DNA from: a virus
Taxonomy: Duplodnaviria; Caudoviricetes
DNA length: 64,000 bases
Virus record (IMG/VR): IMGVR_UViG_3300032038_009890
Location: 96,001 to 160,000 of that record
Strand: one strand, 5' to 3'
Shown here: in pieces, positions 1 to 64,000 of the stretch
Numbering within the stretch: the first letter of the stretch is position 1
Layout of the letters: each line of letters starts with the position of its first letter
Translations under genes and position numbers: made by a program
Notes under the pieces: model-generated
What the model saw: only the letters and a program-made list of their open reading frames with translations
Told to the model about the DNA's origin: nothing
Database searches by the model: none

Positions 1-1226
1 TAGTCGATAAATTTATTCATGTTGCTTTTTTTTATTTTAATTCCTGATGCGTTCTCGTGTCCAAAGGCTTCACCAAGTCCACTTTCGTTAATGATTCTCT
101 GGAAGTTATCTACTCCAACCGCTCTCATTGAACCGCTGTAATAATCCGATTCTTCATTGCTAATGATTATAATCGGTCTATTGTATTTAAATACGATTTT
201 ATTGCCCACAACACCGCTAATTCCGTGATCAGTTTTGATATATACTACCATCATCTTTTTATTGATTTGGTCCATACATTGTTTTTCGATGTCGCTCATT
301 ATGGAATCAATTTCAAGGTTCTGCTCATCTTTGCATTTCTTGAGGATTTTAATATTTTCATTAATTACTTTTTCATCATCAGATAGAAATGCTTTTAATG
401 CATATTCGTTCTTACCCAATCTTACACTTGCGTTTACTACAGGCCCAAGGCTAAATGAAATTGATCGTGAATTCCAACCAAAGCCACCTCCGGCGAGTTT
501 AGCAATTGCAGGATTGTTAATTCTTTCAAGCCCCCTACTCACAATATATCTATTTTCGGGGACAGACATATCCATTAGATCACCCACGATGCCCGAAGCA
601 CTGAGATCATACAAATCTTCTGCATAATCCGTTCCAAGAAGTTTATCCAAATATAAAACAAACTTCATACAAACTCCCGCACCAGATAATTCAGTATTTC
701 CATAATTGCGTTGAGATGTTACAAGAGTTATCCATCTGTCATACAGTACTTTGGGGTTTATGGTATGATGATCTAAGACAATAACATCACTTACATTAGA
801 ATCTCTTTGCACTTCTTCATAATTAAACGCTGTTGGGTCAAGTGAATCTACAATAATAAGCAAATCACAAATTTTATACTTTTCAAGATCATTCTTCTGA
901 AGTCCATGATTCTTTGTGGGATTTATAAATGTAACCAAATCCGCATCACTGTCAAGTTTTTTCAAATACCTATAAATAATTGCGGCAGATGTAATACCAT
1001 CTAAGTCCACGTCACCAAATACTCCAATTTTCTTCTTCGCTTCAACATAGCTCAGTACTATCTGCGCCGCATTTTCAATATTTTCTAAATCTTCTAAAGG
1101 AAGCATATCTTTTATAACAGGATTCAAAAATGCTTCTTTATCTTCAATTCCTCTATCAGATAATACCTGATCGACAACCTGTCCACCAGTCATTCCTCTA
1201 CAATCTGATTTTACGTTAATTTTCAT
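1..1226 (-). CDS. recJ: RecJ-like DHH ssDNA exonuclease (SPbeta YorK-like), 3' end runs off the window
   Basis: Not in the ORF track. ATG at 1226 abuts the primase stop. Manual translation gives MKINVKSDCRG...GVFGDVDLDGITSAAII...IVDS...LDHH, which are the DHH-family motifs. Confidence 0.85.
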   Translation of the reverse strand, partial: MKINVKSDCRGMTGGQVVDQVLSDRGIEDKEAFLNPVIKDMLPLEDLENIENAAQIVLSYVEAKKKIGVFGDVDLDGITSAAIIYRYLKKLDSDADLVTFINPTKNHGLQKNDLEKYKICDLLIIVDSLDPTAFNYEEVQRDSNVSDVIVLDHHTINPKVLYDRWITLVTSQRNYGNTELSGAGVCMKFVLYLDKLLGTDYAEDLYDLSASGIVGDLMDMSVPENRYIVSRGLERINNPAIAKLAGGGFGWNSRSISFSLGPVVNASVRLGKNEYALKAFLSDDEKVINENIKILKKCKDEQNLEIDSIMSDIEKQCMDQINKKMMVVYIKTDHGISGVVGNKIVFKYNRPIIIISNEESDYYSGSMRAVGVDNFQRIINESGLGEAFGHENASGIKIKKSNMNKFID

Positions 1227-2237
1227 TCAAATATACTCTATCTCCTCTTTCAATATCCGCTCCAACTCACTCTTTCCCAGATCACTCGGCGAATATTTCT
1301 CTTTATATCCACTCTTCTGCCAGTCCCAATAACCTACTAGAGTATCAGAGAATCTACCAAACCTCTTATACATTGTTACATTTTTCAGAATAGACTCCAT
1401 TTCATACCCTACATCATGAAGGAATATAACTTCGCGTGGCTTCGCCTCATATAGCATCTTAATCTGATTCCTACTTATACTTCCAGAACCAAGTCCGACC
1501 GCATTTCTGTAGCCAAAACTATAGCACTGCATGACAGATTTCTCGGCCTCAAAAATCAGTACCTTGCTTTCCGTCAAGTAATTATAATTAAGTGCATACC
1601 CATAAAGCGTCTTGCTACACTGACAAGGCAATGGATACCAGTACTTCTGCTCACCCTCTTCAACTGGGTGGTTTACACGCTCCTTGATACCCATCAAGGA
1701 CCCAAATTGATCTAATACGGGAATAACAACCCCGTCGTTTTCCACATCAAACCGTATATCAAAAAATTTCTGTGCCCGGAGAGATATATGGTCACGCAGA
1801 AACATTTCATTTGCAACCTTTTCATACTTACCAAGCACAGAAATATCATAAGTTTTAGGCGGAGATGACTCCGTAGGCCTCTTTATTTTATTATAGAATC
1901 CTCCAAAAGCCTTTTTCTTTTTTTCATAGAAGTATGAGTAATCACTAATACCTAACTCACTGTTTACAACGCTTATAATATCTTTAAACGTTACTCCGCG
2001 CTGTTCCATTATATAAGAAAAAAAGTCTTTATTTATATTTCTAGGATAATCAATAACATATAAGTACTGATTATTTTCTAATCTAATCACAATGCTTTTC
2101 GCAGAGGAATCCGCATCTCTACCAAAAGACATATACTTATTATTATGTATTTTAATATTGGCGTAGCCGAAATATTCCAAGACATTTTGAATGACTTCTG
2201 GAGAGTTAAGCAATTCCTCTTTGATATCTGATAACAT
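1227..2237 (-). CDS. DNA primase, TOPRIM domain (YorJ-like)
   Basis: IFEAEKSV and FLHD TOPRIM-like motifs; lies between the helicase and RecJ. Confidence 0.8.
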   Translation of the reverse strand: MLSDIKEELLNSPEVIQNVLEYFGYANIKIHNNKYMSFGRDADSSAKSIVIRLENNQYLYVIDYPRNINKDFFSYIMEQRGVTFKDIISVVNSELGISDYSYFYEKKKKAFGGFYNKIKRPTESSPPKTYDISVLGKYEKVANEMFLRDHISLRAQKFFDIRFDVENDGVVIPVLDQFGSLMGIKERVNHPVEEGEQKYWYPLPCQCSKTLYGYALNYNYLTESKVLIFEAEKSVMQCYSFGYRNAVGLGSGSISRNQIKMLYEAKPREVIFLHDVGYEMESILKNVTMYKRFGRFSDTLVGYWDWQKSGYKEKYSPSDLGKSELERILKEEIEYI

Positions 2238-2241
2238 TGTT

Positions 2242-3861
2242 TTATTCTATTCTTCCGTGTTTTATTCTCGCACAACACGTCTCTCTGAAAATGGCATGGT
2301 CTCCATCATATTTCAATAGATATGCTATACCATTATCAGAAGAGTTGCTCCCCGATCTTGTTTTCTCGCAAAAAAGAACCCTCCACGTTGCATTTGGATC
2401 TGGTTCAAAAGGTTTTTCATACCATTTAGCTATCATTTTTGGATTGCCATCATTATCTGTAATTACATTACCATTTTTGTCTTTTGCTTCTTCCTCAATC
2501 CTTGTTAATCTAAATGGTTTGCAAAAGTACTTACTTTTACTATCAAGCTCTTCGGGATATAATGTCCTCATAAGCCATAAGTTTTCTAATACTTCTTTAC
2601 ATTGCTTACTATTTGATAGACTATTAGCAGTTAAGAATAGCGTACCACGCAAATACTCTGCTAACTGAATCGAAGCAATTCCTATCATGTTATATTTCAT
2701 CGCAAGCTTATGTAATTCCCTACTATCATGAACCAAGGCAAGGTCAGTTCTATTGCTATTTACATCTTTTTCTTCTATCTTAAAAGTATCATAGATAAAA
2801 CAAGTATATCCATCTCTTAATGCCGCTTCACGAATCTTTTTCTTAACAATAGACATATCTGCATCATTAATAGATATCAGCCTAATCTTGCCTTTATAGG
2901 TTTTATCCCAATACTCCTGTACAACTTTAAGCTGTTCTCTATCTTCTTCAGATATATCGCCATTAGTAAGCTTTTTCTTAGATAATTTAAAATACCTATT
3001 ATGCTTTCCGAGAAGCCATACAAGAAACTTTATCTTATATTTCTTAATACTCTCCTCATTTGAGATTATTAAAACCTTCTGATCTCTACTAGCCAAAGCA
3101 AAAACTAACGTTATAAGCCAAGTGCTTTTGCCAGTAGAAGAGAACCCGCCGATCATGTTTAATGTTCCAGGCAATAGCCCACTGGTCTGATTAGACAGAA
3201 AAGGAAAACAGTTAATTTCTCCTCCATTAATATCTGTTCCCGCCGAGGAAAAAGGAATGCCCGTCTCCTCACCATCGGCACAGCTTTGAATAAACTCATC
3301 AGTAAATGTCACTACTTCGTCCTCAAGAATTTTAGTAGAATAACCATTACCATATGTGGTTAGGCGGCTCTCCCACCAGTCTAATACTTCTTCACTTGTA
3401 CATTTACGAAGAAACTTTAGCGGAACACGCTTTTTATTATCGATCATAATAGGATTCAGCAGATTAAACCCATCATCATAAAGATGCAGAAATGTGTTTT
3501 CTCTTTGAAGCACATCTAAATAGGTCTCAAAGTTTTGCATATTTACTGTATCTTTTAACTGCTGAATTGTCTCCCATCCGCCAAGTTCCTCATATCTGTC
3601 ATAGATATCTGCTTTTAAGCTTAGTATGTCCACCTCGGTAATCTCGTTAATGTGGTTCTCGTGCAATGTCTTTATAATCTGGAAATAATAATCCCCATCC
3701 TCTGTGATGAAATCACTCCTTTTGAGAGTGGTCTCATCCAGAAGCAGAGGGTCTTGAAGTAGGCACCCGATTATATTACCCTCAATCGGAAGCCTACCCT
3801 TTAGGAGTGGCGCAGGATATTTCTCCTTCACACCAGACAAAAATTCACTCATCCTCATCAT
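2242..3861 (-). CDS. DnaB-like replicative helicase (YorI-like)
   Basis: Walker A GGFSSTGKS, ISNEE, FIYDTFK, SIQL and a C-terminal KTR motif. Confidence 0.85.
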   Translation of the reverse strand: MMRMSEFLSGVKEKYPAPLLKGRLPIEGNIIGCLLQDPLLLDETTLKRSDFITEDGDYYFQIIKTLHENHINEITEVDILSLKADIYDRYEELGGWETIQQLKDTVNMQNFETYLDVLQRENTFLHLYDDGFNLLNPIMIDNKKRVPLKFLRKCTSEEVLDWWESRLTTYGNGYSTKILEDEVVTFTDEFIQSCADGEETGIPFSSAGTDINGGEINCFPFLSNQTSGLLPGTLNMIGGFSSTGKSTWLITLVFALASRDQKVLIISNEESIKKYKIKFLVWLLGKHNRYFKLSKKKLTNGDISEEDREQLKVVQEYWDKTYKGKIRLISINDADMSIVKKKIREAALRDGYTCFIYDTFKIEEKDVNSNRTDLALVHDSRELHKLAMKYNMIGIASIQLAEYLRGTLFLTANSLSNSKQCKEVLENLWLMRTLYPEELDSKSKYFCKPFRLTRIEEEAKDKNGNVITDNDGNPKMIAKWYEKPFEPDPNATWRVLFCEKTRSGSNSSDNGIAYLLKYDGDHAIFRETCCARIKHGRIE

Positions 3862-4369
3862 CCTCCTCTATATCTTTCATCGCTCGTCTTTTATGTGACA
3901 CATATTTAATCGACGGAGCCATATAAAAGTCTTCGGCAAGAATTGTCTGAGGATTTTGGTTAACAACTGGATGCTCTGTTAGATAGTCTTGAATATTATT
4001 ATTAACTATCGCCATAAAGTACAATATACTTTTATACTCATCGGCAATAGCTTTCTTCCGTAGTATTTTTGCTATATTATCTATGTTATTATCAAAGTAC
4101 CATAATATTTCTTCTCTACTATATGATTCACGCAGAGTTTTAATCTTTGAATCAATCAATCTCCAACTGCTGTTCAGGGTGATATCAATACTTAGATCAA
4201 TAGAGAAATGCAAATCTTCTTTGAATTGTTTCTCTTTTTCTTGCTCTGCTATATAGTCAAGATATTCTTGCTTATTGCAATACCATAGATTCCTAGACCC
4301 TTTGCTTATTTTAAACCCAGTCTTTGTATTTACATCTTTTCTACATATTTGACATTTAGCCCTTCCCAT
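3845..4369 (-). CDS. Zn-finger replication accessory protein (YorH-like, possible helicase loader)
   Basis: N-terminal CxxC...YC; position immediately upstream of the helicase. Confidence 0.5.
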   Translation of the reverse strand: MGRAKCQICRKDVNTKTGFKISKGSRNLWYCNKQEYLDYIAEQEKEKQFKEDLHFSIDLSIDITLNSSWRLIDSKIKTLRESYSREEILWYFDNNIDNIAKILRKKAIADEYKSILYFMAIVNNNIQDYLTEHPVVNQNPQTILAEDFYMAPSIKYVSHKRRAMKDIEEDDEDE

Positions 4370-4387
4370 TATATGGCCCCGTCTAAA

Positions 4388-5515
4388 TTAATCTTCACAC
4401 ATCGATAGAATCTCTTCAAGGCCATCCTTGTCTACATCGGCAAGCTTGCCATATGTACCAATAAACTTCCTCACAAGGACTTTCTTTTCTGTCGAGATCG
4501 TCTTTAAAACTTCTCGTACTTTGGCGCGAAGATCATCAACTGAGACTTCTTCCTCAAAATTTTCGCCAGATTCAGCCGCAATCATCTCTTCTTGATCTTC
4601 AATCATCTCCTCAATTTCTTCTTCTGTCGGGGTAGGTTCTTCGATTTTTTTCTTAACGACTGGCTTTTTGCCGAGGTTAAGCTTCGACTTTTCCATACCA
4701 TTTTCTACAATTTCGATAAATTCCTTTGCCATATTAGGCTTATCAAAAATCATATACTCAGGCACAGCACCAAAAGCAAAACGCCCGCCCGCATCAATTA
4801 GCGGAGTCTCGCGGAAATACAGCTTGCGCACTGTCTCAGTAGCTCTGCGCTTTTTCTTGTCGCCGTCCTCGATCTCTTCGATATTCCTATCAATTACACC
4901 TGTTAAAGTAACATCAAAGATGTCTCCAAAGGCTGACTCATAATCGGCGCTTAGATTAGAGGATAACTGCATATATCCGTCCTCATCTAAGCCGCCCTTT
5001 TCCTTAATCGTTTTAAATTTTGTATGTGCAATTGCCCAAAGACCAAATCCTGCCTCCTGAAGATCATTCATATACGGTTTAATTAGATTGTTCGCCGAAT
5101 ACTTTTCTCCTGCCGTATATCCCCCGAAGGCGGCTTTAATAGACTTAACCTGCTTCTTAGGATTCTCGATATTGCTTAGACGAATTGTCTCCGTATCTGC
5201 CAAAAGAGCAAATTCGTCAACAGTATCAAAAGCAATAATCTCAATCTCATGCTCCTTACCCTTCTCCTCGATCAGCCACTTTTTAAGCTCTTTAAGGTCC
5301 TTCCAACTCGTTGCATGCACACAGTTAATATTATCAAGAAACTTATATCCCACTTCGTGCCCACAGGCGACTAAGAGTCCTTTTGCGGGGTCTCCATATT
5401 TCTCTAAAATTACATCTCTAAAAAGCGTACTCTTTCCAAACTTTTTCGTAGATCGTAAATAGATTGAAACGTTCTTAATATCAGGTTTAATTACGTTAAT
5501 TTGTGGTTTCTTCAT
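4388..5515 (-). CDS. AAA_24 / Sak4-like P-loop ATPase (YorG-like)
   Basis: STKKFGKST Walker A, IAFDTVD Walker B, IAH motif. Confidence 0.8.
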   Translation of the reverse strand: MKKPQINVIKPDIKNVSIYLRSTKKFGKSTLFRDVILEKYGDPAKGLLVACGHEVGYKFLDNINCVHATSWKDLKELKKWLIEEKGKEHEIEIIAFDTVDEFALLADTETIRLSNIENPKKQVKSIKAAFGGYTAGEKYSANNLIKPYMNDLQEAGFGLWAIAHTKFKTIKEKGGLDEDGYMQLSSNLSADYESAFGDIFDVTLTGVIDRNIEEIEDGDKKKRRATETVRKLYFRETPLIDAGGRFAFGAVPEYMIFDKPNMAKEFIEIVENGMEKSKLNLGKKPVVKKKIEEPTPTEEEIEEMIEDQEEMIAAESGENFEEEVSVDDLRAKVREVLKTISTEKKVLVRKFIGTYGKLADVDKDGLEEILSMCED

Positions 5516-5613
5516 TCTTTTATTATACCTTTCGTCATTTAGTCATAGTAATCGTTGTCCTCGGCAGTCACTGCCGATATGCTTTACGGATTAATTACTA
5601 TGTTGTAGTTTAA

Positions 5614-6882
5614 TTACCAGTCAAGATCGTCGTCGTTCCCACTCTCGCTCTCTTCGTCAGGTTCCTTATCTAGAGGCGGGATAAACAAATCTTCGGGCTT
5701 GTATGAAGTCTTCTTGCGTCCCTTGGTATAACTTGCCTTATCAGAGTTAGAAGTCAGCACACCCTTATAGACATTCTCTGTTACGCGCTCACCATAGATG
5801 CTTCCACCCATGTCAGCAATAATCTCATCCATAGAGATAATACCAAGCTCTAGGTCCTCGCGCACATCTTCATCTAGGTCTTCAATTTTTACTTCGCGCT
5901 TCTGTGAGCCATTAAGAATATCAAAGCGCACACCATATTCGTATACTTCATCCTCATCTTCTACGGTAAACTTCTTAACAAGGGCCTTTGCACGTTTCTC
6001 GTCGTTCTCATCGCTCTCGCCAGTCTTCGCATCCGGGATACCCTTGGGAATACTAAGCTTAAACTCACACGGAATATTCGTACTCTTTCCATAAGCCTTA
6101 GACCGAGCGGAGTCATACTCGAAAGTATACGCCTTGACAAAGTACTTCTCTTTCTCTTCTAACGACTCGCTATCCACAGCCCCGGCACTATAAAATAGCA
6201 CGGCGCTACCTACACACTGCTCTTCCGTCCCCGGCTTTGCCACATAAATCCTCTGCGGCCGCATATTGGTATACCACTGTTCCTTCTCATCACTATACTG
6301 ACACTCAATAGTCCCACGTACAGTAAAGATAGTATCCTTAAATTTCCCAGAGTTAAGCATCTTATTTACACACTCGGCAAAATCCCACTCTGAGATAAAA
6401 GTCTTATGTAGCTTCTCGGCCTTTTGAATAACCTCCTCAAGCTGAGATTCCTCTGCAATTCCAACAGATTTAAGCTCTTCATCGGTGAGGCTCTCACCCT
6501 CATGTACCCTTTGGCCAAATCGAGACAATCTAGTCCTCAGACCATACTCATTAAGATCAATAGAAAGTCTCCTAAACTCAGCGACCTTTTCTATGTTAGA
6601 CTCCAGATTTCTGTCTTTCCAAGGAATTTCAATCATCTCACCCTTATTGAGAGTACCATCATCGTTCTTCGTTGCTACGCCGAGTACCTTAATACAAGGT
6701 TTACTAATGTTTGGGAAATATCCTCCAGAAATGTTAAAGCGATGCCTGTTAGACCCATTAATACCAAAGAAAAGTAATTGTCTCCTAGTCCATCCAGAAT
6801 CATATGTATGTTCGTCATACGGTACAACATTTTCACTCTTTTGCATAGGTGCAAGTTTTCCTGTAAAAGTAAAATTAATCAT
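5614..6882 (-). CDS. Putative ssDNA-binding protein (YorF-like)
   Basis: FTFTGKL start, VRGTIE...Y OB-like strands, acidic C-terminal tail ending DDDLDW; sits in the replication block. Confidence 0.55.
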   Translation of the reverse strand: MINFTFTGKLAPMQKSENVVPYDEHTYDSGWTRRQLLFFGINGSNRHRFNISGGYFPNISKPCIKVLGVATKNDDGTLNKGEMIEIPWKDRNLESNIEKVAEFRRLSIDLNEYGLRTRLSRFGQRVHEGESLTDEELKSVGIAEESQLEEVIQKAEKLHKTFISEWDFAECVNKMLNSGKFKDTIFTVRGTIECQYSDEKEQWYTNMRPQRIYVAKPGTEEQCVGSAVLFYSAGAVDSESLEEKEKYFVKAYTFEYDSARSKAYGKSTNIPCEFKLSIPKGIPDAKTGESDENDEKRAKALVKKFTVEDEDEVYEYGVRFDILNGSQKREVKIEDLDEDVREDLELGIISMDEIIADMGGSIYGERVTENVYKGVLTSNSDKASYTKGRKKTSYKPEDLFIPPLDKEPDEESESGNDDDLDW

Positions 6883-7073
6883 TTATATCTATAATACCTT
6901 TCATCATTATTCACATCAAGATTGTTATCTTCTTCGTATTTAATAATATTGATCTGTCCGCAAAACGGACAATTTCCTAACTTTGCTGTATATCCTAATC
7001 CACTATAATCTATTTTTAACTCGTCTATTTGATAATCATGTATCTTCCCGCATTGGCAACATTTCTTTTTCAA
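6879..7073 (-). CDS. Small Zn-ribbon protein
   Basis: CCQCG...CPFCG; stop overlaps the next start. Confidence 0.55.
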   Translation of the reverse strand: MKKKCCQCGKIHDYQIDELKIDYSGLGYTAKLGNCPFCGQINIIKYEEDNNLDVNNDERYYRYK

Positions 7074-7132
7074 TTACCAATCCTCCCATCCTATAGGAAG
7101 GACTAAACCTCTTTGTATTCGTCTCCATCATC

Positions 7133-7507
7133 TTATTCTTTGTTTCCTCCCTTATTTTTCTTCTTGCTCATAGCTTCCTTTTTCTCCTCAAGCAACACCC
7201 TGTCAAGCTGATTCTGAATCCTAGCAGAAAAACTCTTGGTCATTGAATACTCATCCATATGCTCCTGCTTTGGAGTCCATGCGAAGTCCTTTAGGCTCGG
7301 TTCACGATTATCCCCCCGGAATTCCGGGCCTTTCGGAACATAGTCCTTCTTTACTTCCCCTTTTGCTTCCCTGCGCTCAGCAAACTTCAGCATCCTACGC
7401 TCATTACGCTCGGCGCGAATCTTCTTATTCTTTTCACGCCTTCCTTCTTGTTTATACCTCAAACACAGTTCATAGTGACGCTTATTAGGTTTAGACATCT
7501 TAATCAT
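7133..7507 (-). CDS. Basic hypothetical protein
   Basis: Lys/Arg-rich ORF directly behind a consensus promoter, with an AAGGAG RBS. Confidence 0.6.
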   Translation of the reverse strand: MIKMSKPNKRHYELCLRYKQEGRREKNKKIRAERNERRMLKFAERREAKGEVKKDYVPKGPEFRGDNREPSLKDFAWTPKQEHMDEYSMTKSFSARIQNQLDRVLLEEKKEAMSKKKNKGGNKE

Positions 7508-7532
7508 CTCCTTATCAAATTCTCACATTAAT

Positions 7533-7561
7533 ATTATACTACTTCAACCTGTTTTTGTCAA
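7533..7561 (-). promoter_or_regulatory. Sigma-A promoter for the replication operon
   Basis: TTGACA-N17-TATAAT, perfect consensus. Confidence 0.85.
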
Positions 7562-7568
7562 TTACTAT

Positions 7569-7817
7569 TCAATTTCCATTCAATAACCACTCGGTAACAC
7601 CATGTAATGCATTGCGTAATTTTTCAGCGTCTTCATCGCTTATAATAAAATCTTTATCTGTAACTCTATTATCTTCTGTTTTCAGCTTTTCTGGCTTTAA
7701 TCCCTTAATACCATTATAGATATTAGTATATAATGTACTCGCCGAGCATTCTCCGTGATACTTGGCCCATTCATATTCAAGCAGTTCCAGTACATGTTTT
7801 TTACTAATTAATTCCAT
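7569..7817 (-). CDS. Hypothetical phage protein
   Basis: Tightly packed ORF with a MELISK-type N-terminus. Confidence 0.55.
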   Translation of the reverse strand: MELISKKHVLELLEYEWAKYHGECSASTLYTNIYNGIKGLKPEKLKTEDNRVTDKDFIISDEDAEKLRNALHGVTEWLLNGN

Positions 7818-7820
7818 ACA

Positions 7821-8132
7821 TCACCTAGTATAATCCATTGAATCATCGTATTTCATAGTATAGCCCGGACTTTCCAGTGATTCGTCATCCCAGTAAAACA
7901 TATAGGTTATGCCACTGTACTCACAATGATCAGTACTTGTAATACGATATCCAAGCCCTACAAAGCCGTTTATAGTTTCATCATCGAAATAATGCTCCAC
8001 ATCCAATTCACAATAATAATCCCCATTATCTACAGCGTATTCAACTTCATCCATTATCTGCTTCGTTTCACACTCTATAATAGGGTCATGCTTCTCATGA
8101 TACCTACGATTAGCTTCTCTCGCAGTTAGCAT
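7821..8132 (-). CDS. Hypothetical phage protein
   Basis: Packed ORF; loosely similar to the paralogues at 55.7-58.3 kb. Confidence 0.55.
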   Translation of the reverse strand: MLTAREANRRYHEKHDPIIECETKQIMDEVEYAVDNGDYYCELDVEHYFDDETINGFVGLGYRITSTDHCEYSGITYMFYWDDESLESPGYTMKYDDSMDYTR

Positions 8133-8135
8133 ACA

Positions 8136-9275
8136 TCACTTCTCCTTTTCAGCTAAATGCACAGAACCCCTGTTTGGCCCTCCAGACATATAAATACGAT
8201 CAAAATCATATAGCTTTTCAAGCTTAATTTGATTCTCATTTGTATGCGTAATCGCAATGGACATAGTCCAGTCCTTTTCTGCATATTGCTCGAAATCTTT
8301 TACACATCTAGCTACAAGATCATTAACGTCCAGATAACCAAATCTAAGTCCGCCCTGATATTCATGAAACTTATTCGTCTTGTCCTCATAAAATAATGTT
8401 TTAGATTCTGTATCAAAACGCCCTGCTCCGTGCCGCGTCAAATAAGTACGGCTAACATAACAAACTTCCACAGTCTTTTCGCCGGGAATCCCCGCAATCA
8501 TTGCCGCCGGGTTTTGCAGTCCTGTATTGCTCGGAGTAGTGTTCTTGCCATAGCCAATAATGTTTTGATCAAGAAGTAAGCCCTGTCCATTTTCAAAAAT
8601 AATACAGTCGCGCTCTGGAATGACATTGCATAATTTTGTATCATAAATCATCAGGCCAAGATCATTCACATAATTCCCCAATAGATTATCATTGTATACA
8701 ATGTTTTCCCAAATACCTTTCAGTGAGATGCCCTTATCAGAAATTCTTTTTAGGAAATACTCATCTCTCACAAATCTTAGATAATCAAATACTTTACTAT
8801 GATTTTTATCTGCAAAGTACATCTGACTTATCTCACCAAAGGTGATACCCTTGCGCAAGATTGTCTCCCAAATACCTACCCCACAACTCCCGTGGCGCTG
8901 ATCACCACGAGAGTCTTCAATAATCTGGTTTGCGATCATATCAAATGGGGTAGTGATTAAACAATCAGGATGCACAAGTACAGTACCATGATGGACCAAA
9001 TCTCTATACTCCAAAGCATAATTCATTGGATTAACAATATACTGCTTTGGCAAGTAAGTATCCGCCCCCGCTAGTGCGCCAGAACCAAAGTGCTGAAACA
9101 CATGGCGAAAACCATTATCAAGTTGGACAGTATGACCGCGCTGACTCCCGCCATTGGAAAGTACAACAATACAGCTTTTCTTTTCCTGTTTGGCGAGACT
9201 GGCAAAATAATCAGTGATCTCACCCTTCCCCTCATCGCCGAGAGACCCACCTATAACAACTTTAATATCAGTCAT
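8136..9275 (-). CDS. Adenylosuccinate-synthetase-like protein
   Basis: GDEGKG, NGGSQRGHT, HGSCGVG, FENGQGLLLD, TTPSNTG, RTYLTRHGAG. Start moved to ATG 9275 behind GGAGG. Confidence 0.85.
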   Translation of the reverse strand: MTDIKVVIGGSLGDEGKGEITDYFASLAKQEKKSCIVVLSNGGSQRGHTVQLDNGFRHVFQHFGSGALAGADTYLPKQYIVNPMNYALEYRDLVHHGTVLVHPDCLITTPFDMIANQIIEDSRGDQRHGSCGVGIWETILRKGITFGEISQMYFADKNHSKVFDYLRFVRDEYFLKRISDKGISLKGIWENIVYNDNLLGNYVNDLGLMIYDTKLCNVIPERDCIIFENGQGLLLDQNIIGYGKNTTPSNTGLQNPAAMIAGIPGEKTVEVCYVSRTYLTRHGAGRFDTESKTLFYEDKTNKFHEYQGGLRFGYLDVNDLVARCVKDFEQYAEKDWTMSIAITHTNENQIKLEKLYDFDRIYMSGGPNRGSVHLAEKEK

Positions 9276-9292
9276 ACTGTCCTCCTTATTAT

Positions 9293-10177
9293 TTACCAAG
9301 TAATGCCATCACTGCTCTGCTTCGGCTGTACATAAGGAATTACATTCACATCAGTGACCGCATTAGTTACAATATCAATAATCACATCAGAAATGTTATC
9401 CAAATTGGCTTCTTTATAGTTTTCGCCCAAGCAAGAAAACGACTTCTTAATGTTTTCCTTGTCAAATTCATGCACTCCATGATTGACCTGAACATGATAG
9501 ATATCATACTTCGGAATCGTTTCCTTAAGCAGTTTACTTGTCTCAACATCCGCCTCAAGGGCATCTCCAGTAAAATGTCTAAGCTCATCCTTGGGAAGAT
9601 ACGGATTAAGCCTCTCATCACCAATAGTAATAATAATGCCCCTCTTCCCTCGATTCCAACAGTCCAACATGCAATGCCTTGTACCCATATACCATGCGGC
9701 CGTGTATGACTCAAAATAATTCCCGCCGCCTCCAAATTCGAACCAGAGTTTATCTAGCTGTTCTGCAATACGAATGTCTGACTCAAACTGGCTAATCTGG
9801 ATAGGCCCTCTGTCATAAGCAAGATCACCGATACCCATTATACAGAATTCGACATCCTTAATCTTTTCATACAGCGTTGTGATAATAGGATTCAATTTCT
9901 TTGCAATTTCTACGGCACATTGACCTAACGATCCTGTCACATCAAGTGCAAGAATTATAGGTACTGTAAAGGGATGCTCATCACTATCCAGACACTCTCT
10001 CATAACATTCATCGGGTCTAGTTCCTTCTGAATCTTACGGGATACAAACATATCTTGATTGCTAAAGTTTGAGGTAATCGAGCCATCGACACTATAACTT
10101 ACATTTAAACCGCGACTGGTAAATTTGCTAGTAGTATAATCACTAAACGATTTCTTTGTCCATGCTCCGCTACCCAT
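9293..10177 (-). CDS. vWA-domain protein
   Basis: MIDAS-like LDVTGS, GIGD, GGGGN...ESY, IGDE. Confidence 0.8.
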   Translation of the reverse strand: MGSGAWTKKSFSDYTTSKFTSRGLNVSYSVDGSITSNFSNQDMFVSRKIQKELDPMNVMRECLDSDEHPFTVPIILALDVTGSLGQCAVEIAKKLNPIITTLYEKIKDVEFCIMGIGDLAYDRGPIQISQFESDIRIAEQLDKLWFEFGGGGNYFESYTAAWYMGTRHCMLDCWNRGKRGIIITIGDERLNPYLPKDELRHFTGDALEADVETSKLLKETIPKYDIYHVQVNHGVHEFDKENIKKSFSCLGENYKEANLDNISDVIIDIVTNAVTDVNVIPYVQPKQSSDGITW

Positions 10178-10821
10178 TACTTATCAGTCTCCTCTTCTAC
10201 GATTTCTTCCTCTTCAAGTTCCCCGTCATCAAAGTCAAAATCAAACATGCCGTCAAACATGTTGTCAAATCCGCCACCACTCATCATCATGAGAGGAAGC
10301 ATATTACTCATATTTCCCATAACACCACCAGAGTTATTGGTATTACCGTTATTACCTTTCATCATCTCAGACATCATCATGTACTTAAAGATGTTGTTCA
10401 TACCGCCCTTCTTAGATTTGAAGTTATTCCCAAAGGCGCTGAAAATCTTGCCATAGAGATACTGATTTCCCATAAACATGTGTCGCTCCGGCAGAATAGT
10501 GTCTACAGTACTGTCTTCATAGTTAATCACAGTGATCTTACCATCAGCATAGTCAATCACACACTTCGGCTTTCCTGCAACAAGAATAATATCGCCCTTT
10601 GCTACCTTATTAGTAGGAATTACAAAGAAGAAATCCTCACCAATATCAAAAACAAAATTATCACAGTTAGTAAGCCGCCCTGTTTTCATATTGTACGTCT
10701 TATAACCATTATTCGTCTTGACAGCAATCTCACCATTCACAGATAACCTGCACATTCCGGGGCCAACCTTACCAAACATTCCATTTAAAGCACTACTAAA
10801 CATATTTTTCTCCTTATTCAT
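10177..10821 (-). CDS. Conserved hypothetical protein with Met/Gly/Asn-rich C-terminus
   Basis: Packed between cluster genes; MMM repeats. Confidence 0.65.
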   Translation of the reverse strand: MNKEKNMFSSALNGMFGKVGPGMCRLSVNGEIAVKTNNGYKTYNMKTGRLTNCDNFVFDIGEDFFFVIPTNKVAKGDIILVAGKPKCVIDYADGKITVINYEDSTVDTILPERHMFMGNQYLYGKIFSAFGNNFKSKKGGMNNIFKYMMMSEMMKGNNGNTNNSGGVMGNMSNMLPLMMMSGGGFDNMFDGMFDFDFDDGELEEEEIVEEETDK

Positions 10822-11425
10822 ATTTTATTTTAACAGGAGTATCTTTACTCCAGTCAATTGTCACTTTCTTAATTCCATCAAAATTTGTAATTGCTTCGCC
10901 ATTATAGCATATATATTTCCAATCACGGTATGTTTTCAACACAAATAGTTCAATATGATCGGTGTTAAATATGCTATTTGCGAGGGCCTGATTTGCCGCA
11001 ATCAAAGACTCAATCTCATATTCTTTATCTTCGATTTCTTTTTTAAGCTGTTTATTCTCTTCTAAGTAATCTTCGATAATAATCTTGATAAAGTCAGTAA
11101 GTCTTTTATTAAATGCGAGGTCAGCTTCTGCTTTCTGCGATATCTTATTAATAATCTTATCAGAACTATCAATACTATTATTAAGATTCTTTAGCAAAAT
11201 CTCATGCTCGTATTCAAACAGTTTTTCACTTATTTCTGCAACAGCTTCATCAATATACGTATATACAGTATCCCTGTTATATTCTAATGTATCTACTATG
11301 TCCTGAAGATCATCAGTAATTTGCTCTGAAAACTCATTTTGTTTTTCTGTTAGCTCAGATATCTTTTCATTCGTATCCTCCGCTAAGTTTGTCAGATTAT
11401 TTATTTCCTTTTTGTAAAACATCAC
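10814..11425 (-). CDS. Coiled-coil hypothetical protein
   Basis: Glu/Asn/Leu-rich heptads; overlaps its neighbours. Confidence 0.55.
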   Translation of the reverse strand: MMFYKKEINNLTNLAEDTNEKISELTEKQNEFSEQITDDLQDIVDTLEYNRDTVYTYIDEAVAEISEKLFEYEHEILLKNLNNSIDSSDKIINKISQKAEADLAFNKRLTDFIKIIIEDYLEENKQLKKEIEDKEYEIESLIAANQALANSIFNTDHIELFVLKTYRDWKYICYNGEAITNFDGIKKVTIDWSKDTPVKIKYE

Positions 11426-11610
11426 ACACCCATTATTATATTAATAATGCAATTTGATGCAATGAATGCATTTACAAGTACACTGATTATCAAAATGTAA
11501 AATATTACACTAGATGCAATATTACTATTTCTTGTTTCCGTTATTCTCGCAAATACAATCAACGCAACAGTATTAAACACGAACCATGCAATTATACTAA
11601 ATATATTCAT
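11422..11610 (-). CDS. Small two-TM membrane protein
   Basis: Two hydrophobic segments. Confidence 0.5.
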   Translation of the reverse strand: MNIFSIIAWFVFNTVALIVFARITETRNSNIASSVIFYILIISVLVNAFIASNCIINIIMGV

Positions 11611-11691
11611 TGCATTACCTCCGCCTGCCTAGCGAGTAGCCGATGATAACGGCACCGATAATTAATGCAATCATAGTGCCGATATTTATCA

Positions 11692-12441
11692 TTACCATTT
11701 AATACCCCTCTGGCGCTTAGCCTTCTCCAGAATCTCGTTTGCTTCCATATCTCTCGCAGACTGCTCAAGTGCCCTATCCCGCGCCACCTCACTTGTTTCA
11801 TAAGATATCTGTGCCCCCGTGGCGCGTTCTCTGGTCTTCCTAGCCCCCTCTCTAACCTTTTCGAGCATCTTGTCGCTCTCATTTGAGGAGGCATAGGTAT
11901 TAAGTCCCTCATGCAGATTAATAACCTGCTGATCTGCTTCGATCTGGAATACTGTGCGCTCTCTTTCTTCCTTTAGAGCAATAAGGTCAGACTCAATCGT
12001 TTTGCGAGTAATCTCTTGTCGATCACGAGATTTTGTATATTCTTCAATCACACTTTTGAGAGTATCTAGCTTTTGATTAACAGTAGCGAGCTTAAGTGCC
12101 CAAGCTTTTGCGCCATCCTCGTCATTATTATCCAAGCAAGCATTTATGTGATTCTGAATACCAATCGCACTTTTTCGCAGATCATGCTCTTCTTTTTCGC
12201 GCTCTTTAAGTTTTCCTGCAATCTCAGCAAAAGACTTATCAGCTTCAGAAAATAACGCCTCTTTCTCACGGATTGCATTGTTAAAATAATCCCGCGCTCC
12301 TTCAGGAGACATTGCGTCGCGGTTAGCAAGTTCCTCGGTCCTTCCACGGAATTTTACAATTAACTGCTTAACGGCATTACCATTAATGATAATAACAATA
12401 ATACCAACTACTACAAATATAAGTAAGATACTTTTAATCAA
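11692..12441 (-). CDS. PspA/IM30-family protein with N-terminal TM
   Basis: TM segment followed by a long coiled coil (AIREKE...A...L...AK..A). Confidence 0.7.
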   Translation of the reverse strand: MIKSILLIFVVVGIIVIIINGNAVKQLIVKFRGRTEELANRDAMSPEGARDYFNNAIREKEALFSEADKSFAEIAGKLKEREKEEHDLRKSAIGIQNHINACLDNNDEDGAKAWALKLATVNQKLDTLKSVIEEYTKSRDRQEITRKTIESDLIALKEERERTVFQIEADQQVINLHEGLNTYASSNESDKMLEKVREGARKTRERATGAQISYETSEVARDRALEQSARDMEANEILEKAKRQRGIKW

Positions 12442-13020
12442 TTAACTCACCTCTATTCCATACTCTTCACACAACTTAGCAAGACCACCTTCATATCCTT
12501 CACCGATTGCATGAAATTTCCATTCGCTTTTATCACGATACAATTCTGCAACCTTAATTGCAGATGCATTACCAAACTTTTCCTTGAGATTATAGCGAAG
12601 AATCTCTTCTCCCCGGAAGTTATCTACAACACGAATATGTGCGCTATCGATAATTCCAAAATTCTGCATCCTGCGCTCGGCCTCATAAATAGAGACAACA
12701 ATCACAATTCTTTCGGCATAAGTAGGTAATTCGTTAAACTTAACAATAATTACCTCATCATCAACATTTCCGCTCGACCCAGTAGTATTATCTCCGCTGT
12801 GAACAATACTACCATTATGAGACTTTTTGTTCCCATAAAACACAAAGTCATCTTCATAGCGAGTAAGACCATTCTTTTGCAGAATATAACAGGACGCGTC
12901 AAGATCATATTCATCTTCGGAATATTTTGATGATGACCACCCAAGGCCAATGGAAATATCATTAACTACAACATCCTTAGATAACGATACCACATCATTC
13001 TTATTTAACGAAACAGACAT
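12442..13020 (-). CDS. terD: TerD-family protein
   Basis: GLGW, DLDAS, FVFYGN, HSGDNTTG, DDE, WKFHAIGEG. Confidence 0.9.
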   Translation of the reverse strand: MSVSLNKNDVVSLSKDVVVNDISIGLGWSSSKYSEDEYDLDASCYILQKNGLTRYEDDFVFYGNKKSHNGSIVHSGDNTTGSSGNVDDEVIIVKFNELPTYAERIVIVVSIYEAERRMQNFGIIDSAHIRVVDNFRGEEILRYNLKEKFGNASAIKVAELYRDKSEWKFHAIGEGYEGGLAKLCEEYGIEVS

Positions 13021-13658
13021 TACATAAACTCCTTTGCCAAATCTTGAATGCTGTGCGTCTTTCTTCCTTCTCCAGATGCCTCAAAATGCCATCCATCATC
13101 TTTGCGCACAAATTGGCCTACAATTACAGCAGTATATCCTCCAAAATCATTGGAAAGATCATAGCGGCAGATTTCTTTTCGCGTTCCATTATCAACAACT
13201 CTGCCGAAACAATTTTTAATCTTTCCAAAATCCTGATGCTTACTGTAGGCCGAGTAGATATTGATACCCACTACAAGTCCCTTCACATTTTCGGGCATCT
13301 TAGCAAGATCAATAGAAATCTGCTCACAATCTCCCTGTGCGCCGCCAACAAGATCATCTCCATGATGGATAATGCATTTACTAGAATGACGGAGATGCCC
13401 ATAATATACAATATCATCACTTGCATTCTTGATACACAGGTGAGTCTTAAGAGGATTATCTCCACCAAATAGCTTTGTAAACAATCCAGTTTTTTGTTGA
13501 AGAACACTACCCTCACTTAACACATACACAAAAGAATCACAGTCAATCGTAAGGCCAGAGGTGGATGCGCTCCACCCCAGACCTACAGTAACCTGTTGTA
13601 ATTCCTTAACTTCTTTCGAAAGGTTAATTCCTTCGCCCTTTTTTAAACTAATTGCCAT
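13020..13658 (-). CDS. terD: TerD-family protein
   Basis: VGLGW, HHGDDLVG, QDFG, WHFEASGEG. Confidence 0.85.
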   Translation of the reverse strand: MAISLKKGEGINLSKEVKELQQVTVGLGWSASTSGLTIDCDSFVYVLSEGSVLQQKTGLFTKLFGGDNPLKTHLCIKNASDDIVYYGHLRHSSKCIIHHGDDLVGGAQGDCEQISIDLAKMPENVKGLVVGINIYSAYSKHQDFGKIKNCFGRVVDNGTRKEICRYDLSNDFGGYTAVIVGQFVRKDDGWHFEASGEGRKTHSIQDLAKEFM

Positions 13659-13670
13659 CTTATCCTCCTA

Positions 13671-14273
13671 TCAGACGTTCAGGCCGTACATATAGACAAG
13701 CCTCTCCAGACCACTGCGCTCAACACCATCCGCACCTTTTTCCTTGCCATAACCCTTACCGATAGCGGTAAACTTCCATTCGCCGTTATACCGGTAAAGT
13801 TCACCCATAACCATGGCCGTCTCCGTGGAATAATCCTCGCTAAGATCATAGCGCATAAGCTCCTCATTCGTAGCTTCATTTACAATACGAACGTAGGCAT
13901 TCTGTACCATTCCAAAATTTTGCATACGATTCTCGGCATCATAAATAGACACAGTAAAATCGATCTTTTCGATGTCCGCAGGGACCTTGTCTAACTCAAC
14001 ACTAATAACTTCATCATCTCCACTGCCCTCGCCAGTAAGGTTATCACCGCAGTGCTTTACGGCTCCCGAGTCGTGCTGAAGGTGATGATAATAAACCATG
14101 TCACCTTCAATCCTTGCCTTGCCGTCGGCATTAAGCAGGAAGGCACAAGCGTCCAGATCAAATGCTCCATCATCAAAACGGTTTACGTCCCATCCAAGGC
14201 CAATACGCAGACTCTTAAGACCTGAATTGCCCTTAGTTAAATCAACTTTCTGTCCCTTTACAAGATTAATCAT
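13671..14273 (-). CDS. terD: TerD-family protein
   Basis: [39 protein letters not shown]. Confidence 0.9.
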
Positions 14274-16902
14274 TATTCTTTCTCCTTACAAAATATTTTC
14301 TTACAAAGTCAATAGGTACGATCAGCAGAGATAATCCACAGATCACAGCCCACTGCAAACCGCTTAGTGCAACACAACCCACGAAACTCTGCGCAAACTG
14401 TACAAGCGCAAAAGTAGAAGCGAAAATCAGGATTGCAATTACAACAAAGAGCGGGTTTTTACTAATTCCTTTGAACAAATTAAATCCATCAGTACGGATA
14501 TTAAACCCATTCACAACGGCCACAAAGATCAGCAGAGCAAACCTAGCAGATGCATATACTTCTTCTGTTGGGAAAATAGCTCTGATCTGTGGAACAAATG
14601 TCAGCCCAAAGATAGCTAAGAATCCCACGATAGAAACAGCAATCTGAGAGATGGTTTCTTTTGATAATAGCTTACTACCCTTTGGAATAGGTTTCTCTAG
14701 CATATACTCAGCCTTAGCAGGTTCCCCGCCGAAACTCAGGGAATTCAGCGAGTCCATTACTATGTTCACAACCAGAATTTGTGTTGCAGTCAGTGCTTCA
14801 ACAACAAGAATCAGCGGATAAAAGATACTCAATACTACCAAACCAATGTTAATAGGCAACTGGAACTTGAGAAATTTCATCACGTTGTGCATAAAGGTTC
14901 GGCCCAGAAGCACTGCTCTGGTAATAGAAACAAAATTATCATCTGTGATAATAATATCTCCCGCCTCTTTGCAGACATCTGTTCCACTTCCCATACTAAA
15001 ACCTACATCCGCACCTTTTAAAGCTGGCGCATCGTTACTACCGTCGCCTCCCATCCCACAACATATCTTACATTCCTGAGCTAACCTTACAACTCTTAGC
15101 TTAGTGTCAGGCGTAGCCCTAGCAATCACCTTAATATTCTTTAAGTTTTCCTTTACATATTCATCAGCAAGATTCGCAAACGTAGTTGCCGTAAAAGCCA
15201 GATCCTCGCTATTAGGCGTATAGATTCCGCAATCTGTAGCAATCGCAACAGCAGTATCAAGTACATCACCAGTAATCATCATCACCTGTACTCCCGCATC
15301 ATGCATCTGCTTTACGGCGTCAGGAACCTCGGGCCTAATATCATCTCGAATAGCCACAAAGCCAAGATATACTAAGCCGTCATTCATTTCATCTTCAAGA
15401 TCATATTCTGTTACAGCAAATGCAATACATCTCATGGCTTTAGATGTATACTTCTTGATCTCTGCTAATACCTTTTCCTTATCAAATTCTCCGTATTTTT
15501 CAACTTCGAATACTTGCGTACACTTTTCTAGGATCTTCTCAGGAGCGCCTTTATAATAAGTAGCTTTCTGTGTCTGTACAGCACTATACTTCCAAGCACT
15601 GTTAAACTCTTTCTTTTTAATTACCTCAGAACGATTAATAATCCCAATATGTTCTGTCGGAGAAGCCAAACTTAATAACGCTCTATCAGTTGCATTACCG
15701 CCAACAATATTTCCTTCAGAATCAAACGTAGAACTAGAATTCATCACAACGTTATTCATAATAACATTATACAATTTAGTTCCTTCTCTTATCTCGTCTC
15801 CATCATATCCAATCAGATGTACGGGCACTAGCTTGCCACCAGTCAACGTTCCAGTCTTATCCGTGCAGAGTAACTGAATATTCCCCGCTTCAGGAATCTT
15901 ATTTGCGTTCTTTGCCAGAACATTATTCTTAATCATTAAATTAGCATTTTGTGCTGTTAATATCTTGATGATAGCTGGCAATCCTTCTGGCACGGCAGCC
16001 GCTATAATAGTCAGAGCATTCTCAACAATTACGCCTAACCTTAAAAATACTTCCAAAACTCCAAGCGTAAAGAAAGAAGAGCATCCTCCAAACTTTAATA
16101 TCTCAGATGTGAGCAACACAACAAATACTATAATAGCTCCAATATATCCAAATTTAGAGATCTGGTCTGCCAAATCATCTAATTGAATCTGAAGCGATGT
16201 TTTCGTTTCTTCAATCTCATCAATGCTTTTAATTGTCTTTCCGTTTACAGTGCCGGGATAGGTTTCTGTGCCAATGCCGACATTCGTAACGACCATCTTA
16301 CCTTCGCCTTCAGTTACTAAAGTTCCGGCAAAAAGACTATATTCATCAGTATAATCATCGCCAGTAGGTACACGAGTCTGCGCATTATACGGGCATGTAT
16401 CATCTTCCCAGGCGATTTTTTTACAATCCTTAGATTCTCCGTTAAGTACAGAGTTATCAACCTTAAGATGACCATCAATAAGATAACCATCCGCATAAAT
16501 CTGTTCTCCGCTCTGTAACAGTACAATATCACCAACAACAAGGTCGTTTGTGTTAATGTTTTGTATATTTCCATTGCGTAAGACATTACAGAATCTAATT
16601 GATACCTTATCCTTTAACTTTTTTGTTTCTCGCTGATCTTTTAGCCCATTATATGTATTCAATCCAGCGATTATCAAAATCACGCATCCAAGACTCAAAG
16701 GTTCTGGTACTGACCCATGACCAATTATAGCCACGAAGACAAACATAACCATTAACAACAGTAACAGACGATTTATTTTATCCTGAAAAGTCTCCGCAAA
16801 AAACTTGTACCACTTCTTTAGCGGTTTCTCAGGTAACTTATTGGTGCCGTATTTCCTTCTTTGTTCTGCTACATCGGATTCTTTTAAACCCTCGTAATTC
16901 AA
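14266..16902 (-). CDS. P-type cation (Ca2+-type, P2) ATPase
   Basis: PEGL, DKTGT phosphorylation site, KGAPE, MITGD, GDGSND; multiple TMs. Confidence 0.92.
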
Positions 16903-16991
16903 CTTCTTATCACTCTCCTTTTAGTTGATTGTATGTCTTCTTTCGTATATCTCACAGGCAAAATCAAGTTCTTACTATAATCTACATTTGA

Positions 16992-19211
16992 TCATTCATA
17001 GTTTTCATAAAACTTATCCCGTAAAGTAATAATATCTAGTCCAAGCAGACTTTCTTTATCTTCCGTCTCGTCATACATCTTGCGAAGGAAACCATAAAAC
17101 TTATTATCAAGCTCATTGATCAACTGCCCAGTGCCCTCGATGTATCCGCGCCGAAGAGTAGTGCTTGCAATACTCCTCATGCGTTTCCAAAAATTATAGT
17201 ATTCGGTCTTAACTTTAAACATCAAATTTCCAGAGTCCTCAACGACAAAGCCTTCTACATATTCTCCAAGAAGTTTATATCCCTGCTTCTGTACCGCGCT
17301 ATACCACTCACAGAATTCTTCCCAATTGGTGATATTACATACCTTGCGTTTATGTGTTAATCCAAACTTAACAGCAAGGTCAACCATATCATTATAAGGT
17401 AATTTGTTAAACACAATATCATTCTTTACAATGTCAAGCAAAATGATATTATGATTCAAATATTTAATGATATGCGGGTCCTTCTCAGAATCTTCCACTT
17501 CAAATACGAAAGTACAATCATTATCTTTCAGATACTGAAGAATATTCTTACGAGCATCTTCTGTAGTTACCTCAAAGAAAATCTCCTTAAACCATCCTGC
17601 ATACTCTCCTCCTACCATAGATTTGGTACAGTAACGGAAATCATCTGCATACTCATCATATGAGAGCATTCCAAGGAATCCATTTTCTTTTACATATACA
17701 GATATTGGATACTTAATTACATCCTTTAATTCAGCAAACGTAGGGCAAATAGTACCATCTAAATAGGACATTTTCAAATATCCACGTGCACATACTTTGA
17801 TTCTATTTAGATCGATGAATAATCCTCTCGCATGGACTGTTAAATTATTCCAAATACCTTTCTTAAATGCATCACTTGAAAAGTTAAATGAGCTAATATT
17901 ATTCTCAAATTTCTTCTCGTGGATATACTTACTCGCTCTCATGTCAAGAACAAGCTTCGCCAAATCACTGGAGTTAAGCGCATTCTGAAGCTCGAACTCT
18001 TCTTTCTTACGGAATACCGTATTCTTAATCTCAATCGGCTTAAAGCCTTCGTGATCAAGCTCAACTACACGCAAACATCCGCCAAATTCAACCCTACCCT
18101 CCAGATTAAATACATGCGGAGTCACATGAATCTCAGATGCCTGTGTATTCCTGTGTCCGAAAATCTGATAAACTCCTCCAGACTTTTCTTCCCATGCGTT
18201 AGCCACGTCCAGATAATCTTCATATCTCCCAACACCCTTAATCATCTGCTCGGATGCGACTAAAGTCACGTTCTCGGGCATAAAAGAAATACCTCCATGA
18301 CAAACGAAGACTTCTTTATCATGGAATTTATACCAAGCACACTGAACAAGCTTATAATACAATCTGCTCAAATCTTTCTTATCAAAGTTGGCACTGTTCA
18401 GCTGATTCTTAGTCACCCATTCAAATTCACGGGACTTTGCAGGAATGTCATGTGCATAATTGTATATTGACACCTCATGGTTACCTGTTAGTAGTAATAC
18501 ATTTTTCTTATCTTTAATTTCAAGAAGATACTTAAGTACCTCAACATTCTCAACACCACGATCAAGATAGTCACCTAAAAAGATATAAAACACGTCATCT
18601 TCTAATTGACCGTGAAGATACTTCTGCAATACCGTATAACATCCATGCACATCTCCAATATGCACAATTTTCCGATAGTTAGACAGATCAATAGGTTTAA
18701 GCCAAATCTGTTCAATGTCTTCCCCTGTGACATTGCACGGGTCTTTAGGTTTAATCACAGTAATACCAGACGGCACTTTCTGCGTCTCAAACCGCGCATA
18801 CATTTTGTCATCTACGTCATCGGGAACCCTTTTAAGTTCCTCCCTCTGCGCATTCCGTGCTTTACATACATCAATCGGAATGCCAGTTAAATCAAGCAAA
18901 TAAATCCTATACCTATATTTAGACGCAAGATTCTTATACTTATTCATCTCTTCTGATTTAGAATTCGTTGCATCAATTACAGTAAACTCCCCTGCTTGCA
19001 TACGAATCTCTAAAAGCTTAAAGAGCATATCCCAGACCACTTTTTCATGACTAAAGCCAATCTGTACGGAGCCATTTGTGGTCTGTTGAGGAGACTGGCA
19101 CAGCATACGTATTTCATCTGCGCACAATCGATAATTTTCTAGTCCAAGCTTCCTGATAATGGTACTTTTCCCCGCTCCAGGAGCGCCTCTAAACAATAAT
19201 AATACTCTCAA
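16992..19211 (-). CDS. Pnkp-type RNA repair enzyme: polynucleotide kinase + calcineurin-like phosphoesterase + Rnl1-like ligase
   Basis: GAPGAGKS/DATN kinase; GDVHG, GDYLDRG, GNHE, HGG, GH phosphoesterase; KENG, EGFVV, FKVK nucleotidyltransferase. Likely TTG start at 19211 overlapping the upstream stop. Confidence 0.85.
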   Translation of the reverse strand: MRVLLLFRGAPGAGKSTIIRKLGLENYRLCADEIRMLCQSPQQTTNGSVQIGFSHEKVVWDMLFKLLEIRMQAGEFTVIDATNSKSEEMNKYKNLASKYRYRIYLLDLTGIPIDVCKARNAQREELKRVPDDVDDKMYARFETQKVPSGITVIKPKDPCNVTGEDIEQIWLKPIDLSNYRKIVHIGDVHGCYTVLQKYLHGQLEDDVFYIFLGDYLDRGVENVEVLKYLLEIKDKKNVLLLTGNHEVSIYNYAHDIPAKSREFEWVTKNQLNSANFDKKDLSRLYYKLVQCAWYKFHDKEVFVCHGGISFMPENVTLVASEQMIKGVGRYEDYLDVANAWEEKSGGVYQIFGHRNTQASEIHVTPHVFNLEGRVEFGGCLRVVELDHEGFKPIEIKNTVFRKKEEFELQNALNSSDLAKLVLDMRASKYIHEKKFENNISSFNFSSDAFKKGIWNNLTVHARGLFIDLNRIKVCARGYLKMSYLDGTICPTFAELKDVIKYPISVYVKENGFLGMLSYDEYADDFRYCTKSMVGGEYAGWFKEIFFEVTTEDARKNILQYLKDNDCTFVFEVEDSEKDPHIIKYLNHNIILLDIVKNDIVFNKLPYNDMVDLAVKFGLTHKRKVCNITNWEEFCEWYSAVQKQGYKLLGEYVEGFVVEDSGNLMFKVKTEYYNFWKRMRSIASTTLRRGYIEGTGQLINELDNKFYGFLRKMYDETEDKESLLGLDIITLRDKFYENYE

Positions 19212-19408
19212 AAAGCACTGCCTTCCCACCCGCATTCAAAGCATTTATAAATATGCTGTGGCGGATTTGTCATTAGTAATTGAAATTCATTACGATATAT
19301 GCGATTTTTACATATAGGACATTCAATCTTTGTATACATCCATTCCACTGGATTATTGATTGTATCATTCCTAAACTGAATATACTTATCCCACTCTATC
19401 ACCATCAC
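19208..19408 (-). CDS. Small Zn-ribbon protein
   Basis: CPIC...TNPPQ...CFECGW. Confidence 0.6.
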   Translation of the reverse strand: MMVIEWDKYIQFRNDTINNPVEWMYTKIECPICKNRIYRNEFQLLMTNPPQHIYKCFECGWEGSAF

Positions 19409-19561
19409 CTCCCTTTAGTTCATTTATCAAGATATTAGACAATAAAGAGCATAATTTTCTTTCTGTTTTTGATGAATCAACACGCACAGCCATAGCAAAC
19501 AGGGTTTCATATACTCGCATAGTTGTTTTAAATTCGTCACTACTCATTTGTTTCTCCAACT

Positions 19562-19600
19562 AAAAAAGAGGTTATGGGCACAAAATATGCCCATAACCTT
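19562..19600 (-). terminator. Intrinsic terminator
   Basis: AGGTTATGGGCA/TGCCCATAACCT stem followed by a U-tract. Confidence 0.75.
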
Positions 19601-19609
19601 CTTCCACTA

Positions 19610-19855
19610 TTAAATTTTTTCTTTTACTACGATATCACCTGTGACCAGATCGATTTTACCTATGGTCATTCGATATGGTTTAGAATCCCCGAATGGACAA
19701 TCGACATTGCGATGTGTTAAGACATCACAAACATAAAAATATTTATATTCGCCTGTAACTTTAATCGGGATAGCCACTTGGCCCCAGATATGTGGGTCAT
19801 GAGTATTTAAAAACAGTGCCCAGTATTCCATCCCGACTTGCAATTGCAGTATCAA
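19610..19855 (-). CDS. Hypothetical protein, paralogue of 20700-20966
   Basis: Shared F(Y/F)VC(D/E)VL.H...S.PYRMTI.K.DL motif. Confidence 0.55.
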   Translation of the reverse strand: MILQLQVGMEYWALFLNTHDPHIWGQVAIPIKVTGEYKYFYVCDVLTHRNVDCPFGDSKPYRMTIGKIDLVTGDIVVKEKI

Positions 19856-19944
19856 TGGTAATTATGATTCAGCAGAATTAAACCGACAATACTCAGAACC
19901 ACTAACAGCGCCCCAACATCTCTCATATCTGCCCCTCTCTAGCA

Positions 19945-20253
19945 TTATCCTGCATATCCCCGTGGCCCACAGTAGGGAATATCCAGTTTCCAACCATTTC
20001 TATGATTTGGCGTAGAGGTTTTTCTTACAGTAGCGCCAGTTCTAATCAGATTTGATAGTTTTCGCCTATCATCCCGGAGACTGTCGATGGTTTTGGCAAG
20101 CTCACCAATCTGCATGGACTGAAGATAGATTGTCCTTTCATACTCGTCTCGAACTCTGCTAAGGTATGAGATAAAGAATAAAGTCACCCCCAAGGCAGTT
20201 AAAAGGCCGCTAGTCAAACCCAATAAAAACGCTACCTTTGTGAAATCAGACAT
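19945..20253 (-). CDS. Membrane-anchored coiled-coil protein
   Basis: N-terminal TM; GGAGG RBS; has its own promoter. Confidence 0.6.
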   Translation of the reverse strand: MSDFTKVAFLLGLTSGLLTALGVTLFFISYLSRVRDEYERTIYLQSMQIGELAKTIDSLRDDRRKLSNLIRTGATVRKTSTPNHRNGWKLDIPYCGPRGYAG

Positions 20254-20299
20254 TTTGTTCCCTCCATGTGTGTTCCGTTAGTGTTCGCTTGTAAATAAT

Positions 20300-20328
20300 A
20301 TTATATGGATTTAGCCCCTACTTGTCAA
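20300..20328 (-). promoter_or_regulatory. Sigma-A promoter
   Basis: TTGACA-N17-TATAAT. Confidence 0.8.
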
Positions 20329-20505
20329 GCCCTAAATAATTTCCTTTTTAGTTATTAAATTCCATTTTGACGCGGCATTTATCATACTACCGTCTTTGGT
20401 TTTCATACCGCATCTGTGCAAGACCACCTTATTTATATCTGTCTAAGTTAATTGGAGGCGTGACAACCATTTGCAATCGGGGCCTAGTTTTAATACGATT
20501 CAGTA

Positions 20506-20688
20506 TTATACCTTCTTAAAACTAGTGATCTGGTCAATGATGTCCTGATACGTATTCTTAACAATATATTCTTTGCCATTATTCATAACTACAGAACATC
20601 CAGTGTTAGTTCCAACGATTGCAGAAATATCAACGAACTTCAGTGCAATCTGCTTCTGCGAATTACCAGTCAATTCCAAGAAGATCAT
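20506..20688 (-). CDS. Small FlbD-like protein
   Basis: ELT...I..I...V.M.NGKEYIV pattern. Confidence 0.4.
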   Translation of the reverse strand: MIFLELTGNSQKQIALKFVDISAIVGTNTGCSVVMNNGKEYIVKNTYQDIIDQITSFKKV

Positions 20689-20699
20689 ATTGTGCTCCT

Positions 20700-20966
20700 T
20701 TATGCAAAGTTATATGTGCAGGCGATGTTTCTATGATCGAGATCCCATTTATTAATTGTCATTCGATACGGAAGAGATTTACTATACATACTACCCTTTA
20801 CGGTATGTGGCAATACCTCGCATACAAAAAATTGCGGGAATTCTTTGAGAATCCTCACAGGTACAAACTCATTAGATATATGAGATGCGTTTTTAAATCT
20901 TGCCATAATCTCCGACCCAACAAAAATCTCGTCGGAAGACAAGCACTGTAACATATGATTAACCAC
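20700..20966 (-). CDS. Hypothetical protein, paralogue of 19610-19855
   Basis: Shared motif with 19610-19855. Confidence 0.55.
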   Translation of the reverse strand: MVNHMLQCLSSDEIFVGSEIMARFKNASHISNEFVPVRILKEFPQFFVCEVLPHTVKGSMYSKSLPYRMTINKWDLDHRNIACTYNFA

Positions 20967-20972
20967 CTCCAG

Positions 20973-21878
20973 TTACATATTCCTGATCACTCTGAGCATA
21001 TCCACGACGTTATCCATCAGAGGCATCATCTCATCCTTGGAGACCAGACTGCTCTTACCGAAAGTCTGACTCACCATATCAATATAAAACGTACAGGTTC
21101 CATCATCCCCGGCATACAGATGTTCCCATTCTTCTTCGGACACAATGCTCTTCACATCTAACTGCTCCAAGGCAAGATTATCAAAACAAACCACCTTAAA
21201 CCAGTCTTCGTTCATGACATCCATCAGATTATCTTTGAGTATACGCCTGTTGACAGATACTTCGGCGCGATGCTCTTCTAGGTAATCATGCCCGCGCCCC
21301 TTATCTTTATAACCTAAGATGAGAAGTTTCAGGCCATGGCCTTTCATTACATTAATTTCATCCATGGTAACACAACCGCTGATCACATGGATAACAGCAG
21401 TAGGATATTTCTTAACCTTCTCAATAAATTCTTCCGTCGGTTTCCGCAGGGAGATACCAAGGCCAGTAATCAAGTCTCTGTACATAAGATCGGCAATTAC
21501 ATCTTCCTTGCGCTCGAAGTGAATCTGATTTACTGTCATATTGACGATAACATTCTTTTTCTTGAGCCTCTCCAGAAAAGGAATTAGCTGAGCATGGTTA
21601 ACGGAATTGCCATTGATCGCAATCTCCGTATACGGATGTAAGCTATCGATAAACTTCGCGCCCAATAAATCCCCTTCGGGACCATCAGGAGTAGCTCCCT
21701 CATAGCAATATTGACAACCACCGTCACAACGCCTACCAATTGAGATATCAATACTCTCTGGAAATTCAGGCAAATACTCATCATCTTCGGTGCGGCGAAT
21801 CTTGGTTCCACTAGCCTTGTCAATTAAGACGGTGTAATTGCCGTTCTTATATACATGAAACACTGCTATTACCTCCAA
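20973..21878 (-). CDS. Radical SAM protein
   Basis: CDGGCQYC (CxxxCxxC) motif; YKNGNY...GTKIR N-terminus. Confidence 0.85.
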   Translation of the reverse strand: MEVIAVFHVYKNGNYTVLIDKASGTKIRRTEDDEYLPEFPESIDISIGRRCDGGCQYCYEGATPDGPEGDLLGAKFIDSLHPYTEIAINGNSVNHAQLIPFLERLKKKNVIVNMTVNQIHFERKEDVIADLMYRDLITGLGISLRKPTEEFIEKVKKYPTAVIHVISGCVTMDEINVMKGHGLKLLILGYKDKGRGHDYLEEHRAEVSVNRRILKDNLMDVMNEDWFKVVCFDNLALEQLDVKSIVSEEEWEHLYAGDDGTCTFYIDMVSQTFGKSSLVSKDEMMPLMDNVVDMLRVIRNM

Positions 21879-22268
21879 TCAATAATCATAATATGATCTG
21901 GTGATACTGTAATTTTTACTCGGTTCATTGATATCAATGCCATCATCATATTTACAACGATCATATTTAAAAAAGCCAAAACATTCAAGATCGTCCAATA
22001 TATTATCTTCTGGGACATCATTTGCATTCTTAATATAAGTATACCTCTTATCGTTCTTTTTTAAGAAACTGAATGCCTCCTCTAAGGTGTATAATCTTCC
22101 AGAACTGATCTTGTTGTTATTTTCATCCGTAGCATAATCGTCGCCACCGAGATACAGGTAATGATCACCTTTCATCCATCTATCGAACTCAGTAACACTT
22201 AGTGTTGCATAGGCATGATTCATAGATGAATTGGTTTCAAATACAAAAGGTCTAACGGTAAACTTCAT
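21879..22268 (-). CDS. ETNSS-motif protein 3
   Basis: N-terminal R..VFETNSSMNH. Confidence 0.65.
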   Translation of the reverse strand: MKFTVRPFVFETNSSMNHAYATLSVTEFDRWMKGDHYLYLGGDDYATDENNNKISSGRLYTLEEAFSFLKKNDKRYTYIKNANDVPEDNILDDLECFGFFKYDRCKYDDGIDINEPSKNYSITRSYYDY

Positions 22269-22283
22269 CTAATTTCTCCTTTC

Positions 22284-22685
22284 TTATCCACTATAGCCAA
22301 ACCTACAAAGGATAGCAATCTCATCACCAGATTCTGAAGTATAAAAGTTTGTTTCAGAACCTTGCATTCCTTCATCAAAGAAATCATCATCAAATTCAAT
22401 TCCAGACCAAACTGCATAGCGAACATAACCATGTTCAAAGAAATACACGTTCTCGCTACTATACTCTGTGATTTTTTCCTCAATCTCTTCTACAGTTACA
22501 TTCCATTTCTTAGCAATCATATTTACCAATTCTTCTCTGGTATACATCTTATAATCCTTACTAGACATATCCAGATAAAGATCGCCCTCTTTCCAAGCAT
22601 TATATATCCTCATAGGAATAATACTAATTGAATGGACGGAGCTAGAATTTGTTTCATGTACGCCAAACCTGATATACTCTTTCAC
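22284..22685 (-). CDS. ETNSSS-motif protein 2
   Basis: N-terminal IRFGVHETNSSSVH. Confidence 0.7.
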   Translation of the reverse strand: MKEYIRFGVHETNSSSVHSISIIPMRIYNAWKEGDLYLDMSSKDYKMYTREELVNMIAKKWNVTVEEIEEKITEYSSENVYFFEHGYVRYAVWSGIEFDDDFFDEGMQGSETNFYTSESGDEIAILCRFGYSG

Positions 22686-23395
22686 TTATATATCTCCTTA
22701 ATGAATTTTCTATCTATGATTCCACACTCAATGTACTTATCAAGATAATAATACTCATCCCCATCTTGAATAATAATATATTTTTTATTTGTCAAAAACT
22801 CTTTTAGTGTTACTTTCTTTTCCTTTAGAAATCTCTGCAAAAGTCCTCTACTTTGATGATCAACACACCCAATGTCTGGAACGTCATTTACAAATGCTTC
22901 ATCCATCACGGCATTTATTTCTTCGCCTTGCTCATTAGTATATGTATACTGGCATATATCATCAGAATAGCCCGCATAATGTAGCTTATCATGTGGTATT
23001 GGATTTCCATTAATGTCACGATAGATTTCAAGCTCTTTCTTTGCTATTCTAAATTCTTTGACTTCTGGTATAATCTCAGAAACGATTCTCAAAAGTCTCT
23101 TATATGTACTTTCAAACCTCGCTTCATCACCATAAAAGTCACCTAAGTATGAGCAGATAGCATAAGATAATTTGTCCTCAAACGTATATAATATTTTAAA
23201 AGGCCACCGTCCAAAGCCTTCTTCTATACTATCATAAATAATAAGTTTTCCGTCTTTATCTACCCAAACACAATCATCTACGTCCCAATCATTTACTACA
23301 ATTGCCATATGTTCATCATTATTTGTAATACATATAGCATGCATAGAAGAGCTATTTGTTTCATGACAATTTCTTCTGATTGTATATTTAGCCAT
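22682..23395 (-). CDS. ETNSSS-motif protein 1
   Basis: N-terminal IRRNCHETNSSSMH; C-terminal VDHQS...DGD. Confidence 0.7.
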   Translation of the reverse strand: MAKYTIRRNCHETNSSSMHAICITNNDEHMAIVVNDWDVDDCVWVDKDGKLIIYDSIEEGFGRWPFKILYTFEDKLSYAICSYLGDFYGDEARFESTYKRLLRIVSEIIPEVKEFRIAKKELEIYRDINGNPIPHDKLHYAGYSDDICQYTYTNEQGEEINAVMDEAFVNDVPDIGCVDHQSRGLLQRFLKEKKVTLKEFLTNKKYIIIQDGDEYYYLDKYIECGIIDRKFIKEIYK

Positions 23396-23403
23396 GGTAC
23401 TCC

Positions 23404-24294
23404 TTAATGTGCATATACATCTGCGTTGTGCAGAATCATAACGTCATCATAGAACTCAGTTCCGTATCTCTTAATAAATTTTCTTTCAGCCTTTTCATCA
23501 CCATTCCAGAAATATGGGTCCATATGATGGCACACAAGATTACTTACATATAGCGTATCAGCGTTATACTTTTCGCAAGCAAAGAATAATGTCTCATAGC
23601 CGCCCACATTATGATGATAATAGTAATGCACTCTTAAATCATCATCATAGCTCTTTGTATACGGTTTTCCGCAGTCATGTAATAATGATGCAACTGCTAC
23701 AGATATATCAGTATCCTTTTCACCCACATGTAGATAATGATTGTACACGTGATGAAACGTCATTGACAGATGCCTACCAAGCGAAGCAGTGTGATGCTTA
23801 GACTCCTGATTATATTGATCTAAAAAGAATGTCAGATCTGTGGGGTCTCCATTGGAGGTCATCCACTCGGACCTGTCGTAATGTATCCAAATCTCATCCC
23901 ACCCCTCCCAATAGCCGGGGGTATACCAAGATTCATAAGCCTCTTTGACGTGTTTCATTTCTCCAGAAAAGTTTTTACAGCAAATATTATAAGGTGTTGC
24001 AATGATAATGCAGATTTTATATACATCATTAAAACTGCCGACAACATTGTTAATTAGATACCTACGGCTCTTTTCTTTTACATTTGAAGCATCGACAACA
24101 CAATCACTGCCGCATGATATTATTGCCTTTATCTTATCATAATATTTATTGTATACTACTGTTTCGTCGGTGATTCCCTGATCATTTAATTTTTTCCTTA
24201 TATCACCAATTGATACAACCTCAGCCCCAATAGTACCTGCATAGGCACTTTTCCCAGAACCCGGAAGACCCACCATAGCATATAATTTAGGCAT
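23404..24294 (-). CDS. AAA_33 kinase fused to HD phosphohydrolase
   Basis: GLPGSGKS, DASN, EGW; HH...H, LHDCGKP, HH..VG, HHM, AD..AH. Confidence 0.85.
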   Translation of the reverse strand: MPKLYAMVGLPGSGKSAYAGTIGAEVVSIGDIRKKLNDQGITDETVVYNKYYDKIKAIISCGSDCVVDASNVKEKSRRYLINNVVGSFNDVYKICIIIATPYNICCKNFSGEMKHVKEAYESWYTPGYWEGWDEIWIHYDRSEWMTSNGDPTDLTFFLDQYNQESKHHTASLGRHLSMTFHHVYNHYLHVGEKDTDISVAVASLLHDCGKPYTKSYDDDLRVHYYYHHNVGGYETLFFACEKYNADTLYVSNLVCHHMDPYFWNGDEKAERKFIKRYGTEFYDDVMILHNADVYAH

Positions 24295-24560
24295 TAGTTA
24301 TCCCTCCTTTCTTTTATAAGAATTATTATTGCAGAACATACTATAACTACAATCGCAGATATTACAAACATCTCAAGTGTTTCGATTAACAAGGTGATTA
24401 TCCTTATAAACATACCTTCTTTTTATTTGGAATGTAATACTTAGAATAATAGCCGCACCTACAGAAGTCTTTGCGGACAACTCCATAAACAGATGTTATA
24501 TATTTCTTTTTCAGTATTACACCACAATTGGGGCAGTTAACATACATAGGTGATTTCCTC

Positions 24561-24833
24561 CTATTCTAGTCCAAGATCACTGGCAAACATAAGAGTGCCG
24601 TCTGCCTTGTAACAAGGTGTGATACCAAACCGCTCGGATGTATCATATAATATGTAGACAACTTTTGTTTTGCTGTCAACGGCATACATAAAACCTGCTG
24701 TAGTATTTTCACTATATATTTTAATTTTAGGTCTAATTGCGATTCCTACATATTCTTTGCCGAGGCTGCTATAATCACATCCAACTAAACAGCACAACAT
24801 TAATGCTAACACCAGAAACAAAAATCTTTTCAT
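24561..24833 (-). CDS. Putative lipoprotein (paralogue pair, copy 2)
   Basis: Signal peptide ending LVGC; C-terminus KADGT.M.ASDLGLE shared with its neighbour. Confidence 0.7.
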   Translation of the reverse strand: MKRFLFLVLALMLCCLVGCDYSSLGKEYVGIAIRPKIKIYSENTTAGFMYAVDSKTKVVYILYDTSERFGITPCYKADGTLMFASDLGLE

Positions 24834-24845
24834 CTCCGCCCTCCC

Positions 24846-25145
24846 TTATTCTAGGCCAAGATCGCTTGCAAGCATCGGGGTTCCGTCTGCTTTTAAACAA
24901 GGGCATAGTGAACCAACTCTATTTGCGTTGTACAAGATATATACTACTTTTGTTTCTGTATCTATAACGTAGCAAAAACTTGTATACTCAACCACATGAT
25001 TTGCGTAGATAGCTAGATTCGGCATAGGTATCTTTTTATTGTTATATAAATAATATCCTCTCTCTTCGGGGTTAGAACATCCTGCTAAGTAACACAGCAT
25101 CAAGGCTAATGTTAGAAATAAAAACTTTCTCATCTTTATATTCAT
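24846..25145 (-). CDS. Putative lipoprotein (paralogue pair, copy 1)
   Basis: Lipobox LAGC; near-identical C-terminus to 24561-24833. Confidence 0.7.
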   Translation of the reverse strand: MNIKMRKFLFLTLALMLCYLAGCSNPEERGYYLYNNKKIPMPNLAIYANHVVEYTSFCYVIDTETKVVYILYNANRVGSLCPCLKADGTPMLASDLGLE

Positions 25146-25147
25146 CT

Positions 25148-25462
25148 TTAGTATGTCTCTATCAACTCAATTTCCATTCGTGCGCCATCATCTAATCGCA
25201 AGTCATATGCTTTTCCGTAGCTATCTGCATTATACTCATCATCTCCATACCACTTAGAATAAGATAAGCACATCTGATAGCACTTATAATCTTGGCACCA
25301 GAAGATAATTCCATCGTATCCAAAGGCGCGAATTTTATCTCCAACATGAAGCTGATTACCATTTTTATCATGGATAGGCAATGCTAAACCCAATTTGTTT
25401 TGCTTGTATCCAGAAAATTTCTGACGATGAATCTTATCCATGTTTCGTTCTCCATCTAGCAC
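25148..25462 (-). CDS. YopX-like protein
   Basis: DKNG..L..GD.I motif. Confidence 0.45.
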   Translation of the reverse strand: MLDGERNMDKIHRQKFSGYKQNKLGLALPIHDKNGNQLHVGDKIRAFGYDGIIFWCQDYKCYQMCLSYSKWYGDDEYNADSYGKAYDLRLDDGARMEIELIETY

Positions 25463-26204
25463 GAATCTGCTCCGCTTTACTCCGAAGATCTCGGGTATGT
25501 TTGGTTGAAATGTATTTGGTTATTTTTGCGTCTATGTCAATTCGCATAAGATCTGTTGTACGGAACTCTGGATAAAGTATCAAGTACTCGTTCCAGTTAC
25601 CTACATCCAGAGGTAGCACTTCTCTTTGTGTTATAACATAGCTCCGCTCGTCTGGCATTCTAGGTTCTGATGCTTTCCAAAAAGGATACGGCGTAGGTTC
25701 ATAGCCAAAGTCTCTCTTTTTTCTGCGCTGATTTTTATTATAGCAGTCTTCACAAATCGGCATGAACCAATCTCCTAGTTCGAGCATAGGAGTATCAGGC
25801 TTGCCGCATCGTAGACAAATATTTTCGGACAACGCTGAGTAGTCATCGATGATTGCGTCAACTTCACAGTCTTTTGGAACAGGGCCGTAATAACATCTCA
25901 AAGACTCATATTTCTCTTTGATCTGAGTAATTCTGAATTCCTTTAGATAATTGTACTTCAGCAGTTCTGTTCGTAGCTCTTCGCAAAGCTGTAGGCCAAA
26001 TGCTTTCCACCAACCATCCTCGAAAATCTTGGCAAGTGTCCAGTCATATGCTTTGTGTCTCCAGATGATTTTATCAGTAAAAATATTTCTTGGGATTAAA
26101 TATGGATAATGTTTACACAAATTTTTATTTTTTTTCTCGTTTTTTTTATTTGTATAATAATTTAATTTCTGTCTCCATTTTTTCTTTTTAATTCTATGTT
26201 TCAT
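25434..26204 (-). CDS. Conserved phage protein
   Basis: GW...QIKEKY.SLR.Y...C..CG.P...C..C pattern. Confidence 0.6.
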   Translation of the reverse strand: MKHRIKKKKWRQKLNYYTNKKNEKKNKNLCKHYPYLIPRNIFTDKIIWRHKAYDWTLAKIFEDGWWKAFGLQLCEELRTELLKYNYLKEFRITQIKEKYESLRCYYGPVPKDCEVDAIIDDYSALSENICLRCGKPDTPMLELGDWFMPICEDCYNKNQRRKKRDFGYEPTPYPFWKASEPRMPDERSYVITQREVLPLDVGNWNEYLILYPEFRTTDLMRIDIDAKITKYISTKHTRDLRSKAEQIRARWRTKHG

Positions 26205-26944
26205 AAAATGTTCTCTCTATAAACTTGTTGGCTTTCATCATAACTATATTCTTTGTAATATTCACGCTCTGCTTCTTTTCGTGATTTTATTGCTTCTTCT
26301 TTTGTGTTAAAGTATCCTAAACGAACCTTATTTTTATTTATGGAAATAAAAGCTTCCCATTTTCTTCCATTAAAAATAACTCCCTTTTCCCCAGTCTTAT
26401 TTCTTGTTGATACCTTTGTATTCATAGCATTTTCTGATGCTGAAGCAATTCTTAAATTGCATTTTCTATTGTCATTAACTGTTAATTCCCCGCCAATATG
26501 ATCAATATACGCATTAGAATCATTTACGCCCATTATTACTCTATGCAATAATTTATTCTTCCATGCACATATATAACCATTTTCATTTTCATACCAACTA
26601 TAATCTTTTATTTTATCATAATCTTCCAAATCGAAATAAAATTCATTTTCTGTGTTTGCTGTGAATCCTATTCCATAATCACCCTCTAGGTTATATTTGT
26701 TCTTTTTCCGTTGTTCTATTCTTTCTTTCTTTATAATTTCATTTCTTAAACATCCACATGAATTTGTTTTACCACTTTTTAAATTACAACTTCTTACTTG
26801 AATTATTGTTTTATTCTCACATGAACATTGACATATCCAAGTCGTATCTCTTTTACCATTTTTGCGTATAGTATCTTCTCCTCGTCTTAAAACCGTTAAT
26901 CTCCCAAATACTTGCCCTTCTAAATTTTTAAGTGGTCTTCCCAT
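26201..26944 (-). CDS. HNH endonuclease with AP2 domain (homing endonuclease)
   Basis: G..FGRLTV, SCGC, LHR...DHI...DNRKCNLR, GV...W.A.I...LGYF..KEEA. Confidence 0.85.
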   Translation of the reverse strand: MGRPLKNLEGQVFGRLTVLRRGEDTIRKNGKRDTTWICQCSCENKTIIQVRSCNLKSGKTNSCGCLRNEIIKKERIEQRKKNKYNLEGDYGIGFTANTENEFYFDLEDYDKIKDYSWYENENGYICAWKNKLLHRVIMGVNDSNAYIDHIGGELTVNDNRKCNLRIASASENAMNTKVSTRNKTGEKGVIFNGRKWEAFISINKNKVRLGYFNTKEEAIKSRKEAEREYYKEYSYDESQQVYRENIL

Positions 26945-27234
26945 CTTCTTACCTCATACTAACTTGCGAAATTCAAATACTTCTCCGCATCTACCACACT
27001 TCACTCTTCCGCTAGTACCTATGCCAGTAGGATAAAACATATACTTATACCCTCCACCAGAAACGTCATGACAATGATTTGCGGGTAAAATCATATCCCC
27101 ACTTCCATTCTAACGATTTAGATAAAACGCTATAAACCACAAAAGGGAAGACACCCATTCTCTGCATCCGAATAGTATGTCTTCCCTCTTTTTTATATTT
27201 GATTTAATTATGTTGTTATCACGCATCCAAGTAT

Positions 27235-27331
27235 ATTTCAATCCATACGCTTATACAGGTTATTTCTGGAGGTGTTGCCGGGTCAGCTCTGCTATCCAAA
27301 TTTTAATCTATACGTTTATATAGATTATTTC
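27235..27331 (-). CRISPR. Candidate two-repeat CRISPR mini-array (type I-C-like repeat), no cas genes
   Basis: 32-nt repeats at 27235-27266 and 27300-27331 (27/32 identical) flank a 33-nt spacer; minus-strand repeat ends TGGATTGAAAT. Confidence 0.45.
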
Positions 27332-27399
27332 CCCGGATGCTTACTCTTTTGTTCCTCAGTAGGATAAGTCTGCATTTCCTTTTGGCCTGATAAGCTAAA

Positions 27400-27476
27400 C
27401 TGGCGTGGCTCGGACCGAACGAGCATCTCACGGGGTTGGCTCCCATGCGCATTAGTCCTTTTTATGCTACACGCCA
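27400..27476 (-). tRNA. Atypical tRNA (possibly Trp-CCA) or pseudo-tRNA
   Basis: Acceptor TGGCGTG/CACGCCA, T-arm GCTCG-TTCGGTC-CGAGC; non-canonical anticodon loop AGCCAAC. Confidence 0.45.
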
Positions 27477-27564
27477 AATGAGGGATGTTTAAGCTTTGTT
27501 ACACCCCCAAAACCTTTGCCTATTAATAACCTAGTACTAGTTCGGCAGAGCGTCCTCTGCCTAA

Positions 27565-27639
27565 TGCGCCTAGTGGGTTATGCTCCCACGACCTCTACCC
27601 TTAGACTGGTAGCGCTCTCTCTTACTGAGCTATAGGCGC
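27565..27639 (-). tRNA. tRNA with 8-nt anticodon loop AGTCTAAG (CTA suppressor or Arg-TCT)
   Basis: GCGCCTA/TAGGCGC, D GCTC/GAGC, anticodon stem CTACC/GGTAG, T-arm GTGGG-AGCATAA-CCCAC. Confidence 0.65.
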
Positions 27640-27754
27640 GATGGCTGACCTTTTCACATACTCCTGCGCACTGATGTATGCGATCAAGGGATTATACTGG
27701 CTCAGCCCAACCACTAAAAAACTATATAGCTTCGGCAGGATGTCCCCTGCCTAT

Positions 27755-27866
27755 ATCACGGGTGAGGATTTGCACCTCGCATGGGCTAAAGGCTCATATG
27801 TCCTTCGCAAGCATCGGATCAAGCGGCTCTTACCTTATAAGCGTCTACCTATTCCGCCACCGTGAT
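27755..27866 (-). tRNA. Leu/Ser-type tRNA-like RNA with expanded, unassignable anticodon/variable region
   Basis: TCACGG/CCGTGA stem, GGCGGAATAGGTAGACGC D region, GAGG-TGCAAAT-CCTC T-arm; ~110 nt. Confidence 0.5.
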
Positions 27867-27918
27867 ACTACATTTAATACTAACCTATGAAGCAATTCAT
27901 TTAAGGCACACTGCCCAA

Positions 27919-27988
27919 TTATCATCTCTCGATTCGAACGAGAATCTCTCACCCCCGTAGAGTATGTTACCAATTACACCAGATGACA
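27919..27988 (-). tRNA. Degenerate pseudo-tRNA
   Basis: TGTCATC/GATGATA, D-loop AATTGGTA, T-arm TCTCG-TTCGAAT-CGAGA; broken anticodon arm. Confidence 0.45.
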
Positions 27989-28069
27989 AATTATGACAAT
28001 AAATCCTCACGACCACCGAGCAGGCGGCAAGTTACAATTTAATTTTCCCTTGTAAATACAGGGGAAACG

Positions 28070-28208
28070 TACTCCCAGTTGGATTCGGACCAACGACACA
28101 CGGCTTAATCCTCGCTACTGGTTCTGCCCCAGTATTTCGAATTGCGTTTTCCTTAGTTAAACTAAGCGAAGTAAGGCCGCCGCTCTAACCTGACTGAGCT
28201 ATGGGAGC
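28070..28208 (-). tRNA. Interrupted tRNA (Ile-TAT or Lys-TTT) carrying a nested tRNA-like insert in its anticodon loop
   Basis: Outer GCTCCCA/TGGGAGT, D GCTC/GAGC, anticodon stem GCGGC/GCCGT, T-arm GTTGG-TCCGAAT-CCAAC; inner element at 28109-28171. Confidence 0.75.
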
Positions 28209-28474
28209 ATAAAATCCAGTGCAGATAACGCCTGTAGGTTCGCCACCTGCACCAGATGCGTCCGAAAAGCAATCTTATTCCCGAAGAATTATCATTATTC
28301 AATTTTAAATTTTTAATTAGAATTCAATTACATTATCTTGCCGTTACTTGATAACGCACCTCCCTTTGTAATCACAGACAACAAAGTTACAGCTGATAAT
28401 GAATCATAGCCATACTAGTCCAAATGCATTCACATTTTTTCTATTCAAATTTCTTTAGATTTTATATGGCTAAA

Positions 28475-28564
28475 CGCCAACGGCAGAACTCGAATCTGCA
28501 CGCCGCTCTCACGGTTACTACGGCTTTTCAAGAGCCGTACCTTACCAATTAGGTTTACGTTGGC
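28475..28564 (-). tRNA. tRNA-Ser(TGA)
   Basis: GCCAACG/CGTTGGC, CGGCT-CTTGAAA-AGCCG, long variable arm, G73. Confidence 0.85.
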
Positions 28565-28671
28565 ATAAAATGTTGGCGGGAACCTTGTACTTCTGCTCCT
28601 CTTTAATGCTCATTAGCAAACCAACAAAATCTTTCGTCTGCACCTGCTTTGCCCTTACAGAGTGCAAACAG

Positions 28672-28752
28672 TACCCGTAGGCGAATTCGAATCGCCACGC
28701 TAAAAGCCAAGGATTCTAAGTCCTTTACGTCTGCCAGTTCCGTCATACGGGC
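28672..28752 (-). tRNA. tRNA-Leu(TAG)
   Basis: GCCCGTA/TACGGGT, AAGGA-CTTAGAA-TCCTT, variable arm, A73. Confidence 0.88.
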
Positions 28753-28893
28753 ATACTCTTACATCCCATTACTCGCCTACCCCTTGCAGTTCCGGTCACC
28801 CAGTAGACCCATCTCCACGCGCCAATATGCCGTCTTACAGGATAGCTACTCCCCATAAGCTAATAGACACTTGCCCTCACAGGATGTAAGAAA

Positions 28894-28969
28894 TGCTTCG
28901 GTCTCGATTTGAACGAGAATCAGTGTGATCAGCACTGGTTTTATCCGCGTACTATTAAACTACCTAAGC
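28894..28969 (-). tRNA. Atypical tRNA-Ile(GAT)
   Basis: CAGTG-CTGATCA-CACTG, T-arm TCTCG-TTCAAAT-CGAGA; enlarged D-loop, 2-nt variable region, one acceptor mismatch. Confidence 0.55.
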
Positions 28970-28974
28970 AGATT

Positions 28975-29000
28975 TAGCTTTTGAGCGGAGCTATAACCGC
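28975..29000 (-). ncRNA. H-type pseudoknot PK1 (preQ1-I-like)
   Basis: GCGG-TTA-TAGCT-CCGC-TCAAA-AGCTA. Confidence 0.55.
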
Positions 29001-29003
29001 AAC

Positions 29004-29078
29004 TAGGCACTGTACCACAAGCAGAAAGGAAATACCATATATCTTTGTTCTTCATAAAATATTTGCTGTATGTGCCTA
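29004..29078 (-). ncRNA. ACAGCAA-helix RNA element A
   Basis: TAGGCAC-ATACAGCAA...GTGCCTA. Confidence 0.65.
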
Positions 29079-29148
29079 TCAAATATATTTAGTTGTCTCA
29101 TTTAGAATAACCCCTACCTGCTCTCACAGTTTATTTATACTCATCATC

Positions 29149-29262
29149 TAGGTGCATATCTGCTCTAAGCAGAAGGGGTTATTACTTTTAAGTCGCAGAG
29201 TTTTCCGCTATATTTTCCTGTACATTATTGTAATGAAATTAAAATTTTGCTGTATGCACCTA
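29149..29262 (-). ncRNA. ACAGCAA-helix RNA element B
   Basis: TAGGTGC-ATACAGCAA...GCACCTA. Confidence 0.65.
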
Positions 29263-29264
29263 AA

Positions 29265-29378
29265 CGCATGGGACAGGGATCGAACCTGTATCTTTCGCGG
29301 GACAGGCGATATAATATTTGCTGATTATGACTATTGCTAGCCACGTTTTAACGTTCTAACCAATTAAACTACCCATGC
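29265..29378 (-). ncRNA. tRNA-Asp(GTC)-like RNA with inserted ACAGCAA-helix (element C)
   Basis: GCATGGG/CCCATGC with G73, D-arm, insert GTGGCTA-GCAA-TAGTCAT-AATCAGCAA, TCGC-CTGTCCC-GCGA, ACAGG-TTCGATC-CCTGT. Confidence 0.7.
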
Positions 29379-29381
29379 ATA

Positions 29382-29463
29382 GGGGAGGATGTAAGAAATC
29401 GAACTTATGAGTATATGCTGTAACTGTCTGCCTAGACAGTGCCACCCTTGGCTCCATCCCCCC
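29382..29463 (-). ncRNA. tRNA-like RNA whose anticodon arm is the ACAGCA-helix (element D)
   Basis: GGGGGGA/TCCTCCC, ACTGTCT-AGGC-AGACAGT-TACAGCA, TAAG-TTCGATTT-CTTA. Confidence 0.6.
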
Positions 29464-29471
29464 ATAAAAAC

Positions 29472-29580
29472 TAGATACCGTTTGACTTGGGCGCGACTCC
29501 AAGATTTCTCCCTAGGGGAGCGTCCTACGCATTTAGACTATATGTTCCGTGAAACATCCGATAACTGCTGTAGGTATCTA
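29472..29580 (-). ncRNA. ACAGCA-helix element E enclosing D/anticodon/T-like arms
   Basis: TAGATACC-TACAGCAG...GTCT/GGAC, CTCC/GGAG, CTTGG/CCAAG...GGTATCTA. Confidence 0.6.
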
Positions 29581-29584
29581 TATA

Positions 29585-31114
29585 TTAGATAATCCCTTTC
29601 AGCGCCGCATCAACGGCGTCATACCGAGGACTGTTAATAGTATCAAGTAAAACATCATACGGGTCCATACGATCACTCATGACCATCCGCAGAAGCTGAA
29701 CAGAAAAACCAGAGCAAAGTACAAGACCATTTTCATTTTTCTGCATCGGCATCGTCTTATCTACTTCTCCAGAGAGATTCCAGAAGATGATGCGAGGCAG
29801 TTTATATCCATGCATCTGATATTTACGAGAAATACTCTCAAAAATTGTATTAATCCTAGAAGGTGCATATACAGCTTGGTTAAACTGCATATCACTAAGG
29901 ATAATAACTCTGCTCGGCATCTCATCCTGCTTATAGCCATTACTAATAGCTGTTTGCAGAATAAGGTCCATCGTTTTCTCAATATCAGTATCTGCCACCT
30001 CGGAATGCTTAAAGAAATACTCGATCTTTTCGCGGAGGCTATTGCAGTTACTCAGGTCAAAAAACTTCGGCCTATTGGAAAAAGAAAGTACAAGATTTTT
30101 CCAATCGTCGCTGTTATGCTCCGACGTATAAACAGACAGAGCAATCGCAACATCAAAAGGTCTAACCTTAGTACGGTATCCAGGCTCACACATCGAGGAT
30201 GAGGTATCACATACTACAAGAGTATCTCCAATCCCCATCTGCGGCAATGCCTTCCACAGCTGTTCTAGCGTCTCATCATACGCATTGATGTTTGGCCTAT
30301 ACCAACTATAGCCATAGTTGATATAGCTATTGACGATCTCATGAGGCTGAAGCACACCTGCATTGATTTTAGTCTCTCCCTTTGTTAGCGACTGCAGATA
30401 AGTTGCGCGCCTCTCTTCGTCATGCCGCATAAAGGCCTTACCATAAATCAGGTTTGCCCTAGACGGCACAGCAGAGTAGTTGATCTCGCCCCATTTCTGC
30501 GCAGACATCTTTGACTCGACCAGATCGAGCGTCTTCCGCATGGCAGAAATCTTTTTTCTATACCTTGCAGGAGTAATGCCCCAAGCGTCAATAAAAATCC
30601 CTGCGTAACGTTTCGTCTCACGCGAAGATGCGACACAGCTAGGAAGCCACTTAACTAGTAAGCTGATCGGCTTACCTTCCTTCAGCGCTTCATAGTCCTT
30701 GTCAAGCTGAACGCCAACAAGGTCAATCACATCCTGCTTGAGCGGAGTATCCAGAAACGGCCATAGATCCTTCCATCGCCCGTACTCAGGGAATAGTGGA
30801 AGCAGTGCCTTAACCACGGCAGGACGATTTTCGACCAACCACTGCATACAGGTGATAAATGTCCTTCTCTCGCCCATGCCTTCACGACAGTCACGTAAGA
30901 AGAACAGGTATTTTACACCAACATGCGGATCCTCATAGAATGCCGCCTGATACATGTTGGCAATGTACTCTTCACTCTGCTCACGTAGTCCAGTCGTTGC
31001 GAAGTTAAAATCTAATAGCGCATGACCAGATGACTCATAGGCCAATGCACCGTTTTCAGTCAGCGTCTTCTGCTGATTCAGCTGACTTTTTAAACCAGTA
31101 GCAAACTTATTCAT
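29585..31114 (-). CDS. DUF2828-family TROVE/Ro60-like protein with C-terminal vWA domain
   Basis: TENGA, RDCREGMGER, EYGRWKDL, KWLPS, VPSRA, DTSSSM (MIDAS), SDMQF, FWNL. Start moved to ATG 31114 behind GAAAGGA. Confidence 0.85.
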   Translation of the reverse strand: MNKFATGLKSQLNQQKTLTENGALAYESSGHALLDFNFATTGLREQSEEYIANMYQAAFYEDPHVGVKYLFFLRDCREGMGERRTFITCMQWLVENRPAVVKALLPLFPEYGRWKDLWPFLDTPLKQDVIDLVGVQLDKDYEALKEGKPISLLVKWLPSCVASSRETKRYAGIFIDAWGITPARYRKKISAMRKTLDLVESKMSAQKWGEINYSAVPSRANLIYGKAFMRHDEERRATYLQSLTKGETKINAGVLQPHEIVNSYINYGYSWYRPNINAYDETLEQLWKALPQMGIGDTLVVCDTSSSMCEPGYRTKVRPFDVAIALSVYTSEHNSDDWKNLVLSFSNRPKFFDLSNCNSLREKIEYFFKHSEVADTDIEKTMDLILQTAISNGYKQDEMPSRVIILSDMQFNQAVYAPSRINTIFESISRKYQMHGYKLPRIIFWNLSGEVDKTMPMQKNENGLVLCSGFSVQLLRMVMSDRMDPYDVLLDTINSPRYDAVDAALKGII

Positions 31115-31128
31115 TACATTTTCCTTTC

Positions 31129-31209
31129 TAGACGCACAAATTTGATGGATTTGAACCATCTTAAAACACGTATGTTTTGTTATCCAGAATATTTTGCTGT
31201 ATGCGTCTA
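31129..31209 (-). ncRNA. ACAGCAA-helix element F with T-arm, abutting the DUF2828 RBS
   Basis: TAGACGCA-TACAGCAA...GATGG-TTCAAAT-CCATC...TGCGTCTA, then GAAAGGA. Confidence 0.7.
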
Positions 31210-31212
31210 TAA

Positions 31213-31331
31213 TCGAGAGAGGAGGAATTGAACCTCCGCTTGCGGACCCAAGGCGTCATAAATTTGCTGTTAGTGACTATTAAAGTCACGTTATAGACAT
31301 TTCCGCCGTACTACCACTATACCATCTCCCG
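31213..31331 (-). ncRNA. tRNA-Pro(TGG)-like RNA with inserted ACAGCAA-helix (element G)
   Basis: CGGGAGA/TCTCTCG with A73, GCGGA/TCCGC, insert GTGACT-TTAAT-AGTCAC-TAACAGCAA, CTTGGG, GGAGG-TTCAATT-CCTCC. Confidence 0.7.
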
Positions 31332-31337
31332 TAAAAC

Positions 31338-31404
31338 TAGGCGCGTTTTTTGGGTGTTAGTTTAAAAAGCTAATCCAGAAATTATGTTTTGCAGTATGCG
31401 CCTA
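31338..31404 (-). ncRNA. ACAGCAA-helix element H (ACTGCAA variant)
   Basis: TAGGCGC-ATACTGCAA...AAAC-GCGCCTA. Confidence 0.6.
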
Positions 31405-31408
31405 TAGT

Positions 31409-31441
31409 TGGTTTTTGTTAAAGCAGAACCATAACTGCTTT
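31409..31441 (-). ncRNA. Pseudoknot PK2
   Basis: AAAGCAG-TTA-TGGTT-CTGCTTT-AACAAA-AACCA. Confidence 0.55.
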
Positions 31442-31495
31442 GGTGTGTGCAACACCAGATCAAAAAAGGAGGGAACAAATAAAAAGACAGATAAA

Positions 31496-31568
31496 CAGCC
31501 TGTCGGGTAGTCGAAACCCGCTTTTTTGGATGAAAACCAAAGATTCTAAACCGCTAAACTAACAGGCC
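31496..31568 (-). tRNA. tRNA-Glu(TTC)
   Basis: GGCCTGT/ACAGGCT, TTTGG-TTTTCAT-CCAAA, CGGGT-TTCGACT-ACCCG. Confidence 0.75.
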
Positions 31569-31572
31569 ATAT

Positions 31573-31604
31573 CTAGCTTTTTTTAAAGCGGAGCTAGAAC
31601 CGCT
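31573..31604 (-). ncRNA. Pseudoknot PK3 (closest to preQ1-I)
   Basis: AGCGG-TTCTAGCT-CCGCT-TTAAAAAAA-GCTAG. Confidence 0.6.
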
Positions 31605-31632
31605 GTCACCTTGGAAAGGGGCACAGCCCCAA

Positions 31633-31704
31633 TAGCCCCTGCGGGTTATGCTCCCACTTCATATCTGTGAAAGAGATATATCATAGCTATTAGACTAAGG
31701 GGCC
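31633..31704 (-). tRNA. tRNA-Glu(TTC), second copy, AGCATAA T-loop
   Basis: GGCCCCT/AGGGGCT, TATCT-CTTTCAC-AGATA. Confidence 0.7.
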
Positions 31705-31843
31705 AAATAAAGTAGTCACCACGATTTGTGACAATAAATCGATTCGTGGGTCGCAACACTGCGTGAACAATAGTTACTAGAGCGTGTTTGTGGTGACTAC
31801 CCAAGATATTGATACGACAGGTTTCAAAGTTGCCACGCTCTAA

Positions 31844-31905
31844 ATAGGACAGGAGGAATTGGACCTCCATCTGTCGAAACCGCTCTACCATTGAGCTATG
31901 TCCCA
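31844..31905 (-). ncRNA. Anticodon-less tRNA-like RNA
   Basis: TGGGACA/TGTCCTA, GCTC-AATGGTA-GAGC, anticodon arm reduced to GT-TTCG-AC, GGAGG-TCCAATT-CCTCC. Confidence 0.7.
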
Positions 31906-31909
31906 TTAT

Positions 31910-31949
31910 GCGTAGCTTTTGATAAAGCAGAGCTACGCTAGAACTGCTT
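31910..31949 (-). ncRNA. Pseudoknot PK4
   Basis: AAGCAG-TTCTA-GCGTAGCT-CTGCTT-TATCAAA-AGCTACGC. Confidence 0.55.
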
Positions 31950-31997
31950 CGTAACAGACAACCCATTTCTTGGAGGATCGAATAAAAGACAGTGGAA

Positions 31998-32068
31998 CAG
32001 CGGATGCAGGTGATGCTCCTGCGCCTTTGGTGTCAAAGACCAACTTGCTACTGTTACACCAATCCGCT
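31998..32068 (-). tRNA. tRNA-Gln(TTG)
   Basis: AGCGGAT/ATCCGCT, TTGGT-CTTTGAC-ACCAA, G73. Confidence 0.75.
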
Positions 32069-32141
32069 ATTTGTCTTGAATCTATCTATAATTTCTCTAA
32101 TTGGCGAGTCAAGATAATTATAGCTGTCATTCAAGGTTTAG

Positions 32142-32228
32142 TACAGGTGAAGGGATTCGAACCCTCGATAATTCCTATAGAATTGACGGATTAAAAGTCC
32201 GTTGCCATGGCCACTAGGCGACACCTGC
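32142..32228 (-). tRNA. Class-II-shaped tRNA with Lys(TTT) anticodon
   Basis: GCAGGTG/CACCTGT, ACGGA-CTTTTAA-TCCGT, variable stem AATTC/GAATT, A73. Confidence 0.75.
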
Positions 32229-32393
32229 ATGATTTCTGGCTACTAAACCCTCGCGGGAAAACGTTCACCAGAAAATCCGTTTTTTCTTAGTAAATAGCAT
32301 TAGTGTTAATTATCGTCTGTAACATAAATCTTTGGAGCTTCGCTCCATTTTCTACACGCTATGTAGTTTTCAAGGATCAGGGGTACTACTAAA

Positions 32394-32458
32394 ACAAAGC
32401 GGAGGAAGTCGAATCCTCAACCTGCGCATCAGTGCCGCTCTCCGAGAGCTACACTTCA
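32394..32458 (-). ncRNA. tRNA-like RNA with shrunken anticodon arm
   Basis: GAAGTG/CGCTTT, GCTC/GAGC, GCAC-TGAT-GCGC, GAGGA-TTCGACT-TCCTC. Confidence 0.5.
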
Positions 32459-32624
32459 TAAAAATCGTCTACCAAAACCCTCGCGGGAAACAGTCAACGA
32501 TCAATCTGTTTTTTACAAAACGAAACAAACACAGAAGGAAATCAAAATGAAGAAAAACTTCTTCACCCCTACGGTAACTGCCCCGTCACCGTTCTTTTAC
32601 ACCTCACTTCTCAACACGAGGACT

Positions 32625-32653
32625 ATTATACGCATATCCGACCCTCCTGTCAA
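32625..32653 (-). promoter_or_regulatory. Sigma-A promoter of the tRNA/ncRNA island
   Basis: TTGACA-N17-TATAAT. Confidence 0.85.
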
Positions 32654-32672
32654 TAGTTTACGCCTGTAAGTT

Positions 32673-32936
32673 TTACTTCTCCTCCGAGAACATGATCATA
32701 TAATCGTTACCCTTACAGGTAAACTCATATACATCATAGCTCTCATCATACTCAGCATTATCATCAATCTCAATCATCATATCTATAGTGTTATTTTGTG
32801 CAGATAAAAGATTCTCAAACATCTCTACGTCACTAGGCGCAAACCATGCATGCAATATCTGGTTACCATTATTGTCATATACATAGATGTGCAAAAAACT
32901 ATATTTGCCCTCTGAAATGCGCTCGGATAAATTCAT
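32673..32936 (-). CDS. Acidic hypothetical protein
   Basis: AAGGAG RBS; coherent ORF. Confidence 0.55.
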   Translation of the reverse strand: MNLSERISEGKYSFLHIYVYDNNGNQILHAWFAPSDVEMFENLLSAQNNTIDMMIEIDDNAEYDESYDVYEFTCKGNDYMIMFSEEK

Positions 32937-32974
32937 TGATAAATAACTCCTTTCTTAAACACAGGGAGCCTACC

Positions 32975-33898
32975 TTAAAGATAGGCCCCATACTTCTGCA
33001 AATACATATACGGTATATTTGGTGACATATTGTATTGCGCGCGTAACTCATCAAAATGATTCATTACATATTGCTCTTTACTGATACCCAACTTCTCTGC
33101 ACGTCTAGTAATCATTGCAATCTGCCCAGACACAGCAATAGATGTGCTGTTGATGCCCTTATACAGGTTATAATTATCAGCAATCTGTTTAAGTATCTTT
33201 GCAACAATCTTATTATTATGCAAAGGATCGTTACTATACTGGTTAGCATTAGTAGCCTTCTTAAAGATATATTCAGATGCTCCTAAACGCTTCTTCTTCC
33301 CAGATACAACTAGCAGATACTCTAACTCAATATCTGCTTCTACTGCAACACTCACTAGCTTACTAGATACCTTAACTACGCGCCCAGTGCAAAGAGATAT
33401 AGTCAGATTCTTCTGATCAATATCAGAAAGCTTCATTTGCATTATCTCATCATAGTGCGATGTTTTTCCAAACTCAAAGAGACACAGCATCAGAAACTGA
33501 TCTCTTGGATTAACAATCCTCTCAACTACTTCATAAAATTCAATCTCATCAATATACCTTTTACTCTCCAGAACTTTGTTTATGTACATCGAGAAGTCTT
33601 TTGATGTAAATTCTGAGTAATGATTACATCCGTCCGGAACCAGTAACTGCTGATTGCACCACTCAGTATAACCGCTCAATCGACTATTAAGTGTTTTATA
33701 AACAAACTCATTAGAGTAGCAAAGCGCAGAGTAAAAATCTCCGATCTCACGGTTACTAAACTCGGCACAATCTCTGCCAAATAACTCCTCAAAAGGTGCG
33801 ACACGTATAAATGCCGACATAAGATTAGTTACATATGTAGGAGAGTACTTAGTCTCACATAAATCCAAATAACGTTGCTTCTGCTCGGCATTATACAT
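32975..33898 (-). CDS. Integrase-fold protein lacking the catalytic HxxR; SPbeta YopR/MrpR(SroF)-like master repressor
   Basis: MYN...K..YL start (ATG 33898, GGGAGG RBS), N.RD...L.FE.G, SI..SG.I; lies directly after the YopQ-like gene. Confidence 0.65.
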   Translation of the reverse strand: MYNAEQKQRYLDLCETKYSPTYVTNLMSAFIRVAPFEELFGRDCAEFSNREIGDFYSALCYSNEFVYKTLNSRLSGYTEWCNQQLLVPDGCNHYSEFTSKDFSMYINKVLESKRYIDEIEFYEVVERIVNPRDQFLMLCLFEFGKTSHYDEIMQMKLSDIDQKNLTISLCTGRVVKVSSKLVSVAVEADIELEYLLVVSGKKKRLGASEYIFKKATNANQYSNDPLHNNKIVAKILKQIADNYNLYKGINSTSIAVSGQIAMITRRAEKLGISKEQYVMNHFDELRAQYNMSPNIPYMYLQKYGAYL

Positions 33899-35126
33899 AA
33901 CCAGATACCTCCCGCAAAAGCTTAATAGCATATCTGTCAGCACTTACATTTAATATCTTTTTTTGATCGCTCTTGTATTCGTAGTTCCAAAGAATATTAA
34001 AAAGATCGATCAGTCTATCATCTTTTGGTTTTCCGTAATACTTGCAGATACAAAATGCAAAAATCCTGACTTCCGCAATGGTAAATATCCTGTTATCATC
34101 GAGTAGTTCCGTGTGCTCATCCGTGATGGCGTTAATCCCTCTCTCTAAGTCCCTGGGCACCGTAGCCAGGGCTTTTTTCTTTTCGTCATCGCTCATCTTT
34201 TTGATCAGGTCCTCGTTGATCATGTTAGCGAATGCGGAAAAATCCACCGCACCGCCATTGGAGATACGCCCTGCTAGGTTGCATGAGGACTCATTAATCC
34301 TGCGGACGATTTTAGTCGTAATATCACTTAGATTATACGACTTAATTGCATCCTTGGGAATAGGTGTATGTTGCTCCTCCTGCCAAATAAATTGGACAGC
34401 CTGATCATCTGAGAAGCACGTCAATCTAAGCTCCATGGGATAGTTAAAATTTGGGTCGGCATCTACTGCTTTCGTCAATGCTACAAGACGATGATATCCA
34501 TCCGTAAGGTCAAAGTATTCCAAACTGCTGATAATTAGCTCTTTTTTCTCCGCGTCGTAATAAAAATCAGCATCATCTGGTAAATTAACGGTAATCGTGT
34601 TAGGAATAAATTTTCCCTTAATAAAAAGATTCACCATAGCAGTAATTGCCTTCTCTTTGAGACTAATCACCCTGTAGGCAATACCGCCGCGAACCTTAAT
34701 AGCCAAGCGTCTTTGTATCTCCTTGTTGTAACGCAGTATATGCCCGCGCCATTTAACAAGCTCTTTTGCGCTGACTACACTAATCCATTGCGAATCAGTA
34801 ACCTGTAATGCAGAAAGTACAATCGGAAACTTAACTTGGTTACTCTCATTTTTGAGCTTAGAATACAAGCTTATCTCAGCATCCGTAAACCAGTCACTGA
34901 GGCGCACATGTTTGTCATTAAGGCAGTCCAAAATCCAATAAATCTCCACATCTTTAAGCTCGGCAATAGATGCACCCATCGACAAAATAGTTTTGGCGCG
35001 GAACATGGACATACCATACTTGTGGTAGGCACGAGTCATAACATCTTGCTGTACCTTTTTGTCTGTCACGGCTTTGGCGAGGATTTCTTCCAGGAACGCG
35101 TTAATCTCTCGCCTGTCTTTTTTCAT
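33891..35126 (-). CDS. DGQHR/DndB-like ParB-fold protein (YopQ-like)
   Basis: PNTITVN, DGYHRL, FIWQE motifs. Confidence 0.7.
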   Translation of the reverse strand: MKKDRREINAFLEEILAKAVTDKKVQQDVMTRAYHKYGMSMFRAKTILSMGASIAELKDVEIYWILDCLNDKHVRLSDWFTDAEISLYSKLKNESNQVKFPIVLSALQVTDSQWISVVSAKELVKWRGHILRYNKEIQRRLAIKVRGGIAYRVISLKEKAITAMVNLFIKGKFIPNTITVNLPDDADFYYDAEKKELIISSLEYFDLTDGYHRLVALTKAVDADPNFNYPMELRLTCFSDDQAVQFIWQEEQHTPIPKDAIKSYNLSDITTKIVRRINESSCNLAGRISNGGAVDFSAFANMINEDLIKKMSDDEKKKALATVPRDLERGINAITDEHTELLDDNRIFTIAEVRIFAFCICKYYGKPKDDRLIDLFNILWNYEYKSDQKKILNVSADRYAIKLLREVSGYV

Positions 35127-35290
35127 CGGCCCCACTCCTTTCTAAAACTCGATTTTACTATAGTAAACTATCTCCTGTCAATGTTAATATTGCACAAAAA
35201 CTAACGGAAAATCTCCCACATTTTCTCTCTTGACAAGCCCGGCTCAGGCGAATACTATTTATAACTGCCCTCGACTGATCAGTCCCTTAG

Positions 35291-35362
35291 TTATCCACAT
35301 TATCCACTCTATCAACACTTTCCACATTATCCACTTTGTCCACAACATCCACATTATCCACA
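35291..35362 (+). repeat. Eight abutting DnaA-box-like 9-mers, followed by an AT-rich tract (candidate origin)
   Basis: TTATCCACA, TTATCCACT, CTATCAACA, CTTTCCACA, TTATCCACT, TTGTCCACA, ACATCCACA, TTATCCACA. Confidence 0.8.
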
Positions 35363-35920
35363 TTCAAAACACATATACTAATACTCATAAATAATATATA
35401 CTATAGCATTATATAATTTACGCTATATAATTACACTATATTTAACACTATATACTATAGCGTTAATTACAGTATATACTTTAGTGATAAATATTAAAAA
35501 TCACCCTAAGCGCCAATATACACTAAAGCGTTAATTATATTAAATACTTTAGTGATATATTATAGCATACACTATAAAACCACCGAGTTTCTATAATCTA
35601 TATTATATAAATAGGGCTGACTTGCATCAGGTGGTGGATGAATACATGATAGACTCACTCCCGCATAATCTGCATCCTTCCCGACGCTCCAGAAGGCCTC
35701 TCTTTTGCACGTAAGCGGCCGTAGAGCCACCTCAAACGCCCCGCCCTAACAATTCTGCCACTGCAATCTCCTGCGCCTTCTGAGGCTGTTATATGCGAAT
35801 AATGTTTCCTTGCGTTTTGAGGGCCATACAGACCATCCTGCTCTGCACCCTAAGAAGATACCAACCAACTCCAAAGACAAAGAAAGAGGCCGTCTCTCTT
35901 TCGAAAGACAGCCTCTTCTG

Positions 35921-36010
35921 TTACGCTACACTCTGGAACTTCGGCCTCGTGATAATTGTCTGGTTTTCGTTGCGGTAAACGCTGTGGTCCTTAATCTTTG
36001 CTCTTACCAT
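35921..36010 (-). CDS. Monocistronic 29-aa peptide MVRAKIKDHSVYRNENQTIITRPKFQSVA
   Basis: GGGAGA RBS, own promoter (36100-36128) and terminator hairpin (about 35880-35920). Confidence 0.5.
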   Translation of the reverse strand: MVRAKIKDHSVYRNENQTIITRPKFQSVA

Positions 36011-36184
36011 TGCCGTATCTCCCACATTGTCAATGATCAGTTTTCGCCTACTGCTTAAGGATGAACCTTCTGCAGTGGCTGTTCTCTTGAACTGATATAA
36101 GTGTACACCTATATAGTTCCCCTGTCAACACTTTTTTGAAAAAAAATAAAATCCCCTCACCATCGAGGCGAGGGGGACTCCTGA

Positions 36185-36388
36185 TCACTTCCCAGACTGA
36201 GCAATGTCCCTACGGATAAGGTCTTTTATGTATCCCTGCTTGCCTCCCTCCGCCTTAGACATATCCTCCAGCCTATCTAAGATATCTTTATCTGTATTAA
36301 AATTAAGTTTAAGCTTAACCTGCGTCGTATTGGCATTGTCATATATCTTGTTAGCAATGCGCTGTGCCTCTGTGGTAGTGTGCGTCAT
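36185..36388 (-). CDS. Small ribbon-helix-helix-like DNA-binding protein
   Basis: LKLN...DKDIL..L.....KQGYIK.LIR.DI pattern; GGAGG RBS; terminator after the stop. Confidence 0.65.
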   Translation of the reverse strand: MTHTTTEAQRIANKIYDNANTTQVKLKLNFNTDKDILDRLEDMSKAEGGKQGYIKDLIRRDIAQSGK

Positions 36389-36786
36389 ATTATCTCCTCC
36401 TATCCCTTAATATACCACAAGAGCGCCGCATTAGACAACAAGTCCATACTCCCTGATCAGTCTCCGCATCACCATCTCATAACCATTCGCCTTCATGGTC
36501 CTGTCCACGTCCCTCTTACTATACGTCATTGCTCTAGCCCTCCTCTTTAGCGCGTGTTTCGCCTCTGCACCTCATCGTTGATCATCTGCATATACTTCTC
36601 AGGGGTAAGGGTGGGAGGCACCTCCCTGCCCTTGTATCTGTACAAATCAAGGTCCTTCCTCGCGGTATCAATATCCACCGCCGTGGTGACATGGGAAAAG
36701 ATTTCCTTCGCTAGTGCATATCCCATAATTAGTTATCCCCTTTCCGAGGCCCCAGGGCTATGCCTAGGAGCCTCTCTCAGCAGTGG

Positions 36787-37800
36787 TTATCCCTCGATGT
36801 GTGAAAACATCTTATCACCCATCAGCCTCGCGACCTTCTCCTGCTTTCTACGATTGTCGATGTAGCGAGTGGTCACAGAAACGCTCCCATGACCCGCTCT
36901 GTCAGCAGCGGCGTAGATATCACCAGTCTCCAGATAGGTATTGGTGATGCACGTAACGCGCATCTTATGCGGCGTGATGTGCTTGTCAAGGCCCTGCGTG
37001 TGCTTGCGAATCATCTTTTCGATGGTCTTCGCGGTAATCCGCTCACGGCCTTCACCGTTCTCGGAATTCCGCAGGAACAGGGCGGAGGTGGTCTTCTCTT
37101 CGCCGCGCTCGGCGAGGTAAGCCTTGACGAGAGCAATCATGTGTTCATCAAGACGGATCGTCCGCTCGTGGTGACCCTTTTCGATGACCTCCAGAGTGCA
37201 GTGGTCAAAATCAAAATCGTCCACATCAACCTCGGAGAGGGCCTGTGCGCGAAGCCCGCTGTAGCACCCAAGCATAAATAAGCACTCGTCACGCTTAGCA
37301 AACAAGGAATGTTCGCGGATGTGCTGAACAACCTTATTCATCTCATCGTAGGTCATGGCTACGACTTTATGCTCAGTCTTTTCCTTTGGGACGATTGCCT
37401 GAAGGTCCTCTAAGTCGATCATGGGGGACTCCTCGATGATCTTGCGCTTAACGAGGAAGTTGAAAAACTTATTCAAAGCGAAGTACACACCCTTGATGGA
37501 GTCATACTTTACTGGTTTTCGAGTGCCATCCTTAAGAAGCCGCACCTTGATCGAATCAAAAAACGCCGTAATAACATCCACGTCGATCATGGTCCAAAGG
37601 TCCTTATCAAATGTGTCGAAACCCTGCTCATCAAGCCAGGTAAAAAACCGCTTAACGTGGTTAAGGTTGACATTCTTGGTAGTCTTCTGGCTCCCGGCAG
37701 ATGTGGAGTAGTACGACCGCAGGATGGGCGGGAACCCCTCCAAACCCTCGATAGCCTTCTGCTCCAACTGCATCTCATGCTCAAACCTTCCAGATAACAT
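36787..37800 (-). CDS. Tyrosine recombinase (XerC/D-like; YopP-like)
   Basis: GLR, KG, HKMR, GH, TRY catalytic set intact. Confidence 0.9.
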   Translation of the reverse strand: MLSGRFEHEMQLEQKAIEGLEGFPPILRSYYSTSAGSQKTTKNVNLNHVKRFFTWLDEQGFDTFDKDLWTMIDVDVITAFFDSIKVRLLKDGTRKPVKYDSIKGVYFALNKFFNFLVKRKIIEESPMIDLEDLQAIVPKEKTEHKVVAMTYDEMNKVVQHIREHSLFAKRDECLFMLGCYSGLRAQALSEVDVDDFDFDHCTLEVIEKGHHERTIRLDEHMIALVKAYLAERGEEKTTSALFLRNSENGEGRERITAKTIEKMIRKHTQGLDKHITPHKMRVTCITNTYLETGDIYAAADRAGHGSVSVTTRYIDNRRKQEKVARLMGDKMFSHIEG

Positions 37801-37949
37801 TTCTCATTCCTCCTATGCGTTTGTTTAGATTACTTATCGCCTTGCAAGAAATATTTTACCCCCTCCCTCTCTGATTTGCAATAGGTAATTCTGCACAAAA
37901 AGTACCGGTCCCTTTTTGTACATATTGCACAAACCGCACAAAAGGATAA

Positions 37950-37976
37950 AAAAAAGAAGGGGCATTTGCCCCTTCT
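37950..37976 (-). terminator. Intrinsic terminator
   Basis: AGAAGGGGCA/TGCCCCTTCT followed by a U-tract. Confidence 0.75.
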
Positions 37977-37979
37977 CAT

Positions 37980-39074
37980 TTACCCCTCAACTGCCGTATC
38001 TGCGGCCTCCGTGGTCTCCGTAGCCTCTGCCGCATCCGTGGTCGCCGCGGTGCATCCGAGATTATGCTCGGCGCAGTAGGTATCAAAGCTCTCTCCCATG
38101 ATCATGATGCGCGCAGTGGTAAGATCCCTCTTGATGGACCCGGAAGAACAGGCCTTAGCATAGCCATCCCCCGGCTTCCTATCCTTCGTGAACACATCAA
38201 ACCACGCGCCAAATTCCTCGGGAGACACACCCATCCAGATGGCCTTTTTGGCAGTTACCATCACAATGGGGATGTTGATTTTCTTCAGGTTCTTATGCCT
38301 TTTAGTAAAAGCCTTGCCGAGATAGTCCACAATACTCTCCAGAGTCTTGGTGTTCTCCTCGCCGTAACCATCCCGCAGAGACGTAGCATAGTCAAACATA
38401 TCTGCCTCAGAGATAGTCTTGTACTTATAGTCGTTCAGCAAGGCCATGCCCTGGATAAGGGCAAGCTGATCAGCACTCCTGCGGTACTGGAGCGGAGAGA
38501 AGGAGCAGTACTCAGCAAAAAAAGGCTTTGCCAGAAGCCTACTAATAAGCTCCGCGGTCTCCCTGCCCATCTTTGCTTTGCTCCTCTGATTCTTGGTCAG
38601 AGCTACGCCATTGTTGAGGCGAAAGAACATCTCCTCGATTTCCTCGTCAGTAAAATCCTCCAGATTGATGCAGGAAAAGCTATATCTCTTAATAGCCTCC
38701 TGCACATCCACAGGGAGATCACAAAAATACTTCCCGGCAAGCTCAATTTCCTGCTTGCGGAACGTGATGGGCGGAACATCGTCCCCCAGAGGAAACTCCC
38801 CGTTGATGTAGCCGATCACTACGGTGATACGCTGTAATCCGTCAACAATCTCCATGCGATACAGCACCCTGCCATTTTCCTGCCCCAGAAGGGCCTTGGA
38901 GAAATAGAGGTACGGAATAACATAACCACACAGCATGGAGTGGATGAGCAAGCCCTTGCTATCCTCAGACCACTGGTCACTCCTACGCTGAAGGTAGCTC
39001 TCCTCCACAAGAGTGCCATCCTCGAGCATATCCATGATCTCAATGGTCGTAAATGAAACAACATTAATCTTCAT
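37980..39074 (-). CDS. DUF262 (ParB-like, GmrSD N-terminal) protein
   Basis: QR...W, LIHS, IP, VDGLQR, F.RLNNG. Confidence 0.85.
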   Translation of the reverse strand: MKINVVSFTTIEIMDMLEDGTLVEESYLQRRSDQWSEDSKGLLIHSMLCGYVIPYLYFSKALLGQENGRVLYRMEIVDGLQRITVVIGYINGEFPLGDDVPPITFRKQEIELAGKYFCDLPVDVQEAIKRYSFSCINLEDFTDEEIEEMFFRLNNGVALTKNQRSKAKMGRETAELISRLLAKPFFAEYCSFSPLQYRRSADQLALIQGMALLNDYKYKTISEADMFDYATSLRDGYGEENTKTLESIVDYLGKAFTKRHKNLKKINIPIVMVTAKKAIWMGVSPEEFGAWFDVFTKDRKPGDGYAKACSSGSIKRDLTTARIMIMGESFDTYCAEHNLGCTAATTDAAEATETTEAADTAVEG

Positions 39075-40349
39075 CTTTGATATTCCTTTCTGTTAGTTTT
39101 CGTCTAGTCCAAACACAAGGATGCATATTCCTGATAATCCTCAATGAGTCTAGGCATATCATCATCAGTAGCAAGTACAATCTCATCCTCGGCGTACCAA
39201 AAACGCGTGGTATGCATCAGCAGAGTATCCACAATATAGTAATCACCAATCTTATGGATAATCTGTCCAATCTCACCCTGCACGTAAGGCTCGGTCATAC
39301 CCTGCGGATGATCTACAGTAATCCGAACCATATCACCTACACTCATGCGGCAATTACCACCCTCTCCTTGATATAGTCCCTGACAGCACCATATCCTCTG
39401 CTGACTACATCATACGGCACTTTCACGGCATCTCCGCCGGGGATGTACAAATGATAGGAATCTGCATCACACTCGCCGTAGATATAGCGAGGATTCTGCT
39501 CGGAGCGAATCATAACCTGTATCTCACAGCGATCATAGTCAAGCTCGAAGGGCTTCCTTTCGCGCATTAACTCCACAATGTAGGGAGTTACAATCAGAAG
39601 CATATACTGATCACCTCCTCTCCACAGCAATCCCATTTTCCCGCAGGCAGGCTTCCAGAAGATCAGGCGTAAATTCCTCTACTGCCGGGATTTTGACCAC
39701 ATACGCGCCAACATGGTTGATGTAGTAGTCATCCCCTACAAGTACCCCGCTCAGGTAGTCAGATGCCTCGGGGTTGCGCCTGATATGATCCCACGCGTCC
39801 TCGCCCTTGAGGATGCTGATAAGCAGGTGGGGACCAAATTGGCACTCCAGACGCACAAAGTCTTCGCGCTTCTCGATACATTCATAAACGGCATTATCCA
39901 TCGTAAACACTCTTTTCATTTCCGTTTCCTCCTAAGATGCCCTTCTCAGGGCGCTTTGCGTCATTCTCTGCTTCATAGCCTGGGCCTCTTCCAACGTCAA
40001 CCATGCGAGTCTGCCAGTGTCGAGATGCAGAGCCACAATAGCCATCTCAAGCTTCTTTCGCATATCTTTTTCTAAGAGTAATTCCCAGTCCTTAGATGCC
40101 CAGTCAACCTCCGGGGCATACTCGCTACCATACAGGTCAAGGTAGACCATAGAGTGCCACTCCTCATCAGGCCCCTTGAGATATAGCTCGTAAGAGGGGA
40201 TAATTCCATCGTCCTCTACGCAGACATCCAAAACTACCATCGTGGAGCCGATGATGCCCACTGCCATGCCAGGAAGCATTTGAGGGTTCCCTTTCACTTC
40301 CCCAGTAAGTAGCTGACGCACATCCCTGTGCACCAGATTCATAAAATCC

Positions 40350-40673
40350 ATTACGTCTCCTCCTCTTTTAAGTCACGGTTATTGAGCTTAACCTTGACCT
40401 CATAGCCCCCATAGGGACTCTCCTGCACGTAGGCAATGTCTTCCACCCTGCGGACCCATGAGCGCATTTGACCCACCCGAAGGATATGCCACACGCCCCG
40501 TGATAGCGCTTTACATTGTAATTTACGTTATCAGAGATGCCCTTGCCATTGTCAGGTACAAGTGCCCACTGAGTCACACCAGTGTTAACATTCTGACGAG
40601 AGACAAGGATGTAATCCTTGCCCCTCTGAATCATGTCGGGCTCCTCGGTAAAGAGGATAAATACTCGGCGCAT
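40350..40673 (-). pseudogene. Small gene with an apparent 1-nt frameshift near 40456
   Basis: After ...CAHG the alternative frame reads VRRVEDIAYVQESPYGGYEVKVKLNNRDLKEEET* and ends in TAATG overlapping the next start. Confidence 0.45.
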
Positions 40674-43276
40674 ATCAGGCCCTCCCCTCTAAGATGCTGT
40701 TAACCATCTCAATCACCTGCTCCCGCGTCTTAAGCCCTGCGGCGAACGTGTGTTCTTCATTTCCATATGCCACCAGAAACTACTCGGCATAACCGCTGTT
40801 CCACTGGTAGATGTGGATTCCATCAACGAAGAACCCATCACAGCGCCGCTCCCAGTCCTTCGGGAAGCGAGGACGCTTGTAGTCCGCGGGAAGCTGAACG
40901 TCAATAGTCTTTTTGGCCTTGTCGTAGTTCTCTGCGGGGAACTCGGAGTAACTCTTCTTGTAAAGCGAATACGGCATCCTCATTTTGATATTCCTTTCTA
41001 GGCCTCTGCGTGTGCGATGGATTAGTGACGAATCCTCATCTCAAGGTGGCCATCACGGTGAATAGTCGCCTCTCCGGGAGCGTTAACCGGGGAGTTGATA
41101 AACACGGAGAACGTGATTGCCTCCGCCGGGAGATTTCCTTCAAAAGCCCTCATGACCTTATCGAAGATGAAGGAGGAACCGTGATACTCCCCGCCGATTG
41201 TGACAATCCGCCGAGCCAGAACGTCACAAGTCTTCAGGACAGCGCCGATGTTAAGATTGTCCATAATGACCTCCTTATGTGTGGGCTTCGTTGTTTACAT
41301 AGCCCATTATAATTACTTATCGCCTATAAAGCAATGTACAAAACTACCAAAACTTCATAGGCGATTTTGTGCAAGATTAACAAATTAATCCGAAGACCTC
41401 CACGGCATCACATGGCAACCACAGCCACAAAGTTCGTTTCCGTTGCTGTCCTCGAAGCTGTAGTAATCGAGCCAGTACTTCCCGGTACCATGACCAGAAA
41501 GCTTCTGATACTTCCTAGTCTCGTGCGTGACGTAGATGGTTAACTCCTCATCACGGTAACAAACCACCTTACGGTTCGGGGAGCGCCTTGCCTTCTTGAT
41601 CGCCCTGCGCATCAGCCAGACAAGCTCGTGAAAACTGACATACACTTTAAAATTCATAGACATTCCCTTTCTAGCCTCGTAACCTCCGGGGCGTGGTATG
41701 TGTGTTTTATCAGGTATTGTGATACCCTTTTCCGTCCTCGCCTCTTTCCCTAAGAACCATCCTCAGACTTTCAATGCTCAGACACCCAGGAATAGGCTCA
41801 CCGTTTACTGCCATCCAGATATAGTCTTTCAACCAGTTTGTTGTCTTCTTTCTTGCCTCTTTCAATTCCCACTCGTAAACCACTGTTACTCCTTTCTGCC
41901 TTCGTAACCTCCGGGGCGGGGTATCCTCAAATCCGCTGTTCGACCACTGCCTGTAGGATACTATACCATTTAAATCGCTTCCTAGTCCCCTTGTTGTTGT
42001 AGTAGCTTACACCACCTCTTGATCCTATGAAGATGTGGCATCGGCTTCTTGCAAAGATTTCTGCTAGTGTTCCTTCGTCGTTTACCAGTCCATATTCTAT
42101 GACCACCGATAGCGTTCCGGTCCCGATGTCCTTTACTTCCCATGTTTTCATTTCTTCGTTCGGTAAAAAGTCTTTCCTAGTAAGCATCTCCAGTTTTTTT
42201 AGCGCTCGTTCCTGGCTCCTAGTCATGACTGTACCCCCTTATTTAGTTTTCAAAGGTCTGTCCTGTTGACAGGTCTAAGTGTACACCTACATTTAAACCA
42301 TGTCAATAGTTTTTCTCTGCAAATGTTACATCATCATTTGCCTTAGAGAGAAGGGGGCAAAGCCCCTCCTCATCAGTACTTGAAGCCGTAGAAGGTTATC
42401 TCCATAGGCGTAGCCTCATGGACATTGGCCTCAAGCTTCCTACCGCGCTTGTCCACTCCCCACTTCTTCGACAGAGTGAACAGTTCGTCCTCTCCGAAGC
42501 AGTACGGCTCCTCGGTGCCGAAGACCGTGGTGGGGTCAATTCCCTCGTTGATGTAGTATAGCTTCGGCTCATAGGAAGCCATCAGACGGAGAGAGTAGTT
42601 GATTCCTCCCTCCTTGTCGATCAGGCACTCGGCCCAGAGGTTTCCTTTCTCTTCTGCGTCATGCTGGACGAGCTTTGCACTCCATCCATACTGGCGGCAC
42701 AGCCTCTGGACGGCCTCAAAAGCATTGTCCCCCCTTCTCCAGAGGTGCTTACCATCGTACTCAATCTTGTATCTCATAGTAATTTATCCCCTTTCTTTTT
42801 TTAGAAGGGAGGATTACTCCTCCCAATTTTCTACAAACTCAATTACCTGATCTGCCAAGTCCTCGCAGACCTCGCGAAAAGATGCATCCTCAAGAGTCTC
42901 CGTATCATACACCTGATCGCAGGAAGTCATTTCTTCATAGCCTTCGATGTTTCTTCTGGCCACAAAACACGCATCTTCACCGTCGGCGGAGCAAAGGAAG
43001 TGATAGCTGTCCTTACCCATCATTAAAACATGAAGATAATAATACGGAGCATCAGCTTCAAATTCACAGGTAGGCCAAGAAGAATTCGCCAAATGGTCAG
43101 CGATTTTCTCAATTAACTGCATCCTCATTCCCTTGGACTTTTTCATATCAATCACCTTTCTCTTATTTAGTTGTCAAAGATCATATCTCATTGCAGATAT
43201 AAGTGTACACCTGTGGCAGAGGAAAGTCAACAGTAAATGTTATTTCTCTTTAACATTAACTTTCCCCTAAACCCGC

Positions 43277-44077
43277 TCAGATCGCGAACCTGCTCACAAC
43301 CCTTCTCCTCGGCGCTGTCTTTTCAATGATTGCCGCGGCTACATCCACCCTCCCGGCATCGTTTGCCATGTCGAGCAGGATTTTCATGTTCGCTTTGGTA
43401 ATCAGGTCCTCATTAACAAGGCGGATAATCGTGGCATCCGAAGTCCTGGAAAAGTAATCCTTTTCCTTTAACTCGTGCCCTGCGAATCTGTGGACATATT
43501 TACGAGATGCCTCACTGCCCTTCCCTGCATCTACCAGACCAAAGTAGGAATCAATCCAGAGCATCGGGTTATACCGTCTCTTATGACGACGCCGATCGGA
43601 AATAGTTATATATGTGTCAGCGAGATACACAAAAGCGCAAAACACATCATGAAATACAGACATAGACGTTCCTTTACGTATGGTAAATACTTCACCATAT
43701 ACATTTATATTTACATCATGACTAATAGCATCCTCATCAGACGCTATCAACATATCCATTAAATCATAAGATGTCAAAGACGCATAATCCAGATTGATGG
43801 TTTCTACGCAAGGGAAGTAGCAATCATGCTCACCCATCTTATAAAATGTGGAAAAGCCCAGAAAGTTCAGTGTTTTCGCTTTAATACCGAGATATACAAT
43901 ATCTTCCAAGCAAACGCCGCTGTGGAAGAAGATTGTCTCCACTCCCTCATACACGCCCTTGATGGAATCATGTCCATCTTTAAAAACGTGCAGTGTGGTC
44001 CCATTCCTCTCAAATCTTGCCATTTCTTTTACCTCCTTATTCAGTTGCCAAGGTTCATCTCTTGTATAAGTGTACAC
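43277..44077 (-). CDS. Hypothetical protein, paralogue A (true start probably MARF, about 44023)
   Basis: Shares the MARF.R.G.TLHV start and SDATIIRL...GRVDV...VVS.FAI end with 44151-44945. Confidence 0.75.
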   Translation of the reverse strand: MYTYTRDEPWQLNKEVKEMARFERNGTTLHVFKDGHDSIKGVYEGVETIFFHSGVCLEDIVYLGIKAKTLNFLGFSTFYKMGEHDCYFPCVETINLDYASLTSYDLMDMLIASDEDAISHDVNINVYGEVFTIRKGTSMSVFHDVFCAFVYLADTYITISDRRRHKRRYNPMLWIDSYFGLVDAGKGSEASRKYVHRFAGHELKEKDYFSRTSDATIIRLVNEDLITKANMKILLDMANDAGRVDVAAAIIEKTAPRRRVVSRFAI

Positions 44078-44150
44078 TCATAAGATTAGGATGTCAACAG
44101 TAAATTAATTTTCCCTTTTACCGCTGACATCCATCTCAAGGCTCTCTTAT

Positions 44151-44945
44151 TCAGATTGCAAACTTGCTGACCACATTTCGCTTCGGAGCGGCCTTCTCCA
44201 GAATCTCCGCGACTACGTCAACCCGCCCGGAATCATTTGCCATACCTAGTAGGCTCAGCATCATTGCCTTGGTAAGCAAGTCCTCCCTGATCAGACGGAT
44301 AATCGTCGCATCAGAAGCTTTGGAGAAGTGCTTCTTTACGGCAGTACCTGCATGTCTGCGGACATATTTCCGGGATTCGTCATCGTCTTTGCCTACATCC
44401 TCCAGAGCAAAGAAGAGATCAATCCAGAAAAGCGGTTCACAGGAATCGTTCTTACGGTTCTCATAAGTCAGAAGTTCACACTGATTATAATAGCCAAAAA
44501 CGACTTGGCTGGCCCAGTTGACAATGCTCTGTGTAGTTCCCTTGGAGAACGTAGCCACGTAGGGAATTTTTCCATTGCGACGCCAACGCCTGACCGTCAA
44601 GTCATTTTCAAGTATAGGATCTTCCTTTCCGTAGTAGTGAAGACCCATCACCAGTCTGATGATATCATCAATACCGGTGACATCATCAATAAGAGAAGGA
44701 TACGAAAACACATCGATACTTTCCACACCATAGAAAACCCTGTCATATAAAGACAGCGAAGTAAAGCAATCCACATTATTGTTAAAATAAAGATGCTTTG
44801 CCTCGATGCCGGGAAATACCACATCCCTCAGGAGAACCCCTTCGTGGAAGTAGATAGAATCCACTCCCTCAAACACGCCGATGTTAGATTCCTTTCCATC
44901 AGCGTAAACATGCAGAGTAACGCCCTCCCTTACGAATCTTGCCAT
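44151..44945 (-). CDS. Hypothetical protein, paralogue B
   Basis: Shares both ends with 43277-44077. Confidence 0.75.
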   Translation of the reverse strand: MARFVREGVTLHVYADGKESNIGVFEGVDSIYFHEGVLLRDVVFPGIEAKHLYFNNNVDCFTSLSLYDRVFYGVESIDVFSYPSLIDDVTGIDDIIRLVMGLHYYGKEDPILENDLTVRRWRRNGKIPYVATFSKGTTQSIVNWASQVVFGYYNQCELLTYENRKNDSCEPLFWIDLFFALEDVGKDDDESRKYVRRHAGTAVKKHFSKASDATIIRLIREDLLTKAMMLSLLGMANDSGRVDVVAEILEKAAPKRNVVSKFAI

Positions 44946-47900
44946 TTCTCTTTCCCTCCCTGTATTCTGTTTTCAAAGGTCATCTCTGTTGCTGACATAA
45001 GTGTATACCTATAGATGTTCTTTGTCAACAATTATTTTTCCTTTTTTCAGAGCGGAGGAGAGCAGAGGATTAATCCTCTGCATCATCCCACTGAGCAAGC
45101 TCCGCCTCAAGGCATCTGCGCTCGTACTCCTCCTCCGTTTCCGTTTCGGGAAGGTCAACAGTGGCCCAATCTTCATACTCATTGACCCAGACAGGGTCTC
45201 CCCAAGGATTAATCGTCAGGACCTCCCTGCCAGTGGCATGGACGAAACCCACACCATCCTCATGCCGATCAAACGGCATAGGACCAACAATCCTCCTGAT
45301 CTCCGTCATAGCTTTATCCTCCCTTAGTCTATCTTCGTGCACAGGGCAACCCGCATCAGGCCTTCCTGCGCATCATTTGCTCTCTCTTCCGCGATCAGAT
45401 CAGCATCTTTATAGCCCCAAGACGATAACTTGTAGGACATCCAAAGCGAAGCCAATTTGGCACAGTCAGTCACGCTCACGACACGATAAGCGTCGTCCTT
45501 CATATAGAGAAAACAACCCTCGAAGAAGTCGTAATGCCAGTCATCGTAGAATATACCATCCTTGGTATACGCCATAATGATATCATAAAGCCCGGTCTCG
45601 TCGAATATCTTCATTTTCGCTTCCCTCCTGTACTAGATTAATGCTTTCATCTGGGAGAGCGACAGCAGTCGCCCTCTCAGTCAAAGCACAATCATATAAA
45701 GTGAATTACCTTGTTTCCGTTGCTGTCTTCCACCCGCACCTTTCTTCCTTGGTTCAGATGATTGATGACAGCAAACGCCTCGTAAAAGGCGGCAAGTTCG
45801 TCGCTATCTTCGCTCCATCCAAGACGCGACAGCCAGTGCGCCTCTCTAGAGGGAACGCCGCCTCGATTCGCTTCCTCATCCTGCATGCAGTGCCTCATGA
45901 ATCCGTAGACGATGTTGTTTTTACTTTCCATTTCCGTTATCCCCTTTCTTAGTACATCCTAGTTAGTTTTCGCTTCGTGCAGGGGATTGCTCCCCTGCAT
46001 TTACCTTCGTCTTACAGATGCCGATTGTAGGTGAATCGGCTGTTGTTTCCCTCCTGTGTTGGTTTTCTCTTACGCATCTAAGTGTACACCTATCTGCGCT
46101 CGATGTCAACAACTTTTTTTGTTAATTTTCTCCTGCCCCGAAGGGCAGGTTTGCCTCCGTGCTTAGATTTTGTGGCAACGCGGGGAGCCTTCGCTTTCTC
46201 CCCGCCGCTCTTGGCCTAATGCCCTCGGCCTGTCGGCCCTGCCAAGACAGTCAGTCCGTAGTTTCAAAATAGTACTGAAGCTCATCATCCTTGAGATGGT
46301 CCATACAGTACTCATCTACCTTCTTCCAGAGGCTGTCGTACAGCCTGGAGAGTGCTTCGTCTCCGGCGTAGTAATGCTCCCAGATTTTGTGGTTAAGGAC
46401 CATCACAAGCTCCGTAAGATACTTGTAGTTCCCTTTCCAGTCCCGGAAGGCTCTGCTGTAGGTATCCCGCACCGCGGACGTTCCAAAGCGATCAGCAATG
46501 GAAAAGTCTTCCCAGAAGGTAGTGATGGGGGTATACCCCGGGATATCAAGCTTAAAATTGATCGTCATAGTAAATAATCCCCTTTCTCTTTGGCCCTGCC
46601 CCGAAGGGATTTCATTTCCCTCCGTACTGTGTTATTTATCGCTTGCAAGGATAAGTGTACACCTATATCTCGTCTTTGTCAACACTTATTTTATCCAACT
46701 TTTACTTCCACCAGAAGGGCTTTTGCCCCTCCGATGGTTTGCCTTCGACTTTCCCTTTGAGCGGGGCATCTAGTTTCAGAGGCTGATTTCCGTTGCTCCG
46801 TCGTACATCTCTAGGGCCTTGATGAGCCTCTTCAGGCGGCCTGTCTCAGAGACCCATGTCTTATAGGCCTCCCTGCTGTCGTGTCTGTCATCCGCACGAC
46901 AGTTGCCGTCCTCGTAGTAGCAGGAGAGCCAGTACTTAGCCTCCTTTTTCATCCATTCGACGGTGACTCTTCCTGCCTCGACTCCGTAGTACCTCGGGTT
47001 CTCGAAGATTTCGCCACCCTTCTCTACCATCAGATGATCGCATCCGATCGCCTCCATGGTCTTGTTAAACCGCTTCACGATCGTGGTAGTATTTGCCTTC
47101 TTCATTTTTTGTTTCCCTCCGTATTTGATTTTCCCTTGCAGGTATAAGTGTACACCTATACAGCAATGGTGTCAATACTTTTCCCTTGTAACTGTTACTT
47201 CTTCCCCCGGCTTTTCCTGCCGGGGGACTGATAAGGCATCAATCGTAGTCACTCTCCTGCCGCGCCAGAATCCTGCCCTCCATGTGGCAAGCCATGTCGC
47301 TCACGTGGACGCGGGGCGTCTTTGAGGCAATCCTGCCGACAGGCTCCCCGTTGATATAGAGAGCGCCGTCATCCACCACAGGGACCATCTCAATGTCGGC
47401 CTGTTTGCCAACGCGCCACGCGGAGACCATCTTGACGATCTCAGAAGGCTCCGCGAGAGCTACATCAACGCCCACCTGCAGCAGAATCTCGGAGTTGATA
47501 AAGTTGATGATCGCCTTCCTTCTCATCGGCATTCCCTTCATGATTGTATTTCTCCTTTCGCTTTCGCTTGTTGTTGACAACCTCCGGGAATTTCTCCCCG
47601 GAACGCTCCCGGCTTAATGCCCTTAGCCATCTCTGGCCCCGCCGGGACGGGTTACTATTTGCCTTTGTATCTGTGACTGATGAGGCTCTCAGTGATTTCA
47701 AAAACGGTTTCCATCTTGTGGTAGATACGCGCCCGGAGGGTTCCATCCTCCAGATCATTTCCATCTTCCCAGAGGCCGCTCGCCATCAGGAAGTTCTCAT
47801 AGTCACTGTAGGTTTCATCCCAGTAGCAGGTGATGATCTCTTCCGCCGTCTCCCGTGCATTTCCCTCGTCGAGGCAGGTGTGGACTTCCTTTGCCATCTT

Positions 47901-50012
47901 TTTAAAGAGGCTCTCAAGCTTCAGCATGTAGGCCTCCGCCATCATCTCCTGCCAGACTTCATACTTCTTCATTTCCGTTCCCTCCAGTGCATGTTAGTTT
48001 TCGCTTACGAATCAGTGATCAGTTCCGTATCCTGCGTCAAGCAGGTTCCCTTCTTCGTCACGGATTTCCATCCGCAGAGGGTCAAAGGGCTTGCTCAGAG
48101 AGCACCAAGTTCCGTAGAAGTAGCACTTCTTCGGGCCATCCTCGGTAACAAGGTAGATGTACTTGACGCTTTCATCCGTGCAGTCCGCCATGTCCATGCG
48201 ATTGAATAGTTCATTCGCGGTGCACAGGGTAGAGAAGTTGCTGAAAGGTTCAGTGATGCAGACTAAATACTTATTCATTTCGCTTTCCTTTCTGGTTACA
48301 GCCAATTACTTTTCGCTTTGTGTACAAGTGTACACCTATATAGGACTTTTGTCAACCCCCTTTTTCTTCTGGTGCGGGGGGAGATTTCTCTCCCCCCATT
48401 TCCCTTACCAGTTGCGAGTCATGAAGGCATTGCCCACAGCCGCAAGAGGCAGGCCGACGCGAAAGTTACGCTTGTAGATCAGGTATAAGCCTGACCCAAA
48501 CATAATCATCCCCGTCGTAATCATTATGTTTTTAAAGTTCATCTTCTCGTTCCCTTCTGTTATTCTTCGCTTGCCCCATCCTAGCAGTTTTTTACTCCCT
48601 TGGCAAGTAGCAGATTGCACAAAAGTTTTGGTTTGCCTTTGCGCAATCTGTACAACCTGTCTCAGTCCATGCCTAGGTCTTCCTCCGGGACTCCCGGCAG
48701 GTTTCCCATGCAGTAGGCCTCCCAGATGCCTTCCACGATTTCTTTGGCATATACTTCGTTATCGACTTCGGCTACCTCCCTGTCAGCAATCCGGTTCAGT
48801 GCCTCAGCGATTTCCTCCCAGTTGATAGGACACTCTGCCCCAAAGCTGTCCACGGTGAAGTATTCTTTCATTTCTATCTCCTTTCTGTTTGCCTTACAGG
48901 CCTAAGTGTACACCTGTATGGCGCCTTTGTCAACGGTAACATTAACTTCTGGCGGCTCCCTCACCTCATAGATGCAGTACACTGAACCGCATCCGCCAGT
49001 GTGGCATATGCGGTGGCACAGGTCTCCATGCGGTGATGACTATTGTCGTTGGTATACACCTTCCAGAGAGGTTTCCCTGCCTGGTACACCCTACAAGCTA
49101 TGTAGGGGTAATCATCTACCTCAAACCTGTATCTACTTTGACCCTCATATAAATTGTAATTCATAATTTCCTCCTATGACTTTTCTCTTGGTTACATCTC
49201 AGTGGGCGAGGGGCTTTTCCCTCCCCCACTCAGTGCAGTCAAGAAATCCGTAATACCTCGGAGAAAGGGATGAACATCTCCCCCCAGAGGAAGCCATCTA
49301 CCTCCTCGCCATCGTCGTTCTCCTGCGTGGTAAAGGGGCATTTCTCTGTTGACTTTACCTCGTCTTGGTCAGTCGTCACAGTGATGACATGGACCTCCTC
49401 CATGTAATCATCTACGTCAACCACCAGAAGCGCCGCGGTATTGCTCAGCACATACACGCCCATTGCATTGATTTTGTTAGTCATCGCTTATTCCTCCTCC
49501 TGTCCTCTCTCCAGAGATTGTTCCTCCGCTCCCTCTCCTCATCCAAGTGGTCTTTGCCCAGAGCCAAAACAAACAGCACTGCGCAAACCAGAGCAATGAT
49601 CAGGGAGCCGTTGCCCTGCTCCGCATCCGCTACAAAGACGGACACAAGGACCACAGGGAGCATGACGGCCGCCGCAATTCCTGCCATAGTTGTCTCATGC
49701 TACTCCACGCGGGGAGAGGACTTTGTGCCCCCTCCCCTGTTGTCACGCCTTTGGCTTGACGGGGATAAATTCGCCCTCGATGATAAACGTCACCTTGTCG
49801 GACTGCTCACCCTCATCGGCCACCCGCCTGAAAAGACCTTCGAAGTTGACGCCCTCGGCCTCCAGGCGGATGTACACAGTACCATCGGCGTTACCGTGGA
49901 TGTGTAGCATGATGCACCTCCTCTCGTGTTGGATTTTGTGGGATGTGCCCACATCGCAGAGAGCAAGGCGCGTAGCCTTCCTCCCTGCATCTAGGTACAT
50001 CCTAGCAGATAG

Positions 50013-50639
50013 TTATCGCCTGCACGTAAACAGGCCGTTCCGCAGCGTGACCTCAGAGAAGACCTGCTGAAGCTCGGGAAGATACTGCCTCACCTTACGG
50101 TTAAGCTGATAGCAGTCCTTCTTCGTCTGACGGCCATCCGCGGAGCCGTCGCCGTCGTACACTGTGATGTACACGGTATCCGCCAGAGAGGCTAGTGTTT
50201 CTAGGACATCATGACGGGCCTCTTCTTCGGCGATGACATTGAGAACGTTGCTGCACAGGGCAGTGTCGTAGTGGTTCAGCAGGAGCCAGGGACGCGGCAA
50301 GTTGTACGGGTCGTGGCCAACCACGTTCTCGGGCAGGTCATACAGATCGAAGTACCTACCACAGCCAAAGTCGATCGTGGAACCTGTCTTGCTCACATCC
50401 ACCAGAGAGTAGATGCGTGGCATCTTGCTCGAGTTGATAGAGGTATCTGCGGAGGTGTATTCCTGCGCCACGCACGGCCTGATGGCCTCTACACGGGCCT
50501 GGAAGCTCTCCTCCCAGAGAGCCTTGACGACGTCGGCGTCATCCGCGGAGACCTGCTCCAGGGCTTTGTTCCAGTCTGCCAGAATGGTGTTCAGTGCGGT
50601 CTCAGTTGTCTCGATGGTGGTCATATTGGTATTCTGCAT
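50013..50639 (-). CDS. Class I SAM-dependent methyltransferase-like protein
   Basis: IDFGCGR motif I, DPYN, YD...SNVLNVI. Confidence 0.7.
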   Translation of the reverse strand: MQNTNMTTIETTETALNTILADWNKALEQVSADDADVVKALWEESFQARVEAIRPCVAQEYTSADTSINSSKMPRIYSLVDVSKTGSTIDFGCGRYFDLYDLPENVVGHDPYNLPRPWLLLNHYDTALCSNVLNVIAEEEARHDVLETLASLADTVYITVYDGDGSADGRQTKKDCYQLNRKVRQYLPELQQVFSEVTLRNGLFTCRR

Positions 50640-50753
50640 TGTAATATCCTCCTCAGATTGTAAAAAGTAGTTTTGTGAACCAAATGGGCGCAGAGGAATC
50701 GAACCTCCAAGGGCAGGGATTGCTCACTCCCCGCCCCGCACCAACAGCCCTAC

Positions 50754-51086
50754 TTAGAACCGCTTAATCCTTACAGATGCGGCTTTGTATTTATTGAGAA
50801 TGTAGGCCTTGAAAGCTTTCATGTCCTCAGTACGGACTTCAAAACAGCCCCTGTAATCATACCGATGATAGCCCCCGCGGTTCAGCTTTTCACCGTCCCA
50901 CGTCCACACGTTGCACCGCGTCTTATCCAGAGATAAACGCGCCTGGGAGAAATCTTCGCTCCCCTCTGCTATTAGTTCGCCGTCGGTGGTGTATTCTTTG
51001 TAGGAATACTCCACTTGGGTCCACTGCCTTTTCTCGCCGAACCACTCATTGAGAATCTTCCCGTAGATTCGTACAGTATTGCTCAT
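50754..51086 (-). CDS. Hypothetical protein
   Basis: AGGAG RBS; coherent ORF. Confidence 0.65.
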   Translation of the reverse strand: MSNTVRIYGKILNEWFGEKRQWTQVEYSYKEYTTDGELIAEGSEDFSQARLSLDKTRCNVWTWDGEKLNRGGYHRYDYRGCFEVRTEDMKAFKAYILNKYKAASVRIKRF

Positions 51087-51184
51087 AGTCTTACACTCCT
51101 GTTGTTTTGATGATGGCTTTTAAAAAACCGAATGGGGAAGGGGGATTGAACCTCAGAAGAGCATCCACGCTCCCCCGGTTGTAG

Positions 51185-51652
51185 TTAGTTTTCCTCTAGA
51201 TAATCGCTGTTGAGTGCATCTGTGTTATAATATTCGACTATAGTCCGCTTGATTTCCTCAAACGGAGTGTAACGCCGGAACGTACAACTCCCGGCACAGT
51301 TACCATCTTCTTTGGAGAAGTCAATAACCATTTCTCCCTGAAGATTGTTAGCTTTATGGCGCAGTGCAGGCCACTGCGCTTCCGTCGGGCAAACACTGAT
51401 GTCAATCCCGAACGGGGAGAGACGGATGGCGCCCATATTCATATAGGCAATAAGACCCGCCCCATATGTTGCAGGCAGGTCCCCATCGTCGAAACAGTCC
51501 ACGATTTCCCGGTGGTCAATGTCTCGCATGTGACCATCGCTAGAGAAACGCAGGAGTTTCCCCTGGGTCGTAATGTATCCCGCCAGGTCAAGATTTGAGG
51601 TGACCCCGAACATCTCTTCTGCACGGGATTCGATTGCTGCGGTGTTTGTCAT
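51185..51652 (-). CDS. Hypothetical phage protein
   Basis: AGYI...G..L...R.IDHREI...GAIR motif; RBS. Confidence 0.65.
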   Translation of the reverse strand: MTNTAAIESRAEEMFGVTSNLDLAGYITTQGKLLRFSSDGHMRDIDHREIVDCFDDGDLPATYGAGLIAYMNMGAIRLSPFGIDISVCPTEAQWPALRHKANNLQGEMVIDFSKEDGNCAGSCTFRRYTPFEEIKRTIVEYYNTDALNSDYLEEN

Positions 51653-51698
51653 GTTTATTCTTCCCCTTTCATGTCATCTTCACAGAGGAGAGGCCCTT

Positions 51699-52469
51699 TC
51701 AGGCCGCTTCCTCTCTCCACTCGGTTATCAATTCCTCCCGGAACGCCCACCCGGCCTTTACGGCTCGGACAGTACGCGCCCCGGACTTTGTCGCCAACAG
51801 CACCAGAACCACCAGGTACCCGGCGGCCTGGACTACTCCCCAGATGATGACGGGAGCGACGGCCACGACCATCTGGCGGACAGTCAGAGCCACCTGGCGG
51901 GTAATCATAGCCGCCTTGACAGCTACCCGGGAGATAGTCTTAGCCATTTTGATGGCTCCTCTCCCGGCCTTGACGAAACCACAGGAGACCACAACAGCCC
52001 CGCGGCCCAGGGAGGCAAACACCTGCACCAGAACGGCCAGAACAGGGAGAACCATCTCCCAGGTGACCTCTATGGCAGAGGTAGCGCCGTCCCAGATACA
52101 CAGGACAGACTCCCAGACCCTGGCAAGGATGTCGAGCGGATGCCAGACGGGAGCGGGAGTAGGATTGACGGCGGGGACAGGCTCCGCCACGGCGACGGGA
52201 GTAGATGCCCGCACTACTACAGGAGCGGGAACGACGGGGACAACGGGAGCGGGAACGGCCTCTTCCACTTCTACGGGAGCCTGGACAGACTCAGCGGGGC
52301 GGGCATCCTCAGCGGGAGCCTCTTCCACGGCTACGGGAGCGGCTTTCTCGAGCCACTCCAAGACGGTTTTGGGGGCAGTGGTGTACTTGCGGACGGTGCC
52401 GCTTTCATACGTCACCGTGTAGACACCTTCCAGGACCTCGACAGAAACGATGCTGACCTTCTTTGCCAT
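51699..52469 (-). CDS. Pro/Ala/Val-linker protein with C-terminal membrane segment
   Basis: ATG 52469 (MAKKVSIV) behind GGAGG; hydrophobic C-terminal third. Confidence 0.6.
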   Translation of the reverse strand: MAKKVSIVSVEVLEGVYTVTYESGTVRKYTTAPKTVLEWLEKAAPVAVEEAPAEDARPAESVQAPVEVEEAVPAPVVPVVPAPVVVRASTPVAVAEPVPAVNPTPAPVWHPLDILARVWESVLCIWDGATSAIEVTWEMVLPVLAVLVQVFASLGRGAVVVSCGFVKAGRGAIKMAKTISRVAVKAAMITRQVALTVRQMVVAVAPVIIWGVVQAAGYLVVLVLLATKSGARTVRAVKAGWAFREELITEWREEAA

Positions 52470-52651
52470 GATAATACCTCCATACGTTTTGAAATGTGTT
52501 TGTATAGCTACAAAACAGGCGGGAGGGAATCGGACCCTCACTCTATGGCAACCATGCCGCCCGTGTGGTTCAATCGACGTCAAAATCCTCCGCCGGGAGT
52601 ACGTCCCCGGCGGGGATGTAGGGGGCCGCGTCGCTCTCACGACGGAAGCCC

Positions 52652-52945
52652 TTAGTAGGGGCGGGGGCCGATGAACTCGGTCTCCCACTCCCGATGGAGA
52701 TCGGCGAGAACGGCATTGAGGCGTTTTTCCACCTCTACGGGGAGGTCCCATTCTTCCCAGCCACTCTGGCGGATCTCCCACGCCCGGAAGTAGACAGCCT
52801 CACCAAAGTAGGCATCTACTTCGAAATCGTCGCCGTCGATCTCGATGAAACCGACGGGGACCTTGACAGAAACCTCCAGAGAGGTGGAGGTGCACTCGGG
52901 CAGAACAGACAGGATACGGGAAACGACATCGACAGTATTCATCAT
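52652..52945 (-). CDS. Hypothetical protein
   Basis: GGAGG RBS. Confidence 0.6.
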   Translation of the reverse strand: MMNTVDVVSRILSVLPECTSTSLEVSVKVPVGFIEIDGDDFEVDAYFGEAVYFRAWEIRQSGWEEWDLPVEVEKRLNAVLADLHREWETEFIGPRPY

Positions 52946-53245
52946 AACTTAGCCCCTCCTCCGGGCTTTTGAGAAACAGGTTTTTAACAAGTACCTTCCC
53001 ACTCCAGACACTTTCAACAAAACAGACAGCGCAAGGCTTGCCCGTCCCGCTTATTCGTGCAAGTGTATCAGGAAAAAGCAGGGCGGGCGTCGAACCCGCA
53101 CCGGGAGCCTTTGCTCACCTGCTTAGATCGTCACCGCTTGATTACCATAACGGTGATTTTGTACGCCAGACGGCGAGGAACACCCGCCGCCCGGAGCTTT
53201 GTATACAGGTTGTTGCGCTTTTCAATCATGACTCTCCCTCCCCTC

Positions 53246-53647
53246 TCAGTCAAGGAACCACTCAGCAGGAGCCACGATCTCAGGCTTCCCCGGGACGGGA
53301 GCGACGGTGCACGCCGTCGGTTCCTGATTTGCCGCGGGGAAGATACCCTCATGCCGGAGCAGGTCCCCAATGAGGGAGGGGTTTACATAGACGGGAGCGC
53401 CGATGATATGGGTCCAAACAAGGGTCCAATCGTCGGGAACACCCGCAGGGCGACAGCACCCGCCGTTCATGGTGGTCTCGAAAGACCACGTCCCGTCGGA
53501 GTTGAAAGCGAGCCACAGGGAGACGGACTGACAGCCATCGAATTCCCTGTCGGCGTTCTTTACGAAGCTGACAGCGTCGCGGACGATGCAATCAAAAAAG
53601 CGGGTGGTGGTGGCGTTGATGGTGGCGCTGGTGGTGATCTTTTTCAT
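53246..53647 (-). CDS. Hypothetical protein
   Basis: ATG 53647 (MKKITT) behind AGGAGG. Confidence 0.6.
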   Translation of the reverse strand: MKKITTSATINATTTRFFDCIVRDAVSFVKNADREFDGCQSVSLWLAFNSDGTWSFETTMNGGCCRPAGVPDDWTLVWTHIIGAPVYVNPSLIGDLLRHEGIFPAANQEPTACTVAPVPGKPEIVAPAEWFLD

Positions 53648-53753
53648 GATAATATCCTCCTGTTTTGAAAAGTGTTTTATAGTTACCAAACCCGGCAGGG
53701 GAGTCGGACCCCTGTGAAGCATGCCGCCACGGCGCCGGGTAGTTGTCGCCTTT

Positions 53754-54656
53754 TCAGGCGGCAAAGCTTTTCTGTGCAAGAAGAACCTGCACAAGTTCTT
53801 CCCAACGGGGGTCTTTCGTTGGGTCGTATTTTCTGTCCCCGTGCTTAAGGAACAGGACATGCTTCAACCTACTACATGCAGTACAGCCCTTGCAGTGGTG
53901 CCGCTCCTCTTTCGGGATATCCTTCTGGTCAAGGGCGCACAGGCAAATGTGCGTCTCAATTCCCATATCTAGAAGCATCTGGCGGGCCGCCAAGATTTCA
54001 TCGATGGTGCCAAAGTTGTACTGGCCCCAAGGAAGAATTGACTCTACCATGTTAAAGTTTGGCAGGGCGTTTAATCGCTCCGCGATGGTTTCCTTGGTGT
54101 ACGCCCAGAAAGCGCACCCCGGGACACGGGAGATGATATTCTCCCACATGGAGACATAACGCGGGGAGAAGAAGTCCCCGGTTACATGGATACGGCAAAG
54201 CTTGGAACAGACGCGACTCCAGTGCTTTATCTCGCCATCTTTCAGGCGTTGTCCGCGTTTGCCGTAACGCGGGACAAGCTCGACTTCGCAGTTCCATCCG
54301 TCGCCCCACATGAGCTGGGCGACAATGGCGTTTTCCAGCCATTCCGGGTACTCCCGGGCGGCTTTTGTTCTCCAGGCAAGGGCGTCCTGGACAGCGGGGT
54401 CCAGATAATGCCCGGTCAGGCAGTAACCGCCCTTGCAGGTATGGGAGCAGGTGCCATGCATGGTGACTTGCTCGCCGTTCACATTGACAGTGTAGTCAAT
54501 GTCCCCGGGAAGCATCGACCATCCGGCCGCCCAGGTTTTTGAGCCGACCACAAGGGGAAGGGGGACCCACTCCCCCCACGGAGCGAGGATGTTTCCATCC
54601 ACGTTCATGGTAATGCCAAAGCCGTGGAAAAATTCCATCTTCGTAGTCCTTGCCAT
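53754..54656 (-). CDS. GP88-like Cys-rich phage protein
   Basis: C...C...YC, RIHVTGDF, FWAYTK, C-terminal C..C..C...H; ATG 54656 behind GAAAGGA. Confidence 0.65.
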   Translation of the reverse strand: MARTTKMEFFHGFGITMNVDGNILAPWGEWVPLPLVVGSKTWAAGWSMLPGDIDYTVNVNGEQVTMHGTCSHTCKGGYCLTGHYLDPAVQDALAWRTKAAREYPEWLENAIVAQLMWGDGWNCEVELVPRYGKRGQRLKDGEIKHWSRVCSKLCRIHVTGDFFSPRYVSMWENIISRVPGCAFWAYTKETIAERLNALPNFNMVESILPWGQYNFGTIDEILAARQMLLDMGIETHICLCALDQKDIPKEERHHCKGCTACSRLKHVLFLKHGDRKYDPTKDPRWEELVQVLLAQKSFAA

Positions 54657-55541
54657 TTTTACGTCCTTTCCGCCCCGCCCCGCGGGGTCTTTGTAAAGCA
54701 GGTTTATAGTTCTCAAAGCAGGGGGAAGGAATCGAACCTTCCTCACGCGCTGTACAAGCCGCGTTTCCCGTCGGCGGTCGTTTTGTTGCACCGCCCCCTG
54801 CTCTTGTTACTCGTTCGGCTAGGAATAGCCGCTTTCGCCCCGTCCATGGTGGCTACTCACGGTTCACTCCCTTCGGGGGAGTAGCGAATTACCTAGTTAT
54901 CGCGTTTTTGCAAGGGTATCACGGCGGGCGGTTAGTTATCGCCTATGGCCGCTTATACTTGCATCCACATAGGGAGAATCCATCCCCGTCTATTCAGTTT
55001 TCAAGGTTCATAGTGGCAGCCGCTTGCCTTGCAAGGTCCCCCCGTAAGGGCGGGGAGCTGTTTCGGCGGGCCGCCGTCACACCCCGGACACCGATACCGT
55101 TGTGTGTGTGTGTTTCTCAGGAGCTTTGCTCCCTCATCGGCGTAGCTAAACTATAGCATACGGGGCCGGGTGTACAAGAAAAAATTGCAGTTTTTTACCC
55201 CCCCCCGCATCCTGTACCTGATCCTGTATCTATCACGGGGTGTAACCCCCTATTTTCAGCGTTTTGCCCCAGATCCCCGCCAGGGGATCTGGTAGCTGTT
55301 ACACCTACACACCAACCTCTCATAAAATCCCGATACATTCATCCCCTCCCCACAAACCCCGGCCAGATCGGCCTTTCCATCGCATCCTTCCCACCCCCAA
55401 AAATATTTTACCCCTTTCATTTTCCCGGTCTCCGCCCGAAAATCCTGCACCCCTCCCCTCTTTTCAGCATATAATAGGCGCATTCTGCGCCTATACATAC
55501 AGGCCAAAATACAGCGCAGTTACATTTACAGGCGAATACTG

Positions 55542-55570
55542 TTGACTTTCCTTGCCTTTTCTCGTATAAT
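55542..55570 (+). promoter_or_regulatory. Sigma-A promoter starting the plus-strand arm
   Basis: TTGACT-N17-TATAAT. Confidence 0.8.
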
Positions 55571-55742
55571 AACGGATGGTGGAGGAGGCCCCGCATATAT
55601 AGGGGCCCCGCCAATAAGAAAGGAGAATCCACAATGATCTGCTTCGAAAACTGCTATCATTACTATCAAAGCGAGAATGGGAAATTCTGCGACATCTGGG
55701 GAGACTATGGCCCAACTACTCCCCCTACTTTAGTTTGCTATT

Positions 55743-58335
55743 TTGAGCCTGAAAAAGGAGATTCAAATGCACAATAACCTAGAAATTTATTCTATGCAAG
55801 AACTCACAGAAAAATACTACAAAAGTTTAAAAAATGAAGCGTTAAAACTAGCCAAAAAGAAACAAGAATACATCAACGCCAAGATAAAAGTAATTAATTA
55901 TGACCTAAATGTAACATCCGAATTTGGCAGGTCTTACATCGAAATAGGCATAGAGGAATGGGCTTACCCTGCTGTCGTTGAGCCTTTTATTTCAAAAGGC
56001 TATGTAGTAAAAATCCTCTATCGCTATAAAGATACAGATGGAACTCGCTATATAGTACCTGACCAGAACAAAAACTACTGTACATGCTATAAATGCCGTA
56101 TCTACATTATTCCACCAAAAGAAAATTTTCTTCAGACACTAATAGAAAGGACAAAATATTTATGCAAATAACCTACTTCGAACTAAACAACTGGATGTCC
56201 GGCGAAGACTATCCTGCCCGTGAACCCTTCCTTACATGGATGTGGGATTATCATCCCATCTTCCTAGACGAACGCTATGTCAAAAAGCAGAAGCTCTGTG
56301 TTCTCGCCTGTGTAATAGACCAGTCCACTAACTACTGTATCACTGCGCCCACCTCATGGGTCGAGGCTCACTGCCCTACTCTGCTTGACGAGGATGCCAA
56401 CTTCCTGCGCTTCCCAGATAAGCATGGCTCAGTATATGGTAACTTCGGTCATGAATTCCTCCCCTACTCCGAGGAAAACATCGGCATAACTTGGCTTCCA
56501 GATGAATAAAGTGCCGTTTCCAACAGCACTAGAAAGGACAAAACTATGTTATATATCCAAGCAAATACTACAAGCAACGGCAATCCCTATACAGTAATTC
56601 TTGCGCTAAAACCACTATTCCCTGACAGCTACTACAGACTCATTAAGGGCGAGGCCCTAAAACTCTACACTGTAGACGTCGAGAGCATATACTCTATCCA
56701 CGGAGATGAACTGCGCCTTGGCTCTATGATGCAGTTTGACACTTTCGGCACTCCCTCGCACACTATTGTCTCATTCACTAAACCACTGCCCTAAAAAGGA
56801 GGGCCCCGCCATGTCAAACACAGACTATATTTTTTGGCTCATAATGCTAGATTACTATATAAAATTATGCCAAAATCCAACTATAGTCACAGATACCATC
56901 CAACATACAGAATATCCAACCAGATATTATACAGAAGGATATAATCCCTACGACCAACTACCAAATCAGAAAGGAAGAATAATATGAGCAAAACGAATAT
57001 TATCATGCCCGCCGTCGAGACCCGCAAAATTCTCGCCGAGGCTAAACAGCGCAAAACACAAGCTCTCGCGGAGTACGAACAGACTTATATTAACGAGAAA
57101 ATAGCTAAGATCAACTTTTTCATTCTTCGAGCCGCCGAAAACGGCTCTATCTATACTGTAGAAGACATCGAGAATTGGGCTACTAGTTATATCATTCCTC
57201 TTTTCGAAGTAGAAGGATACTATGTAGAAAAATTAAAAAATCTTGGCGGCTATAACTGGAGAACATGCCATACCTACTCTGAGTATTGTTTTTATATTAA
57301 CAAGCCCGTAGAATAATAACAAGCAAAGCACGAGAGGAAATACCATGCCAATTCAAATCTATCTTAATACTATATATCCAATAATTTCGCAGATCGCAGA
57401 TGCTCAAGAAGCAGGAGAAAGTCACTACACTATCAGTGTCCCAAGATGGGGCGAAGACTTTATGATCGCTTTTCTGTGCAATCTGAGCCTTCGTATACAA
57501 ATTTTAAGTCGCTCTAAATACGAAACAACTATGGATGTTCTATTTTAACGAGCGAAGTGAGCGAGGTAATTACTATGGAAGAAGCCTATGAGTACTTATA
57601 TTGGATTTTAATGTTATATCTTTACGTACAATCGCAACAGAATCCAATTACTTACGAACTAGAAAAATATCCAGAATACCCAACTACATATTTTACAGAA
57701 GACAAACCATTTAAAACCTATACAGAAGGAAGCAATCCTTGCGACATAATATAAACTAAAAACTTAGAAAGGAGCATAAGACATATGAACGACCCTTATA
57801 TCATACCTGCAAACGAAATCCGCCAGATTTTTGTAAAAGCACAACAGCACAAAATAGAAGAAGAAATAATCCGCCGCCAGAAATACTTCCAAGATAAGAT
57901 AGATAATATCAACTCTTCTCTACAAGATGCGGCTCATGAAGGTATTGATATTATAGGTGAAGATATTGAAGAATGGGCCGCAGATGATATTCTGTCATTA
58001 TTAAAAAAGGCAGGATATTATACTGAAATATTTGATACTATGTACTACAAGAAAAGATGCTTTATCTATATCAACCCGCCGCAGACTAATGCCGAGCGAA
58101 ACGAGGAAGAGAAGTAATATTTATGACTATGCCATATTCCCCGTTGCCGCAAGTAGTAGATGAAGTATGCGGCTTAATACTTAAAGCAAAAAACCACGGC
58201 GAAAAACATATAACGTACTGTGATAGAAAACCAAATATCATATTGTTATCCTATATATTAGATGCATTAGGATATAAAAATGATACTATGCCATTATGGG
58301 GAGACTTATATAGAATAACTATTAAGTGGACCTAA
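55743..58335 (+). other. Cluster of small plus-strand hypothetical genes including two paralogue families
   Basis: ORFs at about 55767-56171, 56162-56509, 56546-56794, 56811-56987, 56984-57316, 57345-57548, 57557-57754, 57785-58117, 58123-58335. Confidence 0.65.
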
Positions 58336-58637
58336 TTTCAGCAAATACCGAGCGTAGCGAGGGAGGTGATGTAAAAAATGGGCGAAGAACACAAATATAT
58401 CTTTGATGGATTTGGAAGATTCGTAGAGAATCCTAAGTATATGTAGCTAGCGCTGATGAGAGGAAGTGGTTCCATTGGACTGAATAAATATCCCCCACAC
58501 ACGTAATATTGACAAATGACGAGCGTCAGCGAAGTCATTTTTCAATATTACAACAACGCCCCCTCTGAGGGGGCGGCGTAGGAGGGGTGACTTTATGCGA
58601 GAATTAAAAAAGAATAATATATCAGGAGGTATTATAA

Positions 58638-59099
58638 ATGAAAAATAGCAATGGTATTAACGAACCAAATGGTGTTTACGCAATAAAAAACATCAAAACA
58701 AACAGAATCTATATAGGAGAAAGCGTCCACGTGCTTGAGAGATGGCAATAGCATATATACGATCTTAGCTCCAGAAATCATTATAACCCACAACTTCAAG
58801 AAGATTATAATATCCACGGCATAGCAAGCCTTGAATTCAGAGTTTTAATTACTTACAAAGAATCTCCTCTAGATACATATGCCATGCTTAAGCCGTTCCT
58901 AATACTATCAGAGGCCAAAATCATAGACAATCTAAGATCACACGGCAAAAAACTATATAATATTGGAAATACACTAGAGAGATATCTCACCACAGAATAC
59001 GACGAATATGATATAAACAATAAAATTAAATCAAATTTAATATAGCTAATTAAGCACAATAACATCACAGATTACATAGAGAAATACAACATACAATAA
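58638..59099 (+). pseudogene. GIY-YIG endonuclease gene interrupted by two in-frame TAG codons
   Basis: AGGAGG RBS; GVYAIKNIKTNRIYIGES...RWQ*H...H.N..LQ.D; TAG at 58749 and 59043, TAA at 59097. Confidence 0.7.
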
Positions 59100-59120
59100 T
59101 ATAGAAAGTAGGCTATAATA

Positions 59121-60356
59121 ATGGATAATACAGTAACTATAATAGATTCCATAATGGGATCAGGCAAAACAACTTGGGCAATTAACTATATGAAATCCCA
59201 CAGAGAGAAATCATTTATCTATATCACTCCATTTCTTGATGAATGTAAGAGAATACAAACATCTTGCGCTCCAGAATTAGATTTCGTTGCGCCAGTACGA
59301 AAATGGCCCAGACTATCAAAATTAGATAATATACAAGAGTTAATTAATGCGGGAGAAAATATAGTATCATCTCACGAATTATTTAAAAGATTTGATGATA
59401 ATGTAAAGTCATTATTATTATATAGTGTAGATTATACATTAGTCATAGATGAGGTGCTTGATATAATCACGCCATATAAAATCACAAAAGATGATATAAG
59501 AATACTAAAGTCAAGCAATGTAATATCAATAGATAATAATGGCCTTTGTCATTGGAATAAAGATATGGATGACTATAGTGGACGTTATGATGATATTCGT
59601 CAAATAGCTATATCTGGCAATCTTGTTTGTGTTGATAATACATTTTTCTTATGGAGATATAACCCAGAGATATTTAAGCTTTTTAAGGATATATTTATAA
59701 TGACTTATCTTTTTGATGGAAGCATTATGAAAGGATACTTCGACTATTATGGTATTAAATATAATAAAATGTCATTGCATGAAGGTAAGCTAATTCCTTA
59801 TCAACCATTTGACACAACTAAAATTCAAAAATTAATTAATATATATGAAGGAAAGCTTAATGATGGTTTTACTAAATCAGCGCTTTCTAAAACATGGTAT
59901 GAAGATAGAGATAACACAAAATACATTAATCAATTAAGAAATAATTTAGATAATTATTATAGACATATAGTAAATGCAAAATCAGATTCTAGGCTTTGGA
60001 CAACATTTGAAGACAATAAAGAGACAATTGAAAAACAAAGATATAAAAATAATTTTATACCATGTAATTCCAGAGCAACAAATATTTATGAAGATAAATA
60101 TAATCTTGCTTATTTAGTAAATATATATATGCATCCAGGAATAATACATTTTCTAGCGCAAAAACAAATTGTTGTAAATAAAGAATTATACGCATTAAGT
60201 GTGTTACTCCAATGGATTTGGCGGTCTAGAATAAGAAATGGTTTATCTATAAATATTTATATACCATCAAAAAGAATGAGAGAATTATTTAAATCGTGGC
60301 TTAATAATACTTCATATCTGTATACGAATTTAAATAATATAAATCCGAGTGAATAA
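59121..60356 (+). CDS. SF2 helicase-like P-loop protein (SPbeta YonV-like, recalled from memory)
   Basis: DSIMGSGKT, YITPFL.E, IDEV, MTYLF, RATN.Y, QWIWRSRIR.G, PS.RMR. Confidence 0.7.
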   Translation: MDNTVTIIDSIMGSGKTTWAINYMKSHREKSFIYITPFLDECKRIQTSCAPELDFVAPVRKWPRLSKLDNIQELINAGENIVSSHELFKRFDDNVKSLLLYSVDYTLVIDEVLDIITPYKITKDDIRILKSSNVISIDNNGLCHWNKDMDDYSGRYDDIRQIAISGNLVCVDNTFFLWRYNPEIFKLFKDIFIMTYLFDGSIMKGYFDYYGIKYNKMSLHEGKLIPYQPFDTTKIQKLINIYEGKLNDGFTKSALSKTWYEDRDNTKYINQLRNNLDNYYRHIVNAKSDSRLWTTFEDNKETIEKQRYKNNFIPCNSRATNIYEDKYNLAYLVNIYMHPGIIHFLAQKQIVVNKELYALSVLLQWIWRSRIRNGLSINIYIPSKRMRELFKSWLNNTSYLYTNLNNINPSE

Positions 60357-60652
60357 AAATATATATAAAATAACTTGGACAAAAATCTTGTCCAAAAATT
60401 CAATTTTAGGTCCAAAAAACCCTTATAAACATTGGGTCTAATAATTTGAGTTATTAGAAGAGTTAGTATATTAAGTAATATTTATTTCCACAATACCAAA
60501 ATATATAACTATGTTTTTTTAAGCTTCACCTGCTTCTTCAACTGTATAGGCGATGAGGAAGCCAGTGGTTTTCTGGCTTCCTCATCGCAATGGGCCTCCT
60601 AACGGAAGCCAAGGTCAACATTAATATTTCTATATAGAAAGGACCCAAAACC

Positions 60653-61786
60653 ATGCAAATACTAACTGATCAATCCCAATACAACAACATCCATGGCAAA
60701 ATCGGCCTAATAGATGCAGACCTACTTGATGGTGGCACCAGATTCCCTAACCTCGTCATAGAAAAGCTTTCAGGTTACTATAAAGAGCGTGGCCTAGATA
60801 TCTCGCTTATCTGTTCCTATAAAGACCTCGATCCTTCTACTTACGACACTATCTTTCTATCTAGGGTCTTCGACTTCACAGAAGTACCTGAAGAAATACT
60901 TGCCGCGCCTAATGTCTATGTAGGTGGCACAGGATTCTTCTTTGACAAAGCTACTCCTCTCCCCTACTCTATAGAGCATCATATGCCTGACTATCATATC
61001 TACGACCGGTACATCGAATTAAACAAAACCAGATTCAAGGCTAAGAACTATTTTGATAATTATAACTATAGCGTAGGCTTTGCTACACGGGGCTGTTTTA
61101 GGCAGTGCCCATTCTGTGTGAATCAGAACTATAAGAAGGTAGAGTTCAATGCGCATATATCAGAATTCTACGATCCTTCTACTAAAGGTATAGTCCTGCT
61201 CGATGATAATATCTTAGGATATAGTAAATGGCATGAAATACTTACTGAATTGCACGAAATAAATAGACCTTTTATGTTTAAGCAGGGCATGGATATACGC
61301 TTAATGACTGTAGATAAGGCAAAGATGCTTAATGACTCTAAGTACATCGACAGATTTATCTTTGCATTTGATAATATCAATGATAGGCCGCAAGTAGAGC
61401 ATGGTCTTGCTATTTGGCGCGAATACTGTAAGCGCAGGTCTATGTTATATGTCTTAACAGGATTCTATAGTCAGGATGCAGAGGACATTAAAGCTATATT
61501 TGAGCGTTGTGATGTTTTAGAAAAATATGATTGTTTACCCTATCTTATGAGGCATAAAAACTATCTGAATAGTCCTTATAAGGGATTATATATTTCTCTG
61601 GCCAGATGGATGAATCAGCACAATATGTTTAAGAATAAGACCTTCAGAGAATTCGTTAATGTTAGTCAGAGTCAAATTAAGCGCGAAGGATTTATTGGCG
61701 CTGATTTAAGAGCATTGCGCCAGTTTGAAAATGATTGCCCAGAGATTGCTAAAAAGTGGTTCGACAAAAGATATAATATTAGCTAA
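60653..61786 (+). CDS. Radical SAM protein
   Basis: TRGCFRQCPFC, LLDDN, QGMDIR, FAFD. Confidence 0.85.
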   Translation: MQILTDQSQYNNIHGKIGLIDADLLDGGTRFPNLVIEKLSGYYKERGLDISLICSYKDLDPSTYDTIFLSRVFDFTEVPEEILAAPNVYVGGTGFFFDKATPLPYSIEHHMPDYHIYDRYIELNKTRFKAKNYFDNYNYSVGFATRGCFRQCPFCVNQNYKKVEFNAHISEFYDPSTKGIVLLDDNILGYSKWHEILTELHEINRPFMFKQGMDIRLMTVDKAKMLNDSKYIDRFIFAFDNINDRPQVEHGLAIWREYCKRRSMLYVLTGFYSQDAEDIKAIFERCDVLEKYDCLPYLMRHKNYLNSPYKGLYISLARWMNQHNMFKNKTFREFVNVSQSQIKREGFIGADLRALRQFENDCPEIAKKWFDKRYNIS

Positions 61787-61798
61787 AGGAGAATACTA

Positions 61799-62230
61799 AT
61801 GAATAATAACGATCTATTACAACTACTCCAGGATAATGGCTATACCAAACAAGACTTACTTAACTACGCAAATGCTATTGCAGATGCCGATCGCAAAGCC
61901 GCGATTATTGCAGAAGATAATGAGAAGTTATCTTATTTAGGGAAATGCTATAAAGTGGATCATACTTACTATAAAGTAATATCACGCCTTGGTTATTATC
62001 ATAGAGAGGTAAGTTGTTTATTCTTTGGCGAAGACCCTGTTTTAACTTTGCATCTAGATTATAATGGAATTCGCGGTGAGGTTATACTGGACTCAGATAG
62101 TGTTATAGATGTAGCCTCCGTGAGCTTAGACAAATTACTACGAGGCGTTGAGATCACACTAGAAGAATTTAATAAGGCGTATGATAACTATGTAAATATT
62201 CTAAAGGAGATAGTATGGATAGAGGATTAA
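61799..62230 (+). CDS. Hypothetical protein
   Basis: AAGGAG RBS. Confidence 0.6.
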   Translation: MNNNDLLQLLQDNGYTKQDLLNYANAIADADRKAAIIAEDNEKLSYLGKCYKVDHTYYKVISRLGYYHREVSCLFFGEDPVLTLHLDYNGIRGEVILDSDSVIDVASVSLDKLLRGVEITLEEFNKAYDNYVNILKEIVWIED

Positions 62231-62607
62231 AACCCTGCTTAGAGGCAGTACATATTGTACAAGATATTTTAGCAGAACATCCAGATACAGGGCAGAAGTT
62301 ATATGAGGAGACTATATGGACTTTCGTGCTAGATAAGATGGCGTGGGCAGAGTTATATGCGGTGCCTGATAAAGAAAGTATTGTTTCTATTGATGTATTC
62401 GTGCATCCAAATTATCGAGGACATGATTTGGGCAAGCTCTGTGTAAAGAAATGCATAGACTGGGCGCAAGATAATGGTGTATATTGTATAGAATGGTATG
62501 TTAGGGCTAGGAATAAAGCATCTATATACCTTGCGCAAAGTTGCGGCTTTACTATAGTACCGTATATGAGTAATCATCTATGGACTACTTTGGCGCTTCG
62601 CTTATAG
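62215..62607 (+). CDS. GNAT acetyltransferase
   Basis: VHPNYRGHDLG motif A; N.ASI.LA...GF. Confidence 0.8.
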   Translation: MDRGLKPCLEAVHIVQDILAEHPDTGQKLYEETIWTFVLDKMAWAELYAVPDKESIVSIDVFVHPNYRGHDLGKLCVKKCIDWAQDNGVYCIEWYVRARNKASIYLAQSCGFTIVPYMSNHLWTTLALRL

Positions 62608-62617
62608 GCGAAAACTA

Positions 62618-62646
62618 TTGACTTTTATCCTCAAATGTCATATAAT
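62618..62646 (+). promoter_or_regulatory. Sigma-A promoter
   Basis: TTGACT-N17-TATAAT. Confidence 0.75.
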
Positions 62647-62651
62647 GTAAA

Positions 62652-63311
62652 GTGATGCAGATCAACTTGATTCGGAGGAAAGATATGAAGAAGAAAGCAC
62701 TTAAAAGTGATGGTTTGATTATCTATAACAACTTTGGTGATCTTTATCCTGCAAACGTCTATGCAGAGAGTCCTAATGCCGTGCAGACGGCGCCAGATGG
62801 CACCCGCCACCTCATGTATGGTTATTATGTTGTAGATACGCGCCACATTCTAGGCGGCGGGTTTAGACTGTGTGAAGCAAATAAGAACAACCCTGAAATA
62901 GAGCGAGAGCCTCGTCTTTATGACTCTGTTGCGGAAATTGAGGCCCTGCCTATGCTTTGTCCAGAAAGCGGCGAGTTTATTGGCTATAAGATAGTCTTTG
63001 TTGGCGAGCGTACGGGTGTATATGCCATTGCAAAGCTTCTTATTCCTGCTGATGCCAAGAGGACTAATGCCTACGGGCATACCCAGTGCCGTGCTGATAA
63101 GGTCAAGGTTCTGGATATCTATTCCTGTGGGCATCACTATAATGAGGGTCATAATTTGGGCCTTAACACGGCATCTGCTGAAACTACATATACTGTGGGC
63201 AAAATGGTCTATGCTAATGGGTTTTGCGGCGACAGGTGGAAGATCACGGAGCAGGGCATTCACTATTTTATGACTGAGAAAGATACTATGAGGTGGTGGG
63301 GAGATGAATAA
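62652..63311 (+). CDS. DUF5758-like protein, paralogue 1
   Basis: CPE.G.FIGYK, L.IPADA.R, CRA.K..V, Y.VG, GIH.F. Confidence 0.7.
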   Translation: MMQINLIRRKDMKKKALKSDGLIIYNNFGDLYPANVYAESPNAVQTAPDGTRHLMYGYYVVDTRHILGGGFRLCEANKNNPEIEREPRLYDSVAEIEALPMLCPESGEFIGYKIVFVGERTGVYAIAKLLIPADAKRTNAYGHTQCRADKVKVLDIYSCGHHYNEGHNLGLNTASAETTYTVGKMVYANGFCGDRWKITEQGIHYFMTEKDTMRWWGDE

Positions 63312-63930
63312 GAGAAAGTCTTTGGTAAGTGATGGTTATGTTCTTTCTGACTATGGCGGGGAGCTTTATCCTGTTGCCGTATATGTGCCGAATGCCTCTG
63401 TAATCCAAGAAGAAAAGGATGGGCGGCGCTTTATTCTCTATGGGCACTATATAGCAGATATGCGTAATATCATGGGCATTAAGGACTTTATGATCTTAGA
63501 TGCCGAGGCATCGCTCTGCGGGGTTAGTTCTACGCCCAGACTTTATGATTCTATTGATGAGATTAAAGCACTGCCGATGATCTGCCCAGAGCAGGGTGCC
63601 TTTGAGGCATACAAGCCTGTTCTCGTGGAGGATAATAGAGCATATAAGTATGGCACCGCGCGCATTATGGTCCCTGCTGATGCTCTGCGGGTTAATCCTT
63701 ATGGCCAGAAGTGGTGCCGTGCTAACAAGATCACTATTCTTGATATCTATGATGAGAATGGCGCTCATTATGCCGGGGCAACAAGCCCGAGTGTTTGTCA
63801 GGACAGCAGTGCGGGCGTTATGTATCATGTGGGCGAGACTATCTGCGCAGATTTTATGGACCTTGACAGGCGTATAATAAACACGCATGGCATTATCTTT
63901 TTTATGGAGGAAGAAGATTTATGGCAGTAA
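63304..63930 (+). CDS. DUF5758-like protein, paralogue 2
   Basis: Same motifs as 62652-63311. Confidence 0.7.
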   Translation: MNKRKSLVSDGYVLSDYGGELYPVAVYVPNASVIQEEKDGRRFILYGHYIADMRNIMGIKDFMILDAEASLCGVSSTPRLYDSIDEIKALPMICPEQGAFEAYKPVLVEDNRAYKYGTARIMVPADALRVNPYGQKWCRANKITILDIYDENGAHYAGATSPSVCQDSSAGVMYHVGETICADFMDLDRRIINTHGIIFFMEEEDLWQ

Positions 63931-64000
63931 AGTGTATTGACAATCTTGTGGACCCTGCTCTCAAATGCACCTACTCTAAAATTAGGTATCTTGTCGCTAA

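Follow-up and report, generated by a model that had tools for sequence, protein, structure and literature searches.

To our knowledge, the tRNA introns described in bacteria and their viruses are all self-splicing, and tRNA introns spliced by enzymes are characteristic of archaea and eukaryotes, where a splicing endonuclease cuts at a bulge-helix-bulge (two 3-nt bulges with a 4-bp helix between them) and RtcB or Trl1 joins the exons. Group I introns have a catalytic core, P3-P9 (Rfam RF00028), and usually exceed 140 nt. After cleavage by RNase P the leader ends in a 3'-OH, after cleavage by RNase Z the trailer starts with a 5'-phosphate, Rnl1 joins 3'-OH and 5'-phosphate ends in a tRNA anticodon loop, and T4 Rnl1 seals an anticodon-loop nick in a tRNA that is held together by its remainder. 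In MALAT1 mascRNA and in mitochondrial tRNA punctuation, embedded tRNA-like modules serve as RNase P/Z processing signals, and Ro60 proteins bind Y RNAs. The closest precedent comes from the tRNAs of Lak megaphages, in which "enigmatic" short introns of the anticodon region were reported, with the remark that the intron "itself may encode a tRNA" (Devoto et al. 2019, PMC6784885, Fig. 4); a 2026 survey makes the same remark for jumbo phages (PMC13037316). Both papers give the remark alone, without structural analysis, mechanism or covariation, and our literature search found no paper showing the splicing of tRNA-shaped introns in phage tRNAs.

Here, we describe a phage tRNA-Ile(UAU) gene interrupted in its anticodon loop by an insert that, judged from sequence comparison, is most readily understood as a tRNA-shaped intron, presumably removed from the RNA and of a kind barely described before. 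Tested as an intron of the type noted by Devoto et al., the insert lies in the anticodon loop, is tRNA-like from its first base and has intron-less alleles. The source record is a 217-kb IMG/VR virus genome of 37.6% GC, of which the stretch analyzed here (the window, 64,000 nt) covers bases 96001 to 160000. A minus-strand cluster of tRNA and tRNA-like genes (window positions ~27400-32460) surrounds a 524-aa DUF2828/DUF7788 gene with a Ro60-like predicted fold, and several RNAs of this island are tRNA-shaped with the anticodon arm deleted, replaced or broken. One of them, a free-standing mini-tRNA, has the same build as the insert, with a UUCG mini-hairpin replacing the anticodon arm (Table 1). 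The island also holds tRNAs bearing hairpin+ACAGCAA modules, and such RNAs flank the Ro60-like gene. AUA makes up 26% of the Ile codons in the long reading frames of the phage genome, in which ARAGORN found no second tRNA-Ile(UAU). An ARAGORN call of a tRNA-Gln with a 1772-nt intron at 50683-52555 spans protein genes and was discarded as false.

Table 1. Features of the interrupted tRNA gene and its island in the window, and nested tRNA genes in related contigs
Feature	Sequence	Coordinates	Strand	Composition or basis
Whole interrupted tRNA-Ile(UAU) gene, 139 nt	window	28070..28208	-	Rfam tRNA and ARAGORN
5' exon, 37 nt	window	28172..28208	-	Acceptor 5' strand, D arm, anticodon-stem 5' strand, loop CTTA (32-35)
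Inner tRNA-shaped unit, 63 nt	window	28109..28171	-	Scanner parse, shuffles, covariation, model R1
Extra base T	window	28108..28108	-	Must also go for the 7-nt loop CTTATAA; flank comparison, uninterrupted loops
3' exon, 38 nt	window	28070..28107	-	Loop TAA (36-38), anticodon-stem 3' strand, variable loop, T arm, acceptor 3' strand, A73
Candidate sealing enzyme, polynucleotide kinase + metallophosphoesterase + Rnl1-type RNA ligase fusion, 747 aa	window	16992..19235	-	Pfam
Ro60/TROVE-like protein gene (DUF2828 + DUF7788)	window	29585..31159	-	Pfam; predicted structure
Free-standing mini-tRNA	window	31844..31905	-	Rfam tRNA 45.8 bits, 4 nt in place of 13; scanner; model R1 58 bits (training sequence)
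Second free-standing mini-tRNA-like RNA	window	32394..32458	-	Scanner; model R1 45.6 bits (training sequence)
Nested tRNA-Ile	L008	11952-12094		
Nested tRNA-Ile	L002	13799-13939		
Nested tRNA-Ile	L027	3755-3895		
Nested tRNA-Ile	L029	5638-5779		
Nested tRNA-Gln	L005	8971-9105		
Nested tRNA-Gln	L004	9196-9333		
Nested tRNA-Gln	L029	2130-2266		

The outer tRNA matches the Rfam tRNA model (RF00005) over its full length (model positions 1-71) with 48.9 bits against a gathering score of 29, in agreement with the original prediction of an intact outer cloverleaf, and its anticodon region holds 67 bases where the model expects 3. With introns allowed, ARAGORN calls a tRNA with a 64-nt intron over the same 139 nt. 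As encoded, the anticodon loop is thus 71 nt long instead of 7, the 5' exon ending in GCGGC-CTTA and the 3' exon starting with TAA-GCCGT, and removal of 64 nt leaves CTTATAA. The spliced junction is predicted to read GGCCTTATAAGCC, and the unspliced gene reads GGCCTTACTTCGC and GAGGATTAAGCC at its two junctions.

The inner unit reads CTTCGCT / TA / GTTT-AACTAAGGA-AAAC / GCAATTCGAAAT / ACTGG-GGCAGAA-CCAGT / AGCGAGG / A, i.e., a 7-bp acceptor, U8 and A9, a 4-bp D arm, a 3-bp mini-hairpin where the anticodon arm would stand, a 5-bp T-like arm with the loop GGCAGAA and a discriminator-like A, without CCA. Our scanner, which asks for 7/7 acceptor pairs, 5/5 T pairs directly 5' of the acceptor 3' strand and 4/4 D pairs from base 10, returned exactly this parse, and all the helices first listed for the insert as a tRNA of its own without an anticodon arm do pair. 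A loop-spanning parse arose in 6 of 200,000 shuffles of the 71-nt loop, hence the tRNA-shaped fold of the insert is not due to chance; the background of the scanner is ~17 matches per 434 kb of shuffled genome. Single-sequence folding of the whole element was not significant (z = -1.74), and the minimum free energy structure puts a different hairpin in the D region (CTTAGT/ACTAAG), which is lost in the related contig L008. The inner unit alone (28106-28174) had no Rfam tRNA match even at an E value of ≤10, and its T-loop GGCAGAA is non-canonical. The 61.7 bits that it scores with model R1 follow by construction, its sequence being in the R1 training set together with both free-standing mini-tRNAs of the window. 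With a weak single-sequence fold and no Rfam match, support for the inner fold is comparative.

Relatives were reached through homologues of the DUF2828 protein (52-61% identity), which led to syntenic phage contigs in ENA and Logan assemblies. There, ARAGORN and the scanner identified seven further nested tRNAs in six related gut-phage contigs, so that the conservation in relatives named at the outset as a test was indeed found. With the window, the nested genes number eight in seven contigs, five of them tRNA-Ile(UAU) and three tRNA-Gln(UUG); they are every 63- to 67-nt ARAGORN intron call in these loci and were chosen without any pairing requirement. All eight inner units are alike, with a 7-bp acceptor, U8 and A9, a D arm, a mini-hairpin of 3 to 5 bp, a 5-bp T arm and a 7-nt T loop, and in each the acceptor 3' strand is followed by one discriminator-like base. 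They nevertheless belong to at least four unrelated sequence types (T loops GGCAGRA, TGCAAGA, TGCAATT and TTCAAAT). Among tRNA core positions, U8, A14, G53-C61 and C56 are kept in 8/8 and A21 in 7/8, and the shuffle odds per nested tRNA range from 1.5e-5 to 4e-4. The inner unit of the Gln type in L029 matches the Rfam tRNA model itself (33.3 bits, E = 4e-6), with ends at the assigned boundaries.

The eight inner units and four free-standing mini-tRNAs of the same islands were aligned with MAFFT on sequence only, and RNAalifold returned exactly the three helices from this 12-sequence alignment. In this set, whose four free-standing members were picked by the pairing-requiring scanner, 15 of 16 pairs stay paired through changes on both sides, and 98.4% of cells pair, compared to 59% after shuffling and 39-48% with partners slid. 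The outer helices of the eight nested genes are also kept, with 56/56 acceptor, 40/40 anticodon-stem and 40/40 T-stem cells pairing and compensatory changes at most positions. Altogether, the nested tRNA is a real and conserved feature under selection. Beyond these contigs, exact and degenerate DNA patterns returned no further copies in IMG/VR, JGI metagenomes and GTDB genomes; the 18 matches to one loose pattern lay without exception within coding sequence and were therefore attributed to chance. In GenBank phages, blastn matches were confined to the generic 5' half of genes for tRNA-Ile, Asn or Thr, and no loci related by the Ro60-like protein were found in IMG/VR.

The insertion point was to be fixed by uninterrupted orthologues in related phages, and these were found. 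Five relatives (L003-L007) have in the same island an uninterrupted tRNA-Ile(UAU) with the loop CTTATAA, placing the insert between bases 35 and 36. The copy of L006 is identical at 61 of 74 positions (82%) to the window exons joined after removal of 64 nt, and both have CGGCCTTATAAGCCGT in common. L004 and L008 have nearly identical flanks, and at the same site the Ile gene is uninterrupted in L004 and interrupted in L008. In the five interrupted Ile genes, the order is CTTA, the inner unit, A, a T or an A, then TAA. The base after the discriminator-like A, which is T, A, A, A and T in the five orthologues, behaves as intron sequence, and CTTATAA is the sole 7-nt loop common to all five. The three nested Gln genes read CTT, the inner unit, one base (N) and TGAC, with one additional C in L004; CTT joined to TGAC reproduces the uninterrupted tRNA-Gln loops (CTTTGAC in L003, L006 and L028, ATTTGAC in L027), save for the first loop base of L027. 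Matching the loop halves to uninterrupted orthologues thus puts the insert inside the anticodon, at a predicted site between bases 35 and 36 in Ile and 34 and 35 in Gln. Removal of 64 nt had been predicted to yield either Ile-UAU or Lys-UUU; the uninterrupted CTTATAA alleles bear out the former, and Lys-UUU (CTT+TTAA) was rejected, given that the corresponding bases are ATAA in three of the five orthologues. Val-UAC (CTTAC+AA) was also rejected, the inner unit of L029 starting with G.

Insert and host tRNA do not have the same history. The Gln genes of L004 and L029 have inner units that are 92% identical in host tRNAs that are only 63% identical, and for the Ile genes of L008 and L002 the values are 76% for the inner units and 53% for the host tRNAs, whose D arms differ. 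Conversely, L002 and L029 have similar host tRNAs (74%) with different types of inner unit, and the flank-identical L004 and L008 differ in their entire tRNA cassettes. Given these discordant histories, the insert looks mobile. None of the inner types was found as a free-standing copy.

The phage encodes, as originally predicted, an Rnl1-type ligase domain (RNA_lig_T4_1, 4.8e-29, 102 bits against a cut-off of 28.3), located in a fusion protein with AAA_33 and Metallophos domains. All the catalytic motifs of the fusion are present (GAPGAGKS, GDVHG, GDYLDRG, GNHE, KENG at 516, EGFV at 661 and KVK at 674), and it combines a P-loop kinase, a calcineurin-type phosphoesterase and the single Rnl1-family domain of the 217-kb genome. 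The search of this genome for an archaeal-type splicing endonuclease (PF01974), RtcB, a CCA-adding enzyme and an Rnl2-type ligase (PF09414) found none of them. The ligase gene is syntenic in L002, L003, L004, L008 and L027; it is present in this arrangement in five of the seven contigs bearing nested tRNAs, and the sequence of the other two stops short of the region. Its presence proves nothing specific, since L003 has the ligase and no nested tRNA was found in its 21.5-kb locus.

With slightly less than even confidence, we favor the reading that this tRNA-Ile(UAU) is split at 35/36 by a 64-nt intron, made of the 63-nt tRNA-shaped unit plus one base, which would be spliced as follows. The precursor would fold into two stacked tRNA shapes, and host RNase P would cut at inner base 1, leaving a 5' exon that ends in CUUA with a 3'-OH. 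The 3' exon, with a 5'-phosphate, would be freed by an RNase Z-like cut placed one or two bases beyond the inner acceptor stem. Pairing in the outer acceptor and anticodon stems would keep both exons together, and the Rnl1 domain of the phage fusion would then seal the nick to produce a 75-nt tRNA with the loop CUUAUAA. The joined tRNA would read AUA, and the freed inner unit would be a mini-tRNA built like the free-standing ones of the island, possibly with a job of its own. The sequences show the anatomy with its conservation and covariation, the empty-site orthologues, the discordant histories of insert and host tRNA and an intact ligase gene; we infer the splicing itself, the nucleases that would cut and the ligase that would seal.

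Both boundaries bear on this route. In 8/8 nested tRNAs, the 5' exon stops right before inner base 1, i.e., at the RNase P site, and in Mycobacterium smegmatis YrlA, RNase P has been reported to cleave a tRNA-like module that has a 7-bp acceptor stem and lies embedded in a longer RNA (PMC4201824). At the 3' boundary, a strict RNase Z cut is compatible with just two of the eight (the Gln genes of L005 and L029). In the other six (the five Ile genes and the Gln gene of L004), a strict cut after the discriminator would give an 8-nt loop, and one more base must go. Thus, the cut would be made one base further, or by a different nuclease, or else the loop would have 8 nt. The initial proposal of a tRNA-shaped intron excised by RNase P and RNase Z and sealed by the phage ligase is partly supported, by the intron-like placement in tRNA-Ile(UAU), the 5' boundary, the recurrence of the tRNA shape in inner units of unrelated sequence and the intact ligase, and falters at the strict RNase Z site. 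Given the non-canonical T-loop and the lack of an Rfam tRNA match, it is uncertain whether RNase P and RNase Z would recognize the window inner unit. Both proposed cut sites are just 4 to 5 nt away from the outer anticodon stem.

The neighborhood of the gene suggests other fates for the RNA. For the DUF2828/DUF7788 protein, whose gene stands mid-island, the predicted structure (pLDDT 76) has Ro60/TROVE proteins as its 13 best PDB matches (E 2e-7 to 3.5e-4), a phage Ro60 among them; the DUF2828 family profile had no match among PDB sequences, so this likeness is seen by fold search only. The 139-nt RNA could accordingly stay unspliced as a stable tRNA mimic with two heads; its outer tRNA would be a natural scaffold and the whole would have a non-decoding role, e.g., as a partner or client of the Ro60-like protein. 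We consider this unlikely, although a non-decoding role is made plausible by the tRNA-shaped RNAs with broken anticodon arms, free-standing mini-tRNAs included, around a gene whose product is modeled with a Ro60/TROVE fold, and although Ro60-partner RNAs (Y RNAs) with tRNA-like domains occur in bacteria and phages (PMC4201824). We counted this richness of the island in broken-arm tRNA shapes against the spliced reading. Nevertheless, a mimic would not account for half-loops (CTTA...TAA and CTT...TGAC) that are exact in 8/8 though all the surrounding stems have changed, or for uninterrupted alleles at the same locus. Moreover, the free-standing mini-tRNAs need no scaffold, and the element lacks the hairpin+ACAGCAA module of the RNAs that flank the Ro60-like gene.

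The same exact half-loops would be left unexplained if the gene were a delivery vehicle, from which RNase P/RNase Z-type cuts would free a functional inner mini-tRNA while the outer halves would be discarded rather than rejoined. The inner units are built like free-standing mini-tRNAs and, in some pairs such as the L004 and L029 Gln genes compared above, are better conserved than the outer tRNA. However, the constancy of the hosts, tRNA-Ile(UAU) or tRNA-Gln(UUG), and their perfect cloverleaves would find no explanation either, and the genome would then be without a tRNA-Ile(UAU) despite its common AUA codons, which makes this fate quite improbable in our view. Very doubtful is a selfish small insertion that inactivated the tRNA gene and left a decaying pseudogene. 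The patchy distribution among close relatives and the discordant inner and outer histories would suit such an origin, but no decay is seen, outer and inner helices pairing in 8/8 with compensatory changes, and the gene is the sole tRNA-Ile(UAU) copy of the genome. The decoy for anticodon nucleases of host defense, offered with the original prediction, is the most improbable of all, since the loop that such nucleases recognize is the very part split by the insert and the conserved half-loops fit a spliced product better, even if the phage encodes an enzyme that fully heals and seals RNA ends, as do enzymes that counter these nucleases.

The spliced reading of the tRNA-Ile(UAU) gene could be extended to a broader model in which protein-less, mobile tRNA-shaped introns home into phage anticodons, are excised by host enzymes and resealed by Rnl1, the freed mini-tRNA then working with the Ro60-like protein; we regard this chain as possible but on balance doubtful. 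If splicing is true, it would represent a third tRNA splicing route beside self-splicing and the bulge-helix-bulge endonuclease, in which RNase P, RNase Z and an RNA ligase would together make up a splicing machine. It would also give a routine job to the "RNA repair" ligases of phages and show a tiny, gene-less element spreading between tRNA genes. As a test system the locus is compact: the substrate has 139 nt, only one candidate ligase gene is present, alleles with an empty site exist, and the design occurs in both Ile and Gln genes.

Compared to known introns, the insert shares with the group I introns of bacterial and phage tRNA anticodon loops its location and a patchy, mobile-looking distribution. 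A group I intron or a known small ribozyme was rejected for an insert of 64 nt, with no Rfam match at an E value of ≤1 in 27000-33000, and the feature conserved here is a tRNA shape instead of a catalytic fold. The same phage group does have a true group I intron, in the tRNA-Leu(UAA) of L008 (Rfam Intron_gpI). Like archaeal and eukaryal tRNA introns, the insert is short, lies in the anticodon loop and presumably depends on protein or ribonucleoprotein enzymes and a ligase rather than on self-splicing. It differs from them in having no bulge-helix-bulge, the junction being an internal loop of 4 x 5 nt that separates two helices, in its site (35/36 in Ile or 34/35 in Gln instead of 37/38), in the lack of a splicing endonuclease or RtcB gene in the phage, and in its predicted ends, which would be 3'-OH and 5'-phosphate instead of cyclic phosphate and 5'-OH.

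As in T4 Pnkp plus Rnl1 and in bacterial Pnkp, a ligase of the Rnl1 family (here in the fusion) comes with kinase and phosphoesterase modules, the phosphoesterase belonging to the calcineurin type found in bacterial Pnkp rather than to the T4 type. The task in T4 is repair after attack by a host nuclease, whereas the one proposed here would be routine maturation. With YrlA (PMC4201824), the locus has in common a tRNA-shaped module with a 7-bp acceptor inside a longer RNA, which in YrlA is cut by RNase P; however, in YrlA, in MALAT1 mascRNA and in mitochondrial punctuation, the flanks stay unjoined and the RNA that hosts the module is no tRNA. Considered as an RNA of the Y RNA/YrlA type, the element has a Ro60-fold gene adjacent (1.4 kb) and a tRNA-like module but not the Ro-binding helix of 5' and 3' ends, its ends forming a tRNA acceptor stem that varies freely among orthologues. 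The introns remarked upon in Lak and jumbo phages are likewise short inserts, perhaps tRNA-encoding, in the anticodon region of phage tRNAs, with intron-less alleles in relatives. The insert described here differs in having a Ro60-like gene nearby, in belonging to a 217-kb, 37.6% GC phage for which no sequence relative turned up in IMG/VR or among GenBank phages, and in an inner unit that has neither anticodon arm nor CCA and whose build is that of the free-standing mini-tRNAs of its own island.

Beside the tRNA-shaped units of the nested genes, we observed a second kind of tRNA insert, made of a 6- to 9-bp hairpin followed by ACAGCAA and located either within the anticodon arm or 5' of it, of which the loci listed in the table are examples among others. 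In the example from L005, one of the related phage contigs, the loop CTTTTAA is unbroken by the module. The hairpin and ACAGCAA module is thus an extra arm and not an intron.

Examples of tRNA inserts of the second kind and of free-standing mini-tRNAs in the window and in related phage contigs
Feature	Sequence	Coordinates	Strand
Hairpin + ACAGCAA insert	window	29265-29378	(-)
Hairpin + ACAGCAA insert	window	31213-31331	(-)
Hairpin + ACAGCAA insert	L002	9700-9821	
Hairpin + ACAGCAA insert	L003	9733-9848	
Hairpin + ACAGCAA insert	L005	11694-11814	
Hairpin + ACAGCAA insert	L007	9727-9845	
Free-standing mini-tRNA	window	31844-31905	(-)
Free-standing mini-tRNA	window	32394-32458	(-)
Free-standing mini-tRNA	L004	12058-12121	
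Free-standing mini-tRNA	L005	9447-9511	

The free-standing mini-tRNAs keep intact acceptor, D, and T arms, with a 2- to 6-bp hairpin (UUCG- or GNRA-type loop) in the place of the anticodon arm, and are built as the nested inner units are. At L028 14095-14220, called by ARAGORN as a tRNA with a 40-nt intron, two mini-tRNA halves appear to form a domain-swapped pair: the first runs from acceptor 5' strand A through the D and T arms to acceptor 3' strand B, and the second, after AAATA, from acceptor 5' strand B through a D and a T arm of its own to acceptor 3' strand A.

The phages of L004 and L008 share near-identical spacers yet carry different tRNA cassettes at matching sites (~9100-9350 and ~11900-12100). 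One site holds a nested Gln gene in L004 versus a plain, uninterrupted one in L008; another holds a plain Ile gene in L004 versus a nested one in L008; and Leu(UAA), plain in L004, bears a group I intron at its L008 counterpart.

Hairpins in the variable region are uncommon for Lys tRNAs; the tRNA-Lys(UUU) at window 32142-32228 (-) has one of 15 nt. Moreover, the tRNA island of L006 includes a HEARO RNA (12459-12670; 110.9 bits) adjoined by an HNH/RRXRR gene. Outside the window, at G000 C1 177847-178131, ARAGORN called a tRNA whose anticodon is CUA and whose intron measures 197 nt, possibly an amber suppressor interrupted by an intron of group I size.

In L008 (15777-19080), the kinase-phosphoesterase-ligase gene lies in three reading frames, split around a LAGLIDADG-type gene, which suggests that it holds an intein or intron. 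A second protein of RNA-end-healing type, with an AAA_33 kinase and an HD domain (window 23404-24294, (-)), is encoded between the ligase gene and the tRNA island, a synteny kept in relatives. Adjoining the ligase gene is a phage-encoded P-type cation-transporting ATPase of 878 aa (window 14266-16902, (-)), found in the L002 phage as well.

The DUF2828/DUF7788 protein encoded midway along the tRNA island (window 29585-31159, (-)), whose homologues were found by tblastn in 696 GenBank phage records covering many host genera, has a Ro60/TROVE fold in its predicted structure. All 13 top PDB matches of this structure are Ro60 or TROVE entries, including the Ro60 of Thermus phage phiLo.

What the first reader, a model, noticed from the sequence alone, without database searches (positions are those of the whole stretch)
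29004..31404. Candidate new RNP system: DUF2828 (TROVE/Ro60-like) gene flanked by eight covarying helix+ACAGCAA RNAs, some grafted into tRNAs
Seen: five elements lie directly downstream (A-E, 29004-29580) and three directly upstream (F-H, 31129-31404) of the DUF2828 gene, all on the minus strand, and I found none elsewhere in the tRNA island. Each has a 6-8 bp helix whose (T)AG-starting strand is followed by an ACAGCAA-type motif. The helix sequence varies but always pairs (GGCAC/GTGCC, GGTGC/GCACC, GATAC/GTATC, GACGC/GCGTC, GGCGC/GCGCC, GTCAC/GTGAC, GACAG/CTGTC). It occurs in two circularly permuted forms: as the terminal stem of a free RNA (A, B, E, F, H; E and F enclose tRNA-like arms), or as a capped hairpin inside the anticodon region of tRNA-Asp-like, tRNA-Pro-like and generic tRNA bodies (C, G, D). 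Established: Ro60/TROVE proteins bind Y RNAs, and bacterial YrlA RNAs join a Ro-binding stem to a tRNA-like module. Inference: these are Y-RNA analogues for the DUF2828 branch, tethering the protein to tRNA mimics for RNA repair, decay or decoy roles. I do not recognise the motif as a named family.
Basis: partly seen in the sequence, partly recalled or inferred. Interest (0 to 1): 0.93.

Follow-up and report, generated by a model that had tools for sequence, protein, structure and literature searches.

The report
Phage Ro60-like protein with handle-tagged RNAs
A jumbo phage gene for a ring protein shaped like the RNA-binding autoantigen Ro60 sits among small RNAs that all carry one conserved "handle" (a short covarying helix plus ACAGCAA) attached to tRNA look-alike parts; the same pairing recurs in about 150 other phage and gut-bacterial loci, matches no Rfam family, and is most likely a new kind of Y-RNA-like particle.

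Summary
Family covariance models built only from other genomes recover seven of the eight elements: H, F, A, B and E as stem-closed RNAs, and G and C as capped hairpins inside tRNA bodies. D is a weak, degenerate copy. Nothing comparable occurs elsewhere in the 217 kb phage.

The handle has a fixed register, WAG-N6-ACAGCAA, on a 7-9 bp covarying helix. The helix is either open at the RNA termini or closed by a GNNA-type loop.

It travels with DUF2828:
- 153 of 160 DUF2828 loci carry it.
- It is almost always on the gene's strand (motif alone: 241 versus 0).
- In 17 phage records picked without regard to the protein, RNA and protein co-occur exactly (4 with both, 13 with neither).

The protein model matches Ro60/TROVE+vWA structures over its full length (Z 12-16.5). 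The best match is Thermus phage phiLo Ro60, which is known to bind phage Y-like RNAs.

Cargoes are tRNA-derived: anticodon arms, T arms, or whole tRNAs with the handle inserted into the anticodon stem.

Rfam and the papers searched hold no description. This scan has already noted the same system on other DNA.

The parts
31336..31406 (-). Element H: stem-closed handle RNA (UAGGCGC / GCGCCUA, motif ACUGCAA). Its cargo is an imperfect Lys(UUU)-like anticodon arm.
   Evidence: R1 42 bits; fold; orthologue in L289
31213..31331 (-). Element G: tRNA-like body (acceptor, D arm, T arm) with a 55-nt insert in the anticodon region. The capped handle hairpin plus ACAGCAA lies at 31258-31292, followed by a Pro(UGG)-like loop.
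   Evidence: Rfam tRNA 49.2 bits with 55-nt insertion; R3 29.4 bits, E 1.6e-5; ARAGORN with introns calls Pro(tgg)
31127..31211 (-). Element F: stem-closed handle RNA (UAGACGC / GCGUCUA). Its cargo is a hairpin plus a T-arm mimic (loop UUCAAAU). It ends about 13 nt before the DUF2828 start codon, directly at the ribosome-binding site.
   Evidence: R1 38.2 bits, not in the training set; fold z -4.3; compensatory C-G to U-A change in the L289 orthologue
29585..31114 (-). DUF2828 + DUF7788 protein, 509 aa: helical ring domain plus vWA domain with an invariant MIDAS DxSxS; Ro60-like fold
   Evidence: Pfam; PHROG phrog_850 'RNA-binding protein'; AF2 model pLDDT 81.5; Foldseek and VIA-align top matches are all Ro60; invariant D303, S305, S307
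29470..29582 (-). Element E: stem-closed handle RNA (UAGAUACC / GGUAUCUA, motif ACAGCAG) with an 85-nt three-hairpin cargo. It starts right after the stop codon.
   Evidence: R1 24.3 bits with filters off; fold
29382..29463 (-). Element D: doubtful member. A long bulged closing stem encloses a 7 bp hairpin plus U and ACAGCAU (29415-29440) and a weak T-loop-like hairpin.
   Evidence: By eye; R3 only 5.5 bits; no Rfam tRNA hit; fold not better than shuffles
29265..29378 (-). Element C: complete tRNA-like cloverleaf with an Asp(GUC)-like anticodon loop. The handle (GNRA-capped hairpin plus UCAGCAA, 29312-29347) is inserted between anticodon-stem positions 28 and 29.
   Evidence: Rfam tRNA 46.1 bits; R3 24.1 bits; stem reading UU|CGC with GCGAA from the sequence; same site in other loci
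29147..29264 (-). Element B: stem-closed handle RNA (UAGGUGCAU / AUGCACCUA) with an 89-nt cargo of three hairpins
   Evidence: R1 35.4 bits with filters off; fold z -4.7
29002..29080 (-). Element A: stem-closed handle RNA (UAGGCAC / GUGCCUA) with a cargo of the 'AACAAG' type seen in other phages
   Evidence: R1 37.9 bits (in the training set); fold
32625..32653 (-). Perfect sigma-70-type promoter (12 of 12) at the head of the minus-strand tRNA / handle-RNA / DUF2828 island. It is the likely start of a polycistronic transcript (inferred).

Best explanation
The DUF2828/DUF7788 protein is a divergent Ro60-type ring protein: a helical ring plus a vWA domain with a MIDAS site. The flanking RNAs are its Y-RNA-like partners.

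The protein most likely recognises a common handle. This is a 7-9 bp helix of free sequence with a conserved A-G at its far end. That far end is either open, with an unpaired 3' G, or closed by a GNNA-type loop. The single-stranded ACAGCAA follows directly on the same strand.

The handle is attached to exchangeable tRNA-derived cargo: an anticodon-arm mimic (H), a T-arm mimic (F), other hairpins (A, B, E), or a whole tRNA body (G, C).

The island is probably transcribed from one promoter and cut up together with the tRNAs. By analogy with Ro60 and Y RNA, the handle docks the RNA on the ring and the cargo brings in, or diverts, proteins that recognise tRNA. In a phage that carries its own tRNAs and a tRNA-break repair enzyme, the most likely targets are host tRNA-cleaving defence nucleases (decoy or bait) or tRNA repair and quality-control factors.

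Shown: the RNA family, its covariation, its linkage to the gene, and the Ro60-like fold. Inferred: binding, processing and function.
For: Fold:
- AF2 model pLDDT 81.5.
- The 13 best Foldseek PDB matches are all Ro60/TROVE, full length, E 2.6e-7 to 2e-4.
- VIA-align gives Z 16.5 to phiLo Ro60 (403 residues aligned) and Z 12-15.4 to frog, human and Deinococcus Ro60. vWA-only hits reach Z 10.5 or less.
- MIDAS DxSxS and many Arg/Lys of the helical part are invariant in 28 homologues.
- PHROGs names the family 'RNA-binding protein'.

Linkage:
- AG-N6-ACAGCAA occurs 241 times on the gene strand and 0 times on the other strand in 80 viral loci, with 127 copies in the 500 nt before the start codon.
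- Helix-closed modules: 410 versus 18 (viral) and 237 versus 35 (GTDB genomes). They occur in 79 of 80 and 74 of 80 loci, and 5 of the 7 empty loci lack upstream sequence.
- R1 on 20 whole phage records: 94 hits, about 80 within 3 kb of the single DUF2828 gene on its strand. The rest lie inside tRNA arrays.
- R1 on 80 untrained GTDB loci: 66 hits, all on the gene strand.
- In 17 records chosen by a DNA pattern alone, R1 hits and DUF2828 coincide exactly, 4 with both and 13 with neither. My own Fisher exact calculation gives about 4e-4.
- The nearest relatives from another collection show the same array.

Structure:
- On the untrained hits, 95.6% of cells pair versus 74% in shuffles, with 120 versus 33 double changes; slid controls pair 33-54%.
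- The hairpin form pairs 81.6% versus 63%.
- There is an orthologous compensatory change in F.

Cargo:
- 110 of 357 elements have a 7-nt YU-NNN-R-N loop on a stem (null 28, sd 4.6).
- Position 37 follows tRNA rules: G36 is always followed by G37, and U36 or A36 by A37 in 87 of 93.
- 192 of 275 hairpin modules lie in an acceptor plus T-arm body.

Precedent: Ro60 contacts mainly a conserved motif on the 5' strand of the Y RNA terminal stem, and YrlA carries a tRNA-like domain (PMC4201824). Phage phiLo Ro60 binds two phage Y-like RNAs encoded upstream of its gene (PMC12135203).
Against:
- By sequence the protein is not a TROVE member: there is no Pfam TROVE hit and no PDB sequence match.
- The handle motif differs from the Ro60-binding GGUCCGA / GNCGAA motifs, and Rfam YrlA and Y_RNA do not match.
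- About 15% of R1 hits lie in tRNA arrays tens of kb from the gene, so proximity is not obligatory.
- Repair partners are not conserved: an Rnl1-type ligase occurs in 3 of 20 carrier phages and RtcB in 0 of 20, and neighbouring protein genes differ between relatives.
- Elements next to the start codon could act in cis on the mRNA instead.
- D fails the family model.
Confidence: 0.7

Rival explanations
1. The handle is a processing or stability signal of phage tRNA-array transcripts, read by a host or phage RNase or another factor. DUF2828 merely tends to reside in tRNA islands.
For: Some R1 hits sit between tRNA genes far from DUF2828. The whole island here appears to share one promoter. The handles sit at RNA boundaries.
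Against: The peak is immediately on both sides of the gene rather than spread over the arrays. Prophage and GTDB loci with few tRNAs also carry the handle. Presence of RNA and protein coincides exactly in 17 unselected records. The capped hairpin form inside tRNA bodies is not at a boundary.
Confidence: 0.12
2. The elements are mainly cis-regulatory. The protein, or something else, binds copies in its own leader and trailer to control translation or mRNA stability, and free RNAs are not the functional form.
For: F ends at the ribosome-binding site, about 13 nt before the start codon, and E begins right after the stop. In most loci the last upstream element ends 20-100 nt before the gene.
Against: There are up to ten copies per locus, many more than a leader needs. 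Copies occur tens of kb away in tRNA arrays. Cargoes are elaborate tRNA mimics, including complete cloverleaves. This rival is compatible with autoregulation as a side role.
Confidence: 0.1
3. The inserts in G and C are short tRNA introns or mobile insertions that are spliced out, and the free elements are their relatives; DUF2828 would be a splicing or mobility factor.
For: The insertions lie in the anticodon region, and 45 of 156 handle-bearing tRNA bodies keep a complete anticodon arm split at positions 28/29.
Against: The inserts are 45-55 nt, far too short for a group I intron, and Rfam Intron_gpI does not hit the window. The site (28/29, or before position 32) is not the canonical 37/38. 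No splicing endonuclease or RtcB is present. About 100 of 156 bodies have no recognisable anticodon loop left.
Confidence: 0.04

Closest known systems
Ro60 (Rsr) with Y RNAs, especially bacterial and mycobacteriophage YrlA (Chen et al. 2014, PMC4201824)
   Same: A ring-plus-vWA protein encoded beside, and on the same strand as, several small RNAs. Each RNA has a closing stem, a conserved motif on or next to its 5' strand, and a tRNA-like module. Several different RNAs occur per locus.
   Different: The protein family is DUF2828/DUF7788, not TROVE by sequence. The motif is ACAGCAA after a free-sequence helix, rather than GNCGAA or GGUCCGA within the helix. YrlA keeps the acceptor, D and T arms and replaces the anticodon stem; here many cargoes keep only the anticodon arm or only a T arm. 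A permuted capped form is grafted into otherwise complete tRNAs. Rfam YrlA does not match.
Thermus phage phiLo Ro60 with Yrl1 and Yrl2 (PMC12135203; PDB 9KOP, 9L5Y)
   Same: It is the best structural match of the model (Z 16.5). It is a phage protein with partner RNAs encoded upstream of its gene, with binding shown experimentally, and is proposed to hijack host factors against defence.
   Different: The phiLo RNAs carry the CGAA motif in a stem-bulge-stem and are only two in number. They have no tRNA grafts. The phiLo protein is recognisably Ro60 by sequence.
Salmonella rsr-yrlBA-rtcBA RNA repair operon (PMC7790460) and phage T4 Pnkp plus Rnl1 against the PrrC anticodon nuclease (my own knowledge)
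   Same: A Ro60-type protein, tRNA-like RNAs and RNA healing and sealing enzymes in one genome. This phage has a kinase / phosphoesterase / Rnl1-type ligase 10 kb downstream on the same strand.
   Different: The ligase is not adjacent and is absent from most carrier phages (3 of 20; RtcB 0 of 20), so repair is at best a facultative partner.

Membership tests
Ro60 / TROVE protein family | Ring of helical (HEAT-like) repeats closed by a vWA domain | tested here: met
   The predicted model aligns over residues 14/30-502 to ten Ro60 entries, Z 12-16.5 with 391-416 residues aligned. Foldseek E is 2.6e-7. This rests on a prediction, not a solved structure.
Ro60 / TROVE protein family | MIDAS motif in the vWA domain | tested here: met
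   DxSxS (D303, S305, S307) is invariant in 28 homologues, as are T376/T381 and D408.
Ro60 / TROVE protein family | Sequence match to the TROVE domain (Pfam PF05731) | tested here: not met
   hmmscan at E 0.01 returns only DUF7788, DUF2828 and weak VWA_2. A profile search of PDB sequences finds no Ro60.
Ro60 / TROVE protein family | Binds Y RNA on the outer surface and misfolded RNA ends in the cavity | not testable with these tools
   There is no protein-RNA prediction tool and no binding data.
Y RNA / YrlA RNA family | Encoded within a few kb of the Ro60-type gene on the same strand | tested here: met
Y RNA / YrlA RNA family | Stem formed by the 5' and 3' ends with a conserved protein-binding motif at the 5' side | tested here: met
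   A covarying 8-pair terminal stem followed by an invariant ACAGCAA
Y RNA / YrlA RNA family | The motif is GGUCCGA / GNCGAAN0-1G (CGAA), or the RNA matches the Rfam Y_RNA or YrlA model | tested here: not met
   No Rfam hit other than tRNA at E up to 1 in the window and E up to 0.1 in seven other loci. The motif here is ACAGCAA.
Y RNA / YrlA RNA family | tRNA-like domain | tested here: met
   T-arm and anticodon-arm mimics well above the null, and whole tRNA bodies. The topology differs from YrlA.
tRNA introns (group I or bulge-helix-bulge type) | Group I catalytic core, or canonical 37/38 position with a splicing endonuclease | tested here: not met
   The inserts are 45-55 nt, there is no Intron_gpI hit in the window, the site is 28/29 or before position 32, and RtcB is absent.

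The most novel reading that the evidence does not exclude
The handle is a universal adaptor. It lets one Ro60-like ring hold a changeable library of anticodon arms, T arms and whole tRNAs. The particle would then work as a protein-held set of baits that trap or divert host tRNA-cleaving defence nucleases, or that mark the matching damaged tRNAs for repair. That would make it a modular, RNA-specified counter-defence system of tRNA-rich phages. The handle-bearing complete tRNAs (insert at anticodon-stem position 28/29) would be a new natural tRNA architecture.
Probability: 0.25. Interest if true: 0.9.

Novelty: new variant of a known kind. Interest (0 to 1): 0.8.

Why it matters
Ro60 and Y RNA particles are known from animals, some bacteria and a few phages, but their partners and purposes remain poorly understood.

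Here a protein family annotated only as DUF2828 turns out to be Ro60-shaped. It comes with a large, easily recognised RNA family that is in neither Rfam nor the papers searched, and that is present in hundreds of gut, rumen and environmental phages and prophages.

The cargoes are readable: anticodon arms with identifiable anticodons, T arms and whole tRNAs. The system therefore states which cellular machinery it addresses, which makes the long-standing question of what Y-type RNAs recruit directly testable.

It also reveals tRNA genes with a fifth arm at a fixed site, and it would improve the annotation of phage tRNA islands.

Tried and rejected
- blastn of the region against the phage collection found nothing.
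- A search of viral contigs with the single protein found nothing; an alignment was needed.
- A first loose helix-plus-motif scan of the genome was too permissive to be informative and was replaced by stricter definitions with opposite-strand and permutation controls.
- Requiring a strict Watson-Crick 7-mer partner found only 86 of 241 (permuted mean 10.6), because G-U pairs and register shifts are common.
- The pair statistics on A2 are circular, since those elements were selected for pairing. I rely instead on the untrained hits and the orthologue comparison.
- Model R2 came out without base pairs because MAFFT shifted the hairpins. R3 was built with a hand-given structure.
- The tandem-motif scan of viral contigs returned mostly chance matches: 11 of 80 stored loci had helix-closed copies. 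It served as an unselected control set.
- Literature searches for DUF2828, PF11443, UCP015417 and DUF7788 gave only incidental plant or proteome mentions.
- RtcB and Rnl2-type ligases are absent from this genome.
- The idea of an obligate repair cassette was dropped.
- ARAGORN intron mode gives inconsistent anticodon calls for the grafted tRNAs and was not relied on, except for G.
Full report
SETTING. The window is bases 96001-160000 of a 217 kb IMG/VR virus record. On the minus strand, a perfect sigma-70-type promoter at 32653-32625 heads a 5 kb island of tRNA genes and odd tRNA-like RNAs. One protein gene lies in its middle, at 29585-31114. The longer ORF listed starts inside element F. The ATG at 31114 follows a ribosome-binding site, and all homologues begin there. 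Pfam calls the protein DUF2828 plus DUF7788, with a weak VWA_2 match.

THE OBSERVATION. Read on the minus strand, A, B, E, F and H each begin with UAG plus four to six variable bases, then zero to two bases and ACAGCAA (ACUGCAA in H, ACAGCAG in E). Each ends with the exact complement of the variable bases followed by CUAG. G, C and D contain the same strand-plus-motif, but the complementary strand lies just upstream, giving a capped hairpin.

I built two covariance models from other genomes (described below). R1 recovers H (42 bits), F (38.2), A (37.9), B (35.4) and E (24.3). R3 recovers G (29.4) and C (24.1) as the two best hits of the whole window. D scores 5.5 bits and is not called a tRNA by Rfam. 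I keep it only as a degenerate candidate. R1 finds nothing else in the 217 kb genome below E 0.05.

THE RNA FAMILY. The protein has thousands of homologues. With an alignment of 28 of them (A1) I fetched 80 viral loci and 80 GTDB genome loci, each with 3 kb flanks and the gene on the plus strand.
- TACAGCA and ACAGCAAA are hugely enriched on the gene strand, just before and just after the gene.
- The sequence-only pattern AG-N6-ACAGCAA occurs 241 times on the gene strand and never on the other, with 127 copies in the last 500 nt before the start.
- The distance from WAG to ACAGCAA is nine bases in the great majority.
- A MAFFT alignment of 92 short elements (A2) shows a 60-70 nt RNA. It has an 8-9 bp closing stem with nearly invariant G at stem position 3 and a nearly invariant unpaired G after the 3' strand. 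ACAGCAA is invariant, and the interior is A/U-rich and variable.

The A2 elements were chosen for pairing, so their pair counts are circular. The fair tests are these:
- R1 on the 80 GTDB loci, none of which was used for training, gave 66 hits, all on the gene strand and mostly at 2200-2980 or 4500-4900. On those hits 95.6% of cells pair against 74% in shuffles, with 120 double changes against 33, and slid controls pair 33-54%.
- The orthologous array in the closest relative shows a clean C-G to U-A compensatory change in the F stem.

THE TWO FORMS. Hairpin-form modules are as common as terminal ones. They are the only form in a large Lachnospiraceae-associated group that R1 misses. Their alignment (A4) has the consensus 5' strand ending CUU, a loop that begins with G and ends with A, then AAG, the rest of the 3' strand, two bases and ACAGCAA. 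The helix covaries: 81.6% of cells pair against 63% in shuffles.

LINKAGE TO THE GENE.
- Counting any ACAGCAA or ACUGCAA with an adjacent closing helix gives 410 modules on the gene strand against 18 on the other in viral loci, and 237 against 35 in genome loci. Of the loci, 79 of 80 and 74 of 80 have at least one, and five of the seven empty loci lack upstream sequence.
- On 20 whole phage records (about 3 Mb), R1 gives 94 hits at E below 0.01. About 80 lie within 3 kb of the single DUF2828 gene, on its strand.
- The others form second clusters which, in the four cases examined, lie in the gaps of arrays of 18-25 tRNA genes.
- As a reverse test, I scanned viral contigs for two motifs in tandem. 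Most matches were chance. In 17 of these records searched whole, R1 hits (E up to 0.001) and DUF2828 are present in exactly the same four and absent from the same 13.
- Two relatives from another collection show the same arrays directly before the gene and nowhere else in 21 kb.

THE CARGO IS tRNA-DERIVED.
- Of 357 unique terminal elements, 110 hold a 7-nt loop of the form YU-NNN-R-N on a stem of four or more pairs, against 28 (sd 4.6) after shuffling.
- These split into T-loops (UUCRANN) and anticodon-type loops (mostly CU-NNN-AA). Among 362 elements from all 160 loci, 94 have an anticodon-arm mimic, 60 a T-arm mimic and 22 both.
- Position 37 follows the rules of real tRNAs. G36 is always followed by G37, and U36 or A36 is followed by A37 in 87 of 93 cases. 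The commonest triplets are UUU, UGA, GUU and GCU.
- Of 275 hairpin modules, 192 lie inside a body with a 7 bp acceptor stem, a D arm and a T arm.
- Of 156 unique such bodies, 45 keep a complete anticodon arm whose 5' strand is split after two pairs. The module is therefore inserted between positions 28 and 29.

In this window:
- C has the position 28/29 architecture (stem UU|CGC with GCGAA, loop CUGUCCC).
- G has the module between the anticodon stem and a Pro-like loop.
- F carries a T-arm mimic.
- H carries an imperfect Lys-like anticodon arm.
- Long tRNA hits of 115-134 nt recur before the gene in other loci.

THE PROTEIN. The AlphaFold model built from A1 has pLDDT 81.5 and pTM 0.73.
- The 13 best Foldseek matches in the PDB are all Ro60 or TROVE entries aligned over the full length.
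- VIA-align gives Z 16.5 and 15.4 to the Thermus phage phiLo protein, and 12-14.6 to frog, human and Deinococcus Ro60. vWA-only proteins follow at Z 10.5 or lower.
- The MIDAS DxSxS is invariant.
- PHROGs labels the family 'RNA-binding protein'.
- By sequence it is not TROVE.

WHAT IS KNOWN.
- Ro60 binds Y RNAs mainly through a conserved motif on the 5' strand of the terminal stem.
- Bacterial and mycobacteriophage YrlA RNAs lie within 4 kb of the gene on the same strand and contain a tRNA-like domain (PMC4201824).
- phiLo Ro60 binds two phage RNAs with a CGAA motif encoded upstream of its gene, and forms complexes with host PNPase (PMC12135203).
- Jumbo phages are known to carry TROVE proteins among their RNA-repair genes (PMC7824862).
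- None of the papers found mentions DUF2828 in this role.
- Rfam 15 returns only tRNA for the window and for seven other loci.

The layout is therefore that of a Ro60 and Y RNA system, while the protein family, the handle and the cargo topology are different.

FUNCTION. The context suggests tRNA conflict. The island holds a dozen tRNAs. On the same strand, 10 kb downstream, lies a 747-aa kinase / metallophosphoesterase / Rnl1-type ligase, and a kinase-plus-HD protein lies 5 kb downstream. These are the enzyme types that phage T4 uses to mend anticodon-loop breaks (my own knowledge).

However, an Rnl1-type ligase occurs in only 3 of 20 carrier phages and RtcB in none, and neighbouring protein genes are not conserved. 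I therefore commit to the particle (confidence about 0.7), and only tentatively (about 0.25-0.3) to its role as a display of tRNA parts that baits or diverts host tRNA-directed enzymes.

A purely cis-regulatory or processing role is a weaker rival. Autoregulation through F, which abuts the ribosome-binding site, may coexist with the main role.

EARLIER NOTES OF THIS SCAN. After reaching the above reading, I found that the scan holds 73 notes of the same pairing in at least 70 other genomes. They agree with my reading but are not independent evidence.

Noticed in passing
window 28070-28208 (-): A tRNA (Rfam 48.9 bits) with a 67-nt insert in the anticodon loop. The insert folds into two hairpins and has no ACAGCAA handle; it is a different kind of insert from G and C.
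   Followed up: partly
window 31777-31842 (-): A stem-closed RNA with the same UAG...CUAG ends (9 bp stem), but GCAACUU where ACAGCAA would be. It is possibly a decayed or variant handle RNA. R1 does not hit it.
   Followed up: no
window about 28973-28995, 31571-31600 and 31909-31937 (-): Three copies of a similar hairpin (UAGCUCCGCU ... AAAAGCUA) lie between RNA genes of the island, perhaps as processing or terminator-like signals.
   Followed up: no
window 16992-19235 (-) and 23404-24294 (-): A trifunctional RNA repair enzyme (P-loop kinase, calcineurin-type phosphoesterase, T4 Rnl1-type ligase) and a separate kinase-plus-HD protein, both on the same strand as the island.
   Followed up: partly
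window 12442-14273 and 14266-16902 (-): Three TerD-domain genes in a row, next to a P-type cation ATPase. This is an unusual cargo for a phage.
   Followed up: no
window 31844-31905 and 31998-32068 (-): Two short tRNA hits (62 and 71 nt) that Rfam finds but ARAGORN misses. The island holds several non-canonical tRNAs.
   Followed up: no
window 32975-39074 (-): Two integrase-type genes (MrpR-like and Phage_integrase), a phrog_5732 gene (a DndB-domain gene in the syntenic relative L289) and a GmrSD-type nuclease lie just upstream of the island. The arrangement is syntenic with the closest relative L289, which also has a LAGLIDADG homing endonuclease inserted right after its DUF2828 gene.
   Followed up: partly
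L224, L209, L217, L236, L225 and other loci (upstream of DUF2828): Complete tRNAs with the handle module inserted between anticodon-stem positions 28 and 29 and an intact anticodon loop (GUU, UGU, GAU and others). This is a conserved fifth-arm tRNA architecture.
   Followed up: partly
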